DNA from: Methanobacteriota archaeon
GTDB taxonomy: Archaea; Thermoplasmatota; Poseidoniia; Poseidoniales; Poseidoniaceae
Length of the DNA: 64,000 bases
Direction: 5' to 3'
Assembly (NCBI GenBank): GCA_014240385.1
Contig: JAAZXA010000068.1
Location: 29,090-93,089, forward strand
Shown piece after piece: positions 1-64,000 of this stretch (the first letter of the stretch is position 1; each line of letters begins with the position of its first letter). The notes under the pieces are model-generated. The model saw only the letters and a program-made list of their open reading frames with translations, made no database searches and was not told where the DNA came from. Position numbers and translations under genes: made by a program.

Positions 1-152
1 TTTCCAGTTATGGTCGGTAGGTCTACTCGTTCCAACGGAGTCCATTCTGGTTTCCTGCGCTGTAATTCATTGATGAGGTGTTCATCTGAGTATCTTTTCA
101 ATCTCTTCCGGTCACCCTGACTGAGACCTCTAATTTTGTGCTGTTTAGTCAT
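1..152 (-). CDS. hypothetical protein, N-terminal part only (C-terminus lies beyond window start)
   Basis: PM-ATG at 150-152; frame MTKQHKIRGLSQGDRKRLKRY... stays open to position 1. Confidence 0.6.
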   Translation of the reverse strand, partial: MTKQHKIRGLSQGDRKRLKRYSDEHLINELQRRKPEWTPLERVDLPTITG

Positions 153-163
153 GAGCGGTTCAA

Positions 164-379
164 TCATTCAGGGGAGATGGTCTTTGCCCAGCGGATTAGT
201 GCAAGTTCTCTTGCAACTTTGTCGCTGAGTAACATGCACCCAATGTATTGGTCTAGGGCTTGAAATTCCTCTTTTGCTTTTTCACAAAATAATTCATTTT
301 CCTTATTGCCTGCACAGATCGTTCTTATTTTGTGTAGGCTGTAGCGTAAATCAATCACTTCTTCCTCGATTTCCTTCAT
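164..379 (-). CDS. hypothetical protein (71 aa)
   Basis: track ORF 164..625 trimmed to PM-ATG at 379. Confidence 0.7.
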   Translation of the reverse strand: MKEIEEEVIDLRYSLHKIRTICAGNKENELFCEKAKEEFQALDQYIGCMLLSDKVARELALIRWAKTISPE

Positions 380-387
380 GAGCGGTT

Positions 388-1104
388 TCAATTGGGTTTC
401 ATTTGAATCCAATTGTAGAGTCTCAAGAACTCGTACATCACATTTCCAGTTGGGTTTTCTGGATCGTGTGTTGAGGTTCCTTTGATTCCAAAATATTTCT
501 TCACATCCTTCACCCTCCAATTTGAGTTTGGTTGGATATGTGGCCCACCTGGACGGATTTCCTCCGTTTTGGGGTCGTAGCCAGTCCATAGGGACAGGTC
601 TCGGTGACTGATTATGAGGTTCCACATGGCTCCCCCCATTGGGTTGCCATTGACGGAAAGGATGTCTTCGCCGTTTTGACGGGCTATCATTTCCTTTTCG
701 AACTGTTCCATGAAAGGGCTTACGCGCATTTCATGGGTTAGGGGTGTTGCATCATCTTCTTCTCGGGGATCTTTCCCGTTAAAGTGATATTCAATGTGTT
801 CATCCGTTAGTTCGTCGTAGAAATCGTAGGTTCTCCATGTTGCTGTAATTACCAGCCCCATGAACCACCCATCTTTTTCGTCATCATAACATTCATGTTC
901 CCACCAAGTAATGAGATTCTTCCGATACAGACAACTTAGAATTGTGTCCATCTGTTCTTCGGTTTTGTTCATATTGGTAGGCATATCGTGACCGAAGACA
1001 TCGGAGTAATAGGGTTCTCCGATGCCCCAGTTGTACCATCCTGTCTCCTTGAGCCAATCTAGTGTTTCTTTTTCTGCTTCCGTAAGGTGCATTTTGTTTT
1101 TCAT
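388..1104 (-). CDS. hypothetical protein (238 aa)
   Basis: track ORF 388..1329 trimmed to PM-ATG at 1104 (MKNKMHLTEAEKE...). Confidence 0.75.
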   Translation of the reverse strand: MKNKMHLTEAEKETLDWLKETGWYNWGIGEPYYSDVFGHDMPTNMNKTEEQMDTILSCLYRKNLITWWEHECYDDEKDGWFMGLVITATWRTYDFYDELTDEHIEYHFNGKDPREEDDATPLTHEMRVSPFMEQFEKEMIARQNGEDILSVNGNPMGGAMWNLIISHRDLSLWTGYDPKTEEIRPGGPHIQPNSNWRVKDVKKYFGIKGTSTHDPENPTGNVMYEFLRLYNWIQMKPN

Positions 1105-1231
1105 GAGCGGTTTGTTGATAGACCGGCTACCTTTGTTGAAGGTTGCCGGATATAATGTCACCTCCAAGTGAAGGGGGGCAGGGGGATTTCCGGTGAGGCT
1201 TGGGTGGCCTCCCTCTACCCCCTGTCTCCAC

Positions 1232-1429
1232 TTATTCTTCATAGCGTTCTTCATAATCATGAATCTTCCAAGAGCCAACGGTATTTCCGTTGATATCTTT
1301 GATTCTTCCTTCCCCGTGTCCGTTGGCAATCATATCGCAGATGTCTGCGAAAATGCGCCTTGTCTCTGGTAAAGGGGTTTCATTGAACGCTGCGTTGTCT
1401 ATGTTGTATTCGATTTCAATTTTCGACAT
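1232..1429 (-). CDS. hypothetical protein (65 aa)
   Basis: track ORF; PM-ATG at 1429. Confidence 0.7.
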   Translation of the reverse strand: MSKIEIEYNIDNAAFNETPLPETRRIFADICDMIANGHGEGRIKDINGNTVGSWKIHDYEERYEE

Positions 1430-1601
1430 GAGCGGTGGATGGTGTGTAGGTCTGACATGAAGACAAATGTTCCCATACTATCTTCAATATTTTGATTTTC
1501 ATTTCTTTCCTGATGGATCTGTTATTCTGGACATAGTCTCGAATCTCATCCCATCTGCTTTCGTTTTTCCCTAGTTTGTTTCTAGCGTGTTGTTCTAGCA
1601 T
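1416..1601 (-). CDS. hypothetical protein (61 aa)
   Basis: track ORF 1416..1667 trimmed to PM-ATG at 1601 (variant CATGAGCGGA). Confidence 0.65.
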   Translation of the reverse strand: MLEQHARNKLGKNESRWDEIRDYVQNNRSIRKEMKIKILKIVWEHLSSCQTYTPSTAHVEN

Positions 1602-1608
1602 GAGCGGA

Positions 1609-1773
1609 TTAGACATCCCAACAAAGGGGCGTTCGGTTCTCCTTTGCAATTCTCCTGCAAGTTGCACAGGGGATTTTTCCCCCGTCTTTGACTATCTTTC
1701 GTTCCTTCTTGCTAAGATATGAAGTAAACGGTTTCTCTCTGTTGCATATTGAACAGTTGTACCATCGTGGCAT
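1609..1773 (-). CDS. zinc-ribbon protein (54 aa), below track cutoff
   Basis: PM-ATG at 1773; MPRWYNCSICNREKPF...CATCRRIAKENRTPLCWDV; two CxxC pairs; stop abuts next PM. Confidence 0.6.
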   Translation of the reverse strand: MPRWYNCSICNREKPFTSYLSKKERKIVKDGGKIPCATCRRIAKENRTPLCWDV

Positions 1774-2011
1774 GAGCGGTAATGATGGATCGACTTGTCA
1801 TGAAGGAGATCGCAGCGTTTAAGGGTTGCAGACTATCCGATTGTCATAGGCTTCTCGAATAGTCGAGAGCGAATCATCTTCTTGGCCCTCCTTTCCTTGA
1901 CTTAATATCCTGCATCTTACCCAGCTACTAATTACTGAGATTACTCGCTTTGGTGTCGTCCAAGGATTGGACACCTATTGCTTCAATCCGTTCATATTCG
2001 CTGTGAGCGGT
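1774..2011 (-). ncRNA. non-coding island A (candidate structured RNA or operon boundary)
   Basis: no ORF; opens with TGA-ACACCGCTCACAG (2003-2011), conserved hairpin at 1952-1975, closes with PM-ATG at 1773. Confidence 0.4.
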
Positions 2012-2013
2012 GT

Positions 2014-2382
2014 TCAGATGTAGTCATCTGAACCTTCTTCTCTGATGCCCCATCGACCAACTTCAATCTTAATTGAAGGTAGGTAATGTTCATGGCAATT
2101 CTGTATCTCGAATGCAAGCATTCCATCGGGTTCGGAATCATAAGCACCATATTTGCGCCAGACAGACAATAATGCTCGCATTTGTGTCTGTAGGCTCTTT
2201 GCAAGAAGTATTGCATTCTCTGTGTCGATATCATATCCCAAGTTGGTGGTTGCCTCGCTGTAGGTGTCCTTCGCCATGATGGTGAAAGATTCACTCAACA
2301 TTGCTCCTACTGTTTCACAATCCATGCTTGCAGTATACAGTTGCCATGTTTGGGCATCTAGTTTACACTTGTAGTGTTTCAT
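2014..2382 (-). CDS. hypothetical protein (122 aa)
   Basis: track ORF; PM-ATG at 2382. Confidence 0.75.
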   Translation of the reverse strand: MKHYKCKLDAQTWQLYTASMDCETVGAMLSESFTIMAKDTYSEATTNLGYDIDTENAILLAKSLQTQMRALLSVWRKYGAYDSEPDGMLAFEIQNCHEHYLPSIKIEVGRWGIREEGSDDYI

Positions 2383-2393
2383 GAGCGGTGTTG

Positions 2394-2900
2394 TTATGGT
2401 CCTTCCACATCAACTGTGTCGTTCCAAGTGCAACTGGTAATGTGGTCCCATTCAACTCTTTCAGCGTCTTCACCATCAACATTCCAGGTATGCTCCGTTA
2501 GAGCATTTCTGAAATCGTAGGATGCATACGATAGAGCGTTGTAAGCTTCTTCGGTAGCATCGCTGTTGGCTTTCACGCCTTTGGCGTTCGCATCTCCACT
2601 GCAGTACAGGCGACTTAACGCCCTGAATAGTAAGATTTCCAACGGTGATGGTGTCCAACTCATTGCTCGTTGGATCTCTTCTTCTATCTCTAACTCTGCT
2701 TCGTTGCGGCTGTGCGGTGAGCCTGTTTCGTTGTGGGCGACATGCAGTTGCCAGTCGTTGAGCGCCTCTAGCGCATCAGCGGGTCTATCTTTTTCTCCTA
2801 AGATGTCGCTTAATCTGTTCAAGGCCTCAGTCAAACTTGGAATCGTATGATTCGCAAGATGTTGTCCTGCCCTTGTGTTTAACCAATTTCTATTAGTCAT
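2394..2900 (-). CDS. hypothetical protein (168 aa)
   Basis: track ORF 2394..2957 trimmed to PM-ATG at 2900. Confidence 0.75.
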   Translation of the reverse strand: MTNRNWLNTRAGQHLANHTIPSLTEALNRLSDILGEKDRPADALEALNDWQLHVAHNETGSPHSRNEAELEIEEEIQRAMSWTPSPLEILLFRALSRLYCSGDANAKGVKANSDATEEAYNALSYASYDFRNALTEHTWNVDGEDAERVEWDHITSCTWNDTVDVEGP

Positions 2901-2908
2901 GAGCGGTT

Positions 2909-3856
2909 TCATGTGGGTCCATTGGATTCTCCGTATGCGCCACTTGGTAGAGTCCATCCTCCCCTGGAACGAATCAATTGTCTTTCTTCAATCCATGCCT
3001 CGACGAGGTATGTGACGCCTTCGTATGGTGTTCCTTTCTCTACCAATTCTCGGACACTCACGCCTTGCTTGATTGTAAAACCGAATTCTTCTTCGTATTT
3101 CGCAATCTTCTCCACCATTGCTGGATAGAGTTCGGCGGCTGATGCCCATTGATTCGCATTTCCGAATATGCAGGTAATGCATGACAGTCTGCCCCATCCT
3201 AGCCAGTATGCTGGATGAGCCATGATTCTGTGTTTTTCCATGATTTCCCACACTTGTTTTTCTGTCCAATCGTGAATTGGCCTCCAATGATGCACCGTTC
3301 TCAATTTTCCATGACAACGGTGATTCTCGAAGGTGTTGTAGTTGGATCGTGATTTGCTTTCTCCTGCTCTCTCACCAGTCACAACAAGGGTCTTCTTGCC
3401 CTTGAATCGTTCTTGGTTGTTGATTGCTGCGCTCATCACATCGATTTTCAAATAGGCACTGCACCATCTTACCCGCAGATCTGCGGAGACTTGTGGAAAC
3501 TTGCGCCTTGTACCATCAGGGCCTTTACCCCCTGATGAATCGATTGTTCCGTCTGGGTTCTCCCAGAACACCTTGCCTGTCGGGCTGTTATCTCGTAGCA
3601 TCTCTTGCTCGAATCCGCCATCTCTCCAACTGAAGTAGATGGGAACATTGAATTCCTTTGCGAATTCCCGACAGTAATCTTCTGTTATCGGCCAATCCAT
3701 GAATGGATCGCTTCCTGGCGCACCATCAATGAGATGGTGCCACAGTTCTATTTTCTCTTTGTCAACACCGTTGTCTAGCAGGTCAAGGAAACAAGCTGTT
3801 GAGTCCTTTCCTCCGCTAAAGGCAACGATGATGTAATCGTATTCATTTAGGTTCAT
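2909..3856 (-). CDS. PAPS reductase-family PP-loop ATPase
   Basis: PM-ATG; N-terminal PP-loop IIVAFSGGKDSTACFL; C-terminal Cys pair LSCITCIFG typical of the phage PAPS-reductase-like family. Confidence 0.75.
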   Translation of the reverse strand: MNLNEYDYIIVAFSGGKDSTACFLDLLDNGVDKEKIELWHHLIDGAPGSDPFMDWPITEDYCREFAKEFNVPIYFSWRDGGFEQEMLRDNSPTGKVFWENPDGTIDSSGGKGPDGTRRKFPQVSADLRVRWCSAYLKIDVMSAAINNQERFKGKKTLVVTGERAGESKSRSNYNTFENHRCHGKLRTVHHWRPIHDWTEKQVWEIMEKHRIMAHPAYWLGWGRLSCITCIFGNANQWASAAELYPAMVEKIAKYEEEFGFTIKQGVSVRELVEKGTPYEGVTYLVEAWIEERQLIRSRGGWTLPSGAYGESNGPT

Positions 3857-3892
3857 GAGCGGTTCATTCCGACAAGGGAATTTCCTTGTTGG

Positions 3893-4126
3893 TTATTGTA
3901 GTTGTGAAACTGTTGTTACTGCGCGTTCGCCTTTAATCACCTTCTGTAAAGCATGAAGGCTGATTACAAGGGGGATGTAGGTTTGCCCATCCCCTGTTGT
4001 GTATGTTTCACAGTTTCCCATTTCGTTTACATTGATGGAGATCTTGATTGCTCCACCTTGGTTGCTTCTTCGGGCGTAGCCCACTAGCCTAGCGGGTGCC
4101 GTATCATCTTTTTCTTCAATAGACAT
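3893..4126 (-). CDS. hypothetical protein (77 aa)
   Basis: track ORF 3893..4165 trimmed to PM-ATG at 4126. Confidence 0.7.
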   Translation of the reverse strand: MSIEEKDDTAPARLVGYARRSNQGGAIKISINVNEMGNCETYTTGDGQTYIPLVISLHALQKVIKGERAVTTVSQLQ

Positions 4127-4136
4127 GAGCGGTAAA

Positions 4137-4586
4137 TCACATTTCGAATTTAGTGATGCCATCATCTTCCGATAATCTCACTTTACGGCCAATCATTGTA
4201 GCCTGTTTTCGAAGTGCTTTGATTTTAGCGTGTTGTTCTAGCAGTCCTTCTCCATCTAGCATTGCTATGATTTGGAAGGCTTTTTTGTGCGAACGAATAC
4301 TATCCAGAATATCGTCAATCTTCGACAATAGTTCCCACATCTCGGGGCTTATCGTCATCTTGACTGCAGTTCTGTAATCGTCTGCACAGAATCCCTTTCC
4401 ATTAGTTTCTCTTCCTTTGACGAAGTGTCCGTGGCCGATGTGACCGGGGACTGGGAGTTTCGCAAAAATATTCTCTCTAAGGGTTGAGTCGTTTCTGCAT
4501 ATACAGAGGGGATTAGCCCTCATTCTCTCTCTCCCGCCAATACTCCAAGAAGCGGGGGAGAACTGTAGTGTAAATTCAGTTTTCAT
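4137..4586 (-). CDS. hypothetical protein (149 aa)
   Basis: track ORF; PM-ATG at 4586. Confidence 0.75.
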   Translation of the reverse strand: MKTEFTLQFSPASWSIGGRERMRANPLCICRNDSTLRENIFAKLPVPGHIGHGHFVKGRETNGKGFCADDYRTAVKMTISPEMWELLSKIDDILDSIRSHKKAFQIIAMLDGEGLLEQHAKIKALRKQATMIGRKVRLSEDDGITKFEM

Positions 4587-4597
4587 GAGCGGTCCCT

Positions 4598-4849
4598 TTA
4601 GGCTAGGGGATTTAATCCTTCTTTCCTGATTATTTCAGTCACTTGAAATTGGTGCCGGTGTTTGGTACAGGTTTCGTTAAGAAGGGGTTCCCAATGGGGT
4701 GCTAAAAGGGCGTTTTTGTTTCCTGGACATACTCCAGTATGTCCTTTGGTAATATTCTCTAATTCTTCCTCTGTTGCCCAGCCTTCTTCGGGCCAGGTGT
4801 GCTCTGCTTTACAGAACTTGCATCGGAAGATTGCTTTTATCTCTGCCAT
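4598..4849 (-). CDS. Cys-containing small protein (83 aa)
   Basis: track ORF; PM-ATG at 4849; CKFCKAEH...CPGN. Confidence 0.7.
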   Translation of the reverse strand: MAEIKAIFRCKFCKAEHTWPEEGWATEEELENITKGHTGVCPGNKNALLAPHWEPLLNETCTKHRHQFQVTEIIRKEGLNPLA

Positions 4850-4856
4850 GAGCGGT

Positions 4857-5087
4857 TCAATTTGTTACTTGCCAAATTGATTCTTTCCATCGTCGGCCTC
4901 TGTCGTAACATCTCTTTGTTTCGACCTTGACGAACTCTGGGTTCTTTCCCAAGACATTGTTCAATGTTTGGATTGAGGTTCCTTCTTTGGTATTCATATT
5001 GATGTGCTCAAGTATCTCATGTGTTGAGGCATTTCCTTTCTCTTGCACATACTCTATTGCCATTTTCTTGATTCTAATGGAGACCAT
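4857..5087 (-). CDS. putative winged-helix DNA-binding protein (76 aa)
   Basis: track ORF 4857..5156 trimmed to PM-ATG at 5087; wHTH call is pattern-level only. Confidence 0.6.
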   Translation of the reverse strand: MVSIRIKKMAIEYVQEKGNASTHEILEHINMNTKEGTSIQTLNNVLGKNPEFVKVETKRCYDRGRRWKESIWQVTN

Positions 5088-5095
5088 GAGCGGTT

Positions 5096-5251
5096 CTATT
5101 CGGGCTGTAGAATTTTGTATTGTAACAGGCCCACTTTCAGGAAGTGCCTGATACAATCTGATCTAGATAACCCGTGCGTATCTGCGATTTCATCAATTTG
5201 TTTCAATTGACCTTTGCTTATTCTGAGACTCACCATCCCTTTTGTTGTCAT
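5096..5251 (-). CDS. ribbon-helix-helix (CopG/Arc-like) protein (51 aa), below track cutoff
   Basis: PM-ATG at 5251; MTTKGMVSLRISKGQLKQIDEIADTHGLSRSDCIRHFLKVGL fits a strand-helix-helix pattern. Confidence 0.55.
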   Translation of the reverse strand: MTTKGMVSLRISKGQLKQIDEIADTHGLSRSDCIRHFLKVGLLQYKILQPE

Positions 5252-5260
5252 GAGCGGTGT

Positions 5261-5470
5261 TCAGGAAAAGTCTGCTCCGCAATTGTAGCATTGATCTATT
5301 CCTGTGTTTGCATGGTGGTCGCAACATTTCGGGCAGATTTCATTTTCTGCACAAGGGCAACCGTTCAAGATTCTTCGCATCTCTTTAATCCAGCAATTTA
5401 CCAAATAGCGTTGGGTTTCTGTAGTAAAGGTGTCGATGTTGTTTTCCATGTCTTCAAGTATTGTTTCCAT
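5261..5470 (-). CDS. Cys-rich zinc-finger protein (69 aa)
   Basis: track ORF 5261..5494 trimmed to PM-ATG at 5470; CPCAENEICPKCCDHH...CYNCG. Confidence 0.7.
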   Translation of the reverse strand: METILEDMENNIDTFTTETQRYLVNCWIKEMRRILNGCPCAENEICPKCCDHHANTGIDQCYNCGADFS

Positions 5471-5478
5471 GAGCGGTT

Positions 5479-6354
5479 TCAAACTGGAACCCATAGTTTC
5501 CTGCCATTAGATGAACAGGCTCGGACTAGAGAGGCTGCAGCACTTGGAGAATTGAAGGTCACATCTCGAGTAAATCGTAAATGTTTGCCGTCTTCAATTA
5601 TTGCTCCTTTTTCAAGGAGTTCTTTTCTCCATCTTTGCTCGCTTAACCTCCATGAGTCTCGGGGTTGCTTGTTTGCTGTAGATCCACGAAATACCACGAA
5701 CTTCTCGTTGCGGTATTGGCCTGTTGCTTCAACACCATTTGTTAGTGCAAGCTTCAGCATATCGTTGTCCCAGTATTCTTCTGATAGCCAGTTTCCCTTG
5801 TTATCCATGCATAGAACCTGCTTACCGCCGGCTCCTTCCCATGGACTGTTTGAAAATACGACTGATACTGACGGCCATCTTGACGCTCCGCCCTTAACAT
5901 GTGCAGGGCCGGTGAAGTCAAGTCTCCCTTTGAAGAAAACCAAATGCGAAGCATGAGGAAAAATCCAATTATGCCACATCAGGGTTTCACAGTTGGTAGG
6001 TCGGATTAGCAAGACGACGATTTCTGCATCGCCATTCTGCACAGAATCAAATGCCTTCTTTACGAACGGTTTGATTCCGTGGCTTGTTTTGCTGGAGTAT
6101 GGCGGGTTGCACCATACTATTCCTTCCCACTTCTGTTCTAGGGAGTCCATCTCAATATCGTAGTAATTCTCGCATAGGGCGTTTTCTTCGCTTGCAGCCG
6201 CATCCAATGTGAATGGGCCGAATCTGGCATTTAGAGAATCGAATATTGCTGTCGGAGTGCGCATGTCGTTTTCATCGCTATTCTTCTGCTTTCGATTCTT
6301 ATGCCAGGAGCGAACTTCCTCTGGCGTCATTTCAATTGATATCTTTTCAGACAT
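5479..6354 (-). CDS. DNA N6-adenine methyltransferase (phage Dam family) with extra C-terminal domain
   Basis: PM-ATG; FTLDAAASEENALCENYY...VWCNPPYS signature; C-terminal FNSPSAAASLVRACSSNGRKLW resembles a DUF4357-type domain (from memory). Confidence 0.8.
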   Translation of the reverse strand: MSEKISIEMTPEEVRSWHKNRKQKNSDENDMRTPTAIFDSLNARFGPFTLDAAASEENALCENYYDIEMDSLEQKWEGIVWCNPPYSSKTSHGIKPFVKKAFDSVQNGDAEIVVLLIRPTNCETLMWHNWIFPHASHLVFFKGRLDFTGPAHVKGGASRWPSVSVVFSNSPWEGAGGKQVLCMDNKGNWLSEEYWDNDMLKLALTNGVEATGQYRNEKFVVFRGSTANKQPRDSWRLSEQRWRKELLEKGAIIEDGKHLRFTRDVTFNSPSAAASLVRACSSNGRKLWVPV

Positions 6355-6361
6355 GAGCGGT

Positions 6362-6652
6362 TCAAGGAGGGGAAGGCCATGTTGGGCAATGTTCTCTCAA
6401 CATTGCTGCCAATATCTCAGTAGCCTCTGAAGCTACTTCTCGGCTAATCCCTCGTTCAGTCCATTGGTCGTAATTGCCTTCTAGATTTTCGTAGTCCAGA
6501 AGTTTCAAGCATTCGTATGCTGCAATTGCAACGCTTTGATCATATTTGCATGTACCCTGTAATCCACAGCATGGACAACAGACGCACATTCCTTCACCAC
6601 CATTCCATGTGGCTGCTCCGCAAGTGCAGGGGTATGTTTTCTTTTTTGTCAT
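6362..6652 (-). CDS. Cys-rich protein (96 aa)
   Basis: track ORF; PM-ATG at 6652; CTCG...CVCCPCCG. Confidence 0.7.
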   Translation of the reverse strand: MTKKKTYPCTCGAATWNGGEGMCVCCPCCGLQGTCKYDQSVAIAAYECLKLLDYENLEGNYDQWTERGISREVASEATEILAAMLREHCPTWPSPP

Positions 6653-6758
6653 GAGCGGTGTCCTCGATTATGAGGATGATTTCGGTTATTTCTCCGTTGT
6701 TGTCTCTCTTTACATCATGTGGTGTGCAAAGTCCGTATTTGGGGTGCATGTAATGCAT
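6594..6758 (-). CDS. possible small protein (54 aa) reading through the next PM
   Basis: PM-ATG at 6758; frame runs across the PM at 6650 out of frame and overlaps the next gene by 59 nt. Confidence 0.35.
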   Translation of the reverse strand: MHYMHPKYGLCTPHDVKRDNNGEITEIILIIEDTAHDKKENIPLHLRSSHMEWW

Positions 6759-6766
6759 GAGCGGTT

Positions 6767-7237
6767 TCATTCATCGAATGAAAGTTTGTCAAAACCGAAG
6801 TTCATCGTGTAGTAGTAACCATCATAAATCTCACCATATCCCTCGATGACAACTATGTCACCAATGGACATTGATGTGTGTCCGACTTCGTTTTCACTCA
6901 TCCAGTTCTGTCCGAATCTTGGATTATCTGGTTCGAGCGGTATTGCGTTGTCGAACTCGTCATAGCAGTTAATCCTGCCTTTGCCGTCCCAATTACGATA
7001 TTCTTCTGCAAGTGGGTTTGTTGCGTATGAGTTCATTCTTCGGAAGATGGCTTCAAGGGTGATTTTTGGTTCGTTATCCTGTGAAGGAACCAAGCACAAG
7101 CCGTCTTCCTCAAGGTTGAATACGACCCAACTGGGCAACTCAGCCCATTGTTCTTCGATTTCTTGCTTTGTTTGTAGTTTCCTGTCTCGGAACATAAATT
7201 CACAGTTCCTCTTTCCGTACAAGATCTTAATCTTCAT
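6767..7237 (-). CDS. hypothetical protein (156 aa)
   Basis: track ORF; PM-ATG at 7237. Confidence 0.75.
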   Translation of the reverse strand: MKIKILYGKRNCEFMFRDRKLQTKQEIEEQWAELPSWVVFNLEEDGLCLVPSQDNEPKITLEAIFRRMNSYATNPLAEEYRNWDGKGRINCYDEFDNAIPLEPDNPRFGQNWMSENEVGHTSMSIGDIVVIEGYGEIYDGYYYTMNFGFDKLSFDE

Positions 7238-7246
7238 GAGCGGTAT

Positions 7247-8152
7247 TCAGTCTCGGTAATTCGGGAACTTGTAGTACATAAGCCACCATGTTCCTCTAAT
7301 CTCATCGCCACAATTACTGCAGCATTGAGCCTTGCCGATACTTTTCTTCGTTTGTGTTCCGTAACAGTAATCGATTGGTTCTCCTGCTTCGCTACGGAAT
7401 AGTTTCTCGATAACTGACTTTGGAATATCATTTTCAGCCCATTTGAACACAAGTGTTCCATTGGTTTTCAATAATCTCCATAGTTCTCGGAATCCCTTAG
7501 CGAGGTTTTCTTGCCAATCATGTCCTAGATACCCATACTTCATTGTGATGAATCCTGTGCCTTTCTTTTTCACATGGGGTGGATCCCATACGATGTGATT
7601 GAAGGTCTCGTCATCAAATTGAGGTAAGTAGGTGAAGTCCCCCAGAATATCTGGTTTGCATTCCCATCCGGGTTGGGATGGTATAGGCACACCGTCTGGG
7701 TCTTTTCGAGGCATCATTACTCCTTGAGAGCCTTCGCCTTTGACTTCTATCCTTTGATCTAGGAACAATACATTCGGATTGTTTTTGTGGTTTTTGTGCC
7801 AAATCGACCTTGAACCTGCTGTTGCATCGAGGATCAATAATTCATTGGCAGTTGGTATAATGGTTGAGTTGATGGTGATTCTCCACCATCCTCTGTCTAA
7901 ACCATCTTTTTCCACATCTCCTTTTCCTTTCAAGGAACCAAGTGCTGTTCTTACTCGGTGTTTCCATTCGGGTTGATTAGTTCCACATGTGCAGCATTGG
8001 CTGCAGAGATAATCGTCATCGCATAGGTGAGGGAAAGAATCCTTCACATATTCGTAAATGACGGTTATTTTGTGGATTCCCTCTGGAACCACTTTCGTTA
8101 TTCCACCGTCCATTAGTTCCTTTTGCAATTTTCTGTGTTGCAATTGTTGCAT
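7247..8152 (-). CDS. DNA methyltransferase (N6-A/N4-C type) with Cys-rich N-terminal domain
   Basis: track ORF 7247..8209 trimmed to PM-ATG at 8152; motif I ILDATAGSRS and motif IV VWDPPH. Confidence 0.7.
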   Translation of the reverse strand: MQQLQHRKLQKELMDGGITKVVPEGIHKITVIYEYVKDSFPHLCDDDYLCSQCCTCGTNQPEWKHRVRTALGSLKGKGDVEKDGLDRGWWRITINSTIIPTANELLILDATAGSRSIWHKNHKNNPNVLFLDQRIEVKGEGSQGVMMPRKDPDGVPIPSQPGWECKPDILGDFTYLPQFDDETFNHIVWDPPHVKKKGTGFITMKYGYLGHDWQENLAKGFRELWRLLKTNGTLVFKWAENDIPKSVIEKLFRSEAGEPIDYCYGTQTKKSIGKAQCCSNCGDEIRGTWWLMYYKFPNYRD

Positions 8153-8162
8153 GAGCGGTTCC

Positions 8163-9002
8163 TCAGTTCCATCGCATTGCAAACCTGATAAGGTACTTGC
8201 GTTTTGCACATGAGGTCCTTATTGTAACAAACATAGTTCCATATCCGTTAGGATGGCCGTCGTTGACGGTTAGGTCTGTTGGACAATAGATTTCGATTCG
8301 GGCATTGTTCAATACCCAATTCGGCATTTTTGCTAATTGATCTAAGCGGTAAGCTTCTAGCGTCCCCGACATCTTAATTCCCCCTGGGTTATCAATGGGA
8401 ATAATGACGGTGTTGCTTTCCGATTCGCCTGCGGTTCTGCTTAATTTGAATTCGTTCTCATCAATTGCAAATTGTGTTTGCTGGAATGATTGTGCCAATG
8501 ATTTCAATTTCATCTTCAAGTTTTTGTCTTGGATAGTGAAATTCCTATTAGGCCCCCTCATCCTCTCGAGTTTGGGGTTCATCAAGGATTGAGATGAAAA
8601 ATCGTTGCGGGAATTTTTCCATTTGGAGTTGTTTCCCCAACGCATGGTGAATTCACCATCTTCATCTTCTAATTCAACGGTTGATTTGCCTGCAATTGAG
8701 GCTCCACTCATTCCTTTGAATGTTTTCCATTGCGTCTTGGAGAAATTTCTTCCAACTTCTCCATTGGCAATTTCGTGATTAGAATAGTCAATCCGGTTCA
8801 AACTGAGAAGTGGCATTATCTCTTCATTGCCTATACTCCACCATTCATGCTCCTGTGAATTGGGGTCAATTACAGGTGCCGTTGATGAAAGGAGGAGGCC
8901 TTGTTCACAAAATCCGATTCTAATCGAATCCTCGTTTCCAATTAAGCGATTGGCTATGCCAATTATCTGTCTATTTGCTGTAGCATCTAGTGTTGCTTTC
9001 AT
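8163..9002 (-). CDS. hypothetical protein (279 aa)
   Basis: track ORF; PM-ATG at 9002. Confidence 0.75.
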   Translation of the reverse strand: MKATLDATANRQIIGIANRLIGNEDSIRIGFCEQGLLLSSTAPVIDPNSQEHEWWSIGNEEIMPLLSLNRIDYSNHEIANGEVGRNFSKTQWKTFKGMSGASIAGKSTVELEDEDGEFTMRWGNNSKWKNSRNDFSSQSLMNPKLERMRGPNRNFTIQDKNLKMKLKSLAQSFQQTQFAIDENEFKLSRTAGESESNTVIIPIDNPGGIKMSGTLEAYRLDQLAKMPNWVLNNARIEIYCPTDLTVNDGHPNGYGTMFVTIRTSCAKRKYLIRFAMRWN

Positions 9003-9008
9003 GAGCGG

Positions 9009-9107
9009 TCAAATGATTTTTCCACATTTCTGACAAGACTGGGGGTGAACCCCTGAATGTCTAGGACATGGGTTTTCGCAAATACAATCTTCTGATTCAT
9101 CAGTCAT
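9009..9107 (-). CDS. Cys-rich micro-protein (32 aa)
   Basis: PM-ATG at 9107; MTDESEDCICENPCPRHSGVHPQSCQKCGKII; stop TGA directly precedes the next PM. Confidence 0.5.
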   Translation of the reverse strand: MTDESEDCICENPCPRHSGVHPQSCQKCGKII

Positions 9108-9133
9108 GAGCGGTTTAGGATTACGAGTGTATT

Positions 9134-9376
9134 TCAACTCTTGGGGCGAAAATGTGCCTCGACTCCAGCCCAAATCCATACGGTTTCATGATCTCCATAA
9201 GTGACGATTACTATGTCTTGGGGTTTGTACCCGTCTTGCAATAAATGCTCAATGTTTTCGTCTGGTCCGCTTGAGGCGAACATTTTGAATCCAGGGTAGG
9301 GTGGATCTAGTTCATCTCTTGCGTTCCATAAGACGGTTTCACAAAACCAGCCTTCTACTCTATCTATTTCGGTCAT
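9134..9376 (-). CDS. hypothetical protein (80 aa)
   Basis: track ORF; PM-ATG at 9376. Confidence 0.7.
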   Translation of the reverse strand: MTEIDRVEGWFCETVLWNARDELDPPYPGFKMFASSGPDENIEHLLQDGYKPQDIVIVTYGDHETVWIWAGVEAHFRPKS

Positions 9377-9384
9377 GAGCGGTC

Positions 9385-9951
9385 CTATTGTTCAATCCAA
9401 TGCCCATCAGAATCGTATTCCTTTGGGTCAATGGTTGTCTTTTCATAGGCTTTGTGTGGGTTGATGTACCAGAATGATTCTTTGTTGATGTAAATCACGG
9501 CTTGTTCTAGTTGCCTTCCTTTCTCAGAGTTTCCTCGTAAGATTTCTTCCGGCCTCCAGGTATGTCCATGTTCATCAACCATAGAATCATCACCATGTTT
9601 CGAACGGTGGTCTGAAAGTAAATGGTAGCTTAGGTTCACGGCAAATTGCATTTCACTATGCCAACCTGCAGCGTTTGTGCTCCATCCTGCTTCTTTCATT
9701 CTTTCAATCAATTCGATGGTGACGAATTCTGGTAGTTTCTGTCCTTCACCAAAAGTTGGTGATTCCTTATCGTAATCTTTGTTGAAGTTAGGCCAAACAA
9801 TCTTGAGTCTGTTCAAAAACACAAGAGGGTCTCGGCAGTCCCCGCAACCTGTTACTGCACTGACGCTTCCAAGAGTATATCCGCAAGCGAATCCAATTTC
9901 TTCGTCAGTAAAGTTTTCTTTATCCATATAGTATCCTACTAGTAGTGGCAT
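9385..9951 (-). CDS. hypothetical protein (188 aa)
   Basis: track ORF; PM-ATG at 9951. Confidence 0.75.
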   Translation of the reverse strand: MPLLVGYYMDKENFTDEEIGFACGYTLGSVSAVTGCGDCRDPLVFLNRLKIVWPNFNKDYDKESPTFGEGQKLPEFVTIELIERMKEAGWSTNAAGWHSEMQFAVNLSYHLLSDHRSKHGDDSMVDEHGHTWRPEEILRGNSEKGRQLEQAVIYINKESFWYINPHKAYEKTTIDPKEYDSDGHWIEQ

Positions 9952-9958
9952 GAGCGGT

Positions 9959-10222
9959 TTATTCGTGGATCCAGAATACCCTGATTATGTGCGTTTCTGC
10001 ACTTGTTTCATCTGGTTCAAGGTGTATCTTGGTTATTGTCCTCATTCTTTTGGTTCTCTTTGCTCCTGAATATGTTTCAAGTGACTTTTCTTCCATGTGA
10101 ATAATTTTCCAACGGGAATAGATGTCGAGAAGCCCGTGCTTCTTGCTGCTCATCTTTTTCCTTAGAGTGCTTGAAGCTACCTTTCCTCCAATTTTGGGGT
10201 TTTTCAGTGGTTCAATCTTCAT
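9959..10222 (-). CDS. hypothetical basic protein (87 aa)
   Basis: track ORF; PM-ATG at 10222. Confidence 0.7.
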   Translation of the reverse strand: MKIEPLKNPKIGGKVASSTLRKKMSSKKHGLLDIYSRWKIIHMEEKSLETYSGAKRTKRMRTITKIHLEPDETSAETHIIRVFWIHE

Positions 10223-10409
10223 GAGCGGTTTCTCCTAAATCTATTATTCCAAGTTCGACTGCAGCAAGTTCAATTGCCACATCTAGCGGCAGTATGTTGC
10301 CGCCTACGCAGTGTCTGTTGTGTTCCATGTAAATGGAGACAACTCGTGAACTGAATTCTGGGGTGTGATTTTCTTCAACTAATTTTCTTGCTTTTGTTGC
10401 TAAATCCAT
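10212..10409 (-). CDS. hypothetical protein (65 aa)
   Basis: track ORF 10212..10475 trimmed to PM-ATG at 10409. Confidence 0.65.
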   Translation of the reverse strand: MDLATKARKLVEENHTPEFSSRVVSIYMEHNRHCVGGNILPLDVAIELAAVELGIIDLGETAHED

Positions 10410-10422
10410 GAGCGGTTTCTTT

Positions 10423-10593
10423 TCAGTAGTCCCAATACCACCTATCATTGCCTGCCGCCAGATATTCTGCGCCACGCACAGCCGTATCGAACTTTCGTTC
10501 TAATTCGATTATCCGTTCTTCTAGTTTTTGGATTAAGGCGAGTAATTGGGTTTCTCTATCAATATCTTGCTTTTCAGCATGTTTTGATTTCAT
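10423..10593 (-). CDS. hypothetical coiled-coil protein (56 aa)
   Basis: track ORF 10423..10608 trimmed to PM-ATG at 10593. Confidence 0.65.
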   Translation of the reverse strand: MKSKHAEKQDIDRETQLLALIQKLEERIIELERKFDTAVRGAEYLAAGNDRWYWDY

Positions 10594-10600
10594 GAGCGGT

Positions 10601-10807
10601 TTATTCACTTCGGACGAAGGAGTCGCCTCCCATGATGCCGAATACCCATTTGGGTGGACACCACGAACCGTTTTCTTCTGATTCTGGCTTCAATAGCAAA
10701 TACATCTGCATTGCGCCTACAAGGAAATCGGCTTCACTAACAAGTGAGCCGTTCTTGTGCCTTGCAGACAATACTTCGATGATTTTTTCTTGTATTTCTT
10801 GTTCCAT
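10601..10807 (-). CDS. hypothetical protein (68 aa)
   Basis: track ORF 10601..10825 trimmed to PM-ATG at 10807. Confidence 0.65.
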   Translation of the reverse strand: MEQEIQEKIIEVLSARHKNGSLVSEADFLVGAMQMYLLLKPESEENGSWCPPKWVFGIMGGDSFVRSE

Positions 10808-10814
10808 GAGCGGT

Positions 10815-11144
10815 TCATTCCGCATTCCAAAGATGGGGGTTTCCTGAACGAATTATCGTCAGTATTTCCCACCTTTGGAATGTTATGTCGTTAATTGTTA
10901 GTTGTTCGGGTATCTTCTTCATGTCTGGCCTGTATGTAGGAACAGTTCCATTTTCCAACCTTGTCCGAGTCATTAGATCTCCAAAGTGTTCTTCTGCGAA
11001 ATTCTTCCTAATCGCACCGTTCCTTGCGGAACGATAGTATAGGGTTTCGTCTGAATCTCGCATTTTTCCCATTAGAGTTGTCCAATATTCAGGATCGTTC
11101 CAGACTTCAATGTCCATTCCGAGTTCTCTGTTAATTAGAGTCAT
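10815..11144 (-). CDS. hypothetical protein (109 aa)
   Basis: track ORF; PM-ATG at 11144. Confidence 0.75.
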   Translation of the reverse strand: MTLINRELGMDIEVWNDPEYWTTLMGKMRDSDETLYYRSARNGAIRKNFAEEHFGDLMTRTRLENGTVPTYRPDMKKIPEQLTINDITFQRWEILTIIRSGNPHLWNAE

Positions 11145-11389
11145 GAGCGGTTAGGCCATTTACATCTCTTCCTTCTGTCCATGTTTCTCTGAACTCAAAC
11201 TCCTACCATCAGGTCGTCCGAACTGCGGATTTGCTCCTGTCTCGTTCAATGTAGGTTCTCAAGCAAAGGCCATTTTGGACTAGGTAATTATGTTCCATTG
11301 GCCGTCCCCCGGCTACTTGTTGACTTTGCGTTGGTGCCGTCCAAGGATAGGACACCTTTTGCTTATCGTCGTATTGAGCCGTGAGCGGT
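11145..11389 (-). ncRNA. non-coding island B
   Basis: opens with ACCGCTCACGG (11381-11389), conserved hairpin at 11333-11356, closes with PM-ATG at 11144; only shadow ORFs. Confidence 0.4.
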
Positions 11390-11405
11390 TGGCCGAAGTT
11401 GATAT

Positions 11406-11702
11406 TCAAGCCATAGGTGGCGAGACAATCTTGTTGCACTTCGCCGGTATCTTCGTGCAGCGCAAAAAGTCAACATTCTTCTCGGGCATCATAAAGGGGG
11501 CTGTCGTATATGTTGTGCGCTTGTATTCCTTCACGCCATCATGTCCGATGATTAATGCTCCCTCTTCGTTCTTATGCTTCTCAAACCATTCTTTGCATTT
11601 TGCTTCCAATGTCTTGATGTCTTCTTCCATTGCTTTCTTAGCTTCTTTCATTTTTGCCAAATGTACGAATTTATCTCGTATTCTTTTAGGTGCTTTTGCC
11701 AT
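11406..11702 (-). CDS. hypothetical Lys-rich protein (98 aa)
   Basis: track ORF 11406..11789 trimmed to variant PM ACCCCTC-ATG at 11702 (MAKAPKRIRDKF...). Confidence 0.65.
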   Translation of the reverse strand: MAKAPKRIRDKFVHLAKMKEAKKAMEEDIKTLEAKCKEWFEKHKNEEGALIIGHDGVKEYKRTTYTTAPFMMPEKNVDFLRCTKIPAKCNKIVSPPMA

Positions 11703-11780
11703 GAGGGGTGGGAGACAGGTGGATCCTATAGGGATGGGATGCCAACAGGAGGTTGTGAACACCTGTCCCCCGTGAGCGGT
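11703..11780 (-). promoter_or_regulatory. structured leader (long stem-loop between ACCGCTCAC and the start codon)
   Basis: GGGAGACAGGTG (11710-11721) pairs with CACCTGTCCCCC (11760-11771), one mismatch, 38-nt loop; the stem abuts the start codon. Confidence 0.5.
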
Positions 11781-11785
11781 TTCTA

Positions 11786-12142
11786 TCACAACTTCATCAA
11801 CTTTCCCCGAAGGGATTCGAATTTGATGATCCTTTTGATAGCGTTTTGAAATTCCTTGTTCAGTTTTTCATCATCTGATTCAGATAGATGGAATTCAGGG
11901 TTTTTCATATTCAGTAATTTGTATCTCATCACAGAATTGACGAGGAATTTCTGTTCTTCTTCACTCAATTCAGACCTTGGGCGGTTGATTTTGTAATTGT
12001 TAATCAGCCGTTCCAGAACAAACATTTGTTCTCTATGGTCGTATGAGCATGTTTCAAGCCATTGTTTTGCTTCGATTCGTAATTGCTTTCGAAGATCAAT
12101 AACCCTTTCAGTTTTTTTCCTCAAGTGGGTTAGGTTCGTCAT
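11786..12142 (-). CDS. hypothetical protein (118 aa)
   Basis: track ORF; variant PM ACCACTC-ATG at 12142. Confidence 0.7.
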   Translation of the reverse strand: MTNLTHLRKKTERVIDLRKQLRIEAKQWLETCSYDHREQMFVLERLINNYKINRPRSELSEEEQKFLVNSVMRYKLLNMKNPEFHLSESDDEKLNKEFQNAIKRIIKFESLRGKLMKL

Positions 12143-12419
12143 GAGTGGTTAAGTCCCATACGCACACTTGATATCCACCTGATAGGATTCCTCCTCTAAA
12201 GGCGGAACCAACCTTCTTGAAACGCTTGTCTTTGGACAAACAGTTGCCGAGTTGTTGGCTTGTCGTCCCGTGCCTCATGGTTTCATTGATGTAATCTTGA
12301 ATTGCATAAGTTGGCTGGGGGCCGTTATCTTCTAGGTACTGGACTATCTTGATTCGTATTCTTTGTGTCTTCATGGAAATCACCCTACGGGGGTTCCCTT
12401 GATGAAGTCTTTGCTTCAT
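12108..12419 (-). CDS. putative winged-helix protein (103 aa)
   Basis: track ORF 12108..12473 trimmed to PM-ATG at 12419; IVQYLEDNGPQPTYAIQDYINE-type helix pattern. Confidence 0.6.
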   Translation of the reverse strand: MKQRLHQGNPRRVISMKTQRIRIKIVQYLEDNGPQPTYAIQDYINETMRHGTTSQQLGNCLSKDKRFKKVGSAFRGGILSGGYQVCVWDLTTHDEPNPLEEKN

Positions 12420-12429
12420 GAGCGGTAAT

Positions 12430-12684
12430 TTATGCCAGCATTCCTCCCAGCATCTTATCGAGTTCCATATCATCTTTCACAGTAACCCAATGGGCTGATT
12501 CTGTGCAGTATCTCTTGAGTACATTGGTTGGATAGCCGATTATGTCTACAATCTTCCATTTCGGTCCATCAAAATTTACCCAGAATAGAGCTTCTTCCGC
12601 ATCTATTCTGGTTTTGATGGCTTTTCCCGAAGGGAGTGTGTAGATCATTTGGTTTCCATTTGAGATTGCATACTTTGCTTTCAT
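12430..12684 (-). CDS. hypothetical protein (84 aa)
   Basis: track ORF; PM-ATG at 12684. Confidence 0.7.
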   Translation of the reverse strand: MKAKYAISNGNQMIYTLPSGKAIKTRIDAEEALFWVNFDGPKWKIVDIIGYPTNVLKRYCTESAHWVTVKDDMELDKMLGGMLA

Positions 12685-13075
12685 GAGCGGTGTTTTTTAC
12701 CTCATGGTAATAGATGATGTAATGCTCTGCGTAAAGCATCAATTCACCTTTCTTCCAAGACTCGTATTCATCTTTTGTTGGCTCCATCCATCCTCCGTTT
12801 TGGGCTTCGGAATGGTCTGCAACTGTTTTTGTTGTCTGTAAAGTCCAGCGTTCGAATTCGTCGTCTTCCTTTTGTTTATCTTGATGATAGTCTACGAGTT
12901 CATCGGACAAGTTGTGGTGTGCTTTCAGATATGTAAGCATCGTTGGGATGTTGGGGAAATTTCTCCCAATTGCCCAAGTTGCTCCGCATCCCGTGTACTT
13001 TCCTTCTCCTTCTTCCCATGTGTCTTCGTAAATTTCAGACATTATGCTAGTGCAATGAAATAATTTCTTTTCCAT
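12569..13075 (-). CDS. hypothetical protein (168 aa) reading through the next PM
   Basis: track ORF 12569..13111 trimmed to PM-ATG at 13075; no stop before the PM at 12682, overlaps the next gene by 116 nt. Confidence 0.6.
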   Translation of the reverse strand: MEKKLFHCTSIMSEIYEDTWEEGEGKYTGCGATWAIGRNFPNIPTMLTYLKAHHNLSDELVDYHQDKQKEDDEFERWTLQTTKTVADHSEAQNGGWMEPTKDEYESWKKGELMLYAEHYIIYYHEVKNTAHESKVCNLKWKPNDLHTPFGKSHQNQNRCGRSSILGKF

Positions 13076-13082
13076 GAGCGGT

Positions 13083-13268
13083 TTAATCGTATTCAAGTTC
13101 GTAATAGCCATGTTCTTTGATCTTCTCGAAGATGATTTTCAACTTCTTGACTTCTCTGCGAACATCGTGATAATCTTGTTTGGATAGAATACGACCATAG
13201 TACATTCTTGCTACTACTTCGAAGAGTATCTCAAAAGCCTCTTCTTCCGTAGGTATTTCTTCATCCAT
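13083..13268 (-). CDS. hypothetical protein (61 aa)
   Basis: track ORF; PM-ATG at 13268. Confidence 0.7.
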   Translation of the reverse strand: MDEEIPTEEEAFEILFEVVARMYYGRILSKQDYHDVRREVKKLKIIFEKIKEHGYYELEYD

Positions 13269-13280
13269 GAGCGGTTCCCA

Positions 13281-13733
13281 TCAAATGTGGGGGGACTGTG
13301 TATCTCCATCGATTGGCATCGGTTGAATGCTAATCCATTTCTCAGTCCTGTAATGCATGTGGTCGTATAGCCATTCTTTCAATGGCGTAATACCTTTGCC
13401 GTAGACTGAAAGGGAATATTGTTGCAAGATAAATCGCTTGCGTTCCTCTGCAGCCTTGAGGTCTGGCAGTAATTCGTTCCAGTAGCCAGCCTTCGCATCA
13501 CCCCATTCGAGGATGTAACCTCCAAATGGTTTGTCGATACGCCAGGCTACAATTCGAGTCCACATATTCCCAAATTCATGTTCGTTGTTTTCAATAGTAA
13601 ATATCACTGGACCCTCGACATCGTGGCCTCCTTCTCTTAGTGTTCGAAGTTCTGTATCTCGCAGATTGAGGTTTTCGTCTGGTGTTCCTGTGTATTCGTT
13701 TATTTCCATCGGTTTATTTGGTCTTTTAACCAT
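13281..13733 (-). CDS. hypothetical protein (150 aa)
   Basis: track ORF; PM-ATG at 13733. Confidence 0.75.
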   Translation of the reverse strand: MVKRPNKPMEINEYTGTPDENLNLRDTELRTLREGGHDVEGPVIFTIENNEHEFGNMWTRIVAWRIDKPFGGYILEWGDAKAGYWNELLPDLKAAEERKRFILQQYSLSVYGKGITPLKEWLYDHMHYRTEKWISIQPMPIDGDTQSPHI

Positions 13734-13740
13734 GAGCGGT

Positions 13741-13923
13741 TCAATAACATCTACATATAATGCATGTAGTTGAAAAATATTCGACTACTGGGCATTCAGG
13801 TAAGCATCTTTGCTCATCTGCGTTTAGATTGCCCCAGCAGTGTTCTTCTGCATATTCTAGGACTGTTTCGTAGTCATATCCCTCATCTCCATTAATGATG
13901 AGCCAGTCGTCTTTGTTTTGCAT
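13741..13923 (-). CDS. hypothetical Cys-containing protein (60 aa)
   Basis: track ORF 13741..13953 trimmed to PM-ATG at 13923. Confidence 0.65.
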   Translation of the reverse strand: MQNKDDWLIINGDEGYDYETVLEYAEEHCWGNLNADEQRCLPECPVVEYFSTTCIICRCY

Positions 13924-13931
13924 GAGCGGTT

Positions 13932-14006
13932 TCATTCGTAGGCACAATCGCATGTAGGATATCCTTCATCGTCGTACTCTTCTTCGCAGATTAGGCACCA
14001 GACCAT
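13932..14006 (-). CDS. Cys-rich micro-protein (24 aa)
   Basis: PM-ATG at 14006; MVWCLICEEEYDDEGYPTCDCAYE; stop TGA abuts the next PM. Confidence 0.45.
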   Translation of the reverse strand: MVWCLICEEEYDDEGYPTCDCAYE

Positions 14007-14015
14007 GAGCGGTGT

Positions 14016-15149
14016 TCAACTTGTCGAGACCCGATGAAAATTGGTAATCAGTCCTGCTTGAGAACTCCCTGTTCGAGCGTTCCAAGCCTTCTCTAATATC
14101 TTCTTATTCATTGAATGGTGGTAACTTGTCCTGTTCCATTGTTTCATGATGTGCTTGTAAAGCCCATCCGGGTCGTCATTGTAAGTTGAGAGTTCAAGAG
14201 CATCTTGATCCTGTTCCCAGACATTGTGTAATCCCCTGGCACTAGTTCCCCCAGCACCATCGGAACGAAGTAAATCCATCATTTCCTTGAAGGTAAATCC
14301 TGCAGCCTTACTGAATGGGTATGAATCTGTATTCCAGACCTTCTTCATGTGGTTTGCTGCCCAAGGCTTGTGTAGGTTGTTTTTCTTTCCAACTTTGATA
14401 AATCTTCCAGATTCACAATCCATAAGTTGCCGTAGCATGGCATTGAGTCTCCAACTAGTTGCATCTACGCATTTAGCACCAAGCATTGATGCTACCTTGG
14501 TTGCGTTCATTCCACCTGCGCCAAGAAGGAAGAAGTCTTTGTCTGCTTCTCTTAATTCTTGACTGGTGTTTAGAACGACATTCCAAAGTTTCGCCTTTGA
14601 GACGATGGTAGTTTCATTCTTGATGTCGGCATTTCCAATGCGATCCATTACTCTAAAAGTTGATTGAGCCAAATTACTACCGTAGCCAACCATAATGTCG
14701 TTGTCTATGTCGTATTGGTTCAAATGATGGATTGCTTCTTCTGCGTTCCTTCCGTGAATTACGGGTATTGTCTGCGGAATCTCTTCGTGCATCTCGCTAA
14801 ACCAGTCGCAACTTGTCTGTTGCCGTTCCACTACCTCATTTTCGGTGAGGCCTGTGAATCTCGGTATCGGGAAATCTGCTGCAATGATGATGTCATTGTC
14901 TTTGATTCCGATTCTCCTATGGTTTGCGACTAGATCTTCAACTTTGAATGTTGAAGCTAGTTCGGGATTCTGTAGGAAATTGAATCCTCCTGAATCCTTA
15001 GCGACTTGATGCTTTGTTGTGAACTCTTGATGGCTAAAGCCATCTCCGATTCTATCATTTATTGTGATGAGCATACTGTCGGTCAATTCCCTAACATCGT
15101 AGGGTCGTTTACCGATGTATTCTGCGTTTTCACTTGTAAAATTCTGCAT
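14016..15149 (-). CDS. tRNA-guanine transglycosylase-fold protein (DpdA-like, candidate DNA 7-deazaguanine transglycosylase)
   Basis: PM-ATG; FFLLGAGGMNATKVASMLGAKCVDATSWRLNA aligns by eye to the TGT motif LMGVGKPEDL..GIDMFDCV.PTRNA; IPVIHGRNAEEAI matches the TGT I.QG pattern. Confidence 0.55.
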   Translation of the reverse strand: MQNFTSENAEYIGKRPYDVRELTDSMLITINDRIGDGFSHQEFTTKHQVAKDSGGFNFLQNPELASTFKVEDLVANHRRIGIKDNDIIIAADFPIPRFTGLTENEVVERQQTSCDWFSEMHEEIPQTIPVIHGRNAEEAIHHLNQYDIDNDIMVGYGSNLAQSTFRVMDRIGNADIKNETTIVSKAKLWNVVLNTSQELREADKDFFLLGAGGMNATKVASMLGAKCVDATSWRLNAMLRQLMDCESGRFIKVGKKNNLHKPWAANHMKKVWNTDSYPFSKAAGFTFKEMMDLLRSDGAGGTSARGLHNVWEQDQDALELSTYNDDPDGLYKHIMKQWNRTSYHHSMNKKILEKAWNARTGSSQAGLITNFHRVSTS

Positions 15150-15157
15150 GAGCGGTA

Positions 15158-15550
15158 TTATTGTTCATACACGATCCATTCGTTCTGTTCTGTAGACCAA
15201 ACCCAATACTGGCCGTAGCCCTGCATGTGCCATTGCCCTGAACCGGGCGGCATTTCAAAGGGTTCCCCCCAACCTGTCTGTCCAACTGTCGAAGGTTGTT
15301 CGAACTGTTGCGCAGGTGCAGGGGTTAGATCTACTGTTCTTCGGCTTGGTATTGTTACTAGTACTGGTAGCCAGCACCAGACCGTTATCAACAGGTAAAC
15401 TCCGTAGAATACAGGAGAATGAACCCATTGGGGTAGGTCGAATTGTGGTATGTTGTAATTTTGTGTGTTTGCATAGTAGTATGCAATTCCGAGCAACACC
15501 AATATGATGCCCGATATTCTGCGAACTGCCATTCCAATTATGTTCGTCAT
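15158..15550 (-). CDS. membrane protein (130 aa, 2-3 TM)
   Basis: track ORF; PM-ATG at 15550; hydrophobic ILVLLGIAYYYA and VFYGVYLLITVWCWLPVLV segments. Confidence 0.7.
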   Translation of the reverse strand: MTNIIGMAVRRISGIILVLLGIAYYYANTQNYNIPQFDLPQWVHSPVFYGVYLLITVWCWLPVLVTIPSRRTVDLTPAPAQQFEQPSTVGQTGWGEPFEMPPGSGQWHMQGYGQYWVWSTEQNEWIVYEQ

Positions 15551-15576
15551 GAGCGGTGCGGGGTGGTTCGACTACT

Positions 15577-15912
15577 TCAAACCCCTGCGATTGCTTCTTG
15601 TATCAACTCCATTCTTTCAGCGAGGAGTTCTCTTGCGTCTATATCCACAATTGCTGATACATCGACCTTGCCACCTTCAACTATTGTTAATCTGGTTCTC
15701 GGTTTGATGTACAGTTTTTCGTCATCGTTTATTTCAACATGGAAATCACCTGATGTCGTCAATAATGCAATTGCTTGTTTCTTGTTATTCGCTAGGTCTT
15801 CAAACTCAAAGCGGATGTCGGTTCCGCAAGTAGATAGAAGGTATTCTTGCAGTTCCCTTTCGGAACCGTTCCATTCAATGATTTCGTCTCCTTCGATGTA
15901 TTTCAAGTCCAT
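15577..15912 (-). CDS. hypothetical protein (111 aa)
   Basis: track ORF 15577..15963 trimmed to PM-ATG at 15912. Confidence 0.7.
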   Translation of the reverse strand: MDLKYIEGDEIIEWNGSERELQEYLLSTCGTDIRFEFEDLANNKKQAIALLTTSGDFHVEINDDEKLYIKPRTRLTIVEGGKVDVSAIVDIDARELLAERMELIQEAIAGV

Positions 15913-15919
15913 GAGCGGT

Positions 15920-17191
15920 TCATTCCAGTATTTTCTGCATCTCCTTTTCGAGCAAAGCATCATTTCTTCGTGCTATGTGCTCTTTCATGGAGTATCGCAG
16001 ACCGTCATACTTGAGGCTGTTCAGCGTAGCCTTGCCAAGATTGGCAACAGGCTTACGCTCATACCAGTCTTTTCGCTTCATCATCTCGCCTGTAACGGGA
16101 TGAGGAACGATTTCATTTCCTTCTGGGCTTTCAGCGAGTTTCAACCATTGGAAGGGCATCAATTTCCATGCGCCTATCTTCTCAGTATATGGCTTGAATT
16201 CTTTCTTGTAGCCCGAAAGTCCTGATTTCTTATCGGGTTCTGGTGTCATCTTGTAAACATGAGTACAGTTAGGATCTTCGCACCATCCACTAGCCATAGG
16301 AGTCCTATGGTAGCCTCGGTTGCATCTACCTCCCTTGTTGAGAGGCATTCCATCTCTGTGCCATTTCTCATGCTTGTCTTCTGAGTAGAAGCGTTCTTCG
16401 ATTCCTAGAGCTTCTTGCAGCCCTATACCATCAGCGTCAATCAAACGGTCAACTTCCCATTCTTTGCAGAATGGACACCACATGCATGAACTCTTCTGGA
16501 CTGGGGAGCCATCTCCCCTGTAATCCCATCCAAGTATCTGCAACATGGCGAGGCATTCTTTCCTATTCATGTCCAATTCCTGGAGAGGATAGGAGTATTC
16601 ATGCCCTTTGACTTTGTTTTGACCGTGGTTTGCTGTGAATCTGTCAGTTCTTCCACCTTCGTTGGCTTCGATGCCAAGCATCCACCATTTTTCCGATACA
16701 GTATGGTCTCCAAAGGTTTCTTCTGCCCATTTCTGTTGGACATTTCCCTTGAATCTCATGCTGCAGGTATGTTGTTGTCCTCCAATTACTGGAAGCATTC
16801 CTCCATCCATCAACCATTCATAGATCTTGTAGACCTTTTCTCCCTTGGTGTAATCATCCTTCTCTGATTTGGGCAAACTTCTCCATTCTTCATAGCGGAG
16901 TTCTTCGCCTGTATCATTGTGATGATAAACGGGGATTGTGTGTCTAACGGTAACTACTGGCAAGCCTACTTCTGCGCATCGCTTCTCTGCGTATGCAAGG
17001 TTTTCGTAGGTTTCAGGCCATTCGCTACCGGGATCCGAGAATACGGCTGCAACGAATGGAGGAAACTTTTCGTCTAGTTCTTGTCGAGTTATCCCCAACG
17101 CTTCGGCTGAGGTGTCTCTGTCTAAGTGCATGGCTAGAAGGGCTGTTGAATCAACCCCTACGCCAAATGATAACAAGTCTATTCGTTTCAT
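15920..17191 (-). CDS. PAPS reductase-like protein with degenerate PP-loop (423 aa)
   Basis: track ORF trimmed to PM-ATG at 17191; LLSFGVGVDSTALL in place of SGGKDS; SSCMWCPFC Cys cluster as in phage PAPS-reductase/DndC-like proteins. Confidence 0.55.
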   Translation of the reverse strand: MKRIDLLSFGVGVDSTALLAMHLDRDTSAEALGITRQELDEKFPPFVAAVFSDPGSEWPETYENLAYAEKRCAEVGLPVVTVRHTIPVYHHNDTGEELRYEEWRSLPKSEKDDYTKGEKVYKIYEWLMDGGMLPVIGGQQHTCSMRFKGNVQQKWAEETFGDHTVSEKWWMLGIEANEGGRTDRFTANHGQNKVKGHEYSYPLQELDMNRKECLAMLQILGWDYRGDGSPVQKSSCMWCPFCKEWEVDRLIDADGIGLQEALGIEERFYSEDKHEKWHRDGMPLNKGGRCNRGYHRTPMASGWCEDPNCTHVYKMTPEPDKKSGLSGYKKEFKPYTEKIGAWKLMPFQWLKLAESPEGNEIVPHPVTGEMMKRKDWYERKPVANLGKATLNSLKYDGLRYSMKEHIARRNDALLEKEMQKILE

Positions 17192-17198
17192 GAGCGGT

Positions 17199-17954
17199 TT
17201 ATTCCATAGATGCAATCTTTTGCTCTATGGCTGTGTGCTTTCGAAAGATGCTTAGGCATCTAATTCGTGTGTTTGGGCCACAGGTGATTGATACCACACC
17301 ACATCTTGTTGCCCCTTTGGGCTGAATGTAAACCAAATGGTGTAAGGCGAGGAGATATCCTCCTGGCTTTAGCACCCTGATGGCTTCTTTGACCCATGAA
17401 TAGGGCTTGATGTATTCTGTTTTCCATAACTTGTCGGAGTAATCTATCTTGACTCCGTCTGTTGTTTGCATGTCGTAAGGTGGATCTGCAATAACCATGT
17501 CGTATGAATCAGTTTCAATAGGGAACTGTTGTCTGGCATCAGCTACGAATGTAGGATTATTCGCTTCGCTAATGTCCATTGTGTCTTCATTCTCCCTTCC
17601 TTGGATGCTTCCCGAGAATAGGTGTAATACCTTGGTTTCATCGGTGACTTCCATTAGGGCGTCTACTCTACGAAGGAACCCATTTGGGTAGGCTCCCTTG
17701 TATTTCGCCATTGGTCGGCCACAAGCCCACCCTAGACGGAGTGATTTTTCCGTCATGTGGGTCAATGAGGCGTCTTTCTGTTTCAATTTGTTGTAATGCC
17801 TAGCGATTCGATGAATCGTCCCTTTCGAAACTGTTTCACCAATCCTATCGCCTGCCATCTTAGCAGCATCGTCATACGAGTTATTGCTAAGATCGTTGAT
17901 TACTTGCATATGGTCTAGCAATTCAACCTTTCTTCCTTTCAATGTTAAGGACAT
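17199..17954 (-). CDS. DNA methyltransferase (N6-A/N4-C type) with N-terminal HTH
   Basis: PM-ATG; motif I VLHLFSGS, motif IV MVIADPPYD. Confidence 0.75.
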   Translation of the reverse strand: MSLTLKGRKVELLDHMQVINDLSNNSYDDAAKMAGDRIGETVSKGTIHRIARHYNKLKQKDASLTHMTEKSLRLGWACGRPMAKYKGAYPNGFLRRVDALMEVTDETKVLHLFSGSIQGRENEDTMDISEANNPTFVADARQQFPIETDSYDMVIADPPYDMQTTDGVKIDYSDKLWKTEYIKPYSWVKEAIRVLKPGGYLLALHHLVYIQPKGATRCGVVSITCGPNTRIRCLSIFRKHTAIEQKIASME

Positions 17955-17961
17955 GAGCGGT

Positions 17962-18249
17962 TCAGTCTTTCATATCTTCGACTGCTGCTATCATTTGATA
18001 GAAGCGAGCATTCCTTTGATTGGGGCTCCCCATACCATACTCGTGTCCGTAGATTAGAGGGGTACAGGCCTTGTGCGTATCAGTTAGATGTTTTTCAATT
18101 TCATCAAGAGATACCCCTGCTTCCAATAGGAACTCGGTCCAGTTGCTAAATCTTTCATAACCATCGTGCTTTCTCAACATTCTCAATGATTGTTTCCATC
18201 GTTTCAGATCTGCTTCTTTGTCATCTGTCGTCATTTCTATTTCTGCCAT
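17962..18249 (-). CDS. hypothetical protein (95 aa)
   Basis: track ORF; PM-ATG at 18249. Confidence 0.7.
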   Translation of the reverse strand: MAEIEMTTDDKEADLKRWKQSLRMLRKHDGYERFSNWTEFLLEAGVSLDEIEKHLTDTHKACTPLIYGHEYGMGSPNQRNARFYQMIAAVEDMKD

Positions 18250-18256
18250 GAGCGGT

Positions 18257-18532
18257 TCAGTAATATTTTCTGTTTTGTATCAACCATTCCCATACGAGGG
18301 GTATTCTTTCCCTCATTTGTGGGTTTTTGCCGAATTTAGCGAGGTATTCAATGTATTCTTCAAGGTATGGGATTAGGTCGCTTCTTTCAATCCCTGCGTC
18401 TTGTAGAAGTTCCTCTACTCCTTCCAATATTGTGATTAGTGATTTGTAGCATCCCACTTGTTTCAAGTAGGTAATTGCCTTCTTTGTCTCACCAACCGGT
18501 TTAATGGTTGCTGCGGTCATAAATTCTGCCAT
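18257..18532 (-). CDS. hypothetical protein (91 aa)
   Basis: track ORF 18257..18679 trimmed to PM-ATG at 18532. Confidence 0.7.
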   Translation of the reverse strand: MAEFMTAATIKPVGETKKAITYLKQVGCYKSLITILEGVEELLQDAGIERSDLIPYLEEYIEYLAKFGKNPQMRERIPLVWEWLIQNRKYY

Positions 18533-18543
18533 GAGCGGTGGGG

Positions 18544-19476
18544 TTATTCTGTTCCACATTGGTTCGGGCATACCCCGCAAGTTGTTACGCATCCGATAGC
18601 CCATGAGTCCTTCTCTCGATAGGGATCCCCATGGAAATACAATGCTCCTGCGGTTTCTTTCCGACTTTTCTTGCTCCAATCCGCATAACTGTGGGCCTTA
18701 TCGTAGGCAGTTTTGTCTACATACGGCCATCTTGGGTCATTAGGTTCCATCTTCCATGGTGTTTCAATAATTCTCCAATTGTTCTTCTTTGCGGTGTCTG
18801 CAAAATATTCCTGTGCTTCCCAGAGTAGCCTTCCTTCTTCTTGATTTGCATCGAATAAGAAGGTACACAATCTAATGAAAGTGTTTTCGTGTTTTGTCAT
18901 TCGATTGAACTTCTGCAGTGTCTGGATAATTCGCCTTGATCTCGATGAGACTTCGGGGTGTTCATCATATCCAGGAATGACCGACCAGTGTATTTTTACA
19001 CCTGCGATAGCCATTCGTGTCAATGTTTCTTCCGAGGGTATTTTCCAAAATTTTGTGATTACAACGGGAGTTAACCCAGTCTCGGCAATTATTTCTGCCG
19101 TTGCTGCGGTCAAGTCCCAATCAAATGATGGATCACCCATTACCCCGATTCTAACCCATCGGATTTTCGGTTCGTTCCAAATTAACTGCATACAATCCCA
19201 TCGAAGTAAGGCGGGATTCAGGATTTGCGATACTGGTATGTCGAAATCAATTCTCCCGAACATTACTCCTTGAGAATTCTTTGCGTAACAACCAGAACAT
19301 CTTCCTGCGCATCCCTTAACCGTATCACAGATGTTGGCATCTGTCTTTGTGTTGCCCCCAAGTCTGATTTCCTTTGCTTCATAGGGCCGTAGTGGCGCTC
19401 CTGTTGAAGTGTGGGTTTTTCTTGGACTGAGGGCAATTTTCGGTCCAAATCTTCGTTTGGTTTTCTGTATAGCCAT
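18544..19476 (-). CDS. CxxxCxxC (radical-SAM-like) enzyme (310 aa)
   Basis: PM-ATG; VKGCAGRCSGCYAKN carries C-x3-C-x2-C; family assignment not verifiable here. Confidence 0.45.
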   Translation of the reverse strand: MAIQKTKRRFGPKIALSPRKTHTSTGAPLRPYEAKEIRLGGNTKTDANICDTVKGCAGRCSGCYAKNSQGVMFGRIDFDIPVSQILNPALLRWDCMQLIWNEPKIRWVRIGVMGDPSFDWDLTAATAEIIAETGLTPVVITKFWKIPSEETLTRMAIAGVKIHWSVIPGYDEHPEVSSRSRRIIQTLQKFNRMTKHENTFIRLCTFLFDANQEEGRLLWEAQEYFADTAKKNNWRIIETPWKMEPNDPRWPYVDKTAYDKAHSYADWSKKSRKETAGALYFHGDPYREKDSWAIGCVTTCGVCPNQCGTE

Positions 19477-19491
19477 GAGCGGTTTGTTGGT

Positions 19492-19716
19492 TCAGCAATG
19501 GACATAGCCCTTGCGAACCTTTTCCTCTACTTTCTTCTCGATGAAGCTGAGAGCTTCTTCTGCAGTTCCGAAGTTTCGGGGTTTGGCCTTTTGGCCTTTG
19601 CTGCCGATTCTCCCCCATGATACCCACACAATATCTTCGAGTGTGGTTTCATTGTCTGCTTGCCAGAACTTGTGGGAGTTCTCTTCTTCATCATGGTATT
19701 CCATGTATACTCGCAT
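19492..19716 (-). CDS. WGR-domain protein (74 aa)
   Basis: PM-ATG; HKFWQADNE...VWVSWGRIGSKGQKAKPRNFGTAEEALSFIEKKVEEKVRKGY matches the WGR pattern (FW...WGRIG..GQ...A...F....K..KGY). Confidence 0.6.
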   Translation of the reverse strand: MRVYMEYHDEEENSHKFWQADNETTLEDIVWVSWGRIGSKGQKAKPRNFGTAEEALSFIEKKVEEKVRKGYVHC

Positions 19717-19768
19717 GAGCGGTGTCGATTCTCATTATTACTGAGTTGCAATAGTGCCATGAGCGGGC

Positions 19769-20035
19769 TTAATCATCGTAGCCTCTATCTGAATTGTAAA
19801 TGCTAGCGAACTCGCTGAATATTCTTTCGGTATCTCCTAGATCTCCAAAGTGCATCAGCAAGTTCCATGCATTCCATACTTCACCTGAAGGAGAATTGTT
19901 GATTGCTCCCCCAATTTGTTTTACTTCGATTTCGCCATTCTCGGCTGCTTTGATGCCAGCCGCTAGAAAGTCCTCGACCAAATCAACGGCTTTCTCTAGC
20001 GAATCCTCTTCCAATTTTCCAATGTTCAATGACAT
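19769..20035 (-). CDS. hypothetical protein (88 aa)
   Basis: track ORF; PM-ATG at 20035. Confidence 0.7.
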   Translation of the reverse strand: MSLNIGKLEEDSLEKAVDLVEDFLAAGIKAAENGEIEVKQIGGAINNSPSGEVWNAWNLLMHFGDLGDTERIFSEFASIYNSDRGYDD

Positions 20036-20045
20036 GAGCGGTGAT

Positions 20046-20486
20046 TCATTTGCGAATCAGCCAGTTGAAGAATAACTTCTCGTCGTCTGCCAAGTGATAT
20101 TGGCATACGGTGAGGAATCTGTCGTGTCCTTCAAACCATCTTCGATATTGTTCTTGAATCCAAGTGTCAGAAGCGCAAGCGATAATTTCGCTTCGGTTCT
20201 GCTTTGCGTATTTCCAAAGATTCTTGGGTTTCATGTCCACGAAGTTATCGTCTGTTATCATAATCACGATTTCAGCGAATGGAAAGAGTGTTAGGGATTT
20301 AATGCTTACCATTTCCTCGAGTGTTCGTTCATCAAATCGGCAGGCTGGGTGAGTTGCATAGAACTCAGCAAAACCAGCCGAACCATTATTCATGTGCCAT
20401 TTCTCAATGAGCATTTCTAACGACTTGTAGATTACTCTGTCGAGCAGTTTTCCTGCTTCTTGTATTTGTTCAACGAATGTTGTCAT
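20046..20486 (-). CDS. hypothetical protein (146 aa)
   Basis: track ORF 20046..20516 trimmed to PM-ATG at 20486. Confidence 0.75.
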   Translation of the reverse strand: MTTFVEQIQEAGKLLDRVIYKSLEMLIEKWHMNNGSAGFAEFYATHPACRFDERTLEEMVSIKSLTLFPFAEIVIMITDDNFVDMKPKNLWKYAKQNRSEIIACASDTWIQEQYRRWFEGHDRFLTVCQYHLADDEKLFFNWLIRK

Positions 20487-20512
20487 GAGCGGTTGTTTTT
20501 GCCGAGGGTATT

Positions 20513-21271
20513 TCAAGCCTTCTTCTCAACCCAGTTAGCGAGTTCACGCATCATTTCGTTCCTAACGCTGTTCAGGGCGGCATTTACCACCCTGATTCCG
20601 GTTTTCAAACTCTTCCGGTGCGCCTCGCTGTTAAATGTGTTATCTGCAGCCTGTAGTTGAGTTTCAAGAACTCTTGATATTTGGGACTCCAAAGCCCCAT
20701 TGAGTGTTGAGTACCCTTGGGCTTCGTAAGTTGAGCCAAAGGGGTTTACTTCTTCTCGGTTTTCCCTAACACGAAATGTGGCTTCCTTACGATTTCTACT
20801 GATTTCTTGTTTGATCCAGTCTATATCGTTGTACCAAACATCTCGGTTTTGCCTGCCATTAATGAACAGGCGAGGGTACCAACGGTGGCCGTATTGTGAT
20901 ATTATTTCAACTTCACAATATTCTCGGTGGTTTTCGTTGTTTTTATCATAGCCCCACCTTTTCCATTCTTTTCGGAAATTGGGTAGGTGTCTGCTGACAC
21001 CCCCTCCAAAACCTGAGTCTTTGGTTGAATAGGATAGGCTGCTCAAATATCGTTCTTGATCCGTTCTAGCCACGCTAATTCTGGCGTAGTTAGAGCGGCC
21101 AAATGATTTTGGGTATTTGATTTCGTAAACATCCGGGTTCAGGTAAACACCATGCTTGTTGTAGGTATGGTATTTCGTATTCGTACAACCTTCCTCTTTC
21201 AAATTCTTTTCGAAAGGGCAGGTGTATGGGATTACTCCCTCAACCGGTAATTTCCATTGCATTTCTGCCAT
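20513..21271 (-). CDS. hypothetical protein (252 aa)
   Basis: track ORF; PM-ATG at 21271. Confidence 0.75.
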   Translation of the reverse strand: MAEMQWKLPVEGVIPYTCPFEKNLKEEGCTNTKYHTYNKHGVYLNPDVYEIKYPKSFGRSNYARISVARTDQERYLSSLSYSTKDSGFGGGVSRHLPNFRKEWKRWGYDKNNENHREYCEVEIISQYGHRWYPRLFINGRQNRDVWYNDIDWIKQEISRNRKEATFRVRENREEVNPFGSTYEAQGYSTLNGALESQISRVLETQLQAADNTFNSEAHRKSLKTGIRVVNAALNSVRNEMMRELANWVEKKA

Positions 21272-21280
21272 GAGCGGTGT

Positions 21281-21832
21281 TTATTCCTCTTTTGAGAGGA
21301 TTGTTGTTGTTGAGTTCACCCAGTCTTGCCAGTTGTCGTCAAAAACGACTGTTCTCTCGACTGCGTTAACACAAACATATCCGTGAACGCTTGATTCTGT
21401 AGCGAATCCTCCGTATTCAGCGTAGATTTGTTGTGCAAACAAGTTTCTAACCTCCGTGGGTTCTTCCATTTCTTCTGGTGGAATTTTTCTGTAAGAGCCA
21501 TTCTCACCGTTGAAATCGTATGTGCGAACTGCTCCGTTGTCTTCATCATAGTCATCAGTTCCAATTAGAATCACCAAGTCTTGCTTGAGTGTTGGCATTC
21601 CATCTTTCTGTTCCCATTTCTTAGTCTCGGGGTTTAGATATGTTCCTTCTCCAACGACCAAGCCCTCTTTGAAGGTCTTGTGACCTTTGCCGATTATAGC
21701 TTGGATGTCGTCACAATATCCTTCATCGTGACCTCCGTTGAAATTAACGGTTATCTGTTCGTAGCCTAATTCTGTCATTCTGTCCATTAGGGCATTCCAA
21801 TCTTCTTCTGGTATCACACTTTTTGTGTTCAT
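21281..21832 (-). CDS. hypothetical protein (183 aa)
   Basis: track ORF 21281..21856 trimmed to PM-ATG at 21832. Confidence 0.75.
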   Translation of the reverse strand: MNTKSVIPEEDWNALMDRMTELGYEQITVNFNGGHDEGYCDDIQAIIGKGHKTFKEGLVVGEGTYLNPETKKWEQKDGMPTLKQDLVILIGTDDYDEDNGAVRTYDFNGENGSYRKIPPEEMEEPTEVRNLFAQQIYAEYGGFATESSVHGYVCVNAVERTVVFDDNWQDWVNSTTTILSKEE

Positions 21833-21842
21833 GAGCGGTGTC

Positions 21843-22385
21843 TCATCCAAAGACAACTTTTCCCATTGTTATGCATTGAAGCATTACATCGGAAGTAATT
21901 GCATCGCCAGATTCGCTGACGAAATCTTCGAAGTGCCTTTGGTAACTTTCAGACATTGTTTGAAGTCCAGATTCAATGGTCTGTTGATTGACAACTCCGA
22001 GAACCTCTGCGTATATCCAGTCATCCTTCTCTTCACTCCATTCTCTCGATTCTAAGTCGTAAATGGTGATCTCGCCTCCCAAGAATGGGATTTGGTGATG
22101 GTAGATGTATCGCTTATTTTCTCTAAGCCAGTCGAAATCTTCTTCACACTTCTTTCCGTAAGGTAAGAAATTAGTTTCTTGGTGGTGTGAATTTTTATGC
22201 TCAACTAATCGTCTTGCGTTCTCCTCTTTGATTAGAGGGTCTCCATGATTGATTCGTGCGCATCCTGCGTGGTTTGTTACGCTTGATCTAGCCCAGTAAC
22301 CTGAGCCTCCTTCAAACGCACCACTAAGGCACGACCATGTATCTCTGTCTTCAACTTCTTTTTCGATAGTAACATTGTACTTCAT
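21843..22385 (-). CDS. hypothetical protein (180 aa)
   Basis: track ORF; PM-ATG at 22385. Confidence 0.75.
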   Translation of the reverse strand: MKYNVTIEKEVEDRDTWSCLSGAFEGGSGYWARSSVTNHAGCARINHGDPLIKEENARRLVEHKNSHHQETNFLPYGKKCEEDFDWLRENKRYIYHHQIPFLGGEITIYDLESREWSEEKDDWIYAEVLGVVNQQTIESGLQTMSESYQRHFEDFVSESGDAITSDVMLQCITMGKVVFG

Positions 22386-22400
22386 GAGCGGTATATGGTT

Positions 22401-22904
22401 TCATTCTGTGTTTGGTTCCCAATCGTCGAAGGTAACCTTTGTCGGTTGGCTTTCGCTCCATGATTCACCATGAACCTCAATCTTGATATCTTCAATCTTG
22501 ATATGTTCTAGGTTTGATTGGACGCACCAAACACCGTGGACTCCCATGTTCTCCGTGATACTGACTCTCCACAATTTATTGTGTAGTTTCACAATGTATT
22601 CGTAGGATTCGTGTATTGAATCTTCAACTGGGGGGAATCTGTCTGTGCTTGTGAAGCTTAGACTGCTTTCGCAGTTCCATGCGTTGTGTAGCACAAGGAA
22701 CTCTTCTTCACCGATATTATCGGATGATGAGAAGGTCCAAGGTATGAGTTCATCATATTCTTCTCCTGCCCACTCCCATTCTGGGTCATTTTTTTCATAT
22801 GGGTTGGGGCATCCCTCATACCATATCTTTCCTTCATGTCGGTAGTGGGTTCTTCCCGGGTAGTATTCGTTCAGAAGTTCTTCTTCTGCTGGTGTATATT
22901 CCAT
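22401..22904 (-). CDS. hypothetical acidic protein (167 aa)
   Basis: track ORF; PM-ATG at 22904. Confidence 0.75.
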   Translation of the reverse strand: MEYTPAEEELLNEYYPGRTHYRHEGKIWYEGCPNPYEKNDPEWEWAGEEYDELIPWTFSSSDNIGEEEFLVLHNAWNCESSLSFTSTDRFPPVEDSIHESYEYIVKLHNKLWRVSITENMGVHGVWCVQSNLEHIKIEDIKIEVHGESWSESQPTKVTFDDWEPNTE

Positions 22905-22948
22905 GAGCGGTGTTATTTGGATCAGTTATTCTAGATCTTCGGTGGTTC
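22902..22948 (-). repeat. 47-nt gene-junction repeat, copy 1
   Basis: CATGAGCGGTGTTATTTGGATCAGTTATTCTAGATCTTCGGTGGTTC; near-identical to 27797-27843. Confidence 0.85.
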
Positions 22949-23137
22949 CAGCCCGTACACTACATGAGTAATCCTGATTTGGATTTCTCCTTCACAGTTG
23001 TTGCAGAAGTAGTAGTAGGTGTCGTGTTCGACGCTCTCCGTGTCTAGATCGCCGTCATCTTTGCACCAGGGGCATTCTCCGAATCCTTGCGGATCCAGTT
23101 CTTCTCCCACTTTGATGCTAATCTCTTTTGATGTCAT
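22931..23137 (-). CDS. zinc-ribbon protein (68 aa)
   Basis: track ORF; PM-ATG at 23137; CPWC...CNNC. Confidence 0.7.
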   Translation of the reverse strand: MTSKEISIKVGEELDPQGFGECPWCKDDGDLDTESVEHDTYYYFCNNCEGEIQIRITHVVYGLEPPKI

Positions 23138-23160
23138 GAGCGGTGTTTTGAGTCTAAACT

Positions 23161-23349
23161 CTAAACAATGTAGGTGCCTAGGGCTACTGCTGCAGTAAGT
23201 ACAACGAAATTTATCGCTACCATGAGGGCGAGAAACGATCCACTTCGGGCTGTCTTCTTTTCCTCAATGTACTCATTCAATGCTGTTGTGTTTCCCTTCA
23301 CGATTAGGTTGAAGGTTTCTGTTGGCATACAAACTGTTTTGTCAGTCAT
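23161..23349 (-). CDS. small membrane protein (62 aa, C-terminal TM)
   Basis: track ORF 23161..23370 trimmed to PM-ATG at 23349; FLALMVAINFVVLTAAVALGTYIV. Confidence 0.65.
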   Translation of the reverse strand: MTDKTVCMPTETFNLIVKGNTTALNEYIEEKKTARSGSFLALMVAINFVVLTAAVALGTYIV

Positions 23350-23366
23350 GAGCGGTAGTCGTCCCG

Positions 23367-24494
23367 TCACTTGAGTTCGGTTACAGCGTGAAGGCTGACC
23401 GTGTTCAAATTTGTAGTTTCATGGTACAATATTAGTTGCTTCGATTTGAAGCCTAACCATAATTGTCCCTTTCTGTCTGTAGGGGCGATTAAATCATTCA
23501 GCGTGTCTGTACACACGGACAACGATGAAACCTTCTTTCTGATGGCAACTTCGTCGGTGTCGAATTTCAATCTGAATACTTCGCCATCCTTCTTGCTGCC
23601 ATTGTAGGCTACCATTGTAAGTTCTCCGTTTTGTGTTCCCTCGAAGTAAACCCTCGAGGTCAAGGACGCTGCTGTTTTCACATGTCCAGCAAATTCTTTC
23701 AAATCAAGGATTTCAACATTGTAATCCTCTTCGTCAAATGTTGGAATTTCAACCCTATAGCCCTTATTGGCGTAGGTTGTCGAGTAAGGTTCATATTTGA
23801 CCTTCTCTGATTCCATCGAAAAAGTGTATTCGATTCTGTCGCCGGTTTCCTCTTTGAGGTGGAATGTCAATTCCTTTGAGTTCCTGGCAGCTTCAGCAAT
23901 TTTCTTGTTGCTTGATTCTGCGCCGGTACTTAACCGGAATGGCATGTTTTCAATAACAACGGGTGTGCTATCCTCTGCCGCACATGTTAATCTCCACTCA
24001 AGTGCTGATGTGGATCTGTAGTGCGATGTCTTGGATTGCTTCCCAATGCCATTGAAGTCCATTATTGAATCTGCGGCGTATTCTCCTGCGGATAATTTCT
24101 TATCAATGATTGTGAATCGTTTAACCGATTCGGAATCGAGTGTTATTGCGAATGATTTGGTTGAATTAGGGGTCATCCCGGCACTATCCCTACGGGCGGC
24201 GGCGGGGTGTTTTGGTCTATATTCAACCGGTTCTTCGTCATCCTCTTCATCCTCTTCATCATCTTCTTCATAGATGTCTGAGTCATTGATTTGTTCCCAT
24301 TCTTCATCCGTGATTAATATTGAGTCATCTTCTTCATGTTCATCATCTTCTTCGGATAAGGAGTCATTAACTCCTGTGAATGATTCTGGATCTGTGTCCT
24401 GTTCTGTCTCTGATTCACTTGCGCCCAGTTTCTCTTCCGATACTCCTAGTGATTCGGCAAGTAATCTTCGGGTTGTTTCCCAATCTAGAGTCAT
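23367..24494 (-). CDS. hypothetical protein with poly-acidic N-terminal region (375 aa)
   Basis: track ORF 23367..24587 trimmed to PM-ATG at 24494; EEDDEEDEEDDEE run. Confidence 0.75.
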   Translation of the reverse strand: MTLDWETTRRLLAESLGVSEEKLGASESETEQDTDPESFTGVNDSLSEEDDEHEEDDSILITDEEWEQINDSDIYEEDDEEDEEDDEEPVEYRPKHPAAARRDSAGMTPNSTKSFAITLDSESVKRFTIIDKKLSAGEYAADSIMDFNGIGKQSKTSHYRSTSALEWRLTCAAEDSTPVVIENMPFRLSTGAESSNKKIAEAARNSKELTFHLKEETGDRIEYTFSMESEKVKYEPYSTTYANKGYRVEIPTFDEEDYNVEILDLKEFAGHVKTAASLTSRVYFEGTQNGELTMVAYNGSKKDGEVFRLKFDTDEVAIRKKVSSLSVCTDTLNDLIAPTDRKGQLWLGFKSKQLILYHETTNLNTVSLHAVTELK

Positions 24495-24705
24495 GAGCGG
24501 TACAGTATCTTTCCCCCGGTTGCGCAGGACATATTTCCAATTCAACCGTGTCGGTATCAAATCTGTGTTCTCTGCCACAATGTCCACATTCCAAACGCCA
24601 GTCTACATCGTAGATTTCAGCTCCCAGTATTCTTGGGTGTTTGATTTTGGATAATGGCACCCATATTGTAGGAAGTCTTGCTTGCAGGATATCTAATTTG
24701 TCCAT
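24415..24705 (-). CDS. zinc-ribbon protein (96 aa) reading through the next PM
   Basis: track ORF; PM-ATG at 24705; CGHCGREH; overlaps the next gene by 80 nt. Confidence 0.6.
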   Translation of the reverse strand: MDKLDILQARLPTIWVPLSKIKHPRILGAEIYDVDWRLECGHCGREHRFDTDTVELEICPAQPGERYCTAHDSRLGNNPKITCRITRSIGRETGRK

Positions 24706-24717
24706 GAGCGGTGCGTG

Positions 24718-25596
24718 TTAAACGCGTCTTTTGATAGCCTCATTAACTGACTTCAACCTTTCAAGGAAAGTGTCGAGGTTTTCGATTGTGTCGTCAAATT
24801 CGTTCACAATCTCGATAATTTTCCTCTCCATCTTTTTCTCCTTTACGAAGATGCTTACCATTTCAGGGGGGTCTTCACTTTGCTGGACTTGTGCTGGCAC
24901 AGGTCCTGTGGATTTCTTTCCCTTTTCTTTGCGGTGTTCAGTAAACGGTTCTATTCCGTCTTCATCTACCCAAATGGTTTCCTTCTCGGTATGCAGGATA
25001 TCCGTTTCAATGAGTCCTTCGTACATCGGCTTTTCATCGTCGTATTCTTCGATTAACTCATTTTGTAGTTCGGATTCTAATACATCCACGAAGTTTGAAT
25101 CTAATTCACGAACTTCTGTGGTTTCTTCGGTTTCCTCTGCATCTGGAACGGGTTCGGAGCAATCGAAATTACTTGAGATGTAGTCTAGCATTGCTTGTTT
25201 GGGGTCTTTCCCCTCAGCAATTGCTTTTCCTGCTACATCGAAAATATTCTCTGAATTCTCTAGTACCTGTTCGTTGTCCTTGACCCATTCCAATGCCAAT
25301 ACTTCTTGCATTAATTCTACAATGTCGGCTGGAGGGTCTTCGGGCTCTTCGGTAGTAGGTTCCTCTTCGGTTTCAGTCTCAACCTTGACTTTTGGTTCTG
25401 AAAACTTGGCTGTAAGGTAGGACGCCATTTCAAATCTCCTCTTCTGGGATGAATCGATGTCGTTAAACTGTCCTCCATCGATTGCATTGTTGAGGTAATC
25501 TTCGGCGGCTACCATGTGCCGGTCTCTCCACCCTTCGTCTGTTAGGTCGGTTAATTTGTTTATCACATAGTTCATATCATCTATGATCTCTTGCAT
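24718..25596 (-). CDS. hypothetical highly acidic protein (292 aa)
   Basis: track ORF; PM-ATG at 25596. Confidence 0.75.
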   Translation of the reverse strand: MQEIIDDMNYVINKLTDLTDEGWRDRHMVAAEDYLNNAIDGGQFNDIDSSQKRRFEMASYLTAKFSEPKVKVETETEEEPTTEEPEDPPADIVELMQEVLALEWVKDNEQVLENSENIFDVAGKAIAEGKDPKQAMLDYISSNFDCSEPVPDAEETEETTEVRELDSNFVDVLESELQNELIEEYDDEKPMYEGLIETDILHTEKETIWVDEDGIEPFTEHRKEKGKKSTGPVPAQVQQSEDPPEMVSIFVKEKKMERKIIEIVNEFDDTIENLDTFLERLKSVNEAIKRRV

Positions 25597-25606
25597 GAGC
25601 GGTTCA

Positions 25607-25813
25607 TTATTCCATTATCCTCACGAAACTTCCGAATGGTTTGCGGCATTTAGCGTGAATCCAAAGGTTCTTGGTGATGCTCAATTGGCTTCCGGGCTTA
25701 TTCTTCATTGAAATTGCCCTTTCTCCTTTTGTCATCAATTCTCCACACCATACGCAAATTTGTTGTTCTGTTTGTGAGGTTCTCCATACAATTCTGTCGT
25801 GTATTTGGGTCAT
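25607..25813 (-). CDS. zinc-finger protein (68 aa)
   Basis: track ORF 25607..25879 trimmed to PM-ATG at 25813; CVWCGE...HAKC. Confidence 0.65.
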   Translation of the reverse strand: MTQIHDRIVWRTSQTEQQICVWCGELMTKGERAISMKNKPGSQLSITKNLWIHAKCRKPFGSFVRIME

Positions 25814-25823
25814 GAGCGGTTGT

Positions 25824-26096
25824 CTATGGCAATGGTGCAACCATTTGAGCCATAGGTGGGCTTGGCGGAACAATCTCAATTAATCCTTCAATGCCTGTTG
25901 CAAGGGCTAAGAGGACCTTTCGGTGGATGGTTAAGCGGTGGATTAATTCGTCCAATACATCTGCGCCTTCCAACTCTGCTATGTTTTCCGCCAGACCATT
26001 AGTTGGATTCCACCTGTCTTGGTGCTTTTCCATTAGGTCTGCTTCGTATTTCACTAGGTCAATTCCTAGTAATTCGTGTTGATATTCTTCTAACAT
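25824..26096 (-). CDS. hypothetical protein (90 aa)
   Basis: track ORF; PM-ATG at 26096. Confidence 0.7.
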   Translation of the reverse strand: MLEEYQHELLGIDLVKYEADLMEKHQDRWNPTNGLAENIAELEGADVLDELIHRLTIHRKVLLALATGIEGLIEIVPPSPPMAQMVAPLP

Positions 26097-26340
26097 GAGC
26101 GGTTCTTTTCATTCCAGCGGGGGATGTTTCGTCACCTTGAACTTGAGCCGACCCCCATCACTTGATTCTTGCCTACAAGCAGTGGGGAGGTATCTTTCAG
26201 TGGTGGGCGAGTATCGAGCCCCTTGTTTCAAAGAACCCGGTTATATCATTGGTTGTCTCCTTTCGAGTTTCTTCGGTGTCGTCCAAGGATTGGACACCTA
26301 CTTTCTCTACTTTGGACTGCAATAAGTCCCCGTGAGCGGT
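26097..26340 (-). ncRNA. non-coding island C
   Basis: opens with TGA-ATACCGCTCACGG (26332-26340), conserved hairpin at 26275-26298, closes with PM-ATG at 26096. Confidence 0.4.
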
Positions 26341-26342
26341 AT

Positions 26343-26711
26343 TCACAAATCTCTGTCCAGCAGTAAGGACCTTAATTCACTCCAACAGTCTTGGATTGCT
26401 CCAGGGTCGGTATGTCCTTCAATTGGCCTTACTTCTGCTAAGATTGTGCTGATTAGGTCTCTTACTCGTTCATAATCTACAGTTTTGATTTCATTGTATG
26501 CATCGGCAATCTCATTTTGAATCGACTCATCGATAAACGATGATGTTGCGTCCATAGCGAGCGTTTGCAATATTATCTCTGCTGCTGATTCGGGTAAAAT
26601 CCAAATCGTTTTGGCGTGTCTTTTGCCGAGGTCGATGTAATCGACTCCTTCCTCTAGTTCATCTAGTCTTTTGGCAAATTCTTTTCCATCTACAAGATCT
26701 TCTCTTGGCAT
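26343..26711 (-). CDS. hypothetical protein (122 aa)
   Basis: track ORF 26343..26750 trimmed to PM-ATG at 26711 (CATGAGCGGA). Confidence 0.7.
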   Translation of the reverse strand: MPREDLVDGKEFAKRLDELEEGVDYIDLGKRHAKTIWILPESAAEIILQTLAMDATSSFIDESIQNEIADAYNEIKTVDYERVRDLISTILAEVRPIEGHTDPGAIQDCWSELRSLLLDRDL

Positions 26712-26753
26712 GAGCGGATTACACAAGTTAGGTGTTTCAAACTGGGGCATCGT

Positions 26754-27338
26754 TCATCCTCCACGGATGCACTCCAGTTCGCACCTTTCCCATGCTTTCT
26801 CTGAGATTCCGAGTTCCATAGCCTTCTTTCGGCTCTTTTCCTCATCCATCTCCCATTCATCTTCGTTGTGCCATACGATGTAATCTGACATGTTTCCGTC
26901 TTCTACTTCTTCTCCGTTTACCCACCAACCCCAGAAATCCATGCCGGCTTCCATAAAGGAAGCATCGACTTCGAATCCGTTGTTGTATAGGTGTTCATAG
27001 ATTGGGAAGGTAGGACTCCATGCTGAATCAAATCTGATTTCCAGTATGTTTTCGTCTGGGTCTAAATGGCAATGAGTCCGTCCGTAGTTGTTTTCGTCAA
27101 CTTCTGCGGGTATGGCCCATTTGGTTCCCCAATTGTTCACATTCCAATTTCTCCACCAAGTCGGGTCGCTATGAAGCTCCTGCTGTGATGTTTCATATTC
27201 ATCACGGTAAGCAGGTGTGTCCGGCGGTGGGATTAGGAATTGGAACAATCCAGTTTCCTTTGTTGCTTTTTCTATTTCAATTAATTTCTGTCTATCATCG
27301 TGTTTGATGATGACATGGTTGTTTGTCCAATTAGGCAT
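26754..27338 (-). CDS. DUF1281/Api92-like protein (194 aa)
   Basis: PM-ATG; MPNWTNNHVII...NWGTKWA pattern recalled from the MPNW...WGTKW plasmid/phage family (from memory). Confidence 0.55.
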   Translation of the reverse strand: MPNWTNNHVIIKHDDRQKLIEIEKATKETGLFQFLIPPPDTPAYRDEYETSQQELHSDPTWWRNWNVNNWGTKWAIPAEVDENNYGRTHCHLDPDENILEIRFDSAWSPTFPIYEHLYNNGFEVDASFMEAGMDFWGWWVNGEEVEDGNMSDYIVWHNEDEWEMDEEKSRKKAMELGISEKAWERCELECIRGG

Positions 27339-27346
27339 GAGCGGTT

Positions 27347-27799
27347 CTAAATGATGAGTTCTGCAATTTTGATAATTTCATGTTGTAAATCAACTTGATT
27401 GTTGATTTCCAAGACTTCTTCCTCGTGAATTATTCGGTCAGTCTTTGCTTTGAGGGCTTGAAGGGATTGGTCTGCTAAAACCAAACCAATCTTCAAAGCC
27501 TCAACTTCTGGGAATCCATATTCCTTCAAGTAGCCTGTAATCCAAACGACACTTCGGTTGAGGTCGTGATTTAGAGAATTGCAATAAACCATATCTGAGT
27601 ATTGTTCTAGGGATAGGTTCAAAGCTTCTCTTTTTGACAGACAGACATCTTTCATGATGAGTTCACCATCAATTATGTCATCTTCCTCTGTGTGCATGAT
27701 TTTCTCATTCCAGTAATCTTGGTAGTTTTCTTCGCCTTTTTCGTGTAAGCCGATCCAAGCGCCATACCATTCATCGATTTCTCCGGTTTCGTTTTCCAT
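27347..27799 (-). CDS. hypothetical protein (150 aa)
   Basis: track ORF; PM-ATG at 27799. Confidence 0.75.
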   Translation of the reverse strand: MENETGEIDEWYGAWIGLHEKGEENYQDYWNEKIMHTEEDDIIDGELIMKDVCLSKREALNLSLEQYSDMVYCNSLNHDLNRSVVWITGYLKEYGFPEVEALKIGLVLADQSLQALKAKTDRIIHEEEVLEINNQVDLQHEIIKIAELII

Positions 27800-27843
27800 G
27801 AGCGGTGTATTTGGATCAGTTATTCTAGATCTTCGGTTGGTTC
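27797..27843 (-). repeat. 47-nt gene-junction repeat, copy 2
   Basis: CATGAGCGGTGTATTTGGATCAGTTATTCTAGATCTTCGGTTGGTTC; covers the stop region in a different reading frame from copy 1. Confidence 0.85.
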
Positions 27844-28146
27844 GATTTCTACGATGTAGATTTCGATGCCTTTGGCCTCCAACCAGTCTAATGTGTCGTC
27901 AAAACTCCGATGGTCTTGTTTGAACTCTTCTGTCAAATCAACCATCATGCCTTGCATACATTCATGTGCAATTGCATCAGAGTTGAACGACCAATCCATA
28001 TCTCTCCAACCCATTCCGAATCCAGAACCACCATCGGTCATGTATTCGTCATATTTGTTGGCTATCTCATCCATTCGTTTGCTACGGTTGCTGAAAGTCT
28101 CGATGTTTCCATCGTCCTTCCATCTGAGCATTACTCTGTATTCCAT
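27820..28146 (-). CDS. hypothetical protein (108 aa)
   Basis: track ORF; PM-ATG at 28146. Confidence 0.75.
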   Translation of the reverse strand: MEYRVMLRWKDDGNIETFSNRSKRMDEIANKYDEYMTDGGSGFGMGWRDMDWSFNSDAIAHECMQGMMVDLTEEFKQDHRSFDDTLDWLEAKGIEIYIVEIEPTEDLE

Positions 28147-28155
28147 GAGCGGTTT

Positions 28156-28443
28156 TTAGAACTCGTTTGTAGTTCCTGTTTTGAGTAATGTGATGATTAT
28201 CCGATTAACGGCAATCATCCTATTTGTAATCGCCTTATCGTCAAAATTCTCAAAGTAAGCCATGAGCATTTCATAGTGAGGCATGTTCCATTGATGTGTC
28301 GGTAAAATAAGTTTTTCAACTGCTTCTACATCTGTTGGTTTCAAATTGTCTGATTGTCTGAGGATAGTTGAAGGGAGTTGTCCTGTTTGGTCGTTGAAAC
28401 CCCATGTTGCTTCTAACATCTTTCTAATCCATTTATCTTCCAT
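28156..28443 (-). CDS. hypothetical protein (95 aa)
   Basis: track ORF; PM-ATG at 28443. Confidence 0.7.
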   Translation of the reverse strand: MEDKWIRKMLEATWGFNDQTGQLPSTILRQSDNLKPTDVEAVEKLILPTHQWNMPHYEMLMAYFENFDDKAITNRMIAVNRIIITLLKTGTTNEF

Positions 28444-28449
28444 GAGCGG

Positions 28450-28515
28450 TTAATCCTCTTCGTATTCTTCGAAGATGTATTCTTCTGTTTCAATGCGTAA
28501 TATCAATGTCGGCAT
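28450..28515 (-). CDS. acidic micro-protein (21 aa)
   Basis: PM-ATG at 28515 (CATGAGCGGC); MPTLILRIETEEYIFEEYEED; stop TAA abuts the next PM. Confidence 0.4.
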   Translation of the reverse strand: MPTLILRIETEEYIFEEYEED

Positions 28516-28530
28516 GAGCGGCTCAAACCA

Positions 28531-28797
28531 TCAAGATGGTTTGTAGCAGTTTGATTCGTTTGTTGTTATTCTGATTGTTGAATCTGATATTGACTCGAGC
28601 AATACATCTCCATCATCCTTGACCTTAATTACTATGCAGAAATCTCCGGGCTCGATTATCTCGTCCTCGCTATTTGTTTCTGCAGCATAAAGGCTCACGA
28701 AGTCTCCGACTTCGAAGTTGTTTTGTGAAGTTGTGTAGTTCTGTTCGTATGCGTCTTCAATCAGTTTCTTTAACCGGGTTGCTACTCTTCTTCCCAT
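28531..28797 (-). CDS. hypothetical protein (88 aa)
   Basis: track ORF; PM-ATG at 28797. Confidence 0.7.
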   Translation of the reverse strand: MGRRVATRLKKLIEDAYEQNYTTSQNNFEVGDFVSLYAAETNSEDEIIEPGDFCIVIKVKDDGDVLLESISDSTIRITTNESNCYKPS

Positions 28798-28806
28798 GAG
28801 CGGTGT

Positions 28807-29073
28807 TCATTCTTCTTCAAGATCATCCCAGTGGATAAAATCTCTTTTCATTGTCCTTCTTTTGAATTTAGGGGTGTTTTCTACAAATGGGTCGGGTATT
28901 GTATTTGTCTCTTCTGGTTTGCCAAAAATATAGGCGAACCAGAAATACATCAATATCCCCATAAGAATTATCGTATAGGGGTCTTGCAGCCATTCGTAGA
29001 TGAGTGCGCATAGCAATCCTGTGCAAATTGCTGCTAGTGCGTTTCTTACATTCAATTCAATGTATTGTTCCAT
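28807..29073 (-). CDS. membrane protein (88 aa, 2 TM)
   Basis: track ORF; PM-ATG at 29073; AAICTGLLCALIY and IILMGILMYFWFAYIF. Confidence 0.7.
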   Translation of the reverse strand: MEQYIELNVRNALAAICTGLLCALIYEWLQDPYTIILMGILMYFWFAYIFGKPEETNTIPDPFVENTPKFKRRTMKRDFIHWDDLEEE

Positions 29074-29378
29074 GAGCGGTTTGTACCGGCATACTCTTGC
29101 TTAGACTGTTCGCTGGACAGTTGGCCTGTGAATCTAACTGCAACACTCCGTCTTCCCGTTTCTGTCTCCGTAGATACAATTGAGGGAAGCTGCGGGTTTG
29201 TCAATTGACTCGATGGCATCGTGGCCGAAGCCGCAGGATGCCCTAAGCAGTATCTTACCGTAGGTACTTACCCGACTCGCCAATTAGGGGTCACACCATC
29301 CATGACTGTTGGTGCCGTCCAAGGATTGGACACCGTAAGCGTATTGGTTCTGCCCCGGTTAGGTCTGTCGTGAGCGGT
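29074..29378 (-). ncRNA. non-coding island D
   Basis: opens with TAA-ACCGCTCACGA (29370-29378), conserved hairpin at 29311-29334, closes with PM-ATG at 29073. Confidence 0.4.
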
Positions 29379-29585
29379 TTAATCATTTCTAACAAGGTTG
29401 TAGACATATTCGAATAAATCTCTTCCTTGTTCTGTGAAGCCAGATGGATCATCGTCGTTTTCAACGATGTTTCCTTCTGCATCTAGGTTGTATAGTAACT
29501 TGCGTTCAATAAGTCCTTCATCAATTAAATATTCGATTACTGAATCTCCTGCATCGCAAGCTTCTCCTATGTTGTTTTCTTCCAT
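29379..29585 (-). CDS. hypothetical acidic protein (68 aa)
   Basis: track ORF; PM-ATG at 29585. Confidence 0.7.
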   Translation of the reverse strand: MEENNIGEACDAGDSVIEYLIDEGLIERKLLYNLDAEGNIVENDDDPSGFTEQGRDLFEYVYNLVRND

Positions 29586-29592
29586 GAGCGGT

Positions 29593-30459
29593 TTATGTCC
29601 AAAGACTCCTCGTCATCCTCCATATCCCTGCTTTTGCGAAGTCAGGGTGTTTTTCTATCCCTACTGCGTGTCGCCCTGTGAGCATCGCAGCCAATCCTAG
29701 GCTGTATGATCCTGCAAACGGGTCGAGCACTACATCTCCAGGATAAGTGGAGAAGCGAATAAGTTCAATCAAGAGTTCAACAGGCTTTTCTGTCTGGTGA
29801 ACCTTCTTCCTACCCATCATTCTAGAGTGGGTTTGAACATCTGCTATGCTGTTATTGATTCTTCTGCGCTTCCCTTTCGAGAAGAACAGAATTAGTTCGT
29901 GTCGTGGCCGACCATTGTAGCCAAGTGATATGACTTTCTTATCCCATACCCATTGGCTATTGAATGTGAAACCTGCGGCTTCTGCAATCTTGATTTGATT
30001 GTAGATGTAGTCGTAGGTGTCGTGCTTTGCTGCAGGCATGAAGCAAAAGAAGTGTCCATTGGGCTTCAAGACCCTAAGCATCTCCGAATACAAATCCGAA
30101 TCGATGTCTTTGGTCTCAAAATCCCATCCCTTCTTGAGATTCCTTGCTCGGGTAGTTCCCGTCTGCATTTGAGCATTCAAGATTGAATACGGAGGATCTG
30201 TGATGATAGCATCGAAGCTGTTATCTTCTAACTTTGCTAATTCATCCCAACTGTCTCCTTCAATCAAAGCGCATTGTGTGTCGCCAACTGTGGCGATGTA
30301 TATGCCTCTTGATACTCTGCGAAAGCACTTGTCTATGTTTTCATTGAGTCTTCCACGAATTGTTGTTTCCTTTTCATCAGGCAATGCTTCGTATATCTCC
30401 TTGAGATTCGATTCATTGTCTGCTAGAAATTCAACCAATCTTTCTTTCAATGTTTTCAT
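29593..30459 (-). CDS. DNA methyltransferase (beta-class N4-C/N6-A, DPPY) with N-terminal wHTH
   Basis: track ORF 29593..30480 trimmed to PM-ATG at 30459; IITDPPYS then C-terminal VVLDPFAGSYS. Confidence 0.8.
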   Translation of the reverse strand: MKTLKERLVEFLADNESNLKEIYEALPDEKETTIRGRLNENIDKCFRRVSRGIYIATVGDTQCALIEGDSWDELAKLEDNSFDAIITDPPYSILNAQMQTGTTRARNLKKGWDFETKDIDSDLYSEMLRVLKPNGHFFCFMPAAKHDTYDYIYNQIKIAEAAGFTFNSQWVWDKKVISLGYNGRPRHELILFFSKGKRRRINNSIADVQTHSRMMGRKKVHQTEKPVELLIELIRFSTYPGDVVLDPFAGSYSLGLAAMLTGRHAVGIEKHPDFAKAGIWRMTRSLWT

Positions 30460-30480
30460 GAGCGGTTCAGTTTGGGTCAA

Positions 30481-30774
30481 CTAATCTTCAGTTTGATGAG
30501 ACCAGTTTTCGGGTTGTTTGAGCCAAAGTCCAAAAAGCACCTGGGCTCCGTAGTAGGTTCCGAAAGTTTCCAAATCCGATTCCTCGTAGCCGTCTTTTGA
30601 TTCGTGAATGACATAGAACAATTGTTCCATGGTTAGATCTTCTGGTATTTTCCATTCATCTCCGTAATCGTCATTACATTCCAACAAATCGTCGTTTGCG
30701 ATTTTATCTGAGGGTGCTTCCTTAACGATTCCCGATATTGGGTTCCAGAAAGTTCCTGATATTGTTTTAGTCAT
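30481..30774 (-). CDS. hypothetical protein (97 aa)
   Basis: track ORF; PM-ATG at 30774. Confidence 0.7.
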   Translation of the reverse strand: MTKTISGTFWNPISGIVKEAPSDKIANDDLLECNDDYGDEWKIPEDLTMEQLFYVIHESKDGYEESDLETFGTYYGAQVLFGLWLKQPENWSHQTED

Positions 30775-30783
30775 GAGCGGTGT

Positions 30784-30858
30784 TCAAATTTCGTGACAAC
30801 AAGCCATGCACTTGTTTCTGCACATGGCGTATAGTCTGCATACTCTGCATTGTTCCAT
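30784..30858 (-). CDS. Cys-rich micro-protein (24 aa)
   Basis: PM-ATG at 30858; MEQCRVCRLYAMCRNKCMACCHEI; stop TGA followed by the next PM. Confidence 0.45.
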   Translation of the reverse strand: MEQCRVCRLYAMCRNKCMACCHEI

Positions 30859-30865
30859 GAGCGGT

Positions 30866-31207
30866 TTATTCACCATGATGCCATTTGAGAGCCTTTTCAT
30901 CCCAAGGCCCCCAATGCAGGTGATTTAGTACATTCTCAATTACTTCTTCATAGGTGTATTCAATAATCTCATCGGGATTGATTTTTCCTCGTCTGAAGTA
31001 AATCTCCCATGCCATCTTCACCATTCCATTTGGCCCCGATGGGTCAAAAACCCATTCGGTTAGCCATTCATCTGTGAATCTGACAAAGGCGTGGCCGTAT
31101 CGAATTCCTTCGATTTCTCCCTCGCCTGTTACTTCGGCGTGGACTAATCGGTATTCTGGATTCTCTTGAGCCAATTGAGCTGCTAATCGATAGCATTCTC
31201 CTTTCAT
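30866..31207 (-). CDS. hypothetical protein (113 aa)
   Basis: track ORF; PM-ATG at 31207. Confidence 0.75.
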   Translation of the reverse strand: MKGECYRLAAQLAQENPEYRLVHAEVTGEGEIEGIRYGHAFVRFTDEWLTEWVFDPSGPNGMVKMAWEIYFRRGKINPDEIIEYTYEEVIENVLNHLHWGPWDEKALKWHHGE

Positions 31208-31214
31208 GAGCGGT

Positions 31215-31502
31215 TCAGAATGGAAGATCTAATGCAATCTGCTTTGCGTGTTCTGGTGCATGTTTCGCTATTACTTCCCAAAATGGGCTTTCTGTAATTG
31301 CGTCTTTGCCTCCCGTATCACTCCAAGTTGGAGGAAGGGTTGTTTGGTTTCCATTCTTGTCGAGAAGCCATGCTTGAATGAAATAACTTGTTTCGCCTGT
31401 TATTCCCCCACGGTCAAATCCGTAGGCGAGGTTCCAGTTTTGCTGTTCTTCTATGTTTTTCAATACATTCAGGTTCTCTGCATATCCTAGATATCTAGTC
31501 AT
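31215..31502 (-). CDS. hypothetical protein (95 aa)
   Basis: track ORF 31215..31571 trimmed to PM-ATG at 31502. Confidence 0.7.
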   Translation of the reverse strand: MTRYLGYAENLNVLKNIEEQQNWNLAYGFDRGGITGETSYFIQAWLLDKNGNQTTLPPTWSDTGGKDAITESPFWEVIAKHAPEHAKQIALDLPF

Positions 31503-31509
31503 GAGCGGT

Positions 31510-31581
31510 TCATTGGTTCGGGCATTTGCCGCATCCATTGTCTGGACAATCGTTGCATGTCCTTGCTTCATCTTCTTCCAT
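31510..31581 (-). CDS. Cys-rich micro-protein (23 aa)
   Basis: PM-ATG at 31581; MEEDEARTCNDCPDNGCGKCPNQ; stop TGA abuts the next PM. Confidence 0.45.
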   Translation of the reverse strand: MEEDEARTCNDCPDNGCGKCPNQ

Positions 31582-31589
31582 GAGCGGTT

Positions 31590-32003
31590 TTACCAGTCAT
31601 ACACCTCAATGATGTTCTTGACTGCGTGTGATTTCATCGTTGTGAAACTGTTTGGGTCAAGATTCTCTTCAAGTGTTTCGACCAATAATCCAAGTAGTTT
31701 GTTGGTGTCCTCTCTCAACTTGTTACTGCGTCTTTTGAGAGCAATATTGATTTCGTCAATCTCATGTTGAGGGCGTGGCCTCCATGCTTGTGCCTTTCTG
31801 AGTTGTTCCTTGAGCGACTCGACTTCAACTTGTAGTTCGTAAATCGGGTTGCCTTCGTCCAACGGTTCACCGTAGTTTTGAGTTGTTAGTTTCTCTTCGA
31901 GCCTTTGCTCAGCGTCTTCAACCCAACTTGGATCTTCTTCCTTTTGGCCTAATGCATTTGCATCAGGGTTTAGTCCTTCAATCTGTTCTTTCAATGATTG
32001 CAT
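31590..32003 (-). CDS. hypothetical coiled-coil protein (137 aa)
   Basis: track ORF; PM-ATG at 32003. Confidence 0.75.
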   Translation of the reverse strand: MQSLKEQIEGLNPDANALGQKEEDPSWVEDAEQRLEEKLTTQNYGEPLDEGNPIYELQVEVESLKEQLRKAQAWRPRPQHEIDEINIALKRRSNKLREDTNKLLGLLVETLEENLDPNSFTTMKSHAVKNIIEVYDW

Positions 32004-32011
32004 GAGCGGTT

Positions 32012-32368
32012 CTAAGGCGTCAACTCTATTTTCTTTGAGAGTTTTTCTGCACCATTAGTCATCCAAGGTTCAGGTTTGACTGATTGTAGCCACTTATCGG
32101 GAGTTGGAATGAATCCAAAGTCTTCCATAAGGTGCTGTTCAACAATCAACCTCGTCAATACCTGCTTGCCGTTGCTGTTTTCGATTGTTAATCCGAATAT
32201 AGCTTCAGCGTCTCCTATCGCTAAGGTGCTGTGCCTAAATATTCTAGACACGAAATGCCATCTGTGTTCTTTGGGAGCATCTATCCATTTGTGGATATCG
32301 ATGTAATCTTCCATTTTTCCTCCGTATTTTCTTGCTGATGATTCAGCATGATGTACATAAGTTGCCAT
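32012..32368 (-). CDS. hypothetical protein (118 aa)
   Basis: track ORF 32012..32509 trimmed to PM-ATG at 32368. Confidence 0.7.
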   Translation of the reverse strand: MATYVHHAESSARKYGGKMEDYIDIHKWIDAPKEHRWHFVSRIFRHSTLAIGDAEAIFGLTIENSNGKQVLTRLIVEQHLMEDFGFIPTPDKWLQSVKPEPWMTNGAEKLSKKIELTP

Positions 32369-32726
32369 GAGCGGTAAATAGGCATTACACCATTGCGCCA
32401 GCACAAGGCCTGCACTTATCCTAGACTTTCTGAGATGTTGAGGCCAAACCGACCAGTTCATCATCGAGGGCTTTCGGGGGGGCGTGTCGACTTCCTTGCT
32501 TGGAGCCACTTTACCCTAGCCCACCGATTTGGGAACGGTATGTCCTGTTCATGCCTTTAGCCGTCCAAATGGAACTAACTGCCGATCCGTAGATGGGTCT
32601 GGGCTTTGGCAATCCTTTGGATTCCGTCATTCCACTCAGCGTGGGTCTAGTGAGAGGTAAGTTGGGGGAAACCAAAAAGAAAACCCAACCGCCGTTGCAG
32701 TTGGGTTTGTTTGATTTGTGAGCGGC
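32369..32726 (-). ncRNA. non-coding island E (terminator plus about 300 nt of unassigned sequence)
   Basis: opens with GCCGCTCACAA (32718-32726), then a terminator-like hairpin; lacks the conserved 24-nt hairpin; closes with PM-ATG at 32368. Confidence 0.35.
32669..32716. terminator. hairpin with T-rich tails on both strands
   Basis: AACCCAAC (32682-32689) pairs with GTTGGGTT (32700-32707); minus-sense tail TTTTCTTTTTGG; shares a CCCAACCGC core with the 37463 hairpin. Confidence 0.55.
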
Positions 32727-32735
32727 TCTTATGCC

Positions 32736-33203
32736 TTATGCCATTATCTCGCTTGGGTCGTCTTCCCATCGGTTACTCATCGCAATGATTCCTTCAAGAG
32801 GAACGCCATGGACATTTGACTCGAATAAGAATTGGTCTGTAATGTCGTGGCCTTGTTTCTTCCTGTATTGGTTCGTGTTGACGATTTTCACTCGATAGTC
32901 AAAGATCTTAGCGAGTTTAGCGTGATTTTCATATTCCCATCTTTGAGTGTTGGTGTTGTCTACAACGATGTATTCGTCGCCAGAGGCTAGAGCATCGATG
33001 AAGGAGCCCCAACATGATTGATGGGCCATAGGGATTTGCCAGGGGACAAAGTTGTAATTGCCGTCCTTGTCCTCGAAATAGAAATCTGCAGAATGCCAAC
33101 TGGTAGTTGCATTTGCTAGGTCTGTTTTCAAGCGCAAGTAGTGTTTAGCGTAGTAACTTTTGCCGGTTCCGGGTTTTCCCCTAAGAATTAATACTTCTTT
33201 CAT
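32736..33203 (-). CDS. P-loop kinase (AAA_33 / polynucleotide-kinase-like)
   Basis: PM-ATG; Walker A LRGKPGTGKSYYA; IVVDNTNTQRWEY motif typical of PNK-type kinases. Confidence 0.6.
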   Translation of the reverse strand: MKEVLILRGKPGTGKSYYAKHYLRLKTDLANATTSWHSADFYFEDKDGNYNFVPWQIPMAHQSCWGSFIDALASGDEYIVVDNTNTQRWEYENHAKLAKIFDYRVKIVNTNQYRKKQGHDITDQFLFESNVHGVPLEGIIAMSNRWEDDPSEIMA

Positions 33204-33228
33204 GAGCGGTTCTTATCGGGTGTTTGCA

Positions 33229-33525
33229 CTATTCGAATTGTGCAATCAAGTTGGTAAACCCATCATTCTGATCCCCATCAACAGTCCTTACGGCGTTGAT
33301 GAATCGTAGTCCACAAGATTGAGCATACCAATCCTTCAATTGTAGGAGGGCTGATTCAACACCAATAGATTCGATGCGAATCAAGGGATCATAACCGTAT
33401 GATTCCATCTGTTGATGTTGTCCTTCGTCCTGTAAGACATAGATCTTGTGACATGTATCGAATGCTATCGATACAGCGTCTTCCAATGTCTTTTCAATTG
33501 CTTTCCAAGTTTTCTTGTTTGGCAT
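33229..33525 (-). CDS. hypothetical protein (98 aa)
   Basis: track ORF 33229..33573 trimmed to PM-ATG at 33525. Confidence 0.7.
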   Translation of the reverse strand: MPNKKTWKAIEKTLEDAVSIAFDTCHKIYVLQDEGQHQQMESYGYDPLIRIESIGVESALLQLKDWYAQSCGLRFINAVRTVDGDQNDGFTNLIAQFE

Positions 33526-33535
33526 GAGCGGTAAA

Positions 33536-33910
33536 TTATATCCACGACATGTGGTTATTCTCAACCCATTCAAACAAAACCGAGTTATGCGGACCTTCTA
33601 ATCCGTCTAAGTCGGTGGCCTTTACGCCGTGTCTGATGTCGTTGATTCCAATCCAAGCCGGGGTTTTGTCATCTCGGGTCAGCATAACTGACCTGAGAAC
33701 TAGCCTGACTTGGCTATGATAGCCTCCGATGTCGATTCTGTCGGCTACGACTCGTTGCCCTATTGAAAGGGCCGCATCCAGGGGATGTGCTTCGTATACG
33801 ACTTTCTTTTGTTCCGAATCCCATCTCTTTGAGCCGGTGTAGCGGAGAGTAAATCTCCCTTCATGGCGTCCAATCTGGTGTCCGAATGCTTCTACAATGT
33901 TTGTAGTCAT
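33536..33910 (-). CDS. hypothetical protein (124 aa)
   Basis: track ORF; PM-ATG at 33910. Confidence 0.75.
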   Translation of the reverse strand: MTTNIVEAFGHQIGRHEGRFTLRYTGSKRWDSEQKKVVYEAHPLDAALSIGQRVVADRIDIGGYHSQVRLVLRSVMLTRDDKTPAWIGINDIRHGVKATDLDGLEGPHNSVLFEWVENNHMSWI

Positions 33911-33919
33911 GAGCGGTTC

Positions 33920-34651
33920 TCAGAAGTTCAACTTCGAGATTCGTCCGTGTTCATCGCATTGCTGCTTGATACGGAGCAATTCGCAGGCACCACGCCTTAT
34001 CCAAGCGTAGGCCTTCTTGCCCATACTCTCGCCATGAGGGATGTCAAGTTCACTCCACTCAGGCCAGTCCCAAGCGTCAAGTCCTTCGACTTGCGGCTTT
34101 AGGAAATCTGGTATGGTGGTTTTTCCTTGTTCATCCATAGCTGAAAGTTGGTGAGCATTCATGTGCTCCGCTACAATCCAAAGGATTGCATCGTACCCTG
34201 AAGAATCATCTCCGAGGTGTTCTAATGCTTCCTCAAGCATCTTTGCAGATGCCTTGTCGTGTCCAAATGCAGTGCTTTGTGGCGTTCCATCCGGCCATGT
34301 CTTCTTCGGGCTGTCCTTTAATGTGGACAACTTTCCAAGATCCGACCAGAAAATAGCCATCTCAAGAATGTGGTATTTACTCCACTCATTATCCATAAGG
34401 ATAACAGGCGTATCTTCCAGATGTTGAAGCATCCCGATGATGTGGTTGTAAAGCCAACCTTCCTCGTGGTGCTCGTTGTTCTGGAAACAGTAGAGCGTCT
34501 CGGTGTCAAACACCAATCCGTCAATACTTGCCTTTCCGTTCTCGAGTAAGACGATCTCAGTAGTGTGTAGGTGCTTGTTGATAGCACCAATCACTTCTTC
34601 GATTTCTGTTCTTTCAATTCTGCCCGTAGGCAGACAATTTTTTTCTAACAT
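33920..34651 (-). CDS. possible HD-type phosphohydrolase-like protein (243 aa)
   Basis: PM-ATG; TAFGHDKASAKMLEEALEHL...ILWIVAEHMNAH resembles the GHD...H helical region of HD/CCA-enzyme C-terminal domains; weak. Confidence 0.4.
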   Translation of the reverse strand: MLEKNCLPTGRIERTEIEEVIGAINKHLHTTEIVLLENGKASIDGLVFDTETLYCFQNNEHHEEGWLYNHIIGMLQHLEDTPVILMDNEWSKYHILEMAIFWSDLGKLSTLKDSPKKTWPDGTPQSTAFGHDKASAKMLEEALEHLGDDSSGYDAILWIVAEHMNAHQLSAMDEQGKTTIPDFLKPQVEGLDAWDWPEWSELDIPHGESMGKKAYAWIRRGACELLRIKQQCDEHGRISKLNF

Positions 34652-34681
34652 GAGCGGTCTTTTTGCGTAGTCCTATTTGAA

Positions 34682-34882
34682 CTATGCAAGATATCCTCGT
34701 CCCATGAAATGCTTTCTACAGCCTCGAAAGCCGCACTTGTGGCATTCGCCAGGGTCGTGGGTATCTGGCTCTTGAGTTCCTTTTGGGACGAGTGGATCAT
34801 CATCATTGTGAATTGTAATGTTCTGCGTCCCGCAATGGGGGCAGTGCATTCTTGGTGGTTCGATGAATATTATCTGATTCAT
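34682..34882 (-). CDS. zinc-ribbon protein (66 aa)
   Basis: track ORF 34682..34894 trimmed to PM-ATG at 34882; CPHCG...CHKCG. Confidence 0.7.
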   Translation of the reverse strand: MNQIIFIEPPRMHCPHCGTQNITIHNDDDPLVPKGTQEPDTHDPGECHKCGFRGCRKHFMGRGYLA

Positions 34883-34890
34883 GAGCGGTT

Positions 34891-35118
34891 TCAATTCTTG
34901 ATAGGCATCAGCTTAAATCTGCAGCCTAGCATCAATTCATACATTACACCCCAATAAGGATGGGGTCTCCGTAGAGTCCACCATATATCGCAAAAGCGTT
35001 CAACCCCGACTGATTCAAGCCACTTTATTGCGGCTTTGCTGTTCTTGAATTTCGGGGATTTGAATCGGATTCTCTTTCGATCCTTGTAAAGGTGGATTGT
35101 GTATCTCTTTTCGGGCAT
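34891..35118 (-). CDS. hypothetical basic protein (75 aa)
   Basis: track ORF; PM-ATG at 35118. Confidence 0.7.
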   Translation of the reverse strand: MPEKRYTIHLYKDRKRIRFKSPKFKNSKAAIKWLESVGVERFCDIWWTLRRPHPYWGVMYELMLGCRFKLMPIKN

Positions 35119-35126
35119 GAGCGGAT

Positions 35127-35408
35127 TTAATCCAGTGGATGTTCAGCCTTCGTGTTAAGGATCCATTCCAGCGTCTTGACTACGCCCCGAAGGGCATTGT
35201 AGTTTCGGACTGCTTCGCTGAATTTCTTCTCACGGGGGCTTACTCTCATCTCTTTCAGTTTATGGAGGTGGTTCAACCACCAATCCCTTCGTTCCTTCGC
35301 TTCGTGATACATTTCAATAATGTCATCCCAATTGCGATTAAAATCGAAGGGTGAACTTACTTGGGTCAGTCTGGGAGTTGTCATCATGGGTGGCGCATCA
35401 ATTCTCAT
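35127..35408 (-). CDS. hypothetical protein (93 aa)
   Basis: track ORF 35127..35441 trimmed to the first ATG (35408), 7 nt downstream of ACCGCTCAC (35416-35424). Confidence 0.6.
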   Translation of the reverse strand: MRIDAPPMMTTPRLTQVSSPFDFNRNWDDIIEMYHEAKERRDWWLNHLHKLKEMRVSPREKKFSEAVRNYNALRGVVKTLEWILNTKAEHPLD

Positions 35409-35428
35409 ATTTGATGTGAGCGGTGTGT

Positions 35429-35842
35429 TCACGACCAGCAATTAAACTGGTCGATGCGAACACGCTTTTGGTCCTTATCGGCTCCACGCCCGATAGAATC
35501 GGGTGTGGGGACAGTCGAAACAACAGGGTAGCCATAGGCTTCTGCTGCGACTGCTGAACCAACTACAAGTACTCCTTCGGGGACAGTTGCTAGGAAAGCA
35601 AGTCCATCCTCTCGGGGTAGCTTCGTTGGTGTTACGAAATCGACATCCACTTCAACCTCAAGGTCGAGCGGGTTCCCTCCAAAATCTGCATTCAGCATAA
35701 CTCCAGAAGGCTCTACTTCGGTTTCATCCTCAAAGATGAACGAATGCCATGTTGTGCTAAGCACTTTGACTCCGTTACTCAAGGTGTAAACCATGCTGTC
35801 GTCGTATTCGTTTGTTTTCTCCATATTATTGTCTGTTGACAT
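35429..35842 (-). CDS. hypothetical protein (137 aa)
   Basis: track ORF 35429..35896 trimmed to PM-ATG at 35842. Confidence 0.75.
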   Translation of the reverse strand: MSTDNNMEKTNEYDDSMVYTLSNGVKVLSTTWHSFIFEDETEVEPSGVMLNADFGGNPLDLEVEVDVDFVTPTKLPREDGLAFLATVPEGVLVVGSAVAAEAYGYPVVSTVPTPDSIGRGADKDQKRVRIDQFNCWS

Positions 35843-35865
35843 GAGCGGTATATTCCTTTCGGAAT

Positions 35866-36765
35866 TCAACTGAACACAGTCAAGAGTTCCTTCCACTCCT
35901 TTGGAGCACCCATTCTTAGCCGAATTGCCCTGTCGAGGGTTCGGAATGTAACGGCATCGCCATTGGCGTGAGTCTCTTTCAAATGTTTCAATACGCCCCT
36001 TTTGATGTTAATATCAACGCCAGGGTACATATTGGGTAGAATTGTGTTCATTCGTTCAAAAACCTCTGTAGTTGTAAGAACAACAGGGACCAACCAAGAC
36101 CTGTCGACCAGGGGTTGAGGCATTTCATGTTCCATCTTGTTTGTGATGAAGATTACCTGTCCCTTGAAATCGAACTTTCTCGGTAGTCCGTTGTTATCAG
36201 CCCATGAACTGTTCCATGAGATGACTCTTTGTCCATATGAGTCAAGTGCAGCCTTGCACAGTTCCATCATAGTCTCCCCAGACCAGATATCCACATCGTC
36301 TAGCACTAGCACTCCACCTTCTTGGCGGTCGTGCATAGCGGTGTAGACTCCGGTAGGAGCAATGTGTCCGGCAACCCAAGTGAATCCTTGCTTGCCTTTC
36401 TTGTCCTCTACGAGGTTCATTCGCTTGAGTGCTTCCTTTACCATGTGAGATTTTCCTAGTCCGCCTGTTCCACAGACGATTACTGAGGGACTAAATCTTC
36501 GAATTACCATCAACACAATTGATTCCATCATTTCGAATCTTTTGTTGACTGAGTGTTTGCTCATTTTATCGGTAATCGATTGGTTTCGCGCTTTCATTTC
36601 TCGGATTTTGGTATTTTCCTCGATTGATTGCGTTTCTGCTGTTGTTGCTGTACTTGCAATTGGTGTTACAACTTCGTTAGTCACACTTGAGGGGTTCGTA
36701 AAATTGATGTTCTCAAGTGTGCCGTTTTTGATATTTGTTTCTCCTTGCAAGTTATTCGTTTGCAT
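35866..36765 (-). CDS. P-loop NTPase (AAA/SF3-helicase-like)
   Basis: PM-ATG; Walker A VIVCGTGGLGKSH, Walker B GGVLVLDDVD. Confidence 0.6.
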   Translation of the reverse strand: MQTNNLQGETNIKNGTLENINFTNPSSVTNEVVTPIASTATTAETQSIEENTKIREMKARNQSITDKMSKHSVNKRFEMMESIVLMVIRRFSPSVIVCGTGGLGKSHMVKEALKRMNLVEDKKGKQGFTWVAGHIAPTGVYTAMHDRQEGGVLVLDDVDIWSGETMMELCKAALDSYGQRVISWNSSWADNNGLPRKFDFKGQVIFITNKMEHEMPQPLVDRSWLVPVVLTTTEVFERMNTILPNMYPGVDINIKRGVLKHLKETHANGDAVTFRTLDRAIRLRMGAPKEWKELLTVFS

Positions 36766-36776
36766 GAGCGGTGTGT

Positions 36777-37151
36777 TTAGAACACGGGGCAGTCATTCCA
36801 TTCTGCCCAAAAGGCAGACGATTCATCCTTTGCCAGCACAGGGCCGACTAGGACTTTGAATATCTCAAAGCGCATTCCCTCCAATTTTAATGGCAGGGTA
36901 ACATACCTGAGTATTGGAATTGCCTCACGGCCTTCATTCAGGGTATACCTTCTTTGAATAGCCATTAGTGATGATATCAACACTCGGCCTACAACCTTAG
37001 ATGCCGATTCATCGCTGGTGCTGCTTTGATGGGCAGTCCACGCTTTCCAAATCGGGATCCATAGGTAGTCATCCGTGTGTTCATCTGGTTGTATTGACCT
37101 CAACTTAGAGAAGAGGCTGTCTGCAACCGGGTCATTTGTTTGTTCTTGCAT
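36777..37151 (-). CDS. hypothetical protein (124 aa)
   Basis: track ORF 36777..37169 trimmed to PM-ATG at 37151. Confidence 0.7.
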   Translation of the reverse strand: MQEQTNDPVADSLFSKLRSIQPDEHTDDYLWIPIWKAWTAHQSSTSDESASKVVGRVLISSLMAIQRRYTLNEGREAIPILRYVTLPLKLEGMRFEIFKVLVGPVLAKDESSAFWAEWNDCPVF

Positions 37152-37162
37152 GAGCGGTTGGA

Positions 37163-37429
37163 TTAGCAAATTTCAAGCCATGCTTGTGTAGCCATTTCGG
37201 CTTCCTTTTTGCTAATCGCTATCCGGTTTCCACCCTTTGTGGTGGATGTGAGGACTGTTCCTCCTTTAGCCCATTCTTGGGCCTGTCTTTGTGCGTTTTT
37301 CTTGGCCTTTCGACCTCGTTTTCCATTTTCATGGATTTGTGTTGCTGTATCTTCGTAATATTGAGTCGTTCTGTTGAAATCTATTGAGCCTGTTTTGCGG
37401 CTGATTTTCCACGGAAAGATCCTAGACAT
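37163..37429 (-). CDS. hypothetical basic protein (88 aa)
   Basis: track ORF; variant PM ACCCCTC-ATG at 37429, first gene after a terminator. Confidence 0.65.
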   Translation of the reverse strand: MSRIFPWKISRKTGSIDFNRTTQYYEDTATQIHENGKRGRKAKKNAQRQAQEWAKGGTVLTSTTKGGNRIAISKKEAEMATQAWLEIC

Positions 37430-37447
37430 GAGGGGTGCAAAATGGGT

Positions 37448-37497
37448 AATTCAAAACAAAACGCCCAACCGCATTGTCGCGGTTGGGCTTTTTGAAT
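37448..37497. terminator. 10-bp GC-rich hairpin with T-rich tails on both strands
   Basis: GCCCAACCGC (37463-37472) pairs with GCGGTTGGGC (37479-37488); plus-sense tail TTTTTG, minus-sense tail GTTTTGTTTTG. Confidence 0.65.
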
Positions 37498-37695
37498 ATG
37501 ACTTTGCGTGGGGGGTGCTCGAGATTTTTACTAGCCGCCTGCCTGCTGTATGGCTCTCGAGGGTCCGTGAGGACACGGCTCCTAACACAACTGATTTCCT
37601 TCTTCAAGATCCAGTTGGCCTCATCCCTGAATTAGGGATTACATTCCTCATTACCTATTGAAGCCGTTTCCGGCCTCTGCTGTAATTTTTTCGTA

Positions 37696-37782
37696 CATGT
37701 GGGGTTATCGTTATGTCCATCTCGATTCATGGCTCCATTGCCGACCTCTAATAGGCGGAGCGGGATTTTTTTCGGTGTGTTG
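37696..37782 (-). repeat. 87-nt promoter/leader-like repeat, copy A
   Basis: near-identical to 40303-40390 (2 substitutions plus a 1-nt indel); ends in ACCCCACATG; contains an A7 run and CCTATTAGAGG. Confidence 0.85.
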
Positions 37783-37788
37783 AAAGGT

Positions 37789-38067
37789 TCAACGCTTTGC
37801 CTTGAGCATTTCTAGTTGCTGCAAGTGCTGGTTGTCTCTGAGTTGTTGCGCTGCATCCTTCATAACGAGTATTGTTGTCTGGGCATTTCCAATCACTCTA
37901 TCGATTGCTGCCTTTGACGCCTCGTCAATGAGAAGTTGCTCAACGCAATTACTTGCTTCCCTTGCTATCATCTTAATCTCTGATTTTTCACAGTTTTTGA
38001 TGTTTCGGGGGCGACGGTTTCGCTGGTTTCCTTTTCCTTTTCTTGGTTTTATACATTTATCGTGCAT
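37789..38067 (-). CDS. hypothetical basic protein (92 aa)
   Basis: track ORF; PM-ATG at 38067. Confidence 0.7.
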   Translation of the reverse strand: MHDKCIKPRKGKGNQRNRRPRNIKNCEKSEIKMIAREASNCVEQLLIDEASKAAIDRVIGNAQTTILVMKDAAQQLRDNQHLQQLEMLKAKR

Positions 38068-38082
38068 GAGCGGTTTGCTTTG

Positions 38083-38128
38083 GAACGGGAGCCCCGCTCA
38101 ATATCCGCAGATATTGGGCGGGGCGTTC
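38083..38128. promoter_or_regulatory. 14-bp-arm inverted repeat inside an operon
   Basis: CCCCGCTCAATATC (38092-38105) / GATATTGGGCGGGG (38110-38123), one mismatch, flanked by GAACG/CGTTC. Confidence 0.6.
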
Positions 38129-38144
38129 TAGATTTTGAACTCGT

Positions 38145-39071
38145 TCATACTCCGACGGATTTTGCTTTCTTGCTGTTTGTGATTGTTACAGCCAAGTTTG
38201 GTAATCCATCTTCATCTGTGCGTAGGTCAATGAAGTAGCCACGGATGCTTTCGTTGCAATCTAATGCTAAACGCCAGACACTTTGTTTTCCTGTTGGAGG
38301 TGCGGCAATTGGTATGCCTGCTCCCTCAACTAGGGTGTGAACAGAGTAATCAGCCTCATTCATTGGGTTTGAAGCTGCTCGTCCGGACAAGATGTAACCA
38401 GGGGTGATTCCCTGTCCATCATGGCGGGTTAGGCTCATCAAGTTGGCTGGACCGTTTAGGTCGCCAAGAAAGTTGATGAGCCCGATTCCGATTTGTCCTC
38501 GAGTAACTTTCCCATTTGATTGTGGGGTTGAGTCCTGTCCTTCCATGAAAAATGGAATAGATCTGATGCGTAGAGCACTATTGATTAGTGCAACGAATCC
38601 TTGAACCATGTTCAGACTGTTGGAGTTGTAAAGCTGCCATCTGCTGAGGCCATCCACTGATGGGGTAGGCCAGTAGTCCAATTTTTCGTGATACTCACAT
38701 TCTGCCATTCGCACGAATACCGTGTTCAGCCCGATGATTGTTGGGCTTGGTGCGGTTACGATGTCTGAGATGATTCCTGCATCTTTGAGGATGCTGAGTT
38801 CATCAACGAGGGCTTGCTTATCAAGTCCGAAGGCCAGCATGTCGCATCTGACTTCGTAGACTGGTCCGTCTCCGTCAGTATTTGGGACATAGATGAAGCG
38901 AGTTCCACCGTTTACAATGTATCGGGTGAAGTTCTTCTTTCCTTTTTGCTTGGTCTTCCTTGTGACTTCTACTCCTTCCAAGTGTTGTTCTGCTGCTTGG
39001 AGGGTATTGATTAAGTCCTCTGGGTCTATCTTTTCGTTCGTTTTGGTTTCTGTTTGCATGTTTGTTTGCAT
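38145..39071 (-). CDS. hypothetical protein (308 aa)
   Basis: track ORF; PM-ATG at 39071. Confidence 0.75.
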   Translation of the reverse strand: MQTNMQTETKTNEKIDPEDLINTLQAAEQHLEGVEVTRKTKQKGKKNFTRYIVNGGTRFIYVPNTDGDGPVYEVRCDMLAFGLDKQALVDELSILKDAGIISDIVTAPSPTIIGLNTVFVRMAECEYHEKLDYWPTPSVDGLSRWQLYNSNSLNMVQGFVALINSALRIRSIPFFMEGQDSTPQSNGKVTRGQIGIGLINFLGDLNGPANLMSLTRHDGQGITPGYILSGRAASNPMNEADYSVHTLVEGAGIPIAAPPTGKQSVWRLALDCNESIRGYFIDLRTDEDGLPNLAVTITNSKKAKSVGV

Positions 39072-39095
39072 GAGCGGTTGATAGTTGAGTTAAAC

Positions 39096-39422
39096 TCAAC
39101 GGTATGCACCATACTTCAAACCGGGGATTGGGTGGTTTCCGGCTCCACGACGCCTCATTGTGGCAATCATGGAATGAAGGACTTGGTTCGCACGGAACGC
39201 AAGTTCATTTGGTCCCTTTGAAGGATCCAAATTTCCTTTGAAGTCGAATGCACCTGCTTCTTGAATGTCTGTCTCGCATAGGAGGCAGAGCCATTCAGGA
39301 GCTTTTCCAATTGTTAGCACCTTGCGGTGTCCAACAGAGGAGAACTCCTCGCTGTTCAGGTTGCAGTTGCATATAGCGCATGTTCTTGTTATCAATTTCT
39401 GCTTCGTTTGTGTTTGTAGCAT
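39096..39422 (-). CDS. zinc-finger protein (108 aa)
   Basis: track ORF; CAICNCN...CLLCE; start context CACACCACACATG (no exact PM). Confidence 0.65.
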   Translation of the reverse strand: MLQTQTKQKLITRTCAICNCNLNSEEFSSVGHRKVLTIGKAPEWLCLLCETDIQEAGAFDFKGNLDPSKGPNELAFRANQVLHSMIATMRRRGAGNHPIPGLKYGAYR

Positions 39423-39821
39423 GTGTGGTGTGTGCGGTTTGGGTTCTGGCAGAGCATTACCTTCACCTACTACGGTCTCGATTCTCCCTTGTTTCTCAAA
39501 TCCTAACCGGAAAGTCCGGTAGTCGGGTAGGTTAAATCCACCTATGATGGTGAATTAGTCCTCTTAATTGAGAATCGGCCTGCGTGGAACTCTGCTTCCT
39601 CTACGGCCATGGGGGAGTCGGCTCTAAGCAACATCAAGTCAAAGTAAGCATCCCCGATGGATTGCTCCATCTTCGTCTGCTTAGATCATGCTATGATATC
39701 GTTCGTAGCGACGCTTTGACTTGAATCGGCTTCGAGCTATCGATTCAGTAGTTGGTGGCCTCTACCACTGCTCGCTATCCGTTAAGGATGAGCATGTGGT
39801 TTTGGCCGTTATACGAGCGGT
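39423..39821 (-). ncRNA. non-coding region F (about 400 nt, structured, unassigned)
   Basis: follows the stop of 39841..40305; opens with AACCGCTCGTA (39815-39821 core); several local hairpins, e.g. ACCGGAAAGTCCGGT; no credible ORF. Confidence 0.3.
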
Positions 39822-39840
39822 TGCGTAAACATTGGCAATC

Positions 39841-40305
39841 TCATTGAGCGACCTGCCGCTTTCGTCTTGCTAAAGGAACTGGTGTTCTTTTGGGCTTGAC
39901 GGTTTTAGCGGCAGGTTGTACTCGGCTTCTGGACGCCTGATTAAACAGGTTAGTCGCAGATGATGTTCTTGCCTTATTCTTCTGCCCCTTGAACTGGGAT
40001 TTCTTGGCATGTGGCTTTGACGCCTTTGCCTTGACAGTTTTCATGTGCTTTCTCCAAGCCTTGATGTGATTATCATAGATTGGATCTGCGAAAACTGCTT
40101 CTGGCACATACCGAGAGACCATACTTCCGATTCGATTCCAGCCACCAAAACTCAATGAATCATTCATTGCGTTTTTGATTTTGGAAACATAGGATGCTGG
40201 AGCATTCTTATTCAGTTTGCTCCAGTGTTCGGAACCCATCTTGGTAACCCAAGTTGGGATGTAGAGTTCTTGCGGGGTTTCGATGTTCTTATTTTGCATA
40301 TTCAT
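39841..40305 (-). CDS. hypothetical protein with Lys/Arg-rich C-terminal tail (154 aa)
   Basis: track ORF; start follows the 88-nt repeat copy B. Confidence 0.7.
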   Translation of the reverse strand: MNMQNKNIETPQELYIPTWVTKMGSEHWSKLNKNAPASYVSKIKNAMNDSLSFGGWNRIGSMVSRYVPEAVFADPIYDNHIKAWRKHMKTVKAKASKPHAKKSQFKGQKNKARTSSATNLFNQASRSRVQPAAKTVKPKRTPVPLARRKRQVAQ

Positions 40306-40390
40306 GGGGGGTTATCGTTATGTCCATCTCGAATCATGGCTCCATTGCCGACCTCTAATAGGCGGAGCGGGATTTTTTTCGGTAGTGTTG
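40303..40390 (-). repeat. 87/88-nt promoter/leader-like repeat, copy B
   Basis: near-identical to 37696-37782; ends at the start codon of 39841..40305. Confidence 0.85.
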
Positions 40391-40400
40391 ATGGGAGAAT

Positions 40401-40778
40401 TTAGTCCTCAGCGATTGTGGGATCTTGAAGCGAATCATTTGCTTCTGCTGTTCCCTTTGCTGGGGACAGAACTTTGGACTCATTGAAGGTCCAACCTAAT
40501 TCCATCATCATGGATAGAATCCATTCAGGTGCTTGACTCCAGTTGCCATGGAACTTGATGTTGCACATGTTGGCGAATTCAATTATCTCGCTTTCTAATG
40601 TGCTTTGTGTTTTGCCATGGGTTGCTGCTGTCGCTGCAATTGCCTGATTAATGGATGCTCCAGATGCTTCTACTTCGAGCAATACTGTGTCCCAAAGGGT
40701 CATCATTGCTGAGTATAGGCTCAGGTATATTCGTTCTGCCATCGTGCTTGTTTGCTTGCTAACTTGTGTGTGTTGCAT
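40401..40778 (-). CDS. hypothetical protein (125 aa)
   Basis: track ORF; start context ACCCCACATG preceded by hairpin GGAAGAC-AAA-GTCTTCC and repeat module copy 1. Confidence 0.7.
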   Translation of the reverse strand: MQHTQVSKQTSTMAERIYLSLYSAMMTLWDTVLLEVEASGASINQAIAATAATHGKTQSTLESEIIEFANMCNIKFHGNWSQAPEWILSMMMELGWTFNESKVLSPAKGTAEANDSLQDPTIAED

Positions 40779-40800
40779 GTGGGGTATGGGAAGACTTTGT

Positions 40801-40841
40801 CTTCCTCATTAGCATAGGTCATAGGGGCCGTAGGCCCTGAC
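40801..40841 (-). repeat. 41-nt promoter-like module, copy 1
   Basis: CTTCCTCATTAGCATAGGTCATAGGGGCCGTAGGCCCTGAC; contains the GGGCC-GTA-GGCCC hairpin and, in minus sense, CCCTATGACC. Confidence 0.8.
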
Positions 40842-41034
40842 CGTTTTAGTCATGTTTTGGTGCTAAGTTTTATTCTACCTCTCGATAGAAACGGCGCAAA
40901 GCAACCTTTGGACTCCTCCCGTAAAGGGTGGTGTGTGTGGTGTTACGGGTGTCCATGGGTCTCTCTCGCCAATAAAGCGAGTTGTAGGCGTACTCCAACG
41001 CCTCGTTGTTCGTCAATGATTTGACTACACCTCA

Positions 41035-41168
41035 TGGTGGACCGTGCTGGATTCGAACCAGCGGCCTCCTAAGACAGACAACTTCGACTCCTTCCGTCCT
41101 GCCCGGGACAGTTCGGTTTTTGTCTTATTCTGTTTCTTAGGCGCTCTTCCTGACTGAGCTAACGGCCC
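41035..41168 (-). tRNA. tRNA-like gene with a 57-nt insertion in the anticodon loop and encoded CCA; identity unresolved
   Basis: reverse complement folds as GGGCCGT/TA/GCTC-AGTCAGGAA-GAGC/G/CCTAA-[64 nt]-TTAGG/AGGCC/GCTGG-TTCGAAT-CCAGC/ACGGTCC/A/CCA. Confidence 0.75.
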
Positions 41169-41193
41169 GTAACGGTGTTTTGAGGAAGTATTT

Positions 41194-41234
41194 CTTCCTC
41201 ATTGGTATAGGTCATAGGGGCCGTAGGCCCTGAC
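41194..41234 (-). repeat. 41-nt promoter-like module, copy 2 (upstream of the tRNA)
   Basis: CTTCCTCATTGGTATAGGTCATAGGGGCCGTAGGCCCTGAC; 3 mismatches to copy 1; followed in minus sense by hairpin GAGGAAG-AAATA-CTTCCTC. Confidence 0.8.
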
Positions 41235-41376
41235 CCATTTGTGTGTGGTTTTTGTGTGTTTGTGAGCGGTTTAGCCTGATTTCCAATCCATACTGACGAA
41301 CTTCCTCGTAAACCAATTCTGGCCTTTCGGCACTCTCGGTTTGCGTAAGAGAGCGAGATCGTTCCCCGTGAGGGGC

Positions 41377-41646
41377 TTAGATCTTCGTAGCTCGCCTTCT
41401 GTTCACCTGGAACCATTGCTGGTACAGGTGCTCTCCAATAACTACTGCTGCAGGGTCGAGCATCGGGTTTCCGCTTGCTAGTGGACGGTCAAAAGACCAA
41501 TCCATGTGCTTACGGTGTTGCCGATATTGCTGTCGCCTGTAACTCAAATAGGGGTGTCCTTCACCGTCAAAGCGGTGTCGGTAACGATATTTTCTTATTT
41601 TTCCCCTCTTCCCAGCATTGGAAATCGTTTGTTGGCTAATTTGCAT
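41377..41646 (-). CDS. possible very basic protein (89 aa)
   Basis: track ORF only; Arg/Tyr/Gln-rich; no PM or SD seen. Confidence 0.4.
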   Translation of the reverse strand: MQISQQTISNAGKRGKIRKYRYRHRFDGEGHPYLSYRRQQYRQHRKHMDWSFDRPLASGNPMLDPAAVVIGEHLYQQWFQVNRRRATKI

Positions 41647-42044
41647 TTATCATACAAGCCCTGAACTACCTCATGTCCGTGGGGCTAATCCACATTGTCC
41701 TTTCGGAGCGTAGAATCACCTAAGCAGCAACCAGCCGCTTTTGCTTCGTAACATATCGGACCAACTGACTAATGCCAGTAGTGATTAAGTCACCAACGAG
41801 GTCTTTTCGTCAATGTTACGGTTTTCGGTGGACTACATGGGAAAGGAGCGATGATAGTCGCTACTTTCTCTCAATGTATATCCGTTAGCCGAGAAGAGGC
41901 ACCAAAAGGTGCGGGTATCTCTATTTCTCGACCCGGTGTCTCGGTGAAGTCCTCTTTCGAGGGATCCTCCGCCTTATCCCCTATCTCTAGGGTTTAGCAG
42001 ATACTTCGTGTAGGCCCTTGAGCCAACCGAGAGAGGGCATTCCT

Positions 42045-42084
42045 GTCCTCATTAGATGAGGTCATAGGAGCCCTAGGCCTTGCC
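42045..42084 (-). repeat. 41-nt promoter-like module, degenerate copy 3
   Basis: GTCCTCATTAGATGAGGTCATAGGAGCCCTAGGCCTTGCC; faces the ORF-free 41650-42040 stretch. Confidence 0.6.
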
Positions 42085-42097
42085 GTAGCAAGGTGGT

Positions 42098-42563
42098 GTG
42101 TGGTATAATTTCTTCGTGGTTTTAGGCCACAGGAGGTATATGAATAGGCCCTTTTACTCTCTTTCCTTTGGATCTAGAGGCCTCAAGCTGCTACTCTTGG
42201 CCTCTTTCTCTAGAAAGAGTGTATTTTGGGTATTTCTTCATGTTCTCCACTGTATTGTGCCACAGGGGGTATATGAATAGGCCACTTGCAGTCAATTTCA
42301 AGATCGCTGAAAGGGCATGATTAGCTTCTCATGCCTTCGCTTTCAATTATTGCTTCAATATGGGTATTTCTTCATGTTCTCCACTGTATTGTGCCACAGG
42401 GGGTATATGAATAGGCCATATTTCGGTAACATCTCCAGATCTCTCCTTCGAAAGCTACTCCTGGCATGGCCGTAGGCCAAACAGGGTGAAATATGGGTAT
42501 TTCTTCATGTTCTCCACTGTATTGTGCCACAGGTGTTATTTGGCAAGGCCGTTTCCGTTAACC
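42098..42563 (+). promoter_or_regulatory. four tandem promoter-like repeats at about 133-bp phasing; the last drives the TFB-like gene
   Basis: TGGGTATTTCTTCATGTTCTCCACTGTATTGTGCCACAGGGGGTATATGAATAGGCC at 42227 and 42360; degenerate copy at 42098; copy at 42493 ends GGTGTTATTTGGCAAGGCC, 28 nt before ATG 42564. Confidence 0.75.
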
Positions 42564-43694
42564 ATGGCGAGTAATGACGATACGGCCAATCAGATGGGGG
42601 CGACTGCTGATTTTTCGTCAATATCGTCTGTCCTTTGTCCTGCATTCGAACAGCCGCCTGGGTGTGCCGTCTCCCTTGCCAAGCAACAAAACTTTGATTC
42701 TTTGTCAGTCGACTCTATGACTGGGAGGGCGTATTGCGGATCATGCGGCGTGGAATTCGTTGTTGACCGTTATCAGGTTAGTCATGAGCAGAAAAAGAGT
42801 GATGATGGGATAGAAACCTACGGATCTGTTCTCTCCAAGTCTGGGAAGCAACGGAATAGGGAACAATCCTTTGACCGCCTGGGCTATCTTTGTATTAGCA
42901 AGTTGGACTTATCTCAAAGTGTGTTGGCACAAGCTACCCGCTACCTGTACGATATGATGGAAGGTGGAGCCGCTAAAGGAGGTCGGGGTTTTCCCCAACT
43001 CGAAGTGGTTGCGGCTTATGTGGCAGGTAGAATGCATAATCAATCCCTTACTCTCGAACATGTTGTTAATATCCATCGAGATTGGATTACAGAAGAAGGG
43101 GAGTTCAAATCGATAAAGGCGGCATCTATGAAATCAGTTAATCGATTGCTGCAGAATATGACTAGGGAAAACATTCTGCCTTACCCCCGCCCTTCTGCAG
43201 ATGATATCATTGGTTCTAATTCGTGGTGCTTGGCTAATCTAGATGAAGTCATTATTCAGAATGCTAAGGAGTTGTCTAATTGCGGAGTCCAAGGTTCCCC
43301 CGATTCTATTGCTGCAGCATCGGTGATGGTGGCTGCGAAGAATAAGCGTGTTGTGAAACCCGGAGATGACTTATCGCGGCCACGAACACAAATGGCCGGA
43401 GAGGAAGATGGGCAGCGTTTAACGCTCGAAGTGATTGCCAAATTGTTTCCTGGCACTACTGCTAGAACTGTAAGGCGAAGAATGAAAGAGATTAGGGATG
43501 TTTTGGAACTTAGGCTACCTCTAACACGAGAGCAAGTAGAGGTTCTTGAAAATCCTGATCCCCGCAAGGTGCGTGTCCGTAATACTGTTGAGGAAGTATT
43601 CAGTCAATTGGATTCGGAATTGGAAGGAAAGATACCATTGACTTCTAAGGATGTAGCAATTCTACGAAAATTGAAAGATTCAAACAAGAGGTAA
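42564..43694 (+). CDS. TFB/TFIIB-like transcription factor (376 aa)
   Basis: track ORF 42486..43694 trimmed to MASNDD. N-terminal Cys pairs (CPAF..GC, CGSCG). Two cyclin-like repeats: RGFPQLEVVAAYVAGRMHNQSLTLEHV and GSPDSIAAASVMVAA...LTLEVIAKLFPGTTARTVRRRMKEI. Confidence 0.7.
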   Translation: MASNDDTANQMGATADFSSISSVLCPAFEQPPGCAVSLAKQQNFDSLSVDSMTGRAYCGSCGVEFVVDRYQVSHEQKKSDDGIETYGSVLSKSGKQRNREQSFDRLGYLCISKLDLSQSVLAQATRYLYDMMEGGAAKGGRGFPQLEVVAAYVAGRMHNQSLTLEHVVNIHRDWITEEGEFKSIKAASMKSVNRLLQNMTRENILPYPRPSADDIIGSNSWCLANLDEVIIQNAKELSNCGVQGSPDSIAAASVMVAAKNKRVVKPGDDLSRPRTQMAGEEDGQRLTLEVIAKLFPGTTARTVRRRMKEIRDVLELRLPLTREQVEVLENPDPRKVRVRNTVEEVFSQLDSELEGKIPLTSKDVAILRKLKDSNKR

Positions 43695-44135
43695 TGTGAT
43701 TTCCCTTTTGGTTTTCTTGGAATCTTTTCTGTATTGCAACAGAACATAATGGATGTCTCTGCGATTGTAGCTTCCGTTTTCATCTGGTTCTGCGGACCAA
43801 CAGGCATACCTTAGTGAGCGGTTTTCTTCCTGCATTAGTTCCAACATGGTTTCAGGGCCAACGCTGTACACTTCCTTGACTTCTCTGAGAGATAATTGCT
43901 CATCTGGAACTAATCGCCAAAGTGTTCGTCTGTATTCTCCTGTTCCATCCTTTGTTCTTTCAACACCTGCTGGATCAAACCTTTCTGGGTATGATGAAAG
44001 GATCCCAGCAATTACTGATTTCCGTTCTTTACCCATTTTGTCTAGTATTCGGTCAAAAGGGAGAATTTCATCTTTGGACTCATGGAAGATTTTCTCAATC
44101 TTTGGGACAAGGCGGTTTTTTGCCTTCCTTGCCAT
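43680..44135 (-). CDS. putative winged-helix protein (151 aa)
   Basis: track ORF; GAGG-type SD upstream of ATG 44135; contains an internal sense-strand AAACCGCTCAC at 43814-43822. Confidence 0.6.
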   Translation of the reverse strand: MARKAKNRLVPKIEKIFHESKDEILPFDRILDKMGKERKSVIAGILSSYPERFDPAGVERTKDGTGEYRRTLWRLVPDEQLSLREVKEVYSVGPETMLELMQEENRSLRYACWSAEPDENGSYNRRDIHYVLLQYRKDSKKTKREITLPLV

Positions 44136-44428
44136 CAGGCCTCATCCCCCTCGTCCTTCCTAAGTTGTGTGAGTTCTTGCACCAGCCGCCAGACTATGTC
44201 GTCCATTGTCTCGCCCCTGTTGCCGAGGCTATTCAAGATTTCATGCGTTCTTTGCTTAACATTGATGTGTTTCAACTTTGAGCCGTCTGCCGCAATGTTC
44301 CCCATGAGACCAACTGTGTGTATCTGTCGTATAAGCGACTCGGAGGGATTGGGATGGGATGTGAAAGGCTGTGATACTTGGGCAAGAGGGGAGAGAGTTT
44401 ATGCACCGTGCGCTGAAAGGCGCCCATA

Positions 44429-44635
44429 ATGAAAGCAGAAGATCCTCTAGTGCAAACCTTACTCAAGACCCTGATGGAGTTAGAAAAGGTGGATGAAAAA
44501 GACTTGAGACACATGATTGAAGTTGCTGGACAACTATGTACCCAACTCGAGCGGCCGGAGAGTATTGCGGCCTTGATGTTTCAGGTGATGGATGTTTCCA
44601 AAGCGGTTGATTCCTCGATTACTGGTTATGCCTGA
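44429..44635 (+). CDS. hypothetical protein (68 aa)
   Basis: track ORF; TTTATGCACC box begins 31 nt upstream of the ATG (leaderless-type spacing). Confidence 0.6.
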   Translation: MKAEDPLVQTLLKTLMELEKVDEKDLRHMIEVAGQLCTQLERPESIAALMFQVMDVSKAVDSSITGYA

Positions 44636-44639
44636 ATCC

Positions 44640-44654
44640 TTCATACGACTGAAC
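44640..44654 (+). promoter_or_regulatory. promoter-like box P1 TTCATACGACTGAAC
   Basis: ATACGACTGAAC begins exactly 27 nt before ATG 44670. Confidence 0.6.
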
Positions 44655-44669
44655 ACCTTCGGCTCTCAC

Positions 44670-47111
44670 ATGAGAGTAGGTTTTCTCCTGTTAGGCAACG
44701 CCCCGTTTTACTTGACTGGGTATGGTACGCAATTGAAAATTCTAGGCGACAAATTAATTGAAGAGGGTTACCCTGTAGGTCATGTTGTTGACTTTGGATA
44801 TGCTGGACAACATATGGAATGGGAAGGGCGAACTGTTTACCCCCATGATAAGTTGCCAGGAACTCTGACTGCTGATACAATGAAATCGCACATCCTGTCT
44901 TTTCAACATAAACACGGTTTAGATCAAGTCGTTGTTTGGTCTTTGGGTGATACATGGAAATTGAGTAAGTTGAATCAAGCCATCAAGCACCCGTATTGGA
45001 TTTGCATGACTCCTGTTGATTCGGATAGGATGGATGGCGGTTCAATTACCGCTCACAATAATTCATGGTTGCAAGCCGCAATATCGAAACATGGTGTTGA
45101 AATTATGAGGGCTGCTGGATTAACTGGCATCAATTACCTCCCCCACATGGTCGGAGATTCCTTTGTGCCAATAAATCAAGAGTATGCTAGAGCCGCATGT
45201 GGTTTGCCTCAAGATCCCTTTGTCGTTGGTTTCTTTGGAGACATGAGTATGCGTAAATGCCCTCATGAGAATCTAGAGGCTTTTGCAATTTTCAAGCAGT
45301 CCGTACCGAACTCCCTCCTCTTCATCAAGACTAGTAACCATGTCCAACAGGTTCAATTCCATGAATTAATTCATAGGCTGGGTTTGCAGAATTCGGTTAT
45401 CACAATTCCCCCCTATGATTCCCTTCTAGGGCTAACGGATTATGAGATGGCACGAGCCCTCTCCAGTTTGGATGTGCTTCTTCATGTGAGTTCCCAAGAG
45501 GGTTTTGGAATCATACAAGTTGAAGCCCAAATGTGCGGAGTACCTGTTATCAACATGGATTTTGGTTCCCAAAGAGAGCTTCAAGGAAATCCCGAACTGT
45601 TGGTTCCTGTGGAACAGATGAATCGTGTTGATGGTGGAATGAAGGTTCCATTTGCGGCACCTGAGAAGATAGCGGAGAAGTTGATGTCTGTTTACAACCA
45701 TCTCAATAAAGTCAGCAGTCTTTCCGATGGTTTTATCGTCAAAAGGGCAATCGAACATGCAGAAACATACAGGGTTGATAAGGTGTGGGACGAGTATTAC
45801 AAGCCATTCCTCAAAGGGATGATTGGATCTATTGATGCGGTTTCTAGAGTTGTTATTCCCCCCCGTTCATTGAAGAAGGTGGGCATTGTTTCTACATTCG
45901 ATACTGAATGTGGAATTGCTACTTACACCCACATGCTTGCTACAAAATTGGTAGAGCAGGGAATGGAAGTTGTTGTCTTTTCGGAAACAGACGGTGAGTT
46001 TGAAGAAGTTCTTGAACATGAAGGTATTCGGCACCATCGATGTTGGAATCGAATGAATCCAAACACCAAATTATTCCGTGAACTTGTTGAGAGGGAGGGT
46101 TGCGATATTATCCACTTCCAGCACGAATGGCAGTTGTTCAAGAGTACGGGGTTGATTGAGGAACTTCGAGATGTACAAGTTAAGAAAGCCATCACATATC
46201 ATACCCCTCAGCCCGACCAAATGCGTAAATTGCTAAGGATTACTGATTCAACCGTTGATGCCCACATAACGCACTGGCCGGAGACTACCCAGTTGTTGCC
46301 AATGGTTTGTGAACATGGGATGTTGAATGGTGTCCAAACCATCAAACATGGTGTCCTTGAGCATTCACTTGTCCAGGACAAGTCTGTTCTGGGCATTCCT
46401 GAAAAGGTTCCAGTATTCTTCACCTTTGGTTTTGCTTCTTCAAGCAAGGGGTTGGATTATTTCATTGATGCGGCCATCCAAGCTTCTAAGAATCCAAATT
46501 GCCGGTACTTCGAAGTTGTAATTGCAATGTCCTATCATCCCGATTGGGATATGAGCGACTTGGCGAAGGAGATTAGAGCGAAGGCTGGTTCTGTTGATTT
46601 CATTACGCTTATTGAAGGATGGATGGATGATGATTCACTTGATGTTCATGCGGCTGCTAGTGACTACCTTGTTTTCCCCTACCGTTGGTACCAACAGATC
46701 CATAGTGCGTCTGGCGCAGTTAGACGCGTTTTGGGTCATGGTAAGCCCGTCTTGGTTACAGATGAGGGAAGGCTTCGAGATTTGACTGGAGGCGTACACG
46801 GTTGGAAGTTCGGCCAATACGATGTAGATGGCTTCGCTGCTGCTATTGTTGATGCGTCTTCATTACTTGGCAGTCCTCGGTATCAAAAGATGGCCCAAGC
46901 GGTCAAGGATTACTCTTCTTTGACCTCGTGGGATAATATTGCTGCGCAACACATTCAACTTTACGATAAGGTCTGTGGCTTGTGGTCGGTGGTTCCAGAG
47001 GGTATGTCACGAGCCCAAAGAGTTGAGATTGATTTACCATTCCCAGAATTACTTGATTCGGATGTTCAAGTGGATCGTTGGCATTTGCATAGGGGTGACG
47101 AAGAAGAATGA
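44670..47111 (+). CDS. large two-domain glycosyltransferase (GT-B, GT4-like; 813 aa)
   Basis: track ORF 44592..47111 trimmed to MRVGFLLLG; VSSQEGFGIIQVEAQMCGVPVI E-x7-E region; second Rossmann-like half begins KVGIVSTFDTECGIATY. Confidence 0.8.
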   Translation: MRVGFLLLGNAPFYLTGYGTQLKILGDKLIEEGYPVGHVVDFGYAGQHMEWEGRTVYPHDKLPGTLTADTMKSHILSFQHKHGLDQVVVWSLGDTWKLSKLNQAIKHPYWICMTPVDSDRMDGGSITAHNNSWLQAAISKHGVEIMRAAGLTGINYLPHMVGDSFVPINQEYARAACGLPQDPFVVGFFGDMSMRKCPHENLEAFAIFKQSVPNSLLFIKTSNHVQQVQFHELIHRLGLQNSVITIPPYDSLLGLTDYEMARALSSLDVLLHVSSQEGFGIIQVEAQMCGVPVINMDFGSQRELQGNPELLVPVEQMNRVDGGMKVPFAAPEKIAEKLMSVYNHLNKVSSLSDGFIVKRAIEHAETYRVDKVWDEYYKPFLKGMIGSIDAVSRVVIPPRSLKKVGIVSTFDTECGIATYTHMLATKLVEQGMEVVVFSETDGEFEEVLEHEGIRHHRCWNRMNPNTKLFRELVEREGCDIIHFQHEWQLFKSTGLIEELRDVQVKKAITYHTPQPDQMRKLLRITDSTVDAHITHWPETTQLLPMVCEHGMLNGVQTIKHGVLEHSLVQDKSVLGIPEKVPVFFTFGFASSSKGLDYFIDAAIQASKNPNCRYFEVVIAMSYHPDWDMSDLAKEIRAKAGSVDFITLIEGWMDDDSLDVHAAASDYLVFPYRWYQQIHSASGAVRRVLGHGKPVLVTDEGRLRDLTGGVHGWKFGQYDVDGFAAAIVDASSLLGSPRYQKMAQAVKDYSSLTSWDNIAAQHIQLYDKVCGLWSVVPEGMSRAQRVEIDLPFPELLDSDVQVDRWHLHRGDEEE

Positions 47112-47335
47112 CTGAATGGAAGAAGGAAGATGTTGGCAAGGAAACTCCCGTTTTTATCGAGGGAGTGAAGGTGATTGATATGATTGTTGAAGTAATGTTG
47201 CCAGATGGGCAGGTTATTATTGGGCCTCAATTGGCGTGTGCTCATATTTTTGCTCGTTATTCAATGGTTCCTGCAATGGAGATGGTTAGCGAAGCTACAC
47301 AGAAAACAATTGAAAGCATGGAGGGGGATGCATGA
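47108..47335 (+). CDS. hypothetical protein (75 aa)
   Basis: track ORF; ATGA overlap with the glycosyltransferase stop. Confidence 0.65.
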   Translation: MTEWKKEDVGKETPVFIEGVKVIDMIVEVMLPDGQVIIGPQLACAHIFARYSMVPAMEMVSEATQKTIESMEGDA

Positions 47336-47418
47336 CGCCAGGAGTGGTATACAAGTGTGTGAAATGTGGTGTTTGGAGTATGGGTACTCACAAATGCGTT
47401 CAAGAGGAGGAAGAGTAG
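47332..47418 (+). CDS. zinc-ribbon micro-protein (28 aa)
   Basis: MTPGVVYKCVKCGVWSMGTHKCVQEEEE; GGAGGGGGA SD; ATGA overlap upstream, stop abuts ATG 47419. Confidence 0.45.
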   Translation: MTPGVVYKCVKCGVWSMGTHKCVQEEEE

Positions 47419-48177
47419 ATGTTATCCGTAATCTGTTGTACTGCCCGTCAAGAGGCAGGTATCAAAGAGATGTTGAAGAGTTTGGAAAAGCAGACGCATA
47501 CTGATTTCGAGTTTGTTTTGGTTGATAAGGCATGGGAATCTCGCAACGGGGCTTTCATCCTGATGCTGGATAATTCGTCGGTTAATTGCAAATACATCAA
47601 AGACGAATCCAAACATGGATTTGTTTCGATTGCCTCTGCTCGGAACCTAGCAGTTGAGTCCTCCGATGGAGATTGGATCGTTTCAGTTGATGATAGGACG
47701 CTGTTCTACCCCGATACCTTGGAACTACATGCGCAAGCATTTGAGGAAGGTTGGGATGGTATGGCGGGTTTTTCTGATTTCCACCACGAAGGCGTTTTTG
47801 CTGAGAAAGAACCAGACAAAGAGGATGAGAGGGGAGATAACCCCCAGTCAGGACATGGGAAATATGCATCAAGTAATTTCTTTGGCTATCACATGGGGTT
47901 CTCGAAGAAGGCTTGGGCTAAGGTCCGGGGTTTCGATGAGAACTATGATGGTGTTTACGGGTGGGAAGATTGTGATTTTGGTTTGAGGCTCGGTAATGCG
48001 GGAGCGGTTGTGAAATTGGGAACCCAATGTCGTGTGCTGCAGATTCGAGACGCTGCACATGGCGAGGTTTTCCAGAAGGATGATGCGCCACATGCAATTA
48101 CTGGAGGTCACATCAGATGGCGTAATGACCGAATGTATAGGCTCACATTAATGAACAGGGGCAGGTGCAGGTGGTAA
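47419..48177 (+). CDS. family-2-like glycosyltransferase (252 aa)
   Basis: track ORF; LSVICCTARQEAGIKEMLKSLEKQTHTDFEFVLVD N-terminal GT-A pattern, VSVDD acidic motif; GAGGAGGAAG SD. Confidence 0.7.
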   Translation: MLSVICCTARQEAGIKEMLKSLEKQTHTDFEFVLVDKAWESRNGAFILMLDNSSVNCKYIKDESKHGFVSIASARNLAVESSDGDWIVSVDDRTLFYPDTLELHAQAFEEGWDGMAGFSDFHHEGVFAEKEPDKEDERGDNPQSGHGKYASSNFFGYHMGFSKKAWAKVRGFDENYDGVYGWEDCDFGLRLGNAGAVVKLGTQCRVLQIRDAAHGEVFQKDDAPHAITGGHIRWRNDRMYRLTLMNRGRCRW

Positions 48178-48178
48178 T

Positions 48179-48313
48179 ATGAAAACAAATGGACGCAGAT
48201 ATCGCAGATTAATGGCGGCTTGGAAGAAGAATAGAAGAGGGCGTTCGAAGCCTGTAGCTTCTAAGCGTCAAGGCCGTCCGGTAAGCAAGAAGAGAACCCC
48301 TCGGAGGAGATGA
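48179..48313 (+). CDS. highly basic micro-protein (44 aa)
   Basis: MKTNGRRYRRLMAAWKKNRRGRSKPVASKRQGRPVSKKRTPRRR fills the gap between neighbouring genes exactly. Confidence 0.45.
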   Translation: MKTNGRRYRRLMAAWKKNRRGRSKPVASKRQGRPVSKKRTPRRR

Positions 48314-48314
48314 A

Positions 48315-48950
48315 ATGGTTGATGGTCTTCTGCAGCATGATGAATATTCTGATGTTTGTCCAATCTGCAAGGAAATTGTCACCGAAGAAGAATGGCCTGT
48401 GCCGATTTCGAGAATGGAAGAACGGACAGGGCAGAAGTTTCCCCCTTGCGTAGTATGTGGTTCTGATGAAGACATCCATTACAATTACCTGACTATGCCT
48501 CAGAAGGATGGAAGAGGATTCAATCACAATCTTTTGCTGTGGTGCGAATCCTGCGGAAGTGGTACGCAACATGATGGGTTTGATGTATTGACAGGTAAGC
48601 CCAAGATCGCCCTGCGATTACCGAATGAGTTTTCCAATGATTCGATGGAGAAGGCGAAGGAACGGCTTGAAGCGGCTTTGGCCGCAGGTGAACAGGATGA
48701 AGAACTCGCCCAGGAGATCCAAGCAATGTTAGTCATGCGTGGTTTTTTCCGAGTCCACCATTACCCTTGCTTAGATGATGGTTGGGATGCGATGGGGCAT
48801 GGAGTCCGACCACTAGAAAGAAACGAGATTATGAAGAGGTTCTATGAATGGTCTAATGATGAGGCCATAGGTGTGGCCGAACTGTCTGACAATCCTTTGA
48901 CGAAGAATAAATCTCCTAGGACTCGAAAGCGTGGGAAGCGTTGGTGGTAA
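48315..48950 (+). CDS. multi-zinc-finger protein (211 aa)
   Basis: track ORF; GGAGGAG SD; CPICKE, CVVCGS, CESCGS. Confidence 0.7.
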   Translation: MVDGLLQHDEYSDVCPICKEIVTEEEWPVPISRMEERTGQKFPPCVVCGSDEDIHYNYLTMPQKDGRGFNHNLLLWCESCGSGTQHDGFDVLTGKPKIALRLPNEFSNDSMEKAKERLEAALAAGEQDEELAQEIQAMLVMRGFFRVHHYPCLDDGWDAMGHGVRPLERNEIMKRFYEWSNDEAIGVAELSDNPLTKNKSPRTRKRGKRWW

Positions 48951-48958
48951 CGAACTGA

Positions 48959-48973
48959 TTATATGACTGAACC
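48959..48973 (+). promoter_or_regulatory. promoter-like box P2 TTATATGACTGAACC
   Basis: ATATGACTGAAC begins exactly 27 nt before ATG 48988. Confidence 0.6.
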
Positions 48974-48987
48974 ACTTGAACCAAATC

Positions 48988-49146
48988 ATGCGAGACCCAA
49001 CCTACAAAATCGCCCTAGTCTTTGAAGATGCAGAAGGAAACAATGTTACTCTGGCAACAGATGTACCTGAGAACCAAGTCGGATTGGCACATGCTTCAAT
49101 GTTGAAGCTTGCTGCTGGACTCAAAGGCAAGAGCGACGACGAGTGA
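48988..49146 (+). CDS. hypothetical protein (52 aa), below track cutoff
   Basis: MRDPTYKIALVFEDAEGNNVTLATDVPENQVGLAHASMLKLAAGLKGKSDDE; start positioned by box P2. Confidence 0.5.
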   Translation: MRDPTYKIALVFEDAEGNNVTLATDVPENQVGLAHASMLKLAAGLKGKSDDE

Positions 49147-49189
49147 TTAAAAGCGTAAATGCTAAGGGGCAGAGCCTCTTCGCCTGTTC

Positions 49190-49729
49190 ATGCTCAGCCA
49201 ACCGCATTCTGCTGTAAATCACATGAATTACAGTATTCTTGGTTCACATACTGTTCAAGATGCGGCCAATAATGCGAAGAATAATTTCTCTCCTTCGCAG
49301 AGATCTAGACATGCTCGAACCGCATATCAGAATAATCATCAGAATCTAATGCAACCGGCTATTGCTAACAATCCTCATCTTGCAGATGTTTTGAGAGGTT
49401 CTCAAGATCCAATGGGCGCCTCTTGGAATACTGGCGCTTTTCTCATCGCCGCAGGCGTGGGTGGGTTATTGTCGGTGGTGTCGTCGTCGAAGGACTTGAA
49501 GAGTTTTGGGAAATCGAAGAAGACACAAAGGAGAAACATTACCATTGGTACTATGATTGCTGCTTGTGGGCTGCTTGCAGTTGGATATTCGAAGAATTCT
49601 GAATTAATTCCCGCAGGTATCGGACTTCTTTCTGGCAATGTGGTTGGCAACAACTTGTGGTCTATCGGCTCCCGCGATTCTGGATTCGACTTTACGCCTT
49701 CGAAGTCCCTATTTGAGTTGGACTACTAG
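49190..49729 (+). CDS. membrane protein (179 aa; start uncertain, alternative ATG 49223)
   Basis: track ORF; TM segments GAFLIAAGVGGLLSVV and IGTMIAACGLLAVG. Confidence 0.65.
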   Translation: MLSQPHSAVNHMNYSILGSHTVQDAANNAKNNFSPSQRSRHARTAYQNNHQNLMQPAIANNPHLADVLRGSQDPMGASWNTGAFLIAAGVGGLLSVVSSSKDLKSFGKSKKTQRRNITIGTMIAACGLLAVGYSKNSELIPAGIGLLSGNVVGNNLWSIGSRDSGFDFTPSKSLFELDY

Positions 49730-49739
49730 ATGGGAATGG

Positions 49740-49754
49740 TTCAAACGGCTGAAC
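49740..49754 (+). promoter_or_regulatory. promoter-like box P3 TTCAAACGGCTGAAC
   Basis: AAACGGCTGAAC begins exactly 27 nt before ATG 49770. Confidence 0.6.
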
Positions 49755-49769
49755 CGGCTGGCATTGTCT

Positions 49770-50195
49770 ATGTCGGCAGAAGATGACTCGCACACATTAC
49801 GCATCTTTGGGTTACTTTTCGTAAACTCATTTCTGATTGGTGCGGCAGTTGGGATCCACCAGCAGGGGCTTTGGTTCCCTGAAGAAAGTAATTGGGCTAA
49901 GATTGCAGGCCTCTATATGATGAGTGCTACATTTATTCAAATGGTTGCATTTATGATTTACAAATTGTTCTTCCAGGAGCGACTTGAAGATCAATCGTAT
50001 ATTCAAGGGCTTCATTCCTCTATGCGTCGTAGTATGAAGAAAATTAATGCGGAGACTCAACAATTCCAAGTGGGTCTCGAATTGGAAGCTAAGAGAGCCC
50101 AACAGCAGAAGCAGATGCAATTGCTACGAAATAAGGTCATGGAAGATGATGATGAGTCTGGCCTTAGCGAGAAGATGATGATTGAACTTCGGTGA
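49770..50195 (+). CDS. membrane protein with C-terminal coiled coil (141 aa)
   Basis: track ORF 49638..50195 trimmed to the ATG set by box P3; TM segments LLFVNSFLIGAAVGI and LYMMSATFIQMVAFMIY. Confidence 0.65.
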   Translation: MSAEDDSHTLRIFGLLFVNSFLIGAAVGIHQQGLWFPEESNWAKIAGLYMMSATFIQMVAFMIYKLFFQERLEDQSYIQGLHSSMRRSMKKINAETQQFQVGLELEAKRAQQQKQMQLLRNKVMEDDDESGLSEKMMIELR

Positions 50196-50204
50196 GGCTA
50201 CCTT

Positions 50205-50414
50205 ATGCGAGGGCTTCTTTTTCCAAGTGAATCTGCTCATCAAGCAGAGATAATGGCTGAGGCTTTTGCCAATAAATCGATATGGGACATGCGATGGTAC
50301 AAATTCAAACTTTGGTTCTACACTAGCGTAACTGCTTTCATCTTCATGTTCTTTACATCCCTTATTGAATGGTTCTTTGATTTCAGTCTTTTCAAGTGGA
50401 TGTTCGGGCTGTAG
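50205..50414 (+). CDS. small membrane protein (69 aa)
   Basis: track ORF; GGTGAGG SD; TM segment FYTSVTAFIFMFFTSLIEWFF. Confidence 0.65.
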   Translation: MRGLLFPSESAHQAEIMAEAFANKSIWDMRWYKFKLWFYTSVTAFIFMFFTSLIEWFFDFSLFKWMFGL

Positions 50415-50416
50415 GT

Positions 50417-50431
50417 TTCATACGGCTGAAC
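50417..50431 (+). promoter_or_regulatory. promoter-like box P4 TTCATACGGCTGAAC
   Basis: ATACGGCTGAAC begins exactly 27 nt before ATG 50447. Confidence 0.6.
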
Positions 50432-50446
50432 CGTCTCACATTGTCC

Positions 50447-51211
50447 ATGACGCTAAGCGGATTCATTGCAATGCCTCGAAAACCGGGGAAAACAAAGATT
50501 GGGCAGATCCTCAAGAATATTGGATTCAAGGATAAGGGAGCAGCAGGAAATATGTGGGTCTTTGGTAAGACTCGGTTCCGTGTAGATGTGGTTGATTTTA
50601 GGGATGATTTGAGAGATCATGACGCTGAATGGGTTGAAGAAGTTGGATGGGATGATAATTGGGCCGTCCGTATTGCTGTCAATCATTCTAACAGAACAGA
50701 TGAAAATTACATCTTGTGGCATTCGATTCTAGTCATAGCCGCTGAGTGCTTAGGCGTTAGAGAAATTTGGTTAGATGGCGGCACAGGCATTCCACAGCAA
50801 CCGTACACACTTCGAGAGTTGTTTCCTGAATTGAAATCTGATGAAGGAGAAGACTTGATTGAAGAATCCGAAGCCGCCCCTGTTCTAGTCGACAAGGCAG
50901 AAGTCTTGGAGCTTCCAGATATTGAAACACCTGCTGAGCCTGTTTTGGTTCCATCTGAGCCTGAGCCTGAGCCTGAGCCTGAACCTGTGCCTGAGCCTCA
51001 AACAGAATCGTCCGAAGAGGATTACGATTCCTGGGGATGGGATGAGGATGAGGATGAGGATGAGGATGAGGATGAGGATGAGGACGATTCATGGAATGAG
51101 GATGAGGATGAGGATGAGGATGAGGATGAGGACGAGGATGAATCCGAAGAAGAGAATGAATCCGAAGAGAATGAATCCGAAGAAGGTGTTGATGTAATCA
51201 CTGAATGGTGA
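50447..51211 (+). CDS. protein with (EP)n and (DE)n low-complexity C-terminal half (254 aa)
   Basis: track ORF 50396..51211 trimmed to the ATG set by box P4. Confidence 0.7.
   Translation: MTLSGFIAMPRKPGKTKIGQILKNIGFKDKGAAGNMWVFGKTRFRVDVVDFRDDLRDHDAEWVEEVGWDDNWAVRIAVNHSNRTDENYILWHSILVIAAECLGVREIWLDGGTGIPQQPYTLRELFPELKSDEGEDLIEESEAAPVLVDKAEVLELPDIETPAEPVLVPSEPEPEPEPEPVPEPQTESSEEDYDSWGWDEDEDEDEDEDEDEDDSWNEDEDEDEDEDEDEDESEEENESEENESEEGVDVITEW
50957..50998 (+). repeat. hexanucleotide tandem repeat (GAGCCT)x7, imperfect
   Basis: read directly; encodes EPEPEPEPEPVPEP. Confidence 0.9.
51041..51142 (+). repeat. two runs of (GATGAG)n hexanucleotide repeat
   Basis: 51041-51085 and 51096-51142; encode DEDEDE... 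tracts. Confidence 0.9.
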
Positions 51212-51948
51212 GTTCTTTGGTTGAAGGGGGTGCAATGGCGTGGGGAGGCCTCCTTTACCTCAAGCACCTTTGGGATTCTTGGAAAAGTCACCGAATAGGA
51301 ATATATGGCCTGTGGGCGTGTGGTAAGACCACCCTGAATCGTTATTTGAATACCTCTGGGGATCTCGAAGAAGATACTGCCCGTATGACTAGCACCGCTC
51401 ACCCCTATGATAAGAAGAAGAAGCAGTATGTTCCACCAAATGCAACCCGCAAGAGAATTCATGTTTTGTCCGAAGCAAATCAGTCATTCCGTAGAACCAT
51501 TCTCTCGTCTGATATTGGAGGCCAGTCCGAATATTTCAATCTCTGGGTTCGAGATTTGGTGTTGCGTGATGTTGAAGTAATCATCTATCTGGTTGATTCA
51601 AGGGATGATCCAGATGGGCTTCAAGAGGCAACATTTCGAGACTTTACGAGAATTATTGCCGAGAGAGATTTCCGTTTTACTGAACGAAAATTGAGGAAAA
51701 AGGCCAGAAATTATCAGCCGAAGGTGGTAGCCCTTGTTGCCAATAAATCGGACCTTTGGCTCAATCCAGACGAACGGGCGTATTACGAGGGGTCTGGCAT
51801 TGGCAGGCATCCAATTTTTGATGCTTACAGGCCGCACTTGGTACGGCTACAGAGAGCCGGTATTCCTACTTTGAAGCGAAGTATTTCAGCCCTCCATGGG
51901 TATGATGTGGAGCGATTAATATGGGATTGCTTGAAGGCGAAGTCGTGA
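51205..51948 (+). CDS. Arf/Arl/Sar-like small GTPase (247 aa; alternative start ATG 51235)
   Basis: G1 GLWACGKTT, G3 DIGGQSEYFNLW...IIYLVDSRD, G4 ANKSD, G5 SAL; hydrophobic N-terminal helix MAWGGLLYLKHLWDSW, as in Arf. Confidence 0.75.
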   Translation: MVSSLVEGGAMAWGGLLYLKHLWDSWKSHRIGIYGLWACGKTTLNRYLNTSGDLEEDTARMTSTAHPYDKKKKQYVPPNATRKRIHVLSEANQSFRRTILSSDIGGQSEYFNLWVRDLVLRDVEVIIYLVDSRDDPDGLQEATFRDFTRIIAERDFRFTERKLRKKARNYQPKVVALVANKSDLWLNPDERAYYEGSGIGRHPIFDAYRPHLVRLQRAGIPTLKRSISALHGYDVERLIWDCLKAKS

Positions 51949-51959
51949 TATGACTAAAC
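51945..51959 (+). promoter_or_regulatory. promoter-like box P5 GTGATATGACTAAAC
   Basis: ATATGACTAAAC begins exactly 27 nt before ATG 51975. Confidence 0.55.
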
Positions 51960-51974
51960 CACTTGGCAACTACC

Positions 51975-52748
51975 ATGTCGATGTTTGGCGATGAGGCTTC
52001 GAGTGGTCTGGAGGATTCTCATTTTATGTCGAATGTGAGGTTCACCTTCGATGACAATCCGGATCCATACAAACGAAGAAAGATAAATATGAAAAACGCG
52101 TATGGCGTTTTGAAACCAAAGCGTAGATGGAGGATTGGTTCCCCCGTCCATAACAATGCAGGACAATGTTGTGTTACTGGTATTGATTTGAGGGCTTTGG
52201 GTGCTGAAGCTTACAACAGGGCTTTACTTGACCCGCATACCCTGCAGCCTGTGGATGATGGTCGAACATTGATGACTGAGTTCTTTCTAGATCATTTGAC
52301 GGGCAAACCAGTTCAGTTTGCGGCTCAATCTGGAGTTACTACTGGTTTGCCGCTTCGTTCGTCTTATTGTCCAGGATTATTGCAGATTTATTGGTTGTAT
52401 ACTCAATGGAAATATGAAACCGATATGGAAGAACAGGGTAGGAATAGTTCATTCCTTAGAAGTAGAGGTATTGAATTAAAGCCTTTGAGAAGAAAGGATG
52501 TCAAAAAGCGCAATAGACCCTTGTTAGTCGATGAAATTGAGCCTTTTTTTGCTAAGGTCAAAATGCATGAAGGGCAGGGCATAACCATTGTTGAGTATTC
52601 TAATCCTGATGAAAATTCTAACTTCTTCGGAGAGATTGATTTAGTACACATAACATTGGATTTGCGGAAGATGCGAAGCGAGGAATTAAATAGGGAAAAG
52701 ACAAAGGGGGGCAACCCCTCCGATAATCAAAGCGAGGTTATACCATGA
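51975..52748 (+). CDS. hypothetical protein (257 aa)
   Basis: track ORF 51963..52748 (TTG) trimmed to the ATG set by box P5. Confidence 0.7.
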   Translation: MSMFGDEASSGLEDSHFMSNVRFTFDDNPDPYKRRKINMKNAYGVLKPKRRWRIGSPVHNNAGQCCVTGIDLRALGAEAYNRALLDPHTLQPVDDGRTLMTEFFLDHLTGKPVQFAAQSGVTTGLPLRSSYCPGLLQIYWLYTQWKYETDMEEQGRNSSFLRSRGIELKPLRRKDVKKRNRPLLVDEIEPFFAKVKMHEGQGITIVEYSNPDENSNFFGEIDLVHITLDLRKMRSEELNREKTKGGNPSDNQSEVIP

Positions 52749-53449
52749 GCTTCTACAATCCAAACCCCACACCACAAAATACGAACGCTAATGTCGGTAA
52801 TCCGTTCTCTAAGGCACCTCCAGTGCCAACTGGAGCACCAATGGGTATGCAGGGTATGCAGCCAATGGGACAACAAAACCCCTATGGTATGTATCAACCA
52901 ACGCCACAGGCTTTGTGGGCTCAACTTGGTTATCAAACCGAGCCCTCTTTGGTTGAACTCATTCGAGATTTAGTTGTACAGAATTCTTTGGATTCTGCGC
53001 GATTCGCCGTTGAGGGGGGTTTCTTCGCTGATATTGCAATTATGGAGCAACTGATTGATTATCGCTTGAAGGAGTTCTTCACCAATTTCCGATTAGAAAT
53101 ACACCAAGACGCTACGCAAGAAGGTGCTATGTTCATCAAACCTGCTCCAGAGCAGCCTACGGATGAAGGAAAGAGATTGGCAACCCTCACCCAAAGTGAT
53201 TTGACTGCGAAGGTTGAGGAAATCAAGGGTGCAATTCGAGATAATCTATTGCAGACTGCGGATCAGAAAATTGAGTTGCATATCCAGGCGTCTGCTTTGG
53301 CTACGCAACAAGGATTCATGGGCTCTCTTCTAGCAGAGGACGCTAATGGGCAAAGAGGCGGCATTCTTTCTGCTACTGCAGGAGTTGCAGGAGGCATTCT
53401 AAGATCTGCTGCAGGTCTTCCACCTGCGCCAAAACCACCGGGGGCTTGA
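52745..53449 (+). CDS. hypothetical protein with Q/P/M/N-rich N-terminus (234 aa)
   Basis: track ORF; GAGGT SD; ATGA overlap with the upstream stop. Confidence 0.7.
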   Translation: MSFYNPNPTPQNTNANVGNPFSKAPPVPTGAPMGMQGMQPMGQQNPYGMYQPTPQALWAQLGYQTEPSLVELIRDLVVQNSLDSARFAVEGGFFADIAIMEQLIDYRLKEFFTNFRLEIHQDATQEGAMFIKPAPEQPTDEGKRLATLTQSDLTAKVEEIKGAIRDNLLQTADQKIELHIQASALATQQGFMGSLLAEDANGQRGGILSATAGVAGGILRSAAGLPPAPKPPGA

Positions 53450-53453
53450 TTAA

Positions 53454-53753
53454 ATGAGTGTTGAAAGAGTTGATGAATTGCTAACAGAGATGGCGTCCGG
53501 TTCGAAGTCAAGAAAGAAAGAAATAGATGTTTATTCGATTATGGATGATTGGTTTCAACCTAAATCAGAATTGATGAAGCATGTGATTATTATTCAAATG
53601 ATTGCTTGTATTATCGTATCGATGTTCCTTTTGATTACTGTCGGAGATTCTCTGAGTAGTGAGGGCTTGCTCTTTGCAGTCATGGCTTTCATGTTGTTTG
53701 TTGGCGGATCCTTCCAATTTTACAATCGAATGACGGGTGGAGGGAGATACTGA
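53454..53753 (+). CDS. membrane protein (99 aa, 2 TM)
   Basis: track ORF; VIIIQMIACIIVSMFLLITV and LLFAVMAFMLFVGG. Confidence 0.65.
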   Translation: MSVERVDELLTEMASGSKSRKKEIDVYSIMDDWFQPKSELMKHVIIIQMIACIIVSMFLLITVGDSLSSEGLLFAVMAFMLFVGGSFQFYNRMTGGGRY

Positions 53754-53914
53754 TGCCTTCGGCTAACCATCCTGCATTGTTGATTCCCAAGGTTGCACCA
53801 GTAGCACCTATGAGCCTTTCACTATACTACCTCTACAAACGACCATCAGATTGGAAGGTTGCAGTATCTACGCTGATATTTTCATCGGCCTTGTTGGTTG
53901 CAGGTCTAAGGTGA
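53753..53914 (+). CDS. small membrane protein (53 aa), below track cutoff
   Basis: GGAGGGAGA SD; TGATG overlap; MPSANHPALLIPKVAPVAPMSLSLYYLY...STLIFSSALLVAGLR. Confidence 0.5.
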   Translation: MPSANHPALLIPKVAPVAPMSLSLYYLYKRPSDWKVAVSTLIFSSALLVAGLR

Positions 53915-53918
53915 GGTT

Positions 53919-54029
53919 TTGATACATTGTACCCAAGTTTGCCCTGAATGTGGCAAAGTTGCATGTGTTGGGCATATGCGATGTCATTCATGCGGGTATT
54001 TTCTTCGCGTTGAAGATCTAGTTCGGTAG
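53919..54029 (+). CDS. possible zinc-ribbon micro-protein (36 aa, TTG start)
   Basis: GGTGAGG precedes the TTG; CPECG...CHSCG; overlaps a convergent gene end; weak. Confidence 0.3.
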   Translation: MIHCTQVCPECGKVACVGHMRCHSCGYFLRVEDLVR

Positions 54030-54995
54030 TCCATATTCCAGAACTTCATCTAGAAGCTTCTCGTAATCAGCATCATACTCTTCTGCGTCTGGCCTTCCCT
54101 TTCTGCCGCTATTGACGAAATACACACCGTAAGGAACACGGCCTTGAGATACCATGTATTCTGCGACTCTGTGATTAGAGAGCAGCAAAGCAAATGAATG
54201 TGTTAAACCCGCATTGCGTCCCATCGTTTTATTGAAGCGAGGGCCTTTTGGCCGTCCCCTTGTATTTTTCTCCAACTTACGAACCCAATTTTGGTATGAA
54301 GTGTAACGAACATAGGGAATCCCTCGTTCTTTGATCTGCTCAATCACTTCCCAACAAGAGCCAAAACCATGATTTGAGACTCGGGTATCATCATAACCGT
54401 AAGTAACTGAAAAATCATTCCGCCCAGGGGCTATCTCAATGTTAGAATTCAAAACTTGACCGCCATGAGTTCTGGATTCAACTTTGACCCATTCTCCCTT
54501 AATTTGCTTTGGACGGCCATGAGCAGTCCAACACCACAACGAAAAAGGAGTCCTATGCATTTCATTGATACTTGGATCTCTTTTGTAATCCTTCCAATCC
54601 TTGAATCTGCAAAGAACGGTGATGTCGCCCCCATTGACCGCTCTATCAAACGAGTTTGCTTGAATAGAGATTAACGCCCGAGTAAATCCGAGTTCTTCTT
54701 CATATCGAGGCGTAGTTCTTGGTTCTCGATTATTGAATGGCCCCCGATTAAGTCGAACTGGGTGCTCATCAGGAAGATGGCCGATGAAATTTGATGCTTC
54801 CACATCAGGTTTGAGCAACATGGATATTGTACCCACGCGCTTGTTGATTTCCAATCTCACTTTTTCTTCGCCATCCCATGTAGGGTTGCGCTTAGGACAA
54901 CAGTAGCAAGCAACAGTGGCTCTACTCAGCCCGTCCAAACACCATTCAAATTCCCAATCGTCATTTCCTTCTAATTCACGCACTATTACTCGCAT
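54018..54995 (-). CDS. hypothetical protein (325 aa)
   Basis: track ORF; minus-sense TTTATGAGCC box (55019-55026) begins 31 nt upstream of the ATG. Confidence 0.7.
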   Translation of the reverse strand: MRVIVRELEGNDDWEFEWCLDGLSRATVACYCCPKRNPTWDGEEKVRLEINKRVGTISMLLKPDVEASNFIGHLPDEHPVRLNRGPFNNREPRTTPRYEEELGFTRALISIQANSFDRAVNGGDITVLCRFKDWKDYKRDPSINEMHRTPFSLWCWTAHGRPKQIKGEWVKVESRTHGGQVLNSNIEIAPGRNDFSVTYGYDDTRVSNHGFGSCWEVIEQIKERGIPYVRYTSYQNWVRKLEKNTRGRPKGPRFNKTMGRNAGLTHSFALLLSNHRVAEYMVSQGRVPYGVYFVNSGRKGRPDAEEYDADYEKLLDEVLEYGLPN

Positions 54996-55190
54996 AAGGA
55001 AAATAAGGGTGGTCTCGGCTCATAAACCCCACGATGGGGGAAGACTAAACCGAATGATCCCCGTAGGGCCAAGTGGACGGCAGGAGGGGCATCGGAGAGG
55101 TCGACACACGCAAATGTGCAGACTCCGATACTCCTGTCGTCCACCTGAGCATTAGAAATAAATGGCGGCGGTATATGTGATCTTCGCTGA

Positions 55191-55200
55191 CCCCCCCCCC
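55191..55200. repeat. C10 homopolymer tract in an intergenic region
   Basis: read directly (gctga cccccccccc atgaaag). Confidence 0.9.
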
Positions 55201-55297
55201 ATGAAAGTGAAAGTGTTGAATATGAATTGAGCCCCGGCGATACTGAGGGTATATGAACTATGCATAGTGGAAGAATTTCCTTGCGGCAGTAATGAAG

Positions 55298-55371
55298 CGG
55301 CCCCACGGGGATTTGAACCCCGGTTACTGGTTCCGCAAACCAGTGTGATATCCAAGCTACACTATGGGGCC
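55298..55371 (-). tRNA. tRNA-Arg (anticodon GCG), no encoded CCA
   Basis: GGCCCCA/TA/GTGT..TCAC/A/CTGGT-TTGCGGA-ACCAG/TAAC/CGGGG-TTCAAAT-CCCCG/TGGGGCC/G. Confidence 0.85.
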
Positions 55372-55839
55372 TTAATCTTCCCATTCATCTTCTCTGTAGT
55401 GGCATTCTACGGAATAGTTGTCCATTTCTATGTCGTCGATCTCCGCCTTCTCGCGTTCCTCTACCAATTTTTGCGTTAGGGCTACGGCCAATACGCCATC
55501 ATCCATAGAGAATCTCCAGAACATTGTTACAAGGCTTACCTTTCCCGGCCCTCCAACCATAGGTACAAGTTCTAGATTGTGTCCTTCGTATTGTTCTTCC
55601 CACCCTGGCACTAATTTCTGAATTTCACCCATTACAGATTCAGCATTGCCGAGGCCGTCAACTTCGAAGGTCACTTCAACCATCCAACATCTTAGGTTGG
55701 AAAGTTCCTCTTGTACAATTTCTGCTAATTCATTAGACAGTTTTTCATTATCTATCTTAATCTCGGTTGAGTCGCAGTTCGGACATTCCTTTTGTCCATC
55801 GACCCATGGTTTTCCACATATTGCACATTTCTTTTTCAT
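55372..55839 (-). CDS. protein with N-terminal zinc ribbon (155 aa)
   Basis: track ORF; CAICGK...CPNC; its stop codon (55372-55374) directly abuts the tRNA-Arg 5' end. Confidence 0.7.
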   Translation of the reverse strand: MKKKCAICGKPWVDGQKECPNCDSTEIKIDNEKLSNELAEIVQEELSNLRCWMVEVTFEVDGLGNAESVMGEIQKLVPGWEEQYEGHNLELVPMVGGPGKVSLVTMFWRFSMDDGVLAVALTQKLVEEREKAEIDDIEMDNYSVECHYREDEWED

Positions 55840-55840
55840 C

Positions 55841-55966
55841 TTAATCCGCCTCGTATTGGTGGTGTCCGCATTGGAGGCAGATTACAATTACCCCCGCCCC
55901 ACAGAACTGGTTGCTCGGAACCTCATTCATAATTACATCCATTGATTCGCACTCCCTACACCGCAT
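55841..55966 (-). CDS. zinc-ribbon micro-protein (41 aa)
   Basis: MRCRECESMDVIMNEVPSNQFCGAGVIVICLQCGHHQYEAD fills the gap between neighbouring genes exactly. Confidence 0.5.
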   Translation of the reverse strand: MRCRECESMDVIMNEVPSNQFCGAGVIVICLQCGHHQYEAD

Positions 55967-55971
55967 TGGGA

Positions 55972-56559
55972 TCACGACTTCATCAATTTCTTGATTTCTC
56001 GTACCCCATCTTCCATGTTATGAGGTTCCCAATCGCCATATTTCCATGTGAAGTCTTTCACTATGGCCCCTTGACGATTTCTCTTGTCCACCTTGACCCA
56101 GAGGATCTTAGCGAAGCAGAAGGGGTATTTTCCGTATTCTTCGAAATATTTACTGATGTACCAGAAAGCAGTCTCTGGGTCTTTGGTGATAGCTTCGATG
56201 CCGAAGTTCACGCCTTCTCTCCTGGTAGGACATTTTTTCAAATGACAATATACAGGTAGATTGTGATTGTAGACAATGAATAAATTGTCGGTTTTTCGTC
56301 TGAATATCGCTTTCCAAAACGGCATCTTTGGGGCTTCTTCCTTCATGCCATCGAGCGCATTCTGTAGTTCTCTTTTGTGAAAATCTTTGAGTTTTCGGAT
56401 TTCCCGCTCATGGCTATTTTTCATTTCTTGGTCTCTTTTTTGCAGGGCCATTTCTCTTTCGAGAGATGTTCCGTCATTCACCAATGGAAGGTTTGCCTTC
56501 GCTTTTTCGTTCATATCTCTATGTTTTTGTTTTCTGCCTTCGGAACGCTTTTCGCCCAT
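55972..56559 (-). CDS. hypothetical protein (195 aa)
   Basis: track ORF; GAGGTGA SD 5 nt upstream. Confidence 0.7.
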   Translation of the reverse strand: MGEKRSEGRKQKHRDMNEKAKANLPLVNDGTSLEREMALQKRDQEMKNSHEREIRKLKDFHKRELQNALDGMKEEAPKMPFWKAIFRRKTDNLFIVYNHNLPVYCHLKKCPTRREGVNFGIEAITKDPETAFWYISKYFEEYGKYPFCFAKILWVKVDKRNRQGAIVKDFTWKYGDWEPHNMEDGVREIKKLMKS

Positions 56560-56568
56560 TTCTTCACC

Positions 56569-56739
56569 TCATTTTCTTTGTGTTAGCAAGTCGGTTACAG
56601 TAAGAGCAACAAGGCCGAATCCGAATACCACTAGGGATCTTTGCATGATTCCTGTTTCCAACATCATGCCCAATCCTGCGCAGAGCATTCCAATTAGTGC
56701 TGCCCTTCTCTTGAATGCGTTTTCTATTGTTTCAATCAT
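56569..56739 (-). CDS. small membrane protein (56 aa, 2 TM), below track cutoff
   Basis: AGGTGGGACA-ATG SD; MIETIENAFKRRAALIGMLCAGLGMMLETGIMQRSLVVFGFGLVALTVTDLL. Confidence 0.55.
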   Translation of the reverse strand: MIETIENAFKRRAALIGMLCAGLGMMLETGIMQRSLVVFGFGLVALTVTDLLTQRK

Positions 56740-56747
56740 TGTCCCAC

Positions 56748-57239
56748 CTATTGGAATTTCTTGTCCCAGTCTCGAATCTCTACAGTCTTAACGAACTTGG
56801 TTCCTTTGCCCTTGCATACATGGCATGAGCCCTTGTAATGTTGGTGGCCTTTGCATTCAGGATAGGTTGAGCATACGAATACCTTCTTTACAGTCCACAC
56901 TGGTTCTTGGTATTCTTTGAAAGCCATGGGCAATAATAGAAATGCCCATTGGTTGCCAAAGAAATCTTTGTGTTCATCGTTAAGATCTGATGGCGGCATT
57001 GTTCGGGCGTGTGTTGAGCGTTCAAAGGGGCCGAATGCTGCCTCTTTCCGTTCTAAATGGCCCAATGTAGAGATGCCGTATGGGGTTTTCTTGCTTATTT
57101 CATCAACTATTTCTTTCATCATCTTCTCTACATTCTCTACTGTTCTTTCGTCTGAATCTTCGATGGATTTGTTCAGGTTGATGGCCCAATGCATCTTCAA
57201 CTCAGGTTTTTCCTTTTGTTGGTTTTTTCTTACAGTCAA
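56748..57239 (-). CDS. protein with C-terminal DnaJ-type CxxCxGxG zinc finger (163 aa, TTG start)
   Basis: track ORF; GAGGAGGA SD 6 nt before the TTG; CHVCKGKG. Confidence 0.65.
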   Translation of the reverse strand: MTVRKNQQKEKPELKMHWAINLNKSIEDSDERTVENVEKMMKEIVDEISKKTPYGISTLGHLERKEAAFGPFERSTHARTMPPSDLNDEHKDFFGNQWAFLLLPMAFKEYQEPVWTVKKVFVCSTYPECKGHQHYKGSCHVCKGKGTKFVKTVEIRDWDKKFQ

Positions 57240-57547
57240 GCTTCATCCTCCTCTTGGTTTAGAACTTCTGTGTCGTTAAGTGTGATTTTCCCATCTCCAT
57301 CGTTGTCTTCAAGAGATAGTATGCCTGTTGGAGACCCCATCGTTAGACGCCATATTTTCTCATTTACAATAATATCCCCAGCAATGGTTGGCCCTTCGAA
57401 TATTGTGATAACCCACCAGCCTACGGTTCCTCCGATAATTATCAGTCCTAGGTAATTTATGGGCGTTGATGGGTCAAATATGATGAAACATAGCATCGTA
57501 GCAATAATTGAAGCGAATATTGGCCTACCTAGATCTCGGTTATTCAT
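57236..57547 (-). CDS. membrane protein with EF-hand-like Ca-binding loop (103 aa)
   Basis: track ORF; 2 TM segments; DNDGDGKITLND fits DxDxDGxIxxxD/E. Confidence 0.65.
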   Translation of the reverse strand: MNNRDLGRPIFASIIATMLCFIIFDPSTPINYLGLIIIGGTVGWWVITIFEGPTIAGDIIVNEKIWRLTMGSPTGILSLEDNDGDGKITLNDTEVLNQEEDEA

Positions 57548-57563
57548 GTGCTCACCGAACCTT

Positions 57564-58385
57564 CTACTCTTCCTCAGTCGCTTGATTGTTTTGGAAAGGA
57601 ATGGTTATTTCAGGTTCGGCCACAAGGGTTGGATGTATGCCTTCTACTACCTCTCCATCAACATCCATCATGCCATAGATGTACAAATTCTTTTTCTCGA
57701 GAATGTTCTTGATTGTCTGTCTGTGCCAGACCACCTTTCCCTTCCTTGTTTTGATGGCTTTTGTTGCTAGTTCATTGATTATGTCGGATATTGTGTAGCC
57801 TTGAGTTTCCATATTGAAGATTATGTTTACTACGCTTGCTTCTTCTTCGTTTGGTACAAGCAAACCTTTCTTGGATCTCTTTCCTGTATCATCGATTTCA
57901 ATATTCATGTCATACCCATAGGGGGGTGTTCCAAGCCAAATTCCTTTCAACTTTGCACCTGCCATGCCCATTTTGACTCTTTCTTTGATTTCATTTCGCC
58001 TTAGTTCAGCCAATGCTGCGAATACTATGTAGAAGAAGCGGCCTTGAACCGTTGTAGTGTCCATTTGTTCAGAGATACATGCAATATGGCAGTTGTTTGT
58101 ATCAATTGTGTTTACAAATTCAATTGCGTTCATGGTGTTGCGATGAAACCGGTCTAGTTTGTAACCAACTACTGCGTCCCATTCTTCGCCCATGGTTTCC
58201 ATCATCGCACCATATCCAGGCCTGTTGTCTGTGAATCCACCTGATCCTGTATCTGAGTAGCTTCGAATGTAAGTCCAACCTTGCATTTCGATGTAGTTCT
58301 GGCAAAGCCTCAACTGTTCCTCTAGGCTGTGGCCTTTTGCTTCTTGCTTCTCGGTTGAAACTCTTGTGTAGATTATTGCTCGCAT
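57564..58385 (-). CDS. serine recombinase (resolvase/invertase catalytic domain plus C-terminal extension)
   Basis: MRAIIYTRVSTEKQ...GHSLEEQ...YSDTGSGG...RPGY; canonical N-terminal Ser-recombinase motifs. Confidence 0.85.
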   Translation of the reverse strand: MRAIIYTRVSTEKQEAKGHSLEEQLRLCQNYIEMQGWTYIRSYSDTGSGGFTDNRPGYGAMMETMGEEWDAVVGYKLDRFHRNTMNAIEFVNTIDTNNCHIACISEQMDTTTVQGRFFYIVFAALAELRRNEIKERVKMGMAGAKLKGIWLGTPPYGYDMNIEIDDTGKRSKKGLLVPNEEEASVVNIIFNMETQGYTISDIINELATKAIKTRKGKVVWHRQTIKNILEKKNLYIYGMMDVDGEVVEGIHPTLVAEPEITIPFQNNQATEEE

Positions 58386-58703
58386 TTACTCTTCCTCTCC
58401 CCTGTCCCAATTTTGGAAGTCAACTGGAGCACCGTTTGATTCAATAAGGGGGGTGTCGGACTCGCTCTTGAAAACTGCTTGAAGGCGTAAATGTTGCCGC
58501 CATACCCTCATTTGGTCGTTTTCGATGGGTATAGGCTCATCACATTCACATTCAGGGGCAGGCACATCCAAATAGTCTGCTGTTGCCATCACGCAATCAG
58601 CGATTAGGTCAATTTTCCCGTTGATCTGGTCGATTGATGATTTGATTATCCAGAAAAAGATTGATGCAAAAATAATTGCAACTGTCAAGTGAATTTCGTG
58701 CAT
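58386..58703 (-). CDS. hypothetical protein with N-terminal TM (105 aa)
   Basis: track ORF; its stop TAA abuts the recombinase ATG. Confidence 0.65.
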   Translation of the reverse strand: MHEIHLTVAIIFASIFFWIIKSSIDQINGKIDLIADCVMATADYLDVPAPECECDEPIPIENDQMRVWRQHLRLQAVFKSESDTPLIESNGAPVDFQNWDRGEEE

Positions 58704-59082
58704 GGTTCGTTCACCATAACCTTGGTTAATTGTCGCTATGAAGGGTCAGTCGTATTACACCTTCGCCCTGTGAACCGAATTATCACCCGTTTAACACGCT
58801 ATTCCCCCCCACATAGGGGGTATGTTGACGATGAAGGAGTTCCTTTGCGCTCAACCCCCCCACCTTCATAGTCAAAAACGGGTATTTTTCACCTCATAAC
58901 TTCTCATTGAATCGCAAGTCCTCACATCACATCTCAATTGTAAGGTTGGGGTGGAATGAACCTCATGTGGTTCTGCGCTTCTAACCTTCGTTCACAGGCA
59001 ATTCCAATTCCTATCTACACATTAGGGGTGAATTACCTACTTCGTGCAACAAGGGATCTAGATGAAACAATAGGAAACAAGG

Positions 59083-59156
59083 CGGGTCATGCAGGGTTCG
59101 AACCTGCGGCCTACTGGTTAAGAGCCAGTCGCTCTACCTGACTAAGCTAATGACCC
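59083..59156 (-). tRNA. tRNA-Lys (anticodon CUU)
   Basis: GGGTCAT/TA/GCTT-AGTCAGGTA-GAGC/G/ACTGG-CTCTTAA-CCAGT/AGGCC/GCAGG-TTCGAAC-CCTGC/ATGACCC/G. Confidence 0.9.
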
Positions 59157-59263
59157 AGTTGTTAGTGTGGTGTCCGACTTCGCAGAAGTCATAGGGTTAG
59201 TATGGTGTGAGGACCGTTGTTCGCTCCATCGGACGGACCAAGCGAAGTGTTTTAGTCGGATAA

Positions 59264-59572
59264 TCATTTCCAAGGATTTAGGCTATTTATGTTGTAATCA
59301 ACCAACAGATCAGTCTTCTTCGAAGAGGATTTGTCGTTGATGTACCAACCGAGGGCGGTGCAAGCAAAGTCTCCAAGGATGTTTAGGGCTGTGTCTTTGG
59401 AGTTATCGGGGAATACGCTGCTGAGTTTTTCCTTGAGGTAGTAATTTTCAAGCAGTTCGAAGGCAGTATGGAGAACCAATGTGGTTCCAAGAGTTAGGCC
59501 TACCCCTCTGGCGATTACGCCCATGGCAGCGTGTCCGATTGAGTATGGATCAATGAAGCCCTGGTTGCTCAT
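59264..59572 (-). CDS. hypothetical membrane-associated protein (102 aa)
   Basis: track ORF 59264..59680 trimmed to the ATG with AAGGAGGGAGATTA SD (TAATG overlap with the upstream stop). Confidence 0.65.
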   Translation of the reverse strand: MSNQGFIDPYSIGHAAMGVIARGVGLTLGTTLVLHTAFELLENYYLKEKLSSVFPDNSKDTALNILGDFACTALGWYINDKSSSKKTDLLVDYNINSLNPWK

Positions 59573-60015
59573 TAATCTCCCTCCTTGAATTTCAATAATG
59601 GTGTACCGTAGGAGCTTTCCCGGAATACATCCAGGTCTTTGTGCCTCAGTAGTGCTCCACTGCCCATCTTGGAGTACCACATTCCCTCAATCTTTCTAGA
59701 TCCATGCTTTACCGTGATGTCGCCTATGGCGTTAATTTCTCCGTATATGCAAACTGTGGCTTTATCGTCCTCAAAGGTAGGGGTATAACCGTGTTTTTTG
59801 TAAAACCTGATGAACTCTAGATAAGATGATGTTCCATCTTTGTTAAGATCTATTTCATTCCATACCCATCTGTCCTTTACACCGATGGTGAATGCTATGC
59901 AATTGTAGGCTTTGGTGTATCTATCGATTACCTCGTATTTGAGGTGTGGGAATTGGTTTCTGTAAGTTGTGAGCAACCGGGGTCGATGTGGATGAGGCCC
60001 TCTCAGTTCATGCAC
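59572..60015 (-). CDS. hypothetical protein (147 aa)
   Basis: track ORF. Confidence 0.65.
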   Translation of the reverse strand: MHELRGPHPHRPRLLTTYRNQFPHLKYEVIDRYTKAYNCIAFTIGVKDRWVWNEIDLNKDGTSSYLEFIRFYKKHGYTPTFEDDKATVCIYGEINAIGDITVKHGSRKIEGMWYSKMGSGALLRHKDLDVFRESSYGTPLLKFKEGD

Positions 60016-60026
60016 TTAGAGGCCCC

Positions 60027-60656
60027 CTAGAATCCATACGGTTGCCCTAGTAGCCCTCTCGCATTACTGTGTCCGTCTAGGTTAGTGTATCTTCGTCTCG
60101 ATATCTCAACGAATTTCAAGAATATTGTTCCTGTTGTCTGGAGGTTTTGAACCTTCAAACGGATTCTATGCCTGTATGGCCTAAGACCTCGGAACATTGC
60201 TACTTTGAGTGTGGCTGTATCTTTCTTCAAGAACCAATTTCCATACTGCTCAGGCATTCCTAAATCAGATACATCTTCAAGGATGATTCCTTGGTATGAT
60301 GATGATGATGTCGTGTCGTAATGGCTTTCCAATCCGCCTTGAGCGAATCCGTCTAATTGTAAGAAGACTGCGAGTTTCTCAGGGTTTGCAGGGGTGCTTC
60401 CGTCTGGAAGGTCGCCTGCATCTGCTGTAGCTTGAATAATCACATAGTTCAATTCCCCGGATTCTCTGTCATCGAGAATTGTTAGGGTTTCGCCAGCCGC
60501 TATTTCGATTTTGTTTCTGCGGATGGTGATGTCTCGAAGATCTTGTTGGTCTGCTCTGCCGCCATCCATACCTGCCATCGGATCTATGATTAGAGGTATT
60601 TCCATTGGCGGTGCTGAGTCAATTATATCGCTAATTCCATCTGGTTCGTGTTCCAT
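60027..60656 (-). CDS. hypothetical (probably virion-associated) protein (209 aa)
   Basis: track ORF; TGATG overlap with the upstream fibre-like gene. Confidence 0.65.
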   Translation of the reverse strand: MEHEPDGISDIIDSAPPMEIPLIIDPMAGMDGGRADQQDLRDITIRRNKIEIAAGETLTILDDRESGELNYVIIQATADAGDLPDGSTPANPEKLAVFLQLDGFAQGGLESHYDTTSSSSYQGIILEDVSDLGMPEQYGNWFLKKDTATLKVAMFRGLRPYRHRIRLKVQNLQTTGTIFLKFVEISRRRYTNLDGHSNARGLLGQPYGF

Positions 60657-63511
60657 CAGTAATCCCTCCGATGTGTTGAGCGTGGGTCTCTGCGTTGTTT
60701 ATGCCTTCTCCTGGATGTGCCGTTAAGGATTACTTCTGTCTGAGGTGTTATTTGGTTCGTGGCATTGTCGAACTCTTGTTTGTTCATTGGAGTTCCTTTG
60801 TGGTTCCTTACATGCTCATGCCAACCCTCAGCAGGTCCAGCAGGCCCAGCAGTTCCTCTACCGAGTCCTTGTTTCTTGTATGCATCTAGAGCGTGTGGGA
60901 TTACTTCGTATTTGAATCCGCCAGATCTCTTAGTCATTCGTCTGACTTCTGGGTCTGGGACTGGTCGAAGTTTGTATTTGTAGCCAACAATGGTGAGCAC
61001 AGGATCTAAGATGTCTTCATCATTACCTGCAATCTGGAATTCGGGTAGGTTCTCTTCACCAACTCCGACCCAGAGCATGTAGGTTGGGTTCGGAGCAATT
61101 GCTGGAGATTCATTGGCTGTTATCCATCCTGTTTTGTTAATCATCAGGGCATCATTGTTATCCATTCCTACATCGTCTCTGAATGCTACTCCTTGAGCCG
61201 CGAACTTTGGTACTCCTTTTGGTTGGTATACTCGAAGTCTTGCGCTTGTGTAGCCAACGAATGTTTTCTGCATTTTCCCTCGAGTTGTTGTTGGTGCAGT
61301 CCAGTCGCATTGGTAGGCTGTTCCGTTGTCTGGTAGTTTACCAAGTTGGTCTCTCATGACACCTCCGAAATGCGTTGATTTAGGACCTGTTTCGGTAGTC
61401 CCAGCATTGAGGACAGTTAATTGTTCATCAGTATCAAAAAGGTATGTTGTTGGGGAGAAGGGTACATCGCTTCGGGTAGCCTTGGCGAAACCACCTGCTG
61501 CAGTAATGAATTTGGGTGTGTGATTCAAACCAACGCCTACATGATATACGACTGACTTGTCTTTTTTGGATAAGGTGTCCAATATTGTGGCTTGGAATTT
61601 GTTTAGCATTGTTTGCGTTCCTGCGGCTTCTGAACCAGCATGTCCAGGAATGAATTGGATTCGAACAGGATCTCCTGCTACGAATCCTTGGTGAGTAAGG
61701 GCTGCTGTGGTGAAAGTACCTTGTTTGTTGCTCAATGTAACTGCCCCTGTAATTTTTGCTACCTCACGGACGGCTCCGTTTTGCCCTCCAAATATGATGT
61801 CGGTTCCTACAGGTATTACGAGGCTGTCCCATGAGCTTCCAGCAATGGCCTCATTTTCTGTTACATTGATTACAAATGATGTCATCCCTACATTCAATGA
61901 AACCAATTCTGCCTCGAGACCCACTGGGAGTGCAACCGTCAATGAATCAACGCCGGTTACCCTGTGTAACCCTGCGCCCGTCATTACCAATTGTCCTGGC
62001 ATCAACTTCTGCGGGACTCTTCCTCCTTGAGCGAGGGCGGCTCCTGCTGGTTTTGTGTTGGGTGCGGTCTTCCTCGTTACTTTGATGGTTTGGAGACCTC
62101 CTCGAGTCACTACTGCATTCTTGTTGTAGTTGTTCAATGTTGAAGTGGCTGTTGCCTTGGTTGATGAGCCACCTCCAGTGAATGTGATTGGGGGCGGGGT
62201 TCCATAACCTGCTCCGGGATTGGTAATATCAACTGATTCAACAGTTGTTGAGGTTAATGTGGCGGTCATGGTTTCTGCGGCGCCACAGTTGGCTTGACCT
62301 GCTAGGAGCGCAGTAGATGAGGCAATTGCGTATGCTCCCGTTCCGCCTGAATCTGCTGCTATGGGAAGGACTGCTGCCCCGAACTGGTCGCAGAATGGAT
62401 CTGCTGGTAATACAGTTAATGTCGGGGGTGCGGTGTAACCTGCTCCTGGCGTTGATACTGTAACTGAAGCTATTGTGGTTGGAATGAGGCTGGCGACTGC
62501 AGTGGCACCGCTTCCTGCAAACCCCGTAAGGCCTGATAAGTCGATGGTGGGTGCTGATGTGTAACTTCCACCTGCTGATGTTATGGTTACTACTGTGATT
62601 GTATTGCCTGCGACATCTACTGTTGCAGTACCAGATCCACTTACTGTAATGCTTAGGCCGGTCCCATTGGTTAGGCCTGTTCCTGCATTGGTGATTGTAA
62701 TTCTTCCTAGAGTGGTTGCGGTTAATACTGGAACACATACTGCTGCAGTTGTTGGTGTGTCGTCATTTGACGGGGTGACTACGAGTGTTGGAACCTTCGT
62801 ATACTTCGCTGTAAGGGCGCTGCCCTCAGAACGGGCTACTGCTGAACCTGCTACGGCGACTGATGCTACGCTAGTGCCTGTTAATTTGGCAACTGCGGTA
62901 GCACCGCCCCCAGTATCAATCCAAGCCTCTGCTTCTGCTGAATAGGTTGGGTCACTTTGAGCACTACTGGAACCTGTTGAATCTGTAAGGGCGACCGTAG
63001 GCGGTGTTGTATACCCACTTCCTCGAGAATTGGCATCGGTTGTATCGCCTTGAGGGAATATGATTTGTTGGATTGTACCATTGCGAATGTAAGCAAATGC
63101 TAGGGCTCCAGAACCTGCGCCTCCGGAGAAGGCGATTTTAGGCCCGATTTCATACCTGCTAGTGGTATCGGGGTTTGTACCCCATGTAGACACCGTAGCA
63201 GACTTTGTAGCGCCCGTGTAATCCGTTATTTCACGGACTTGCCCTGCGCCCGTCCCAGATTCGATGTAAATGTATGCGCCATTGTAGTAATCGTCAGCGG
63301 CATTTGCTGTTCCTGCTAGAACTATTGTAGTTCCGCTTCCGCCTGTTGCCATTCCGTTTGTGTGATTGTCATAGATGAAGCGTCCTGCACCGCTTGAACC
63401 GTCATTGAGGATGTTCAATTTGGTTATGAAGCCCGAAACAACGGCAACTGTCGGAACAGTTTCATAACTGACTCCTGCGCCCGTTATTTCGATTGATTTT
63501 ATACCTGCCAT
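60656..63511 (-). CDS. large fibre/decoration-like structural protein with repeated GxGYTxxPxV modules (951 aa)
   Basis: track ORF. At least four G(S/A)GYT(T/A/S)(P/A)PT(V/L/I) repeats. ADDYYNGAYIYIESGTGAGQVREITDYTGATKSATVS motif common in phage fibre proteins. Gly/Thr/Ala-rich. Confidence 0.6.
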   Translation of the reverse strand: MAGIKSIEITGAGVSYETVPTVAVVSGFITKLNILNDGSSGAGRFIYDNHTNGMATGGSGTTIVLAGTANAADDYYNGAYIYIESGTGAGQVREITDYTGATKSATVSTWGTNPDTTSRYEIGPKIAFSGGAGSGALAFAYIRNGTIQQIIFPQGDTTDANSRGSGYTTPPTVALTDSTGSSSAQSDPTYSAEAEAWIDTGGGATAVAKLTGTSVASVAVAGSAVARSEGSALTAKYTKVPTLVVTPSNDDTPTTAAVCVPVLTATTLGRITITNAGTGLTNGTGLSITVSGSGTATVDVAGNTITVVTITSAGGSYTSAPTIDLSGLTGFAGSGATAVASLIPTTIASVTVSTPGAGYTAPPTLTVLPADPFCDQFGAAVLPIAADSGGTGAYAIASSTALLAGQANCGAAETMTATLTSTTVESVDITNPGAGYGTPPPITFTGGGSSTKATATSTLNNYNKNAVVTRGGLQTIKVTRKTAPNTKPAGAALAQGGRVPQKLMPGQLVMTGAGLHRVTGVDSLTVALPVGLEAELVSLNVGMTSFVINVTENEAIAGSSWDSLVIPVGTDIIFGGQNGAVREVAKITGAVTLSNKQGTFTTAALTHQGFVAGDPVRIQFIPGHAGSEAAGTQTMLNKFQATILDTLSKKDKSVVYHVGVGLNHTPKFITAAGGFAKATRSDVPFSPTTYLFDTDEQLTVLNAGTTETGPKSTHFGGVMRDQLGKLPDNGTAYQCDWTAPTTTRGKMQKTFVGYTSARLRVYQPKGVPKFAAQGVAFRDDVGMDNNDALMINKTGWITANESPAIAPNPTYMLWVGVGEENLPEFQIAGNDEDILDPVLTIVGYKYKLRPVPDPEVRRMTKRSGGFKYEVIPHALDAYKKQGLGRGTAGPAGPAEGWHEHVRNHKGTPMNKQEFDNATNQITPQTEVILNGTSRRRHKQRRDPRSTHRRDY

Positions 63512-63530
63512 CTAGATCACCTTCGTGATC

Positions 63531-64000
63531 TCAGACTGCGAAATCATCTTGCATTGTTCCTGCATGAGGCAGGCCGTAGTCCGTGATGATTTTGTAGTGT
63601 AGCTTCCCGTTGTTCGATGCCCTCATTTCTTCTACCTTTGCTCTGCTTAGAGGCGTTACGCGAATTTTGTAGCCTTCGAGATAGATGACTGGGTCGTAGC
63701 AAACTTCACCCGATACATTCAAAAATCTGAAATTTGGCAAATTGCTCTCGCCTTCGGAAATCCAAATACCAAACGCAGGGTTAGGGTCGTCCTGTGGACT
63801 GTTGTTTACATCAATCCATCCTGTCTTGTCGTCTCCGGGACTCTCATCAGCGGACCATCTTGGGATTCCAGAGGGATGCTGTAGGAAGCAACGGCCTGAG
63901 ATATCTCCGACCTTCATTCTCTGTGCTGCACCTACTGTCTTCAATGCTGCAGAAAGTGTGATTTCAGTTGTGTCGTTAGGGAATCCTACTCCGTTGTAAG
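63531..64000 (-). CDS. structural protein paralog, C-terminal part only (N-terminus beyond window end)
   Basis: frame open to 64000 upstream of the track TTG start; the last ~110 aa align with the C-terminal region of the 951-aa protein. Confidence 0.6.
   Translation of the reverse strand, partial: YNGVGFPNDTTEITLSAALKTVGAAQRMKVGDISGRCFLQHPSGIPRWSADESPGDDKTGWIDVNNSPQDDPNPAFGIWISEGESNLPNFRFLNVSGEVCYDPVIYLEGYKIRVTPLSRAKVEEMRASNNGKLHYKIITDYGLPHAGTMQDDFAV

Follow-up and report, generated by a model that had tools for sequence, protein, structure and literature searches.

The ORF at 57564-58385 of the window, the 64,000-nucleotide stretch of DNA analysed here, encodes a genuine serine recombinase of the large serine recombinase (LSR) lineage with intact catalytic residues and predicted activity. 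Judged by its sequence, the enzyme is a naturally reduced form: catalytic domain and helix E are followed by a recombinase domain, after which the protein stops, whereas an LSR would continue with its zinc ribbon. It is a conserved, syntenic gene of an uncultured marine virus family whose contigs reach ~129 kb. A TFB-fold protein and a tRNA-Arg(GCG) encoded in the window make an archaeal host probable. Upstream of the gene lies a conserved non-coding stretch that is predicted to be a real functional element. As a tentative best guess, recombinase and element would form a single-site, resolvase-like system, with the candidate site inside the element. The features of the locus are as follows.

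57564..58385, minus strand: serine recombinase of a short LSR type; ATG-started ORF of 273 aa, start MRAIIYTRVSTEKQEAKGHSLEEQ
Parts of this recombinase: catalytic domain (Ser10 in YTRVSTEKQ); long helix E, ~113-146; recombinase domain, ~150-250; acidic disordered tail ending in TEEE
58386..58703, minus strand: lineage-specific 105-aa ORF, a predicted membrane protein, whose stop codon abuts the recombinase ATG
58701..59082, minus strand: conserved non-coding element, with a length of ~380 nt in the window and of 400-450 nt in other lineages
59081..59156 (ARAGORN) or 59083..59156 (Rfam, 72 bits), minus strand: complete tRNA-Lys(CUU)
55372..57547, minus strand: small conserved ORFs of 103, 163, 56, 195, 44, and 155 aa, downstream of the recombinase, co-oriented and syntenic
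55297-55371: tRNA-Arg(GCG), after the downstream small ORFs

Domains, structure, and family of the recombinase

The 273-aa product carries the catalytic signature that the preliminary description had read in it, YTRVSTEKQ together with SDTGSGG...RPGY (ORF list), and Pfam assigns residues 3-149 to the Resolvase domain (PF00239, E 2.9e-35). The Recombinase domain (PF07508) follows helix E at residues 180-254 (E 2e-8) and occupies the position of HTH_7, which has no Pfam match in the protein; the zinc ribbon (PF13408) likewise has none. Zinc ribbon and coiled coil are both absent according to Pfam, the AlphaFold model, and a comparison of the neighbouring ORFs. As remarked earlier, the protein is shorter than large serine integrases. 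The AlphaFold model (pLDDT 83) places a helix at 113-146 and a disordered tail at 259-273. In Foldseek, it is matched best by the integrases of SPbeta, Bxb1, and phiC31, in each case by the N-terminal half (E = 1e-13 to 1e-15 for SPbeta and Bxb1), and the alignments with solved LSRs do not extend beyond the N-terminal domain, helix E, and recombinase domain. The catalytic domain of TP901-1 also matches, with an E value of 1.3e-23.

Profile searches place the enzyme closest to phage integrases. The match to PHROG 95, "integrase", has an E value of 1.4e-67 and covers only positions 88-343 of the 651 in the profile, and PHROG 125, "DNA invertase", is a secondary match. The models for CcrB, CcrA, and XisF match far under their cut-offs, and the IS607 model of NCBIfam, which has a cut-off of 110 bits, gives 45 bits. 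Among individual proteins, full-length serine integrases of temperate phages are 30-33% identical to the recombinase, and INPHARED phages yield only full-length LSRs (~496 aa, at most 33% identity). Closer relatives come from marine metagenomes, from which 80 loci were retrieved. All 76 complete ORFs among them are 248-290 aa long, with 36-89% identity. The closest recombinases (53-89%) constitute clade 1, while the members of clade 2 (36-43%) are equally short.

Residues Y6, R8, S10, Q14, R55, D78, R79, and R82 are invariant across the family, with S10 unchanged in 12 of 12 aligned sequences, and the C-terminal N-x-x-T-TEEE tail is conserved. We take R8, R55, D78, R79, and R82 to be the equivalents of R8, R45, D67, R68, and R71 in gamma-delta resolvase. 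The short form is predicted to be the functional form because all 76 complete homologues are 248-290 aa long. At about half the usual LSR length, the protein could be suspected of being a truncated, decaying integrase pseudogene. That reading is effectively refuted by a length and an end point that stay constant across homologues of such varied identity, by the invariant catalytic residues, and by the conserved tail.

A split LSR, in which a neighbouring gene supplies the zinc ribbon and coiled coil, was also rejected. Eleven neighbouring ORFs were compared with a profile built from the C-terminal parts of 64 full-length LSRs, nine as family alignments and the 105- and 325-aa ORFs, which lack homologues, as single sequences. 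The best HHalign probability was 12%, on a CxxC motif alone. CxxC zinc-knuckle motifs occur in several of the small downstream ORFs, which tblastn traces, with identities of 34-75%, in as many as 20 clade-1 loci; at HHalign probabilities of at most 12%, none of these ORFs resembles the zinc-ribbon/coiled-coil region of LSRs. The literature search found no description of LSR-type recombinases with the recombinase domain alone, of DUF7689, or of a serine recombinase in magroviruses.

The locus and its conserved non-coding element

Clade-1 recombinases share a single syntenic position on viral contigs, and viral genes lie on both sides in all loci with enough flank. The genes follow one order and orientation throughout the lineages and strains compared, and strains with 98-100% identity are colinear. 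Clade-2 recombinases sit in other viral contexts. The slot between element and recombinase is variable: the 105-aa ORF that fills it here has no homologue in any related locus, and other lineages have 2-4 different ORFs in its place. Neither Pfam nor PHROG detects a repressor-like neighbour of the recombinase, and no orc1/cdc6 gene is present among the neighbours scanned.

The region at 58704-59082 is poor in ORFs, as the preliminary description had it, and contains no credible one; its only two ORFs (60-61 aa, plus strand) are antisense to all neighbouring genes. One end of the element adjoins the 3′ end of the tRNA; the other takes in the start codon of the next ORF and its first 3-4 codons. 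Its conservation goes well beyond chance. With the tRNA included, it is 82% identical to the related loci L009/L010/L012 over 469 nt, and it is conserved on related contigs although the adjoining ORFs are not homologous. In distant lineages, it is detected by nhmmer with E values of 1e-12 to 1e-14. The nhmmer profile finds it in 18 of 18 clade-1 loci with enough upstream flank, ~0.3-1.5 kb upstream of the recombinase, the ORFs between the two being swapped among lineages. A strain of 98% identity has no substitutions within the element and 14 in the flanks. The element is single-copy in the 64-kb window, which is about half of a roughly 128-kb genome. It ranks among the most conserved stretches of these viral genomes. 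Beside clade-2 recombinases, it was found neither by nhmmer, nor by a motif search, nor by a covariance model, and a scan of clade 2 for other conserved upstream non-coding DNA gave too diffuse a signal. The anatomy of the element is as follows.

59045..59082, minus strand: three direct repeats CCnTGTTTCC (R1 59073-59082, R2 59063-59072, R3 59045-59054), start-to-start 10 and 18 nt
58922..58995, minus strand: GAACC/GGTT dyad cluster (GTGAACGAAGGTTAG at 58981-58995; GAACC-N6-GGTTC at 58958-58973; CCAACCTT at 58940-58951)
58922-58934, minus strand: almost invariant AGATGTGATGnGA, following the GAACC/GGTT dyads
58734..58871, minus strand: GC-rich core with nested dyad symmetries, ~140-160 bp, closed by the inverted repeat ATGAAGG (58863-58869) / CCTTCAT (58738-58744)
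58834..58845, minus strand: invariant 12-mer AAGGAACTCCTT, an inverted repeat AAGGA/TCCTT around a non-palindromic AC

The count and spacing of the direct repeats (9-10 and 18-19 nt) recur in most lineages, according to a pattern scan that overlooked the more degenerate first copy in L001/L003/L015 and L020; L005 has an extra copy upstream. The columns of the GAACC/GGTT cluster are invariant in 11 sequences from ~8 lineages. The core comprises, in order, a G-run, GTTGA, the 12-mer, TCAAC, and a C-run, and the CCCCC-ACATA-GGGGG hairpin noted at the outset lies inside it at 58806-58820. The 12-mer is the centre of an imperfect palindrome of ~46-50 bp, a region that nhmmer matches to itself on the opposite strand. 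It is identical in 19 of 19 copies, one per locus, and is unique in the window at zero mismatches.

The core shows conserved pairing. Paired cells make up 78% of its alignment against 73% in shuffles, none of 500 of which reach the observed value, and 30-53% when the alignment is slid. The closing helix has one CG<->UA change, and the column pair 19-47 reads UA/GC/AU/GU. A covariance model of the core scores 95 bits in the window and 103-165 bits in ten other loci, and it matches none of the clade-2 loci. Alternative pairings of G-run and C-run are possible in the core, and an upstream CATGGTT segment is able to pair with the AACCATG start region. A strand-specific RNA structure is nevertheless not supported: sense and antisense strands fold equally well, and the stability of the window's own copy is not unusual (z of -1.3 to -1.4). 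G.U and A.C cells are about equally frequent in the core alignment by our own count, so the alignment gives no sign of a strand-specific RNA. Nor does the element belong to a known RNA family, since Rfam 15 (54000-64000, E at most 1) returns only the two tRNAs and two chance-level matches that overlap them. Bacterial (sigma-70-like) promoter or terminator signals are not enriched in the element, in a scan that is uninformative for archaea, and no AT-rich stretch is present.

The tRNA-Lys(CUU), placed ~700 nt upstream in the preliminary description and suspected of belonging to an integration module, directly borders the element on its 5′ side and lies 696 nt upstream of the recombinase ATG (ARAGORN and Rfam). 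It is confined to the window's own lineage (L009/L010, and also the 5′ end of the L013/L022 copies), whereas L001, L002, L005, L006, and L007 lack it and keep both recombinase and element. This distribution indicates that the tRNA is a passenger rather than part of the recombinase module, and a tRNA-linked attP was discarded, the tRNA being full-length and missing from these relatives.

Possible roles of recombinase and element

In the resolvase-like system that we tentatively favour, the recombinase would act on one site in the virus's own DNA, like a resolvase-plus-res cassette. Recombinase dimers would bind an inverted-repeat site, and the sites of two genome copies would be brought together. 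Ser10 would then cleave at the central dinucleotide, and the subunits would rotate before the ends are rejoined, turning replication or recombination multimers into monomers. We infer both the use of the element as a recombination site and resolution as the reaction. The site, with its accessory or regulatory sequences, is best sought in the element at 58701-59082, which also stands at the head of the string of genes to which the recombinase belongs; the most likely crossover point would be the invariant AAGGA-AC-TCCTT dyad. The enzyme has no zinc ribbon or coiled coil and therefore presumably lacks the att-site discrimination of LSRs; its selectivity would have to come from accessory sites or partner proteins. 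The layout of the element, with direct repeats, differently spaced dyads, and an invariant dyad with a non-palindromic centre, recalls res sites, which lie upstream of the resolvase genes in Tn3, gamma-delta, and Sin.

Several observations weigh against resolution. Recombination products were not observed in any form. Variable ORFs spanning 0.3-1.3 kb separate the element from the recombinase, whereas a classical res abuts the resolvase gene. The repeat motifs differ from one another, and therefore one protein probably does not bind all of them. Clade-2 recombinases are equally short and have no element, and therefore the link between element and recombinase could be mere synteny. A promoter with a leader RNA fits the 3′ edge of the element and its compensatory changes just as well.

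The last point leads to an alternative that is only slightly less likely, in which the element serves the genes downstream of it as promoter/operator and structured 5′ leader, or is a viral replication origin, and the recombinase acts elsewhere, such as in the other half of the genome. The element ends exactly at the ribosome-binding site, ATG, and first 3-4 codons of the next ORF, whichever ORF follows, and the pairing of CATGGTT with the start region, the alternative G-run/C-run pairings, the compensatory changes in the closing and inner helices, and the absence of the element beside clade-2 recombinases are all consistent with this alternative. A leader is harder to reconcile with a sense strand that folds no better than the antisense, the parity of G.U and A.C cells, the ordinary stability of the window's copy, and the lack of an Rfam family or a sigma-70-like promoter; moreover, the 12-bp centre of the stem-loop is invariant rather than covarying, which suggests recognition by a sequence-specific protein. 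The phased direct repeats look operator- or iteron-like, and on the plus strand they read GGAAACAAGG(GG), which resembles the right half of the euryarchaeal ORB consensus, its 3′ part being GTTCCAGTGGAAAC-AAA----GGGGG (PMC1868953). This resemblance is a lead only. An ORB-type origin was rejected, as the element has only the GGAAAC-AA-GGGG half in three direct copies, with no inverted copies, no ORB dyad half, no AT-rich unwinding region, and no orc1/cdc6 nearby. It is very unlikely that the element instead acts as a structured RNA or folded DNA that takes the place of the absent zinc ribbon and coiled coil and guides or licenses the short recombinase, as a nucleic-acid-assisted enzyme loosely comparable to the IS110 bridge-RNA system. 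Such a role would suit an enzyme without the usual specificity domains, an element that is always present in clade 1, and a core whose nested helices are conserved and show a degree of compensatory change; against it speak the variable ORFs in between, folding that favours neither strand, and the clade-2 enzymes, which are just as short but lack the element.

Two further readings give the recombinase a different reaction. As a phage-type integrase, it would use the element or part of it as attP and recombine it with a host attB, possibly in a tRNA gene, to establish lysogeny. Its nearest relatives among characterised enzymes are integrases of phages and mobile elements, as the PHROG 95 match and the temperate-phage enzymes indicate, with CcrB, CcrA, and XisF far below their cut-offs; the ~46-50 bp imperfect palindrome around the non-palindromic AC is att-like in size and form; and small serine recombinases are able to integrate at tRNA genes, as the enzyme of the filamentous Ralstonia phage RSM does. 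Integration is nonetheless rather unlikely. Zinc ribbon and coiled coil are lacking and are not supplied by a neighbouring gene, the flanks are viral on both sides, no repressor-like neighbour is detected, and the tRNA-Lys is complete and lineage-specific. Neither a clade-1-like recombinase nor the element core occurs in 185,579 GTDB species-representative genomes, scanned with exact patterns of limited sensitivity for a virus whose host is uncultured; IMG/VR gave no matches, and no host junctions or prophage copies were found. The preliminary description had also proposed a Hin/Gin-like invertase acting on the adjacent fibre genes; an invertase that switches these genes or a promoter is highly improbable. 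In its favour are the secondary PHROG 125 match, an 11-kb block on the opposite strand at 42.5-53.4 kb, and the two neighbouring fibre-like structural genes, whose C-terminal domains are paralogous, as had been noted (34% identity over 139 aa, E 2e-20). Both genes are, however, co-oriented in every lineage, the gene order is constant, the element is single-copy, and the C-terminal domain of the enzyme is an LSR recombinase domain rather than the HTH of a small invertase. The absence of inverted crossover sites, already remarked upon, is borne out: inverted repeats occur only at chance level in the window at 40-64 kb and within 10 kb on either side in L001, L005, and L009, and recurrent ones are confined to the element. 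A 28-nt inverted match (47407-47434 / 58370-58397) was dismissed as a shared GAGGAAGAGTAnATG gene-junction motif with the same orientation in all relatives.

Comparison with known systems

LSRs are valued genome-engineering tools whose choice of sites and unidirectional reaction are ascribed to the zinc ribbon and coiled coil. The present clade, which is natural, widespread, and conserved, has only catalytic and recombinase domains. It poses the problem of how a protein of this kind locates its sites and brings them together, and at ~270 aa it may offer a compact scaffold for tests. Should the host prove archaeal, in line with the TFB homologue and the tRNA-Arg(GCG), a serine recombinase would be conserved in large marine archaeal viruses. 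To our knowledge, archaeal virus integrases are almost always tyrosine recombinases, and large marine archaeal viruses are usually called lytic, seemingly without an integrase. Whatever its role (res, att, origin, or leader RNA), the element (~400 bp, matching no known family) could provide a handle on viruses without a cultured host.

The LSRs (phiC31, Bxb1, TP901-1, SPbeta SprA, CcrA/B, and XisF) share the catalytic domain, long helix E, and PF07508 with the recombinase and are its best matches in sequence and structure. However, they have 450-700 aa as compared with ~270 aa here, and they alone possess the zinc ribbon and coiled coil, which read the outer half-sites and set both the selectivity among attP, attB, attL, and attR and the response to directionality factors. 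For the present enzyme, neither att sites nor an integrated form is known. The small resolvases and invertases (Tn3, gamma-delta, Sin, Hin, and Gin) are similar in size and likewise have one DNA-binding module after helix E. The resolvases among them also resemble the present system in a repeat-rich upstream non-coding region, res, and in the proposed role in multimer resolution. In contrast, their module is an HTH_7 of ~40 aa rather than an LSR recombinase domain of ~100 aa, res abuts its gene while the candidate site here is 0.3-1.3 kb away, a three-subsite res with one shared motif is not recognisable in the element, and inverted sites of the hix/gix type have no counterpart here.

The main serine recombinases known in archaea are the IS607-family and archaeal resolvase-like proteins (ISC1904, ISC1926, and MJ0014), which have the catalytic fold in common with the recombinase but match it weakly. 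These proteins carry an N-terminal MerR-type HTH and a C-terminal catalytic domain, whereas the catalytic domain is N-terminal here, and they are mobile, whereas the present gene is syntenic in all lineages. The IS110 bridge-RNA recombinases provide a functional analogy only: they too pair a recombinase short of recognition domains with a conserved, dyad-rich upstream non-coding region. They are, however, DEDD rather than serine enzymes, and in the present case variable ORFs intervene, clade-2 homologues are without the element, and RNA evidence is absent. Archaeal ORB and mini-ORB sequences with their G-string resemble the plus-strand direct repeats in their 3′ part; the GTTCCAG dyad half is missing from the element, and its repeats share one orientation instead of being inverted around an AT-rich unwinding element.

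A short member of the large serine recombinase lineage

The serine recombinase gene reported in the preliminary description is present at 57564..58385 (-) and encodes a protein of 273 aa with the N-terminus MRAIIYTRVSTEKQEAKGHSLEEQ and the motif SDTGSGG...RPGY. Two domains are identified by Pfam, the catalytic one of resolvases (residues 3-149, E 2.9e-35) and the "Recombinase" domain of large serine recombinases (LSRs; residues 180-254, E 2e-8); no zinc ribbon is matched. The PHROG integrase profile is covered at positions 88-343 of 651 only. The AlphaFold model (pLDDT 83) comprises the catalytic fold, a long helix E (113-146), and a mixed beta/alpha domain, with a tail that is disordered from residue 259. 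In Foldseek the model aligns with the SPbeta, Bxb1, and phiC31 integrases over their N-terminal halves. Among solved structures, the closest in sequence is the catalytic domain of TP901-1, and the NCBIfam models for CcrB, CcrA, and XisF match far below their cut-offs. On the basis of these results, the recombinase belongs to the LSR lineage, and its C-terminus falls at the very point where a zinc ribbon and coiled coil would follow.

Eight close homologues of 265-276 aa were found in a search of 5.8 billion proteins, and 134 relatives in a metagenome scan; among the 80 metagenome loci kept, all complete ORFs (76/76) measure 248-290 aa. These 76 homologues, together with the invariance of the catalytic residues and of a TEEE tail at the C-terminus within the close family, rule out a truncation. 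None of the neighboring ORFs looks like the zinc-ribbon/coiled-coil part that is absent here (HHalign probability <=12%). Outside the family, lengths of 247-330 aa are also common among the nearest relatives, where such short proteins are intermixed with full-length LSRs (profile search, 1.84 billion representatives). The matches in cultured phages are full-length (~496 aa) with <=33% identity. The enzyme class and its chemistry are already known. A natural LSR with neither zinc ribbon nor coiled coil, conserved across many marine, probably archaeal, viruses, is an architecture of which the literature search found no description, and the same holds for the non-coding element discussed below.

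Genomic setting and probable host

The homologues form two clades. Clade 1 (L001-L022 and L095-L098; 53-89% identity) is found on marine contigs of up to ~129 kb, and clade 2 (36-43% identity) in other, equally obscure viral contexts; no neighbor gene of clade 1 is common to the clade-2 loci. The window itself appears to derive from a contig of ~128 kb. Strains at 98-100% identity are colinear with the window. The gene order of clade 1 is constant: a ~255-aa protein, a 938-993-aa protein, a 208-209-aa protein, small ORFs, DUF7689, the non-coding element, variable ORFs, the recombinase, six conserved small ORFs, and an opposite-strand block with glycosyltransferases. The corresponding features in the window, with its two tRNA genes, are as follows.

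63531-63944 (-), gene preceding that of the 951-aa protein (~255 aa in relatives)
60656-63511 (-), 951-aa Gly/Thr/Ala-rich protein with internal repeats
59572-60015 (-), DUF7689 protein (E 1.9e-21)
59081..59156 (-), tRNA-Lys(CUU)
58701-59082 (-), non-coding element
56748-57239, 55841-55975, and 55372-55839 (-), conserved small ORFs downstream of the recombinase with zinc-knuckle motifs
55297..55371 (-), tRNA-Arg(GCG)
42486-53449 (+), 11-kb opposite-strand block

In clade 1, the element always has the gene of the DUF7689 protein immediately upstream; no mention of this domain was found in the literature searched. Downstream, a DnaJ-like C-x2-C-x-G-x-G motif is present in the 163-aa protein and CxxC pairs in those of 44 and 155 aa; these zinc-knuckle ORFs have no family assignment and are unrelated to the LSR zinc ribbon. 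The 11-kb block, which encodes an 839-aa GT4/GT1 fusion glycosyltransferase, a GT2 glycosyltransferase, and a TFB homologue, has the same orientation relative to the recombinase in all lineages.

Several unrelated proteins end in ...EEE, including the 105-aa ORF (GEEE, 58386-58394), the recombinase (TEEE, 57564-57575), and an ORF of L009 around 9330-9345 (KEEE). The codons at these ends are GAGGAAGAG, followed by a stop, and at two of these junctions the next ATG is immediate. The pattern may be a recurrent motif of gene junctions or translational coupling; it also yields spurious inverted-repeat matches. The window further carries an unusual load of DNA-modification genes (2909-3856, 5479-6354, 7247-8209, 15920-17215, 17199-17954, and 29593-30480, all -), comprising Dam-like and N6/N4 methyltransferases and two PAPS-reductase-like proteins. 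At clade-2 loci, the gene immediately before the short recombinase encodes a DNA methyltransferase.

The host is probably archaeal because the virus encodes a TFB homologue and a tRNA-Arg(GCG), and no enrichment of sigma-70-type promoters or intrinsic terminators was seen. The TFB homologue, a 402-aa product of 42486-43694 (+), carries a Cys4 pattern at its N-terminus, along with two cyclin-like repeats. Its Pfam TFIIB-repeat matches are weak and occur in 5/6 homologues; the best Foldseek matches of its model are all TFIIB/TFB, among them Pyrococcus TFB (TM 0.75-0.77), including that of Pyrococcus woesei. The tRNA-Arg is kept at the same position in L009/L010, and its anticodon is the archaeal choice, unused by typical bacteria (PMC8879553), which have ACG, read as ICG, instead. 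Marine archaeal viruses have been termed lytic for want of integrases (PMC11706807).

The conserved non-coding element

The stretch originally noted as ORF-poor, between tRNA-Lys and the next minus-strand ORF (58386..58703), indeed holds no credible ORF. It is a conserved element, 82% identical over 469 nt to L009/L010; on the side facing the recombinase, the ORFs are unrelated (one of 105 aa in the window vs three different ORFs in L009/L010). A single-sequence nhmmer search detects it in more distant lineages (E 3e-14 to 7e-12), and an nhmmer profile in 18/18 clade-1 loci with enough upstream flank. A 98% strain variant has 0 substitutions in the element vs 14 in the flanks, which is suggestive only. 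The element has no match in Rfam, was not found in clade-2 loci, IMG/VR, or GTDB genomes, and has no second copy, whole or core, in the 64 kb. Its parts are listed below.

59045-59082 (-), CCnTGTTTCC as a threefold direct repeat, spacings 10 and 18-19 nt
58922-58995 (transcript sense), GAACC/GGTT dyads with differing spacings, then AGATGTGATGnGA
58734-58871 (transcript sense), GC-rich core with nested dyads, 138-159 nt
58806-58820, small CCCCC-ACATA-GGGGG hairpin, as described previously
3' end, ribosome-binding site, GAACCATG, and the opening codons of whichever ORF comes next

The repeat triplet and its spacings recur at the same position in L001, L005, L018, L020, and L021. The reverse complement of the repeats, GGAAACAAGG(GG), resembles the right half and G-string of the euryarchaeal origin recognition box (PMC1868953), and the repeats may be an origin or operator.

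The core, closed by A[C/T]GAAGG...CCTTC[G/A]T and centered on the invariant AAGGAACTCCTT, has conserved nested dyad symmetry. A hand-drawn structure, derived from the same few, related sequences used to score pairing, gives 78% paired cells vs 73% in column shuffles (0/500 reach 78%) and 30-53% when slid. Both partners change in nine pairs, among them a CG<->UA exchange within the closing helix and an inner pair that occurs as UA/GC/AU/GU; G.U and A.C cells, by count, are roughly equal in frequency. In three lineages the core folds much better than shuffles and equally well on either strand (z of -4.6, -4.9, and -2.7 in sense; -3.7, -5.6, and -1.8 in antisense), and the folding of the window's own copy is unremarkable (z -1.4). 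The region may act as RNA or as DNA. Protein recognition of DNA is suggested by the direct repeats, which are phased, and by the 12-mer, which is invariant and does not covary; a leader is suggested by the translation start that the element takes in.

Candidate roles in recombination

Inversion of the adjacent fiber-like genes, as proposed earlier, is not supported. Inverted repeats stay at chance level across 40-64 kb of the window and within +/-10 kb of the recombinase loci L001, L005, and L009, and the element and core are single-copy. The best inverted match (47407/58370) was rejected as a crossover site, being a shared gene-junction motif. The paralogous C-terminal domains invoked for this role do exist: ~130 aa are common to the 951-aa protein and the product of the preceding gene (34% identity, E 2e-20), neither of which matches Pfam, PHROG, or NCBIfam. 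The two genes are conserved and co-oriented in all lineages. The proposed module is only partly right: the recombinase and the non-coding stretch are real, inversion is unsupported, and the tRNA-Lys is a passenger, like the tRNA-Arg. The tRNA-Lys, considered as an integration site, is present as claimed; it is complete, directly abuts the 5' side of the element, and is confined to the window's lineage.

An integrase function is a close, if less probable, rival of the reading favored below. No prophage copies were found in GTDB genomes and no host junctions at clade-1 loci, and the att-discriminating domains are missing from the protein. Nearly as likely as the favored reading is one that assigns the element to a purely regulatory, leader, or origin role and places the recombination site elsewhere. 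Tentatively favored is the possibility that the recombinase resolves viral genome multimers to monomers at a site within the element, with crossover at AAGGA-AC-TCCTT. The chemistry of serine recombinases is well established and supplies the proposed steps. A recombinase dimer would bind the inverted-repeat site, and synapsis of two sites would form a tetramer. Ser10 would then cut both strands at the central dinucleotide, and one subunit pair would rotate by 180 degrees before religation.

Multimer resolution is favored on two grounds. With one DNA-binding module per subunit, the recombinase is closer to a resolvase than to an integrase in what it can "read", and the single conserved, repeat-rich site region heading its gene string has the same layout as resolvase-plus-res cassettes.
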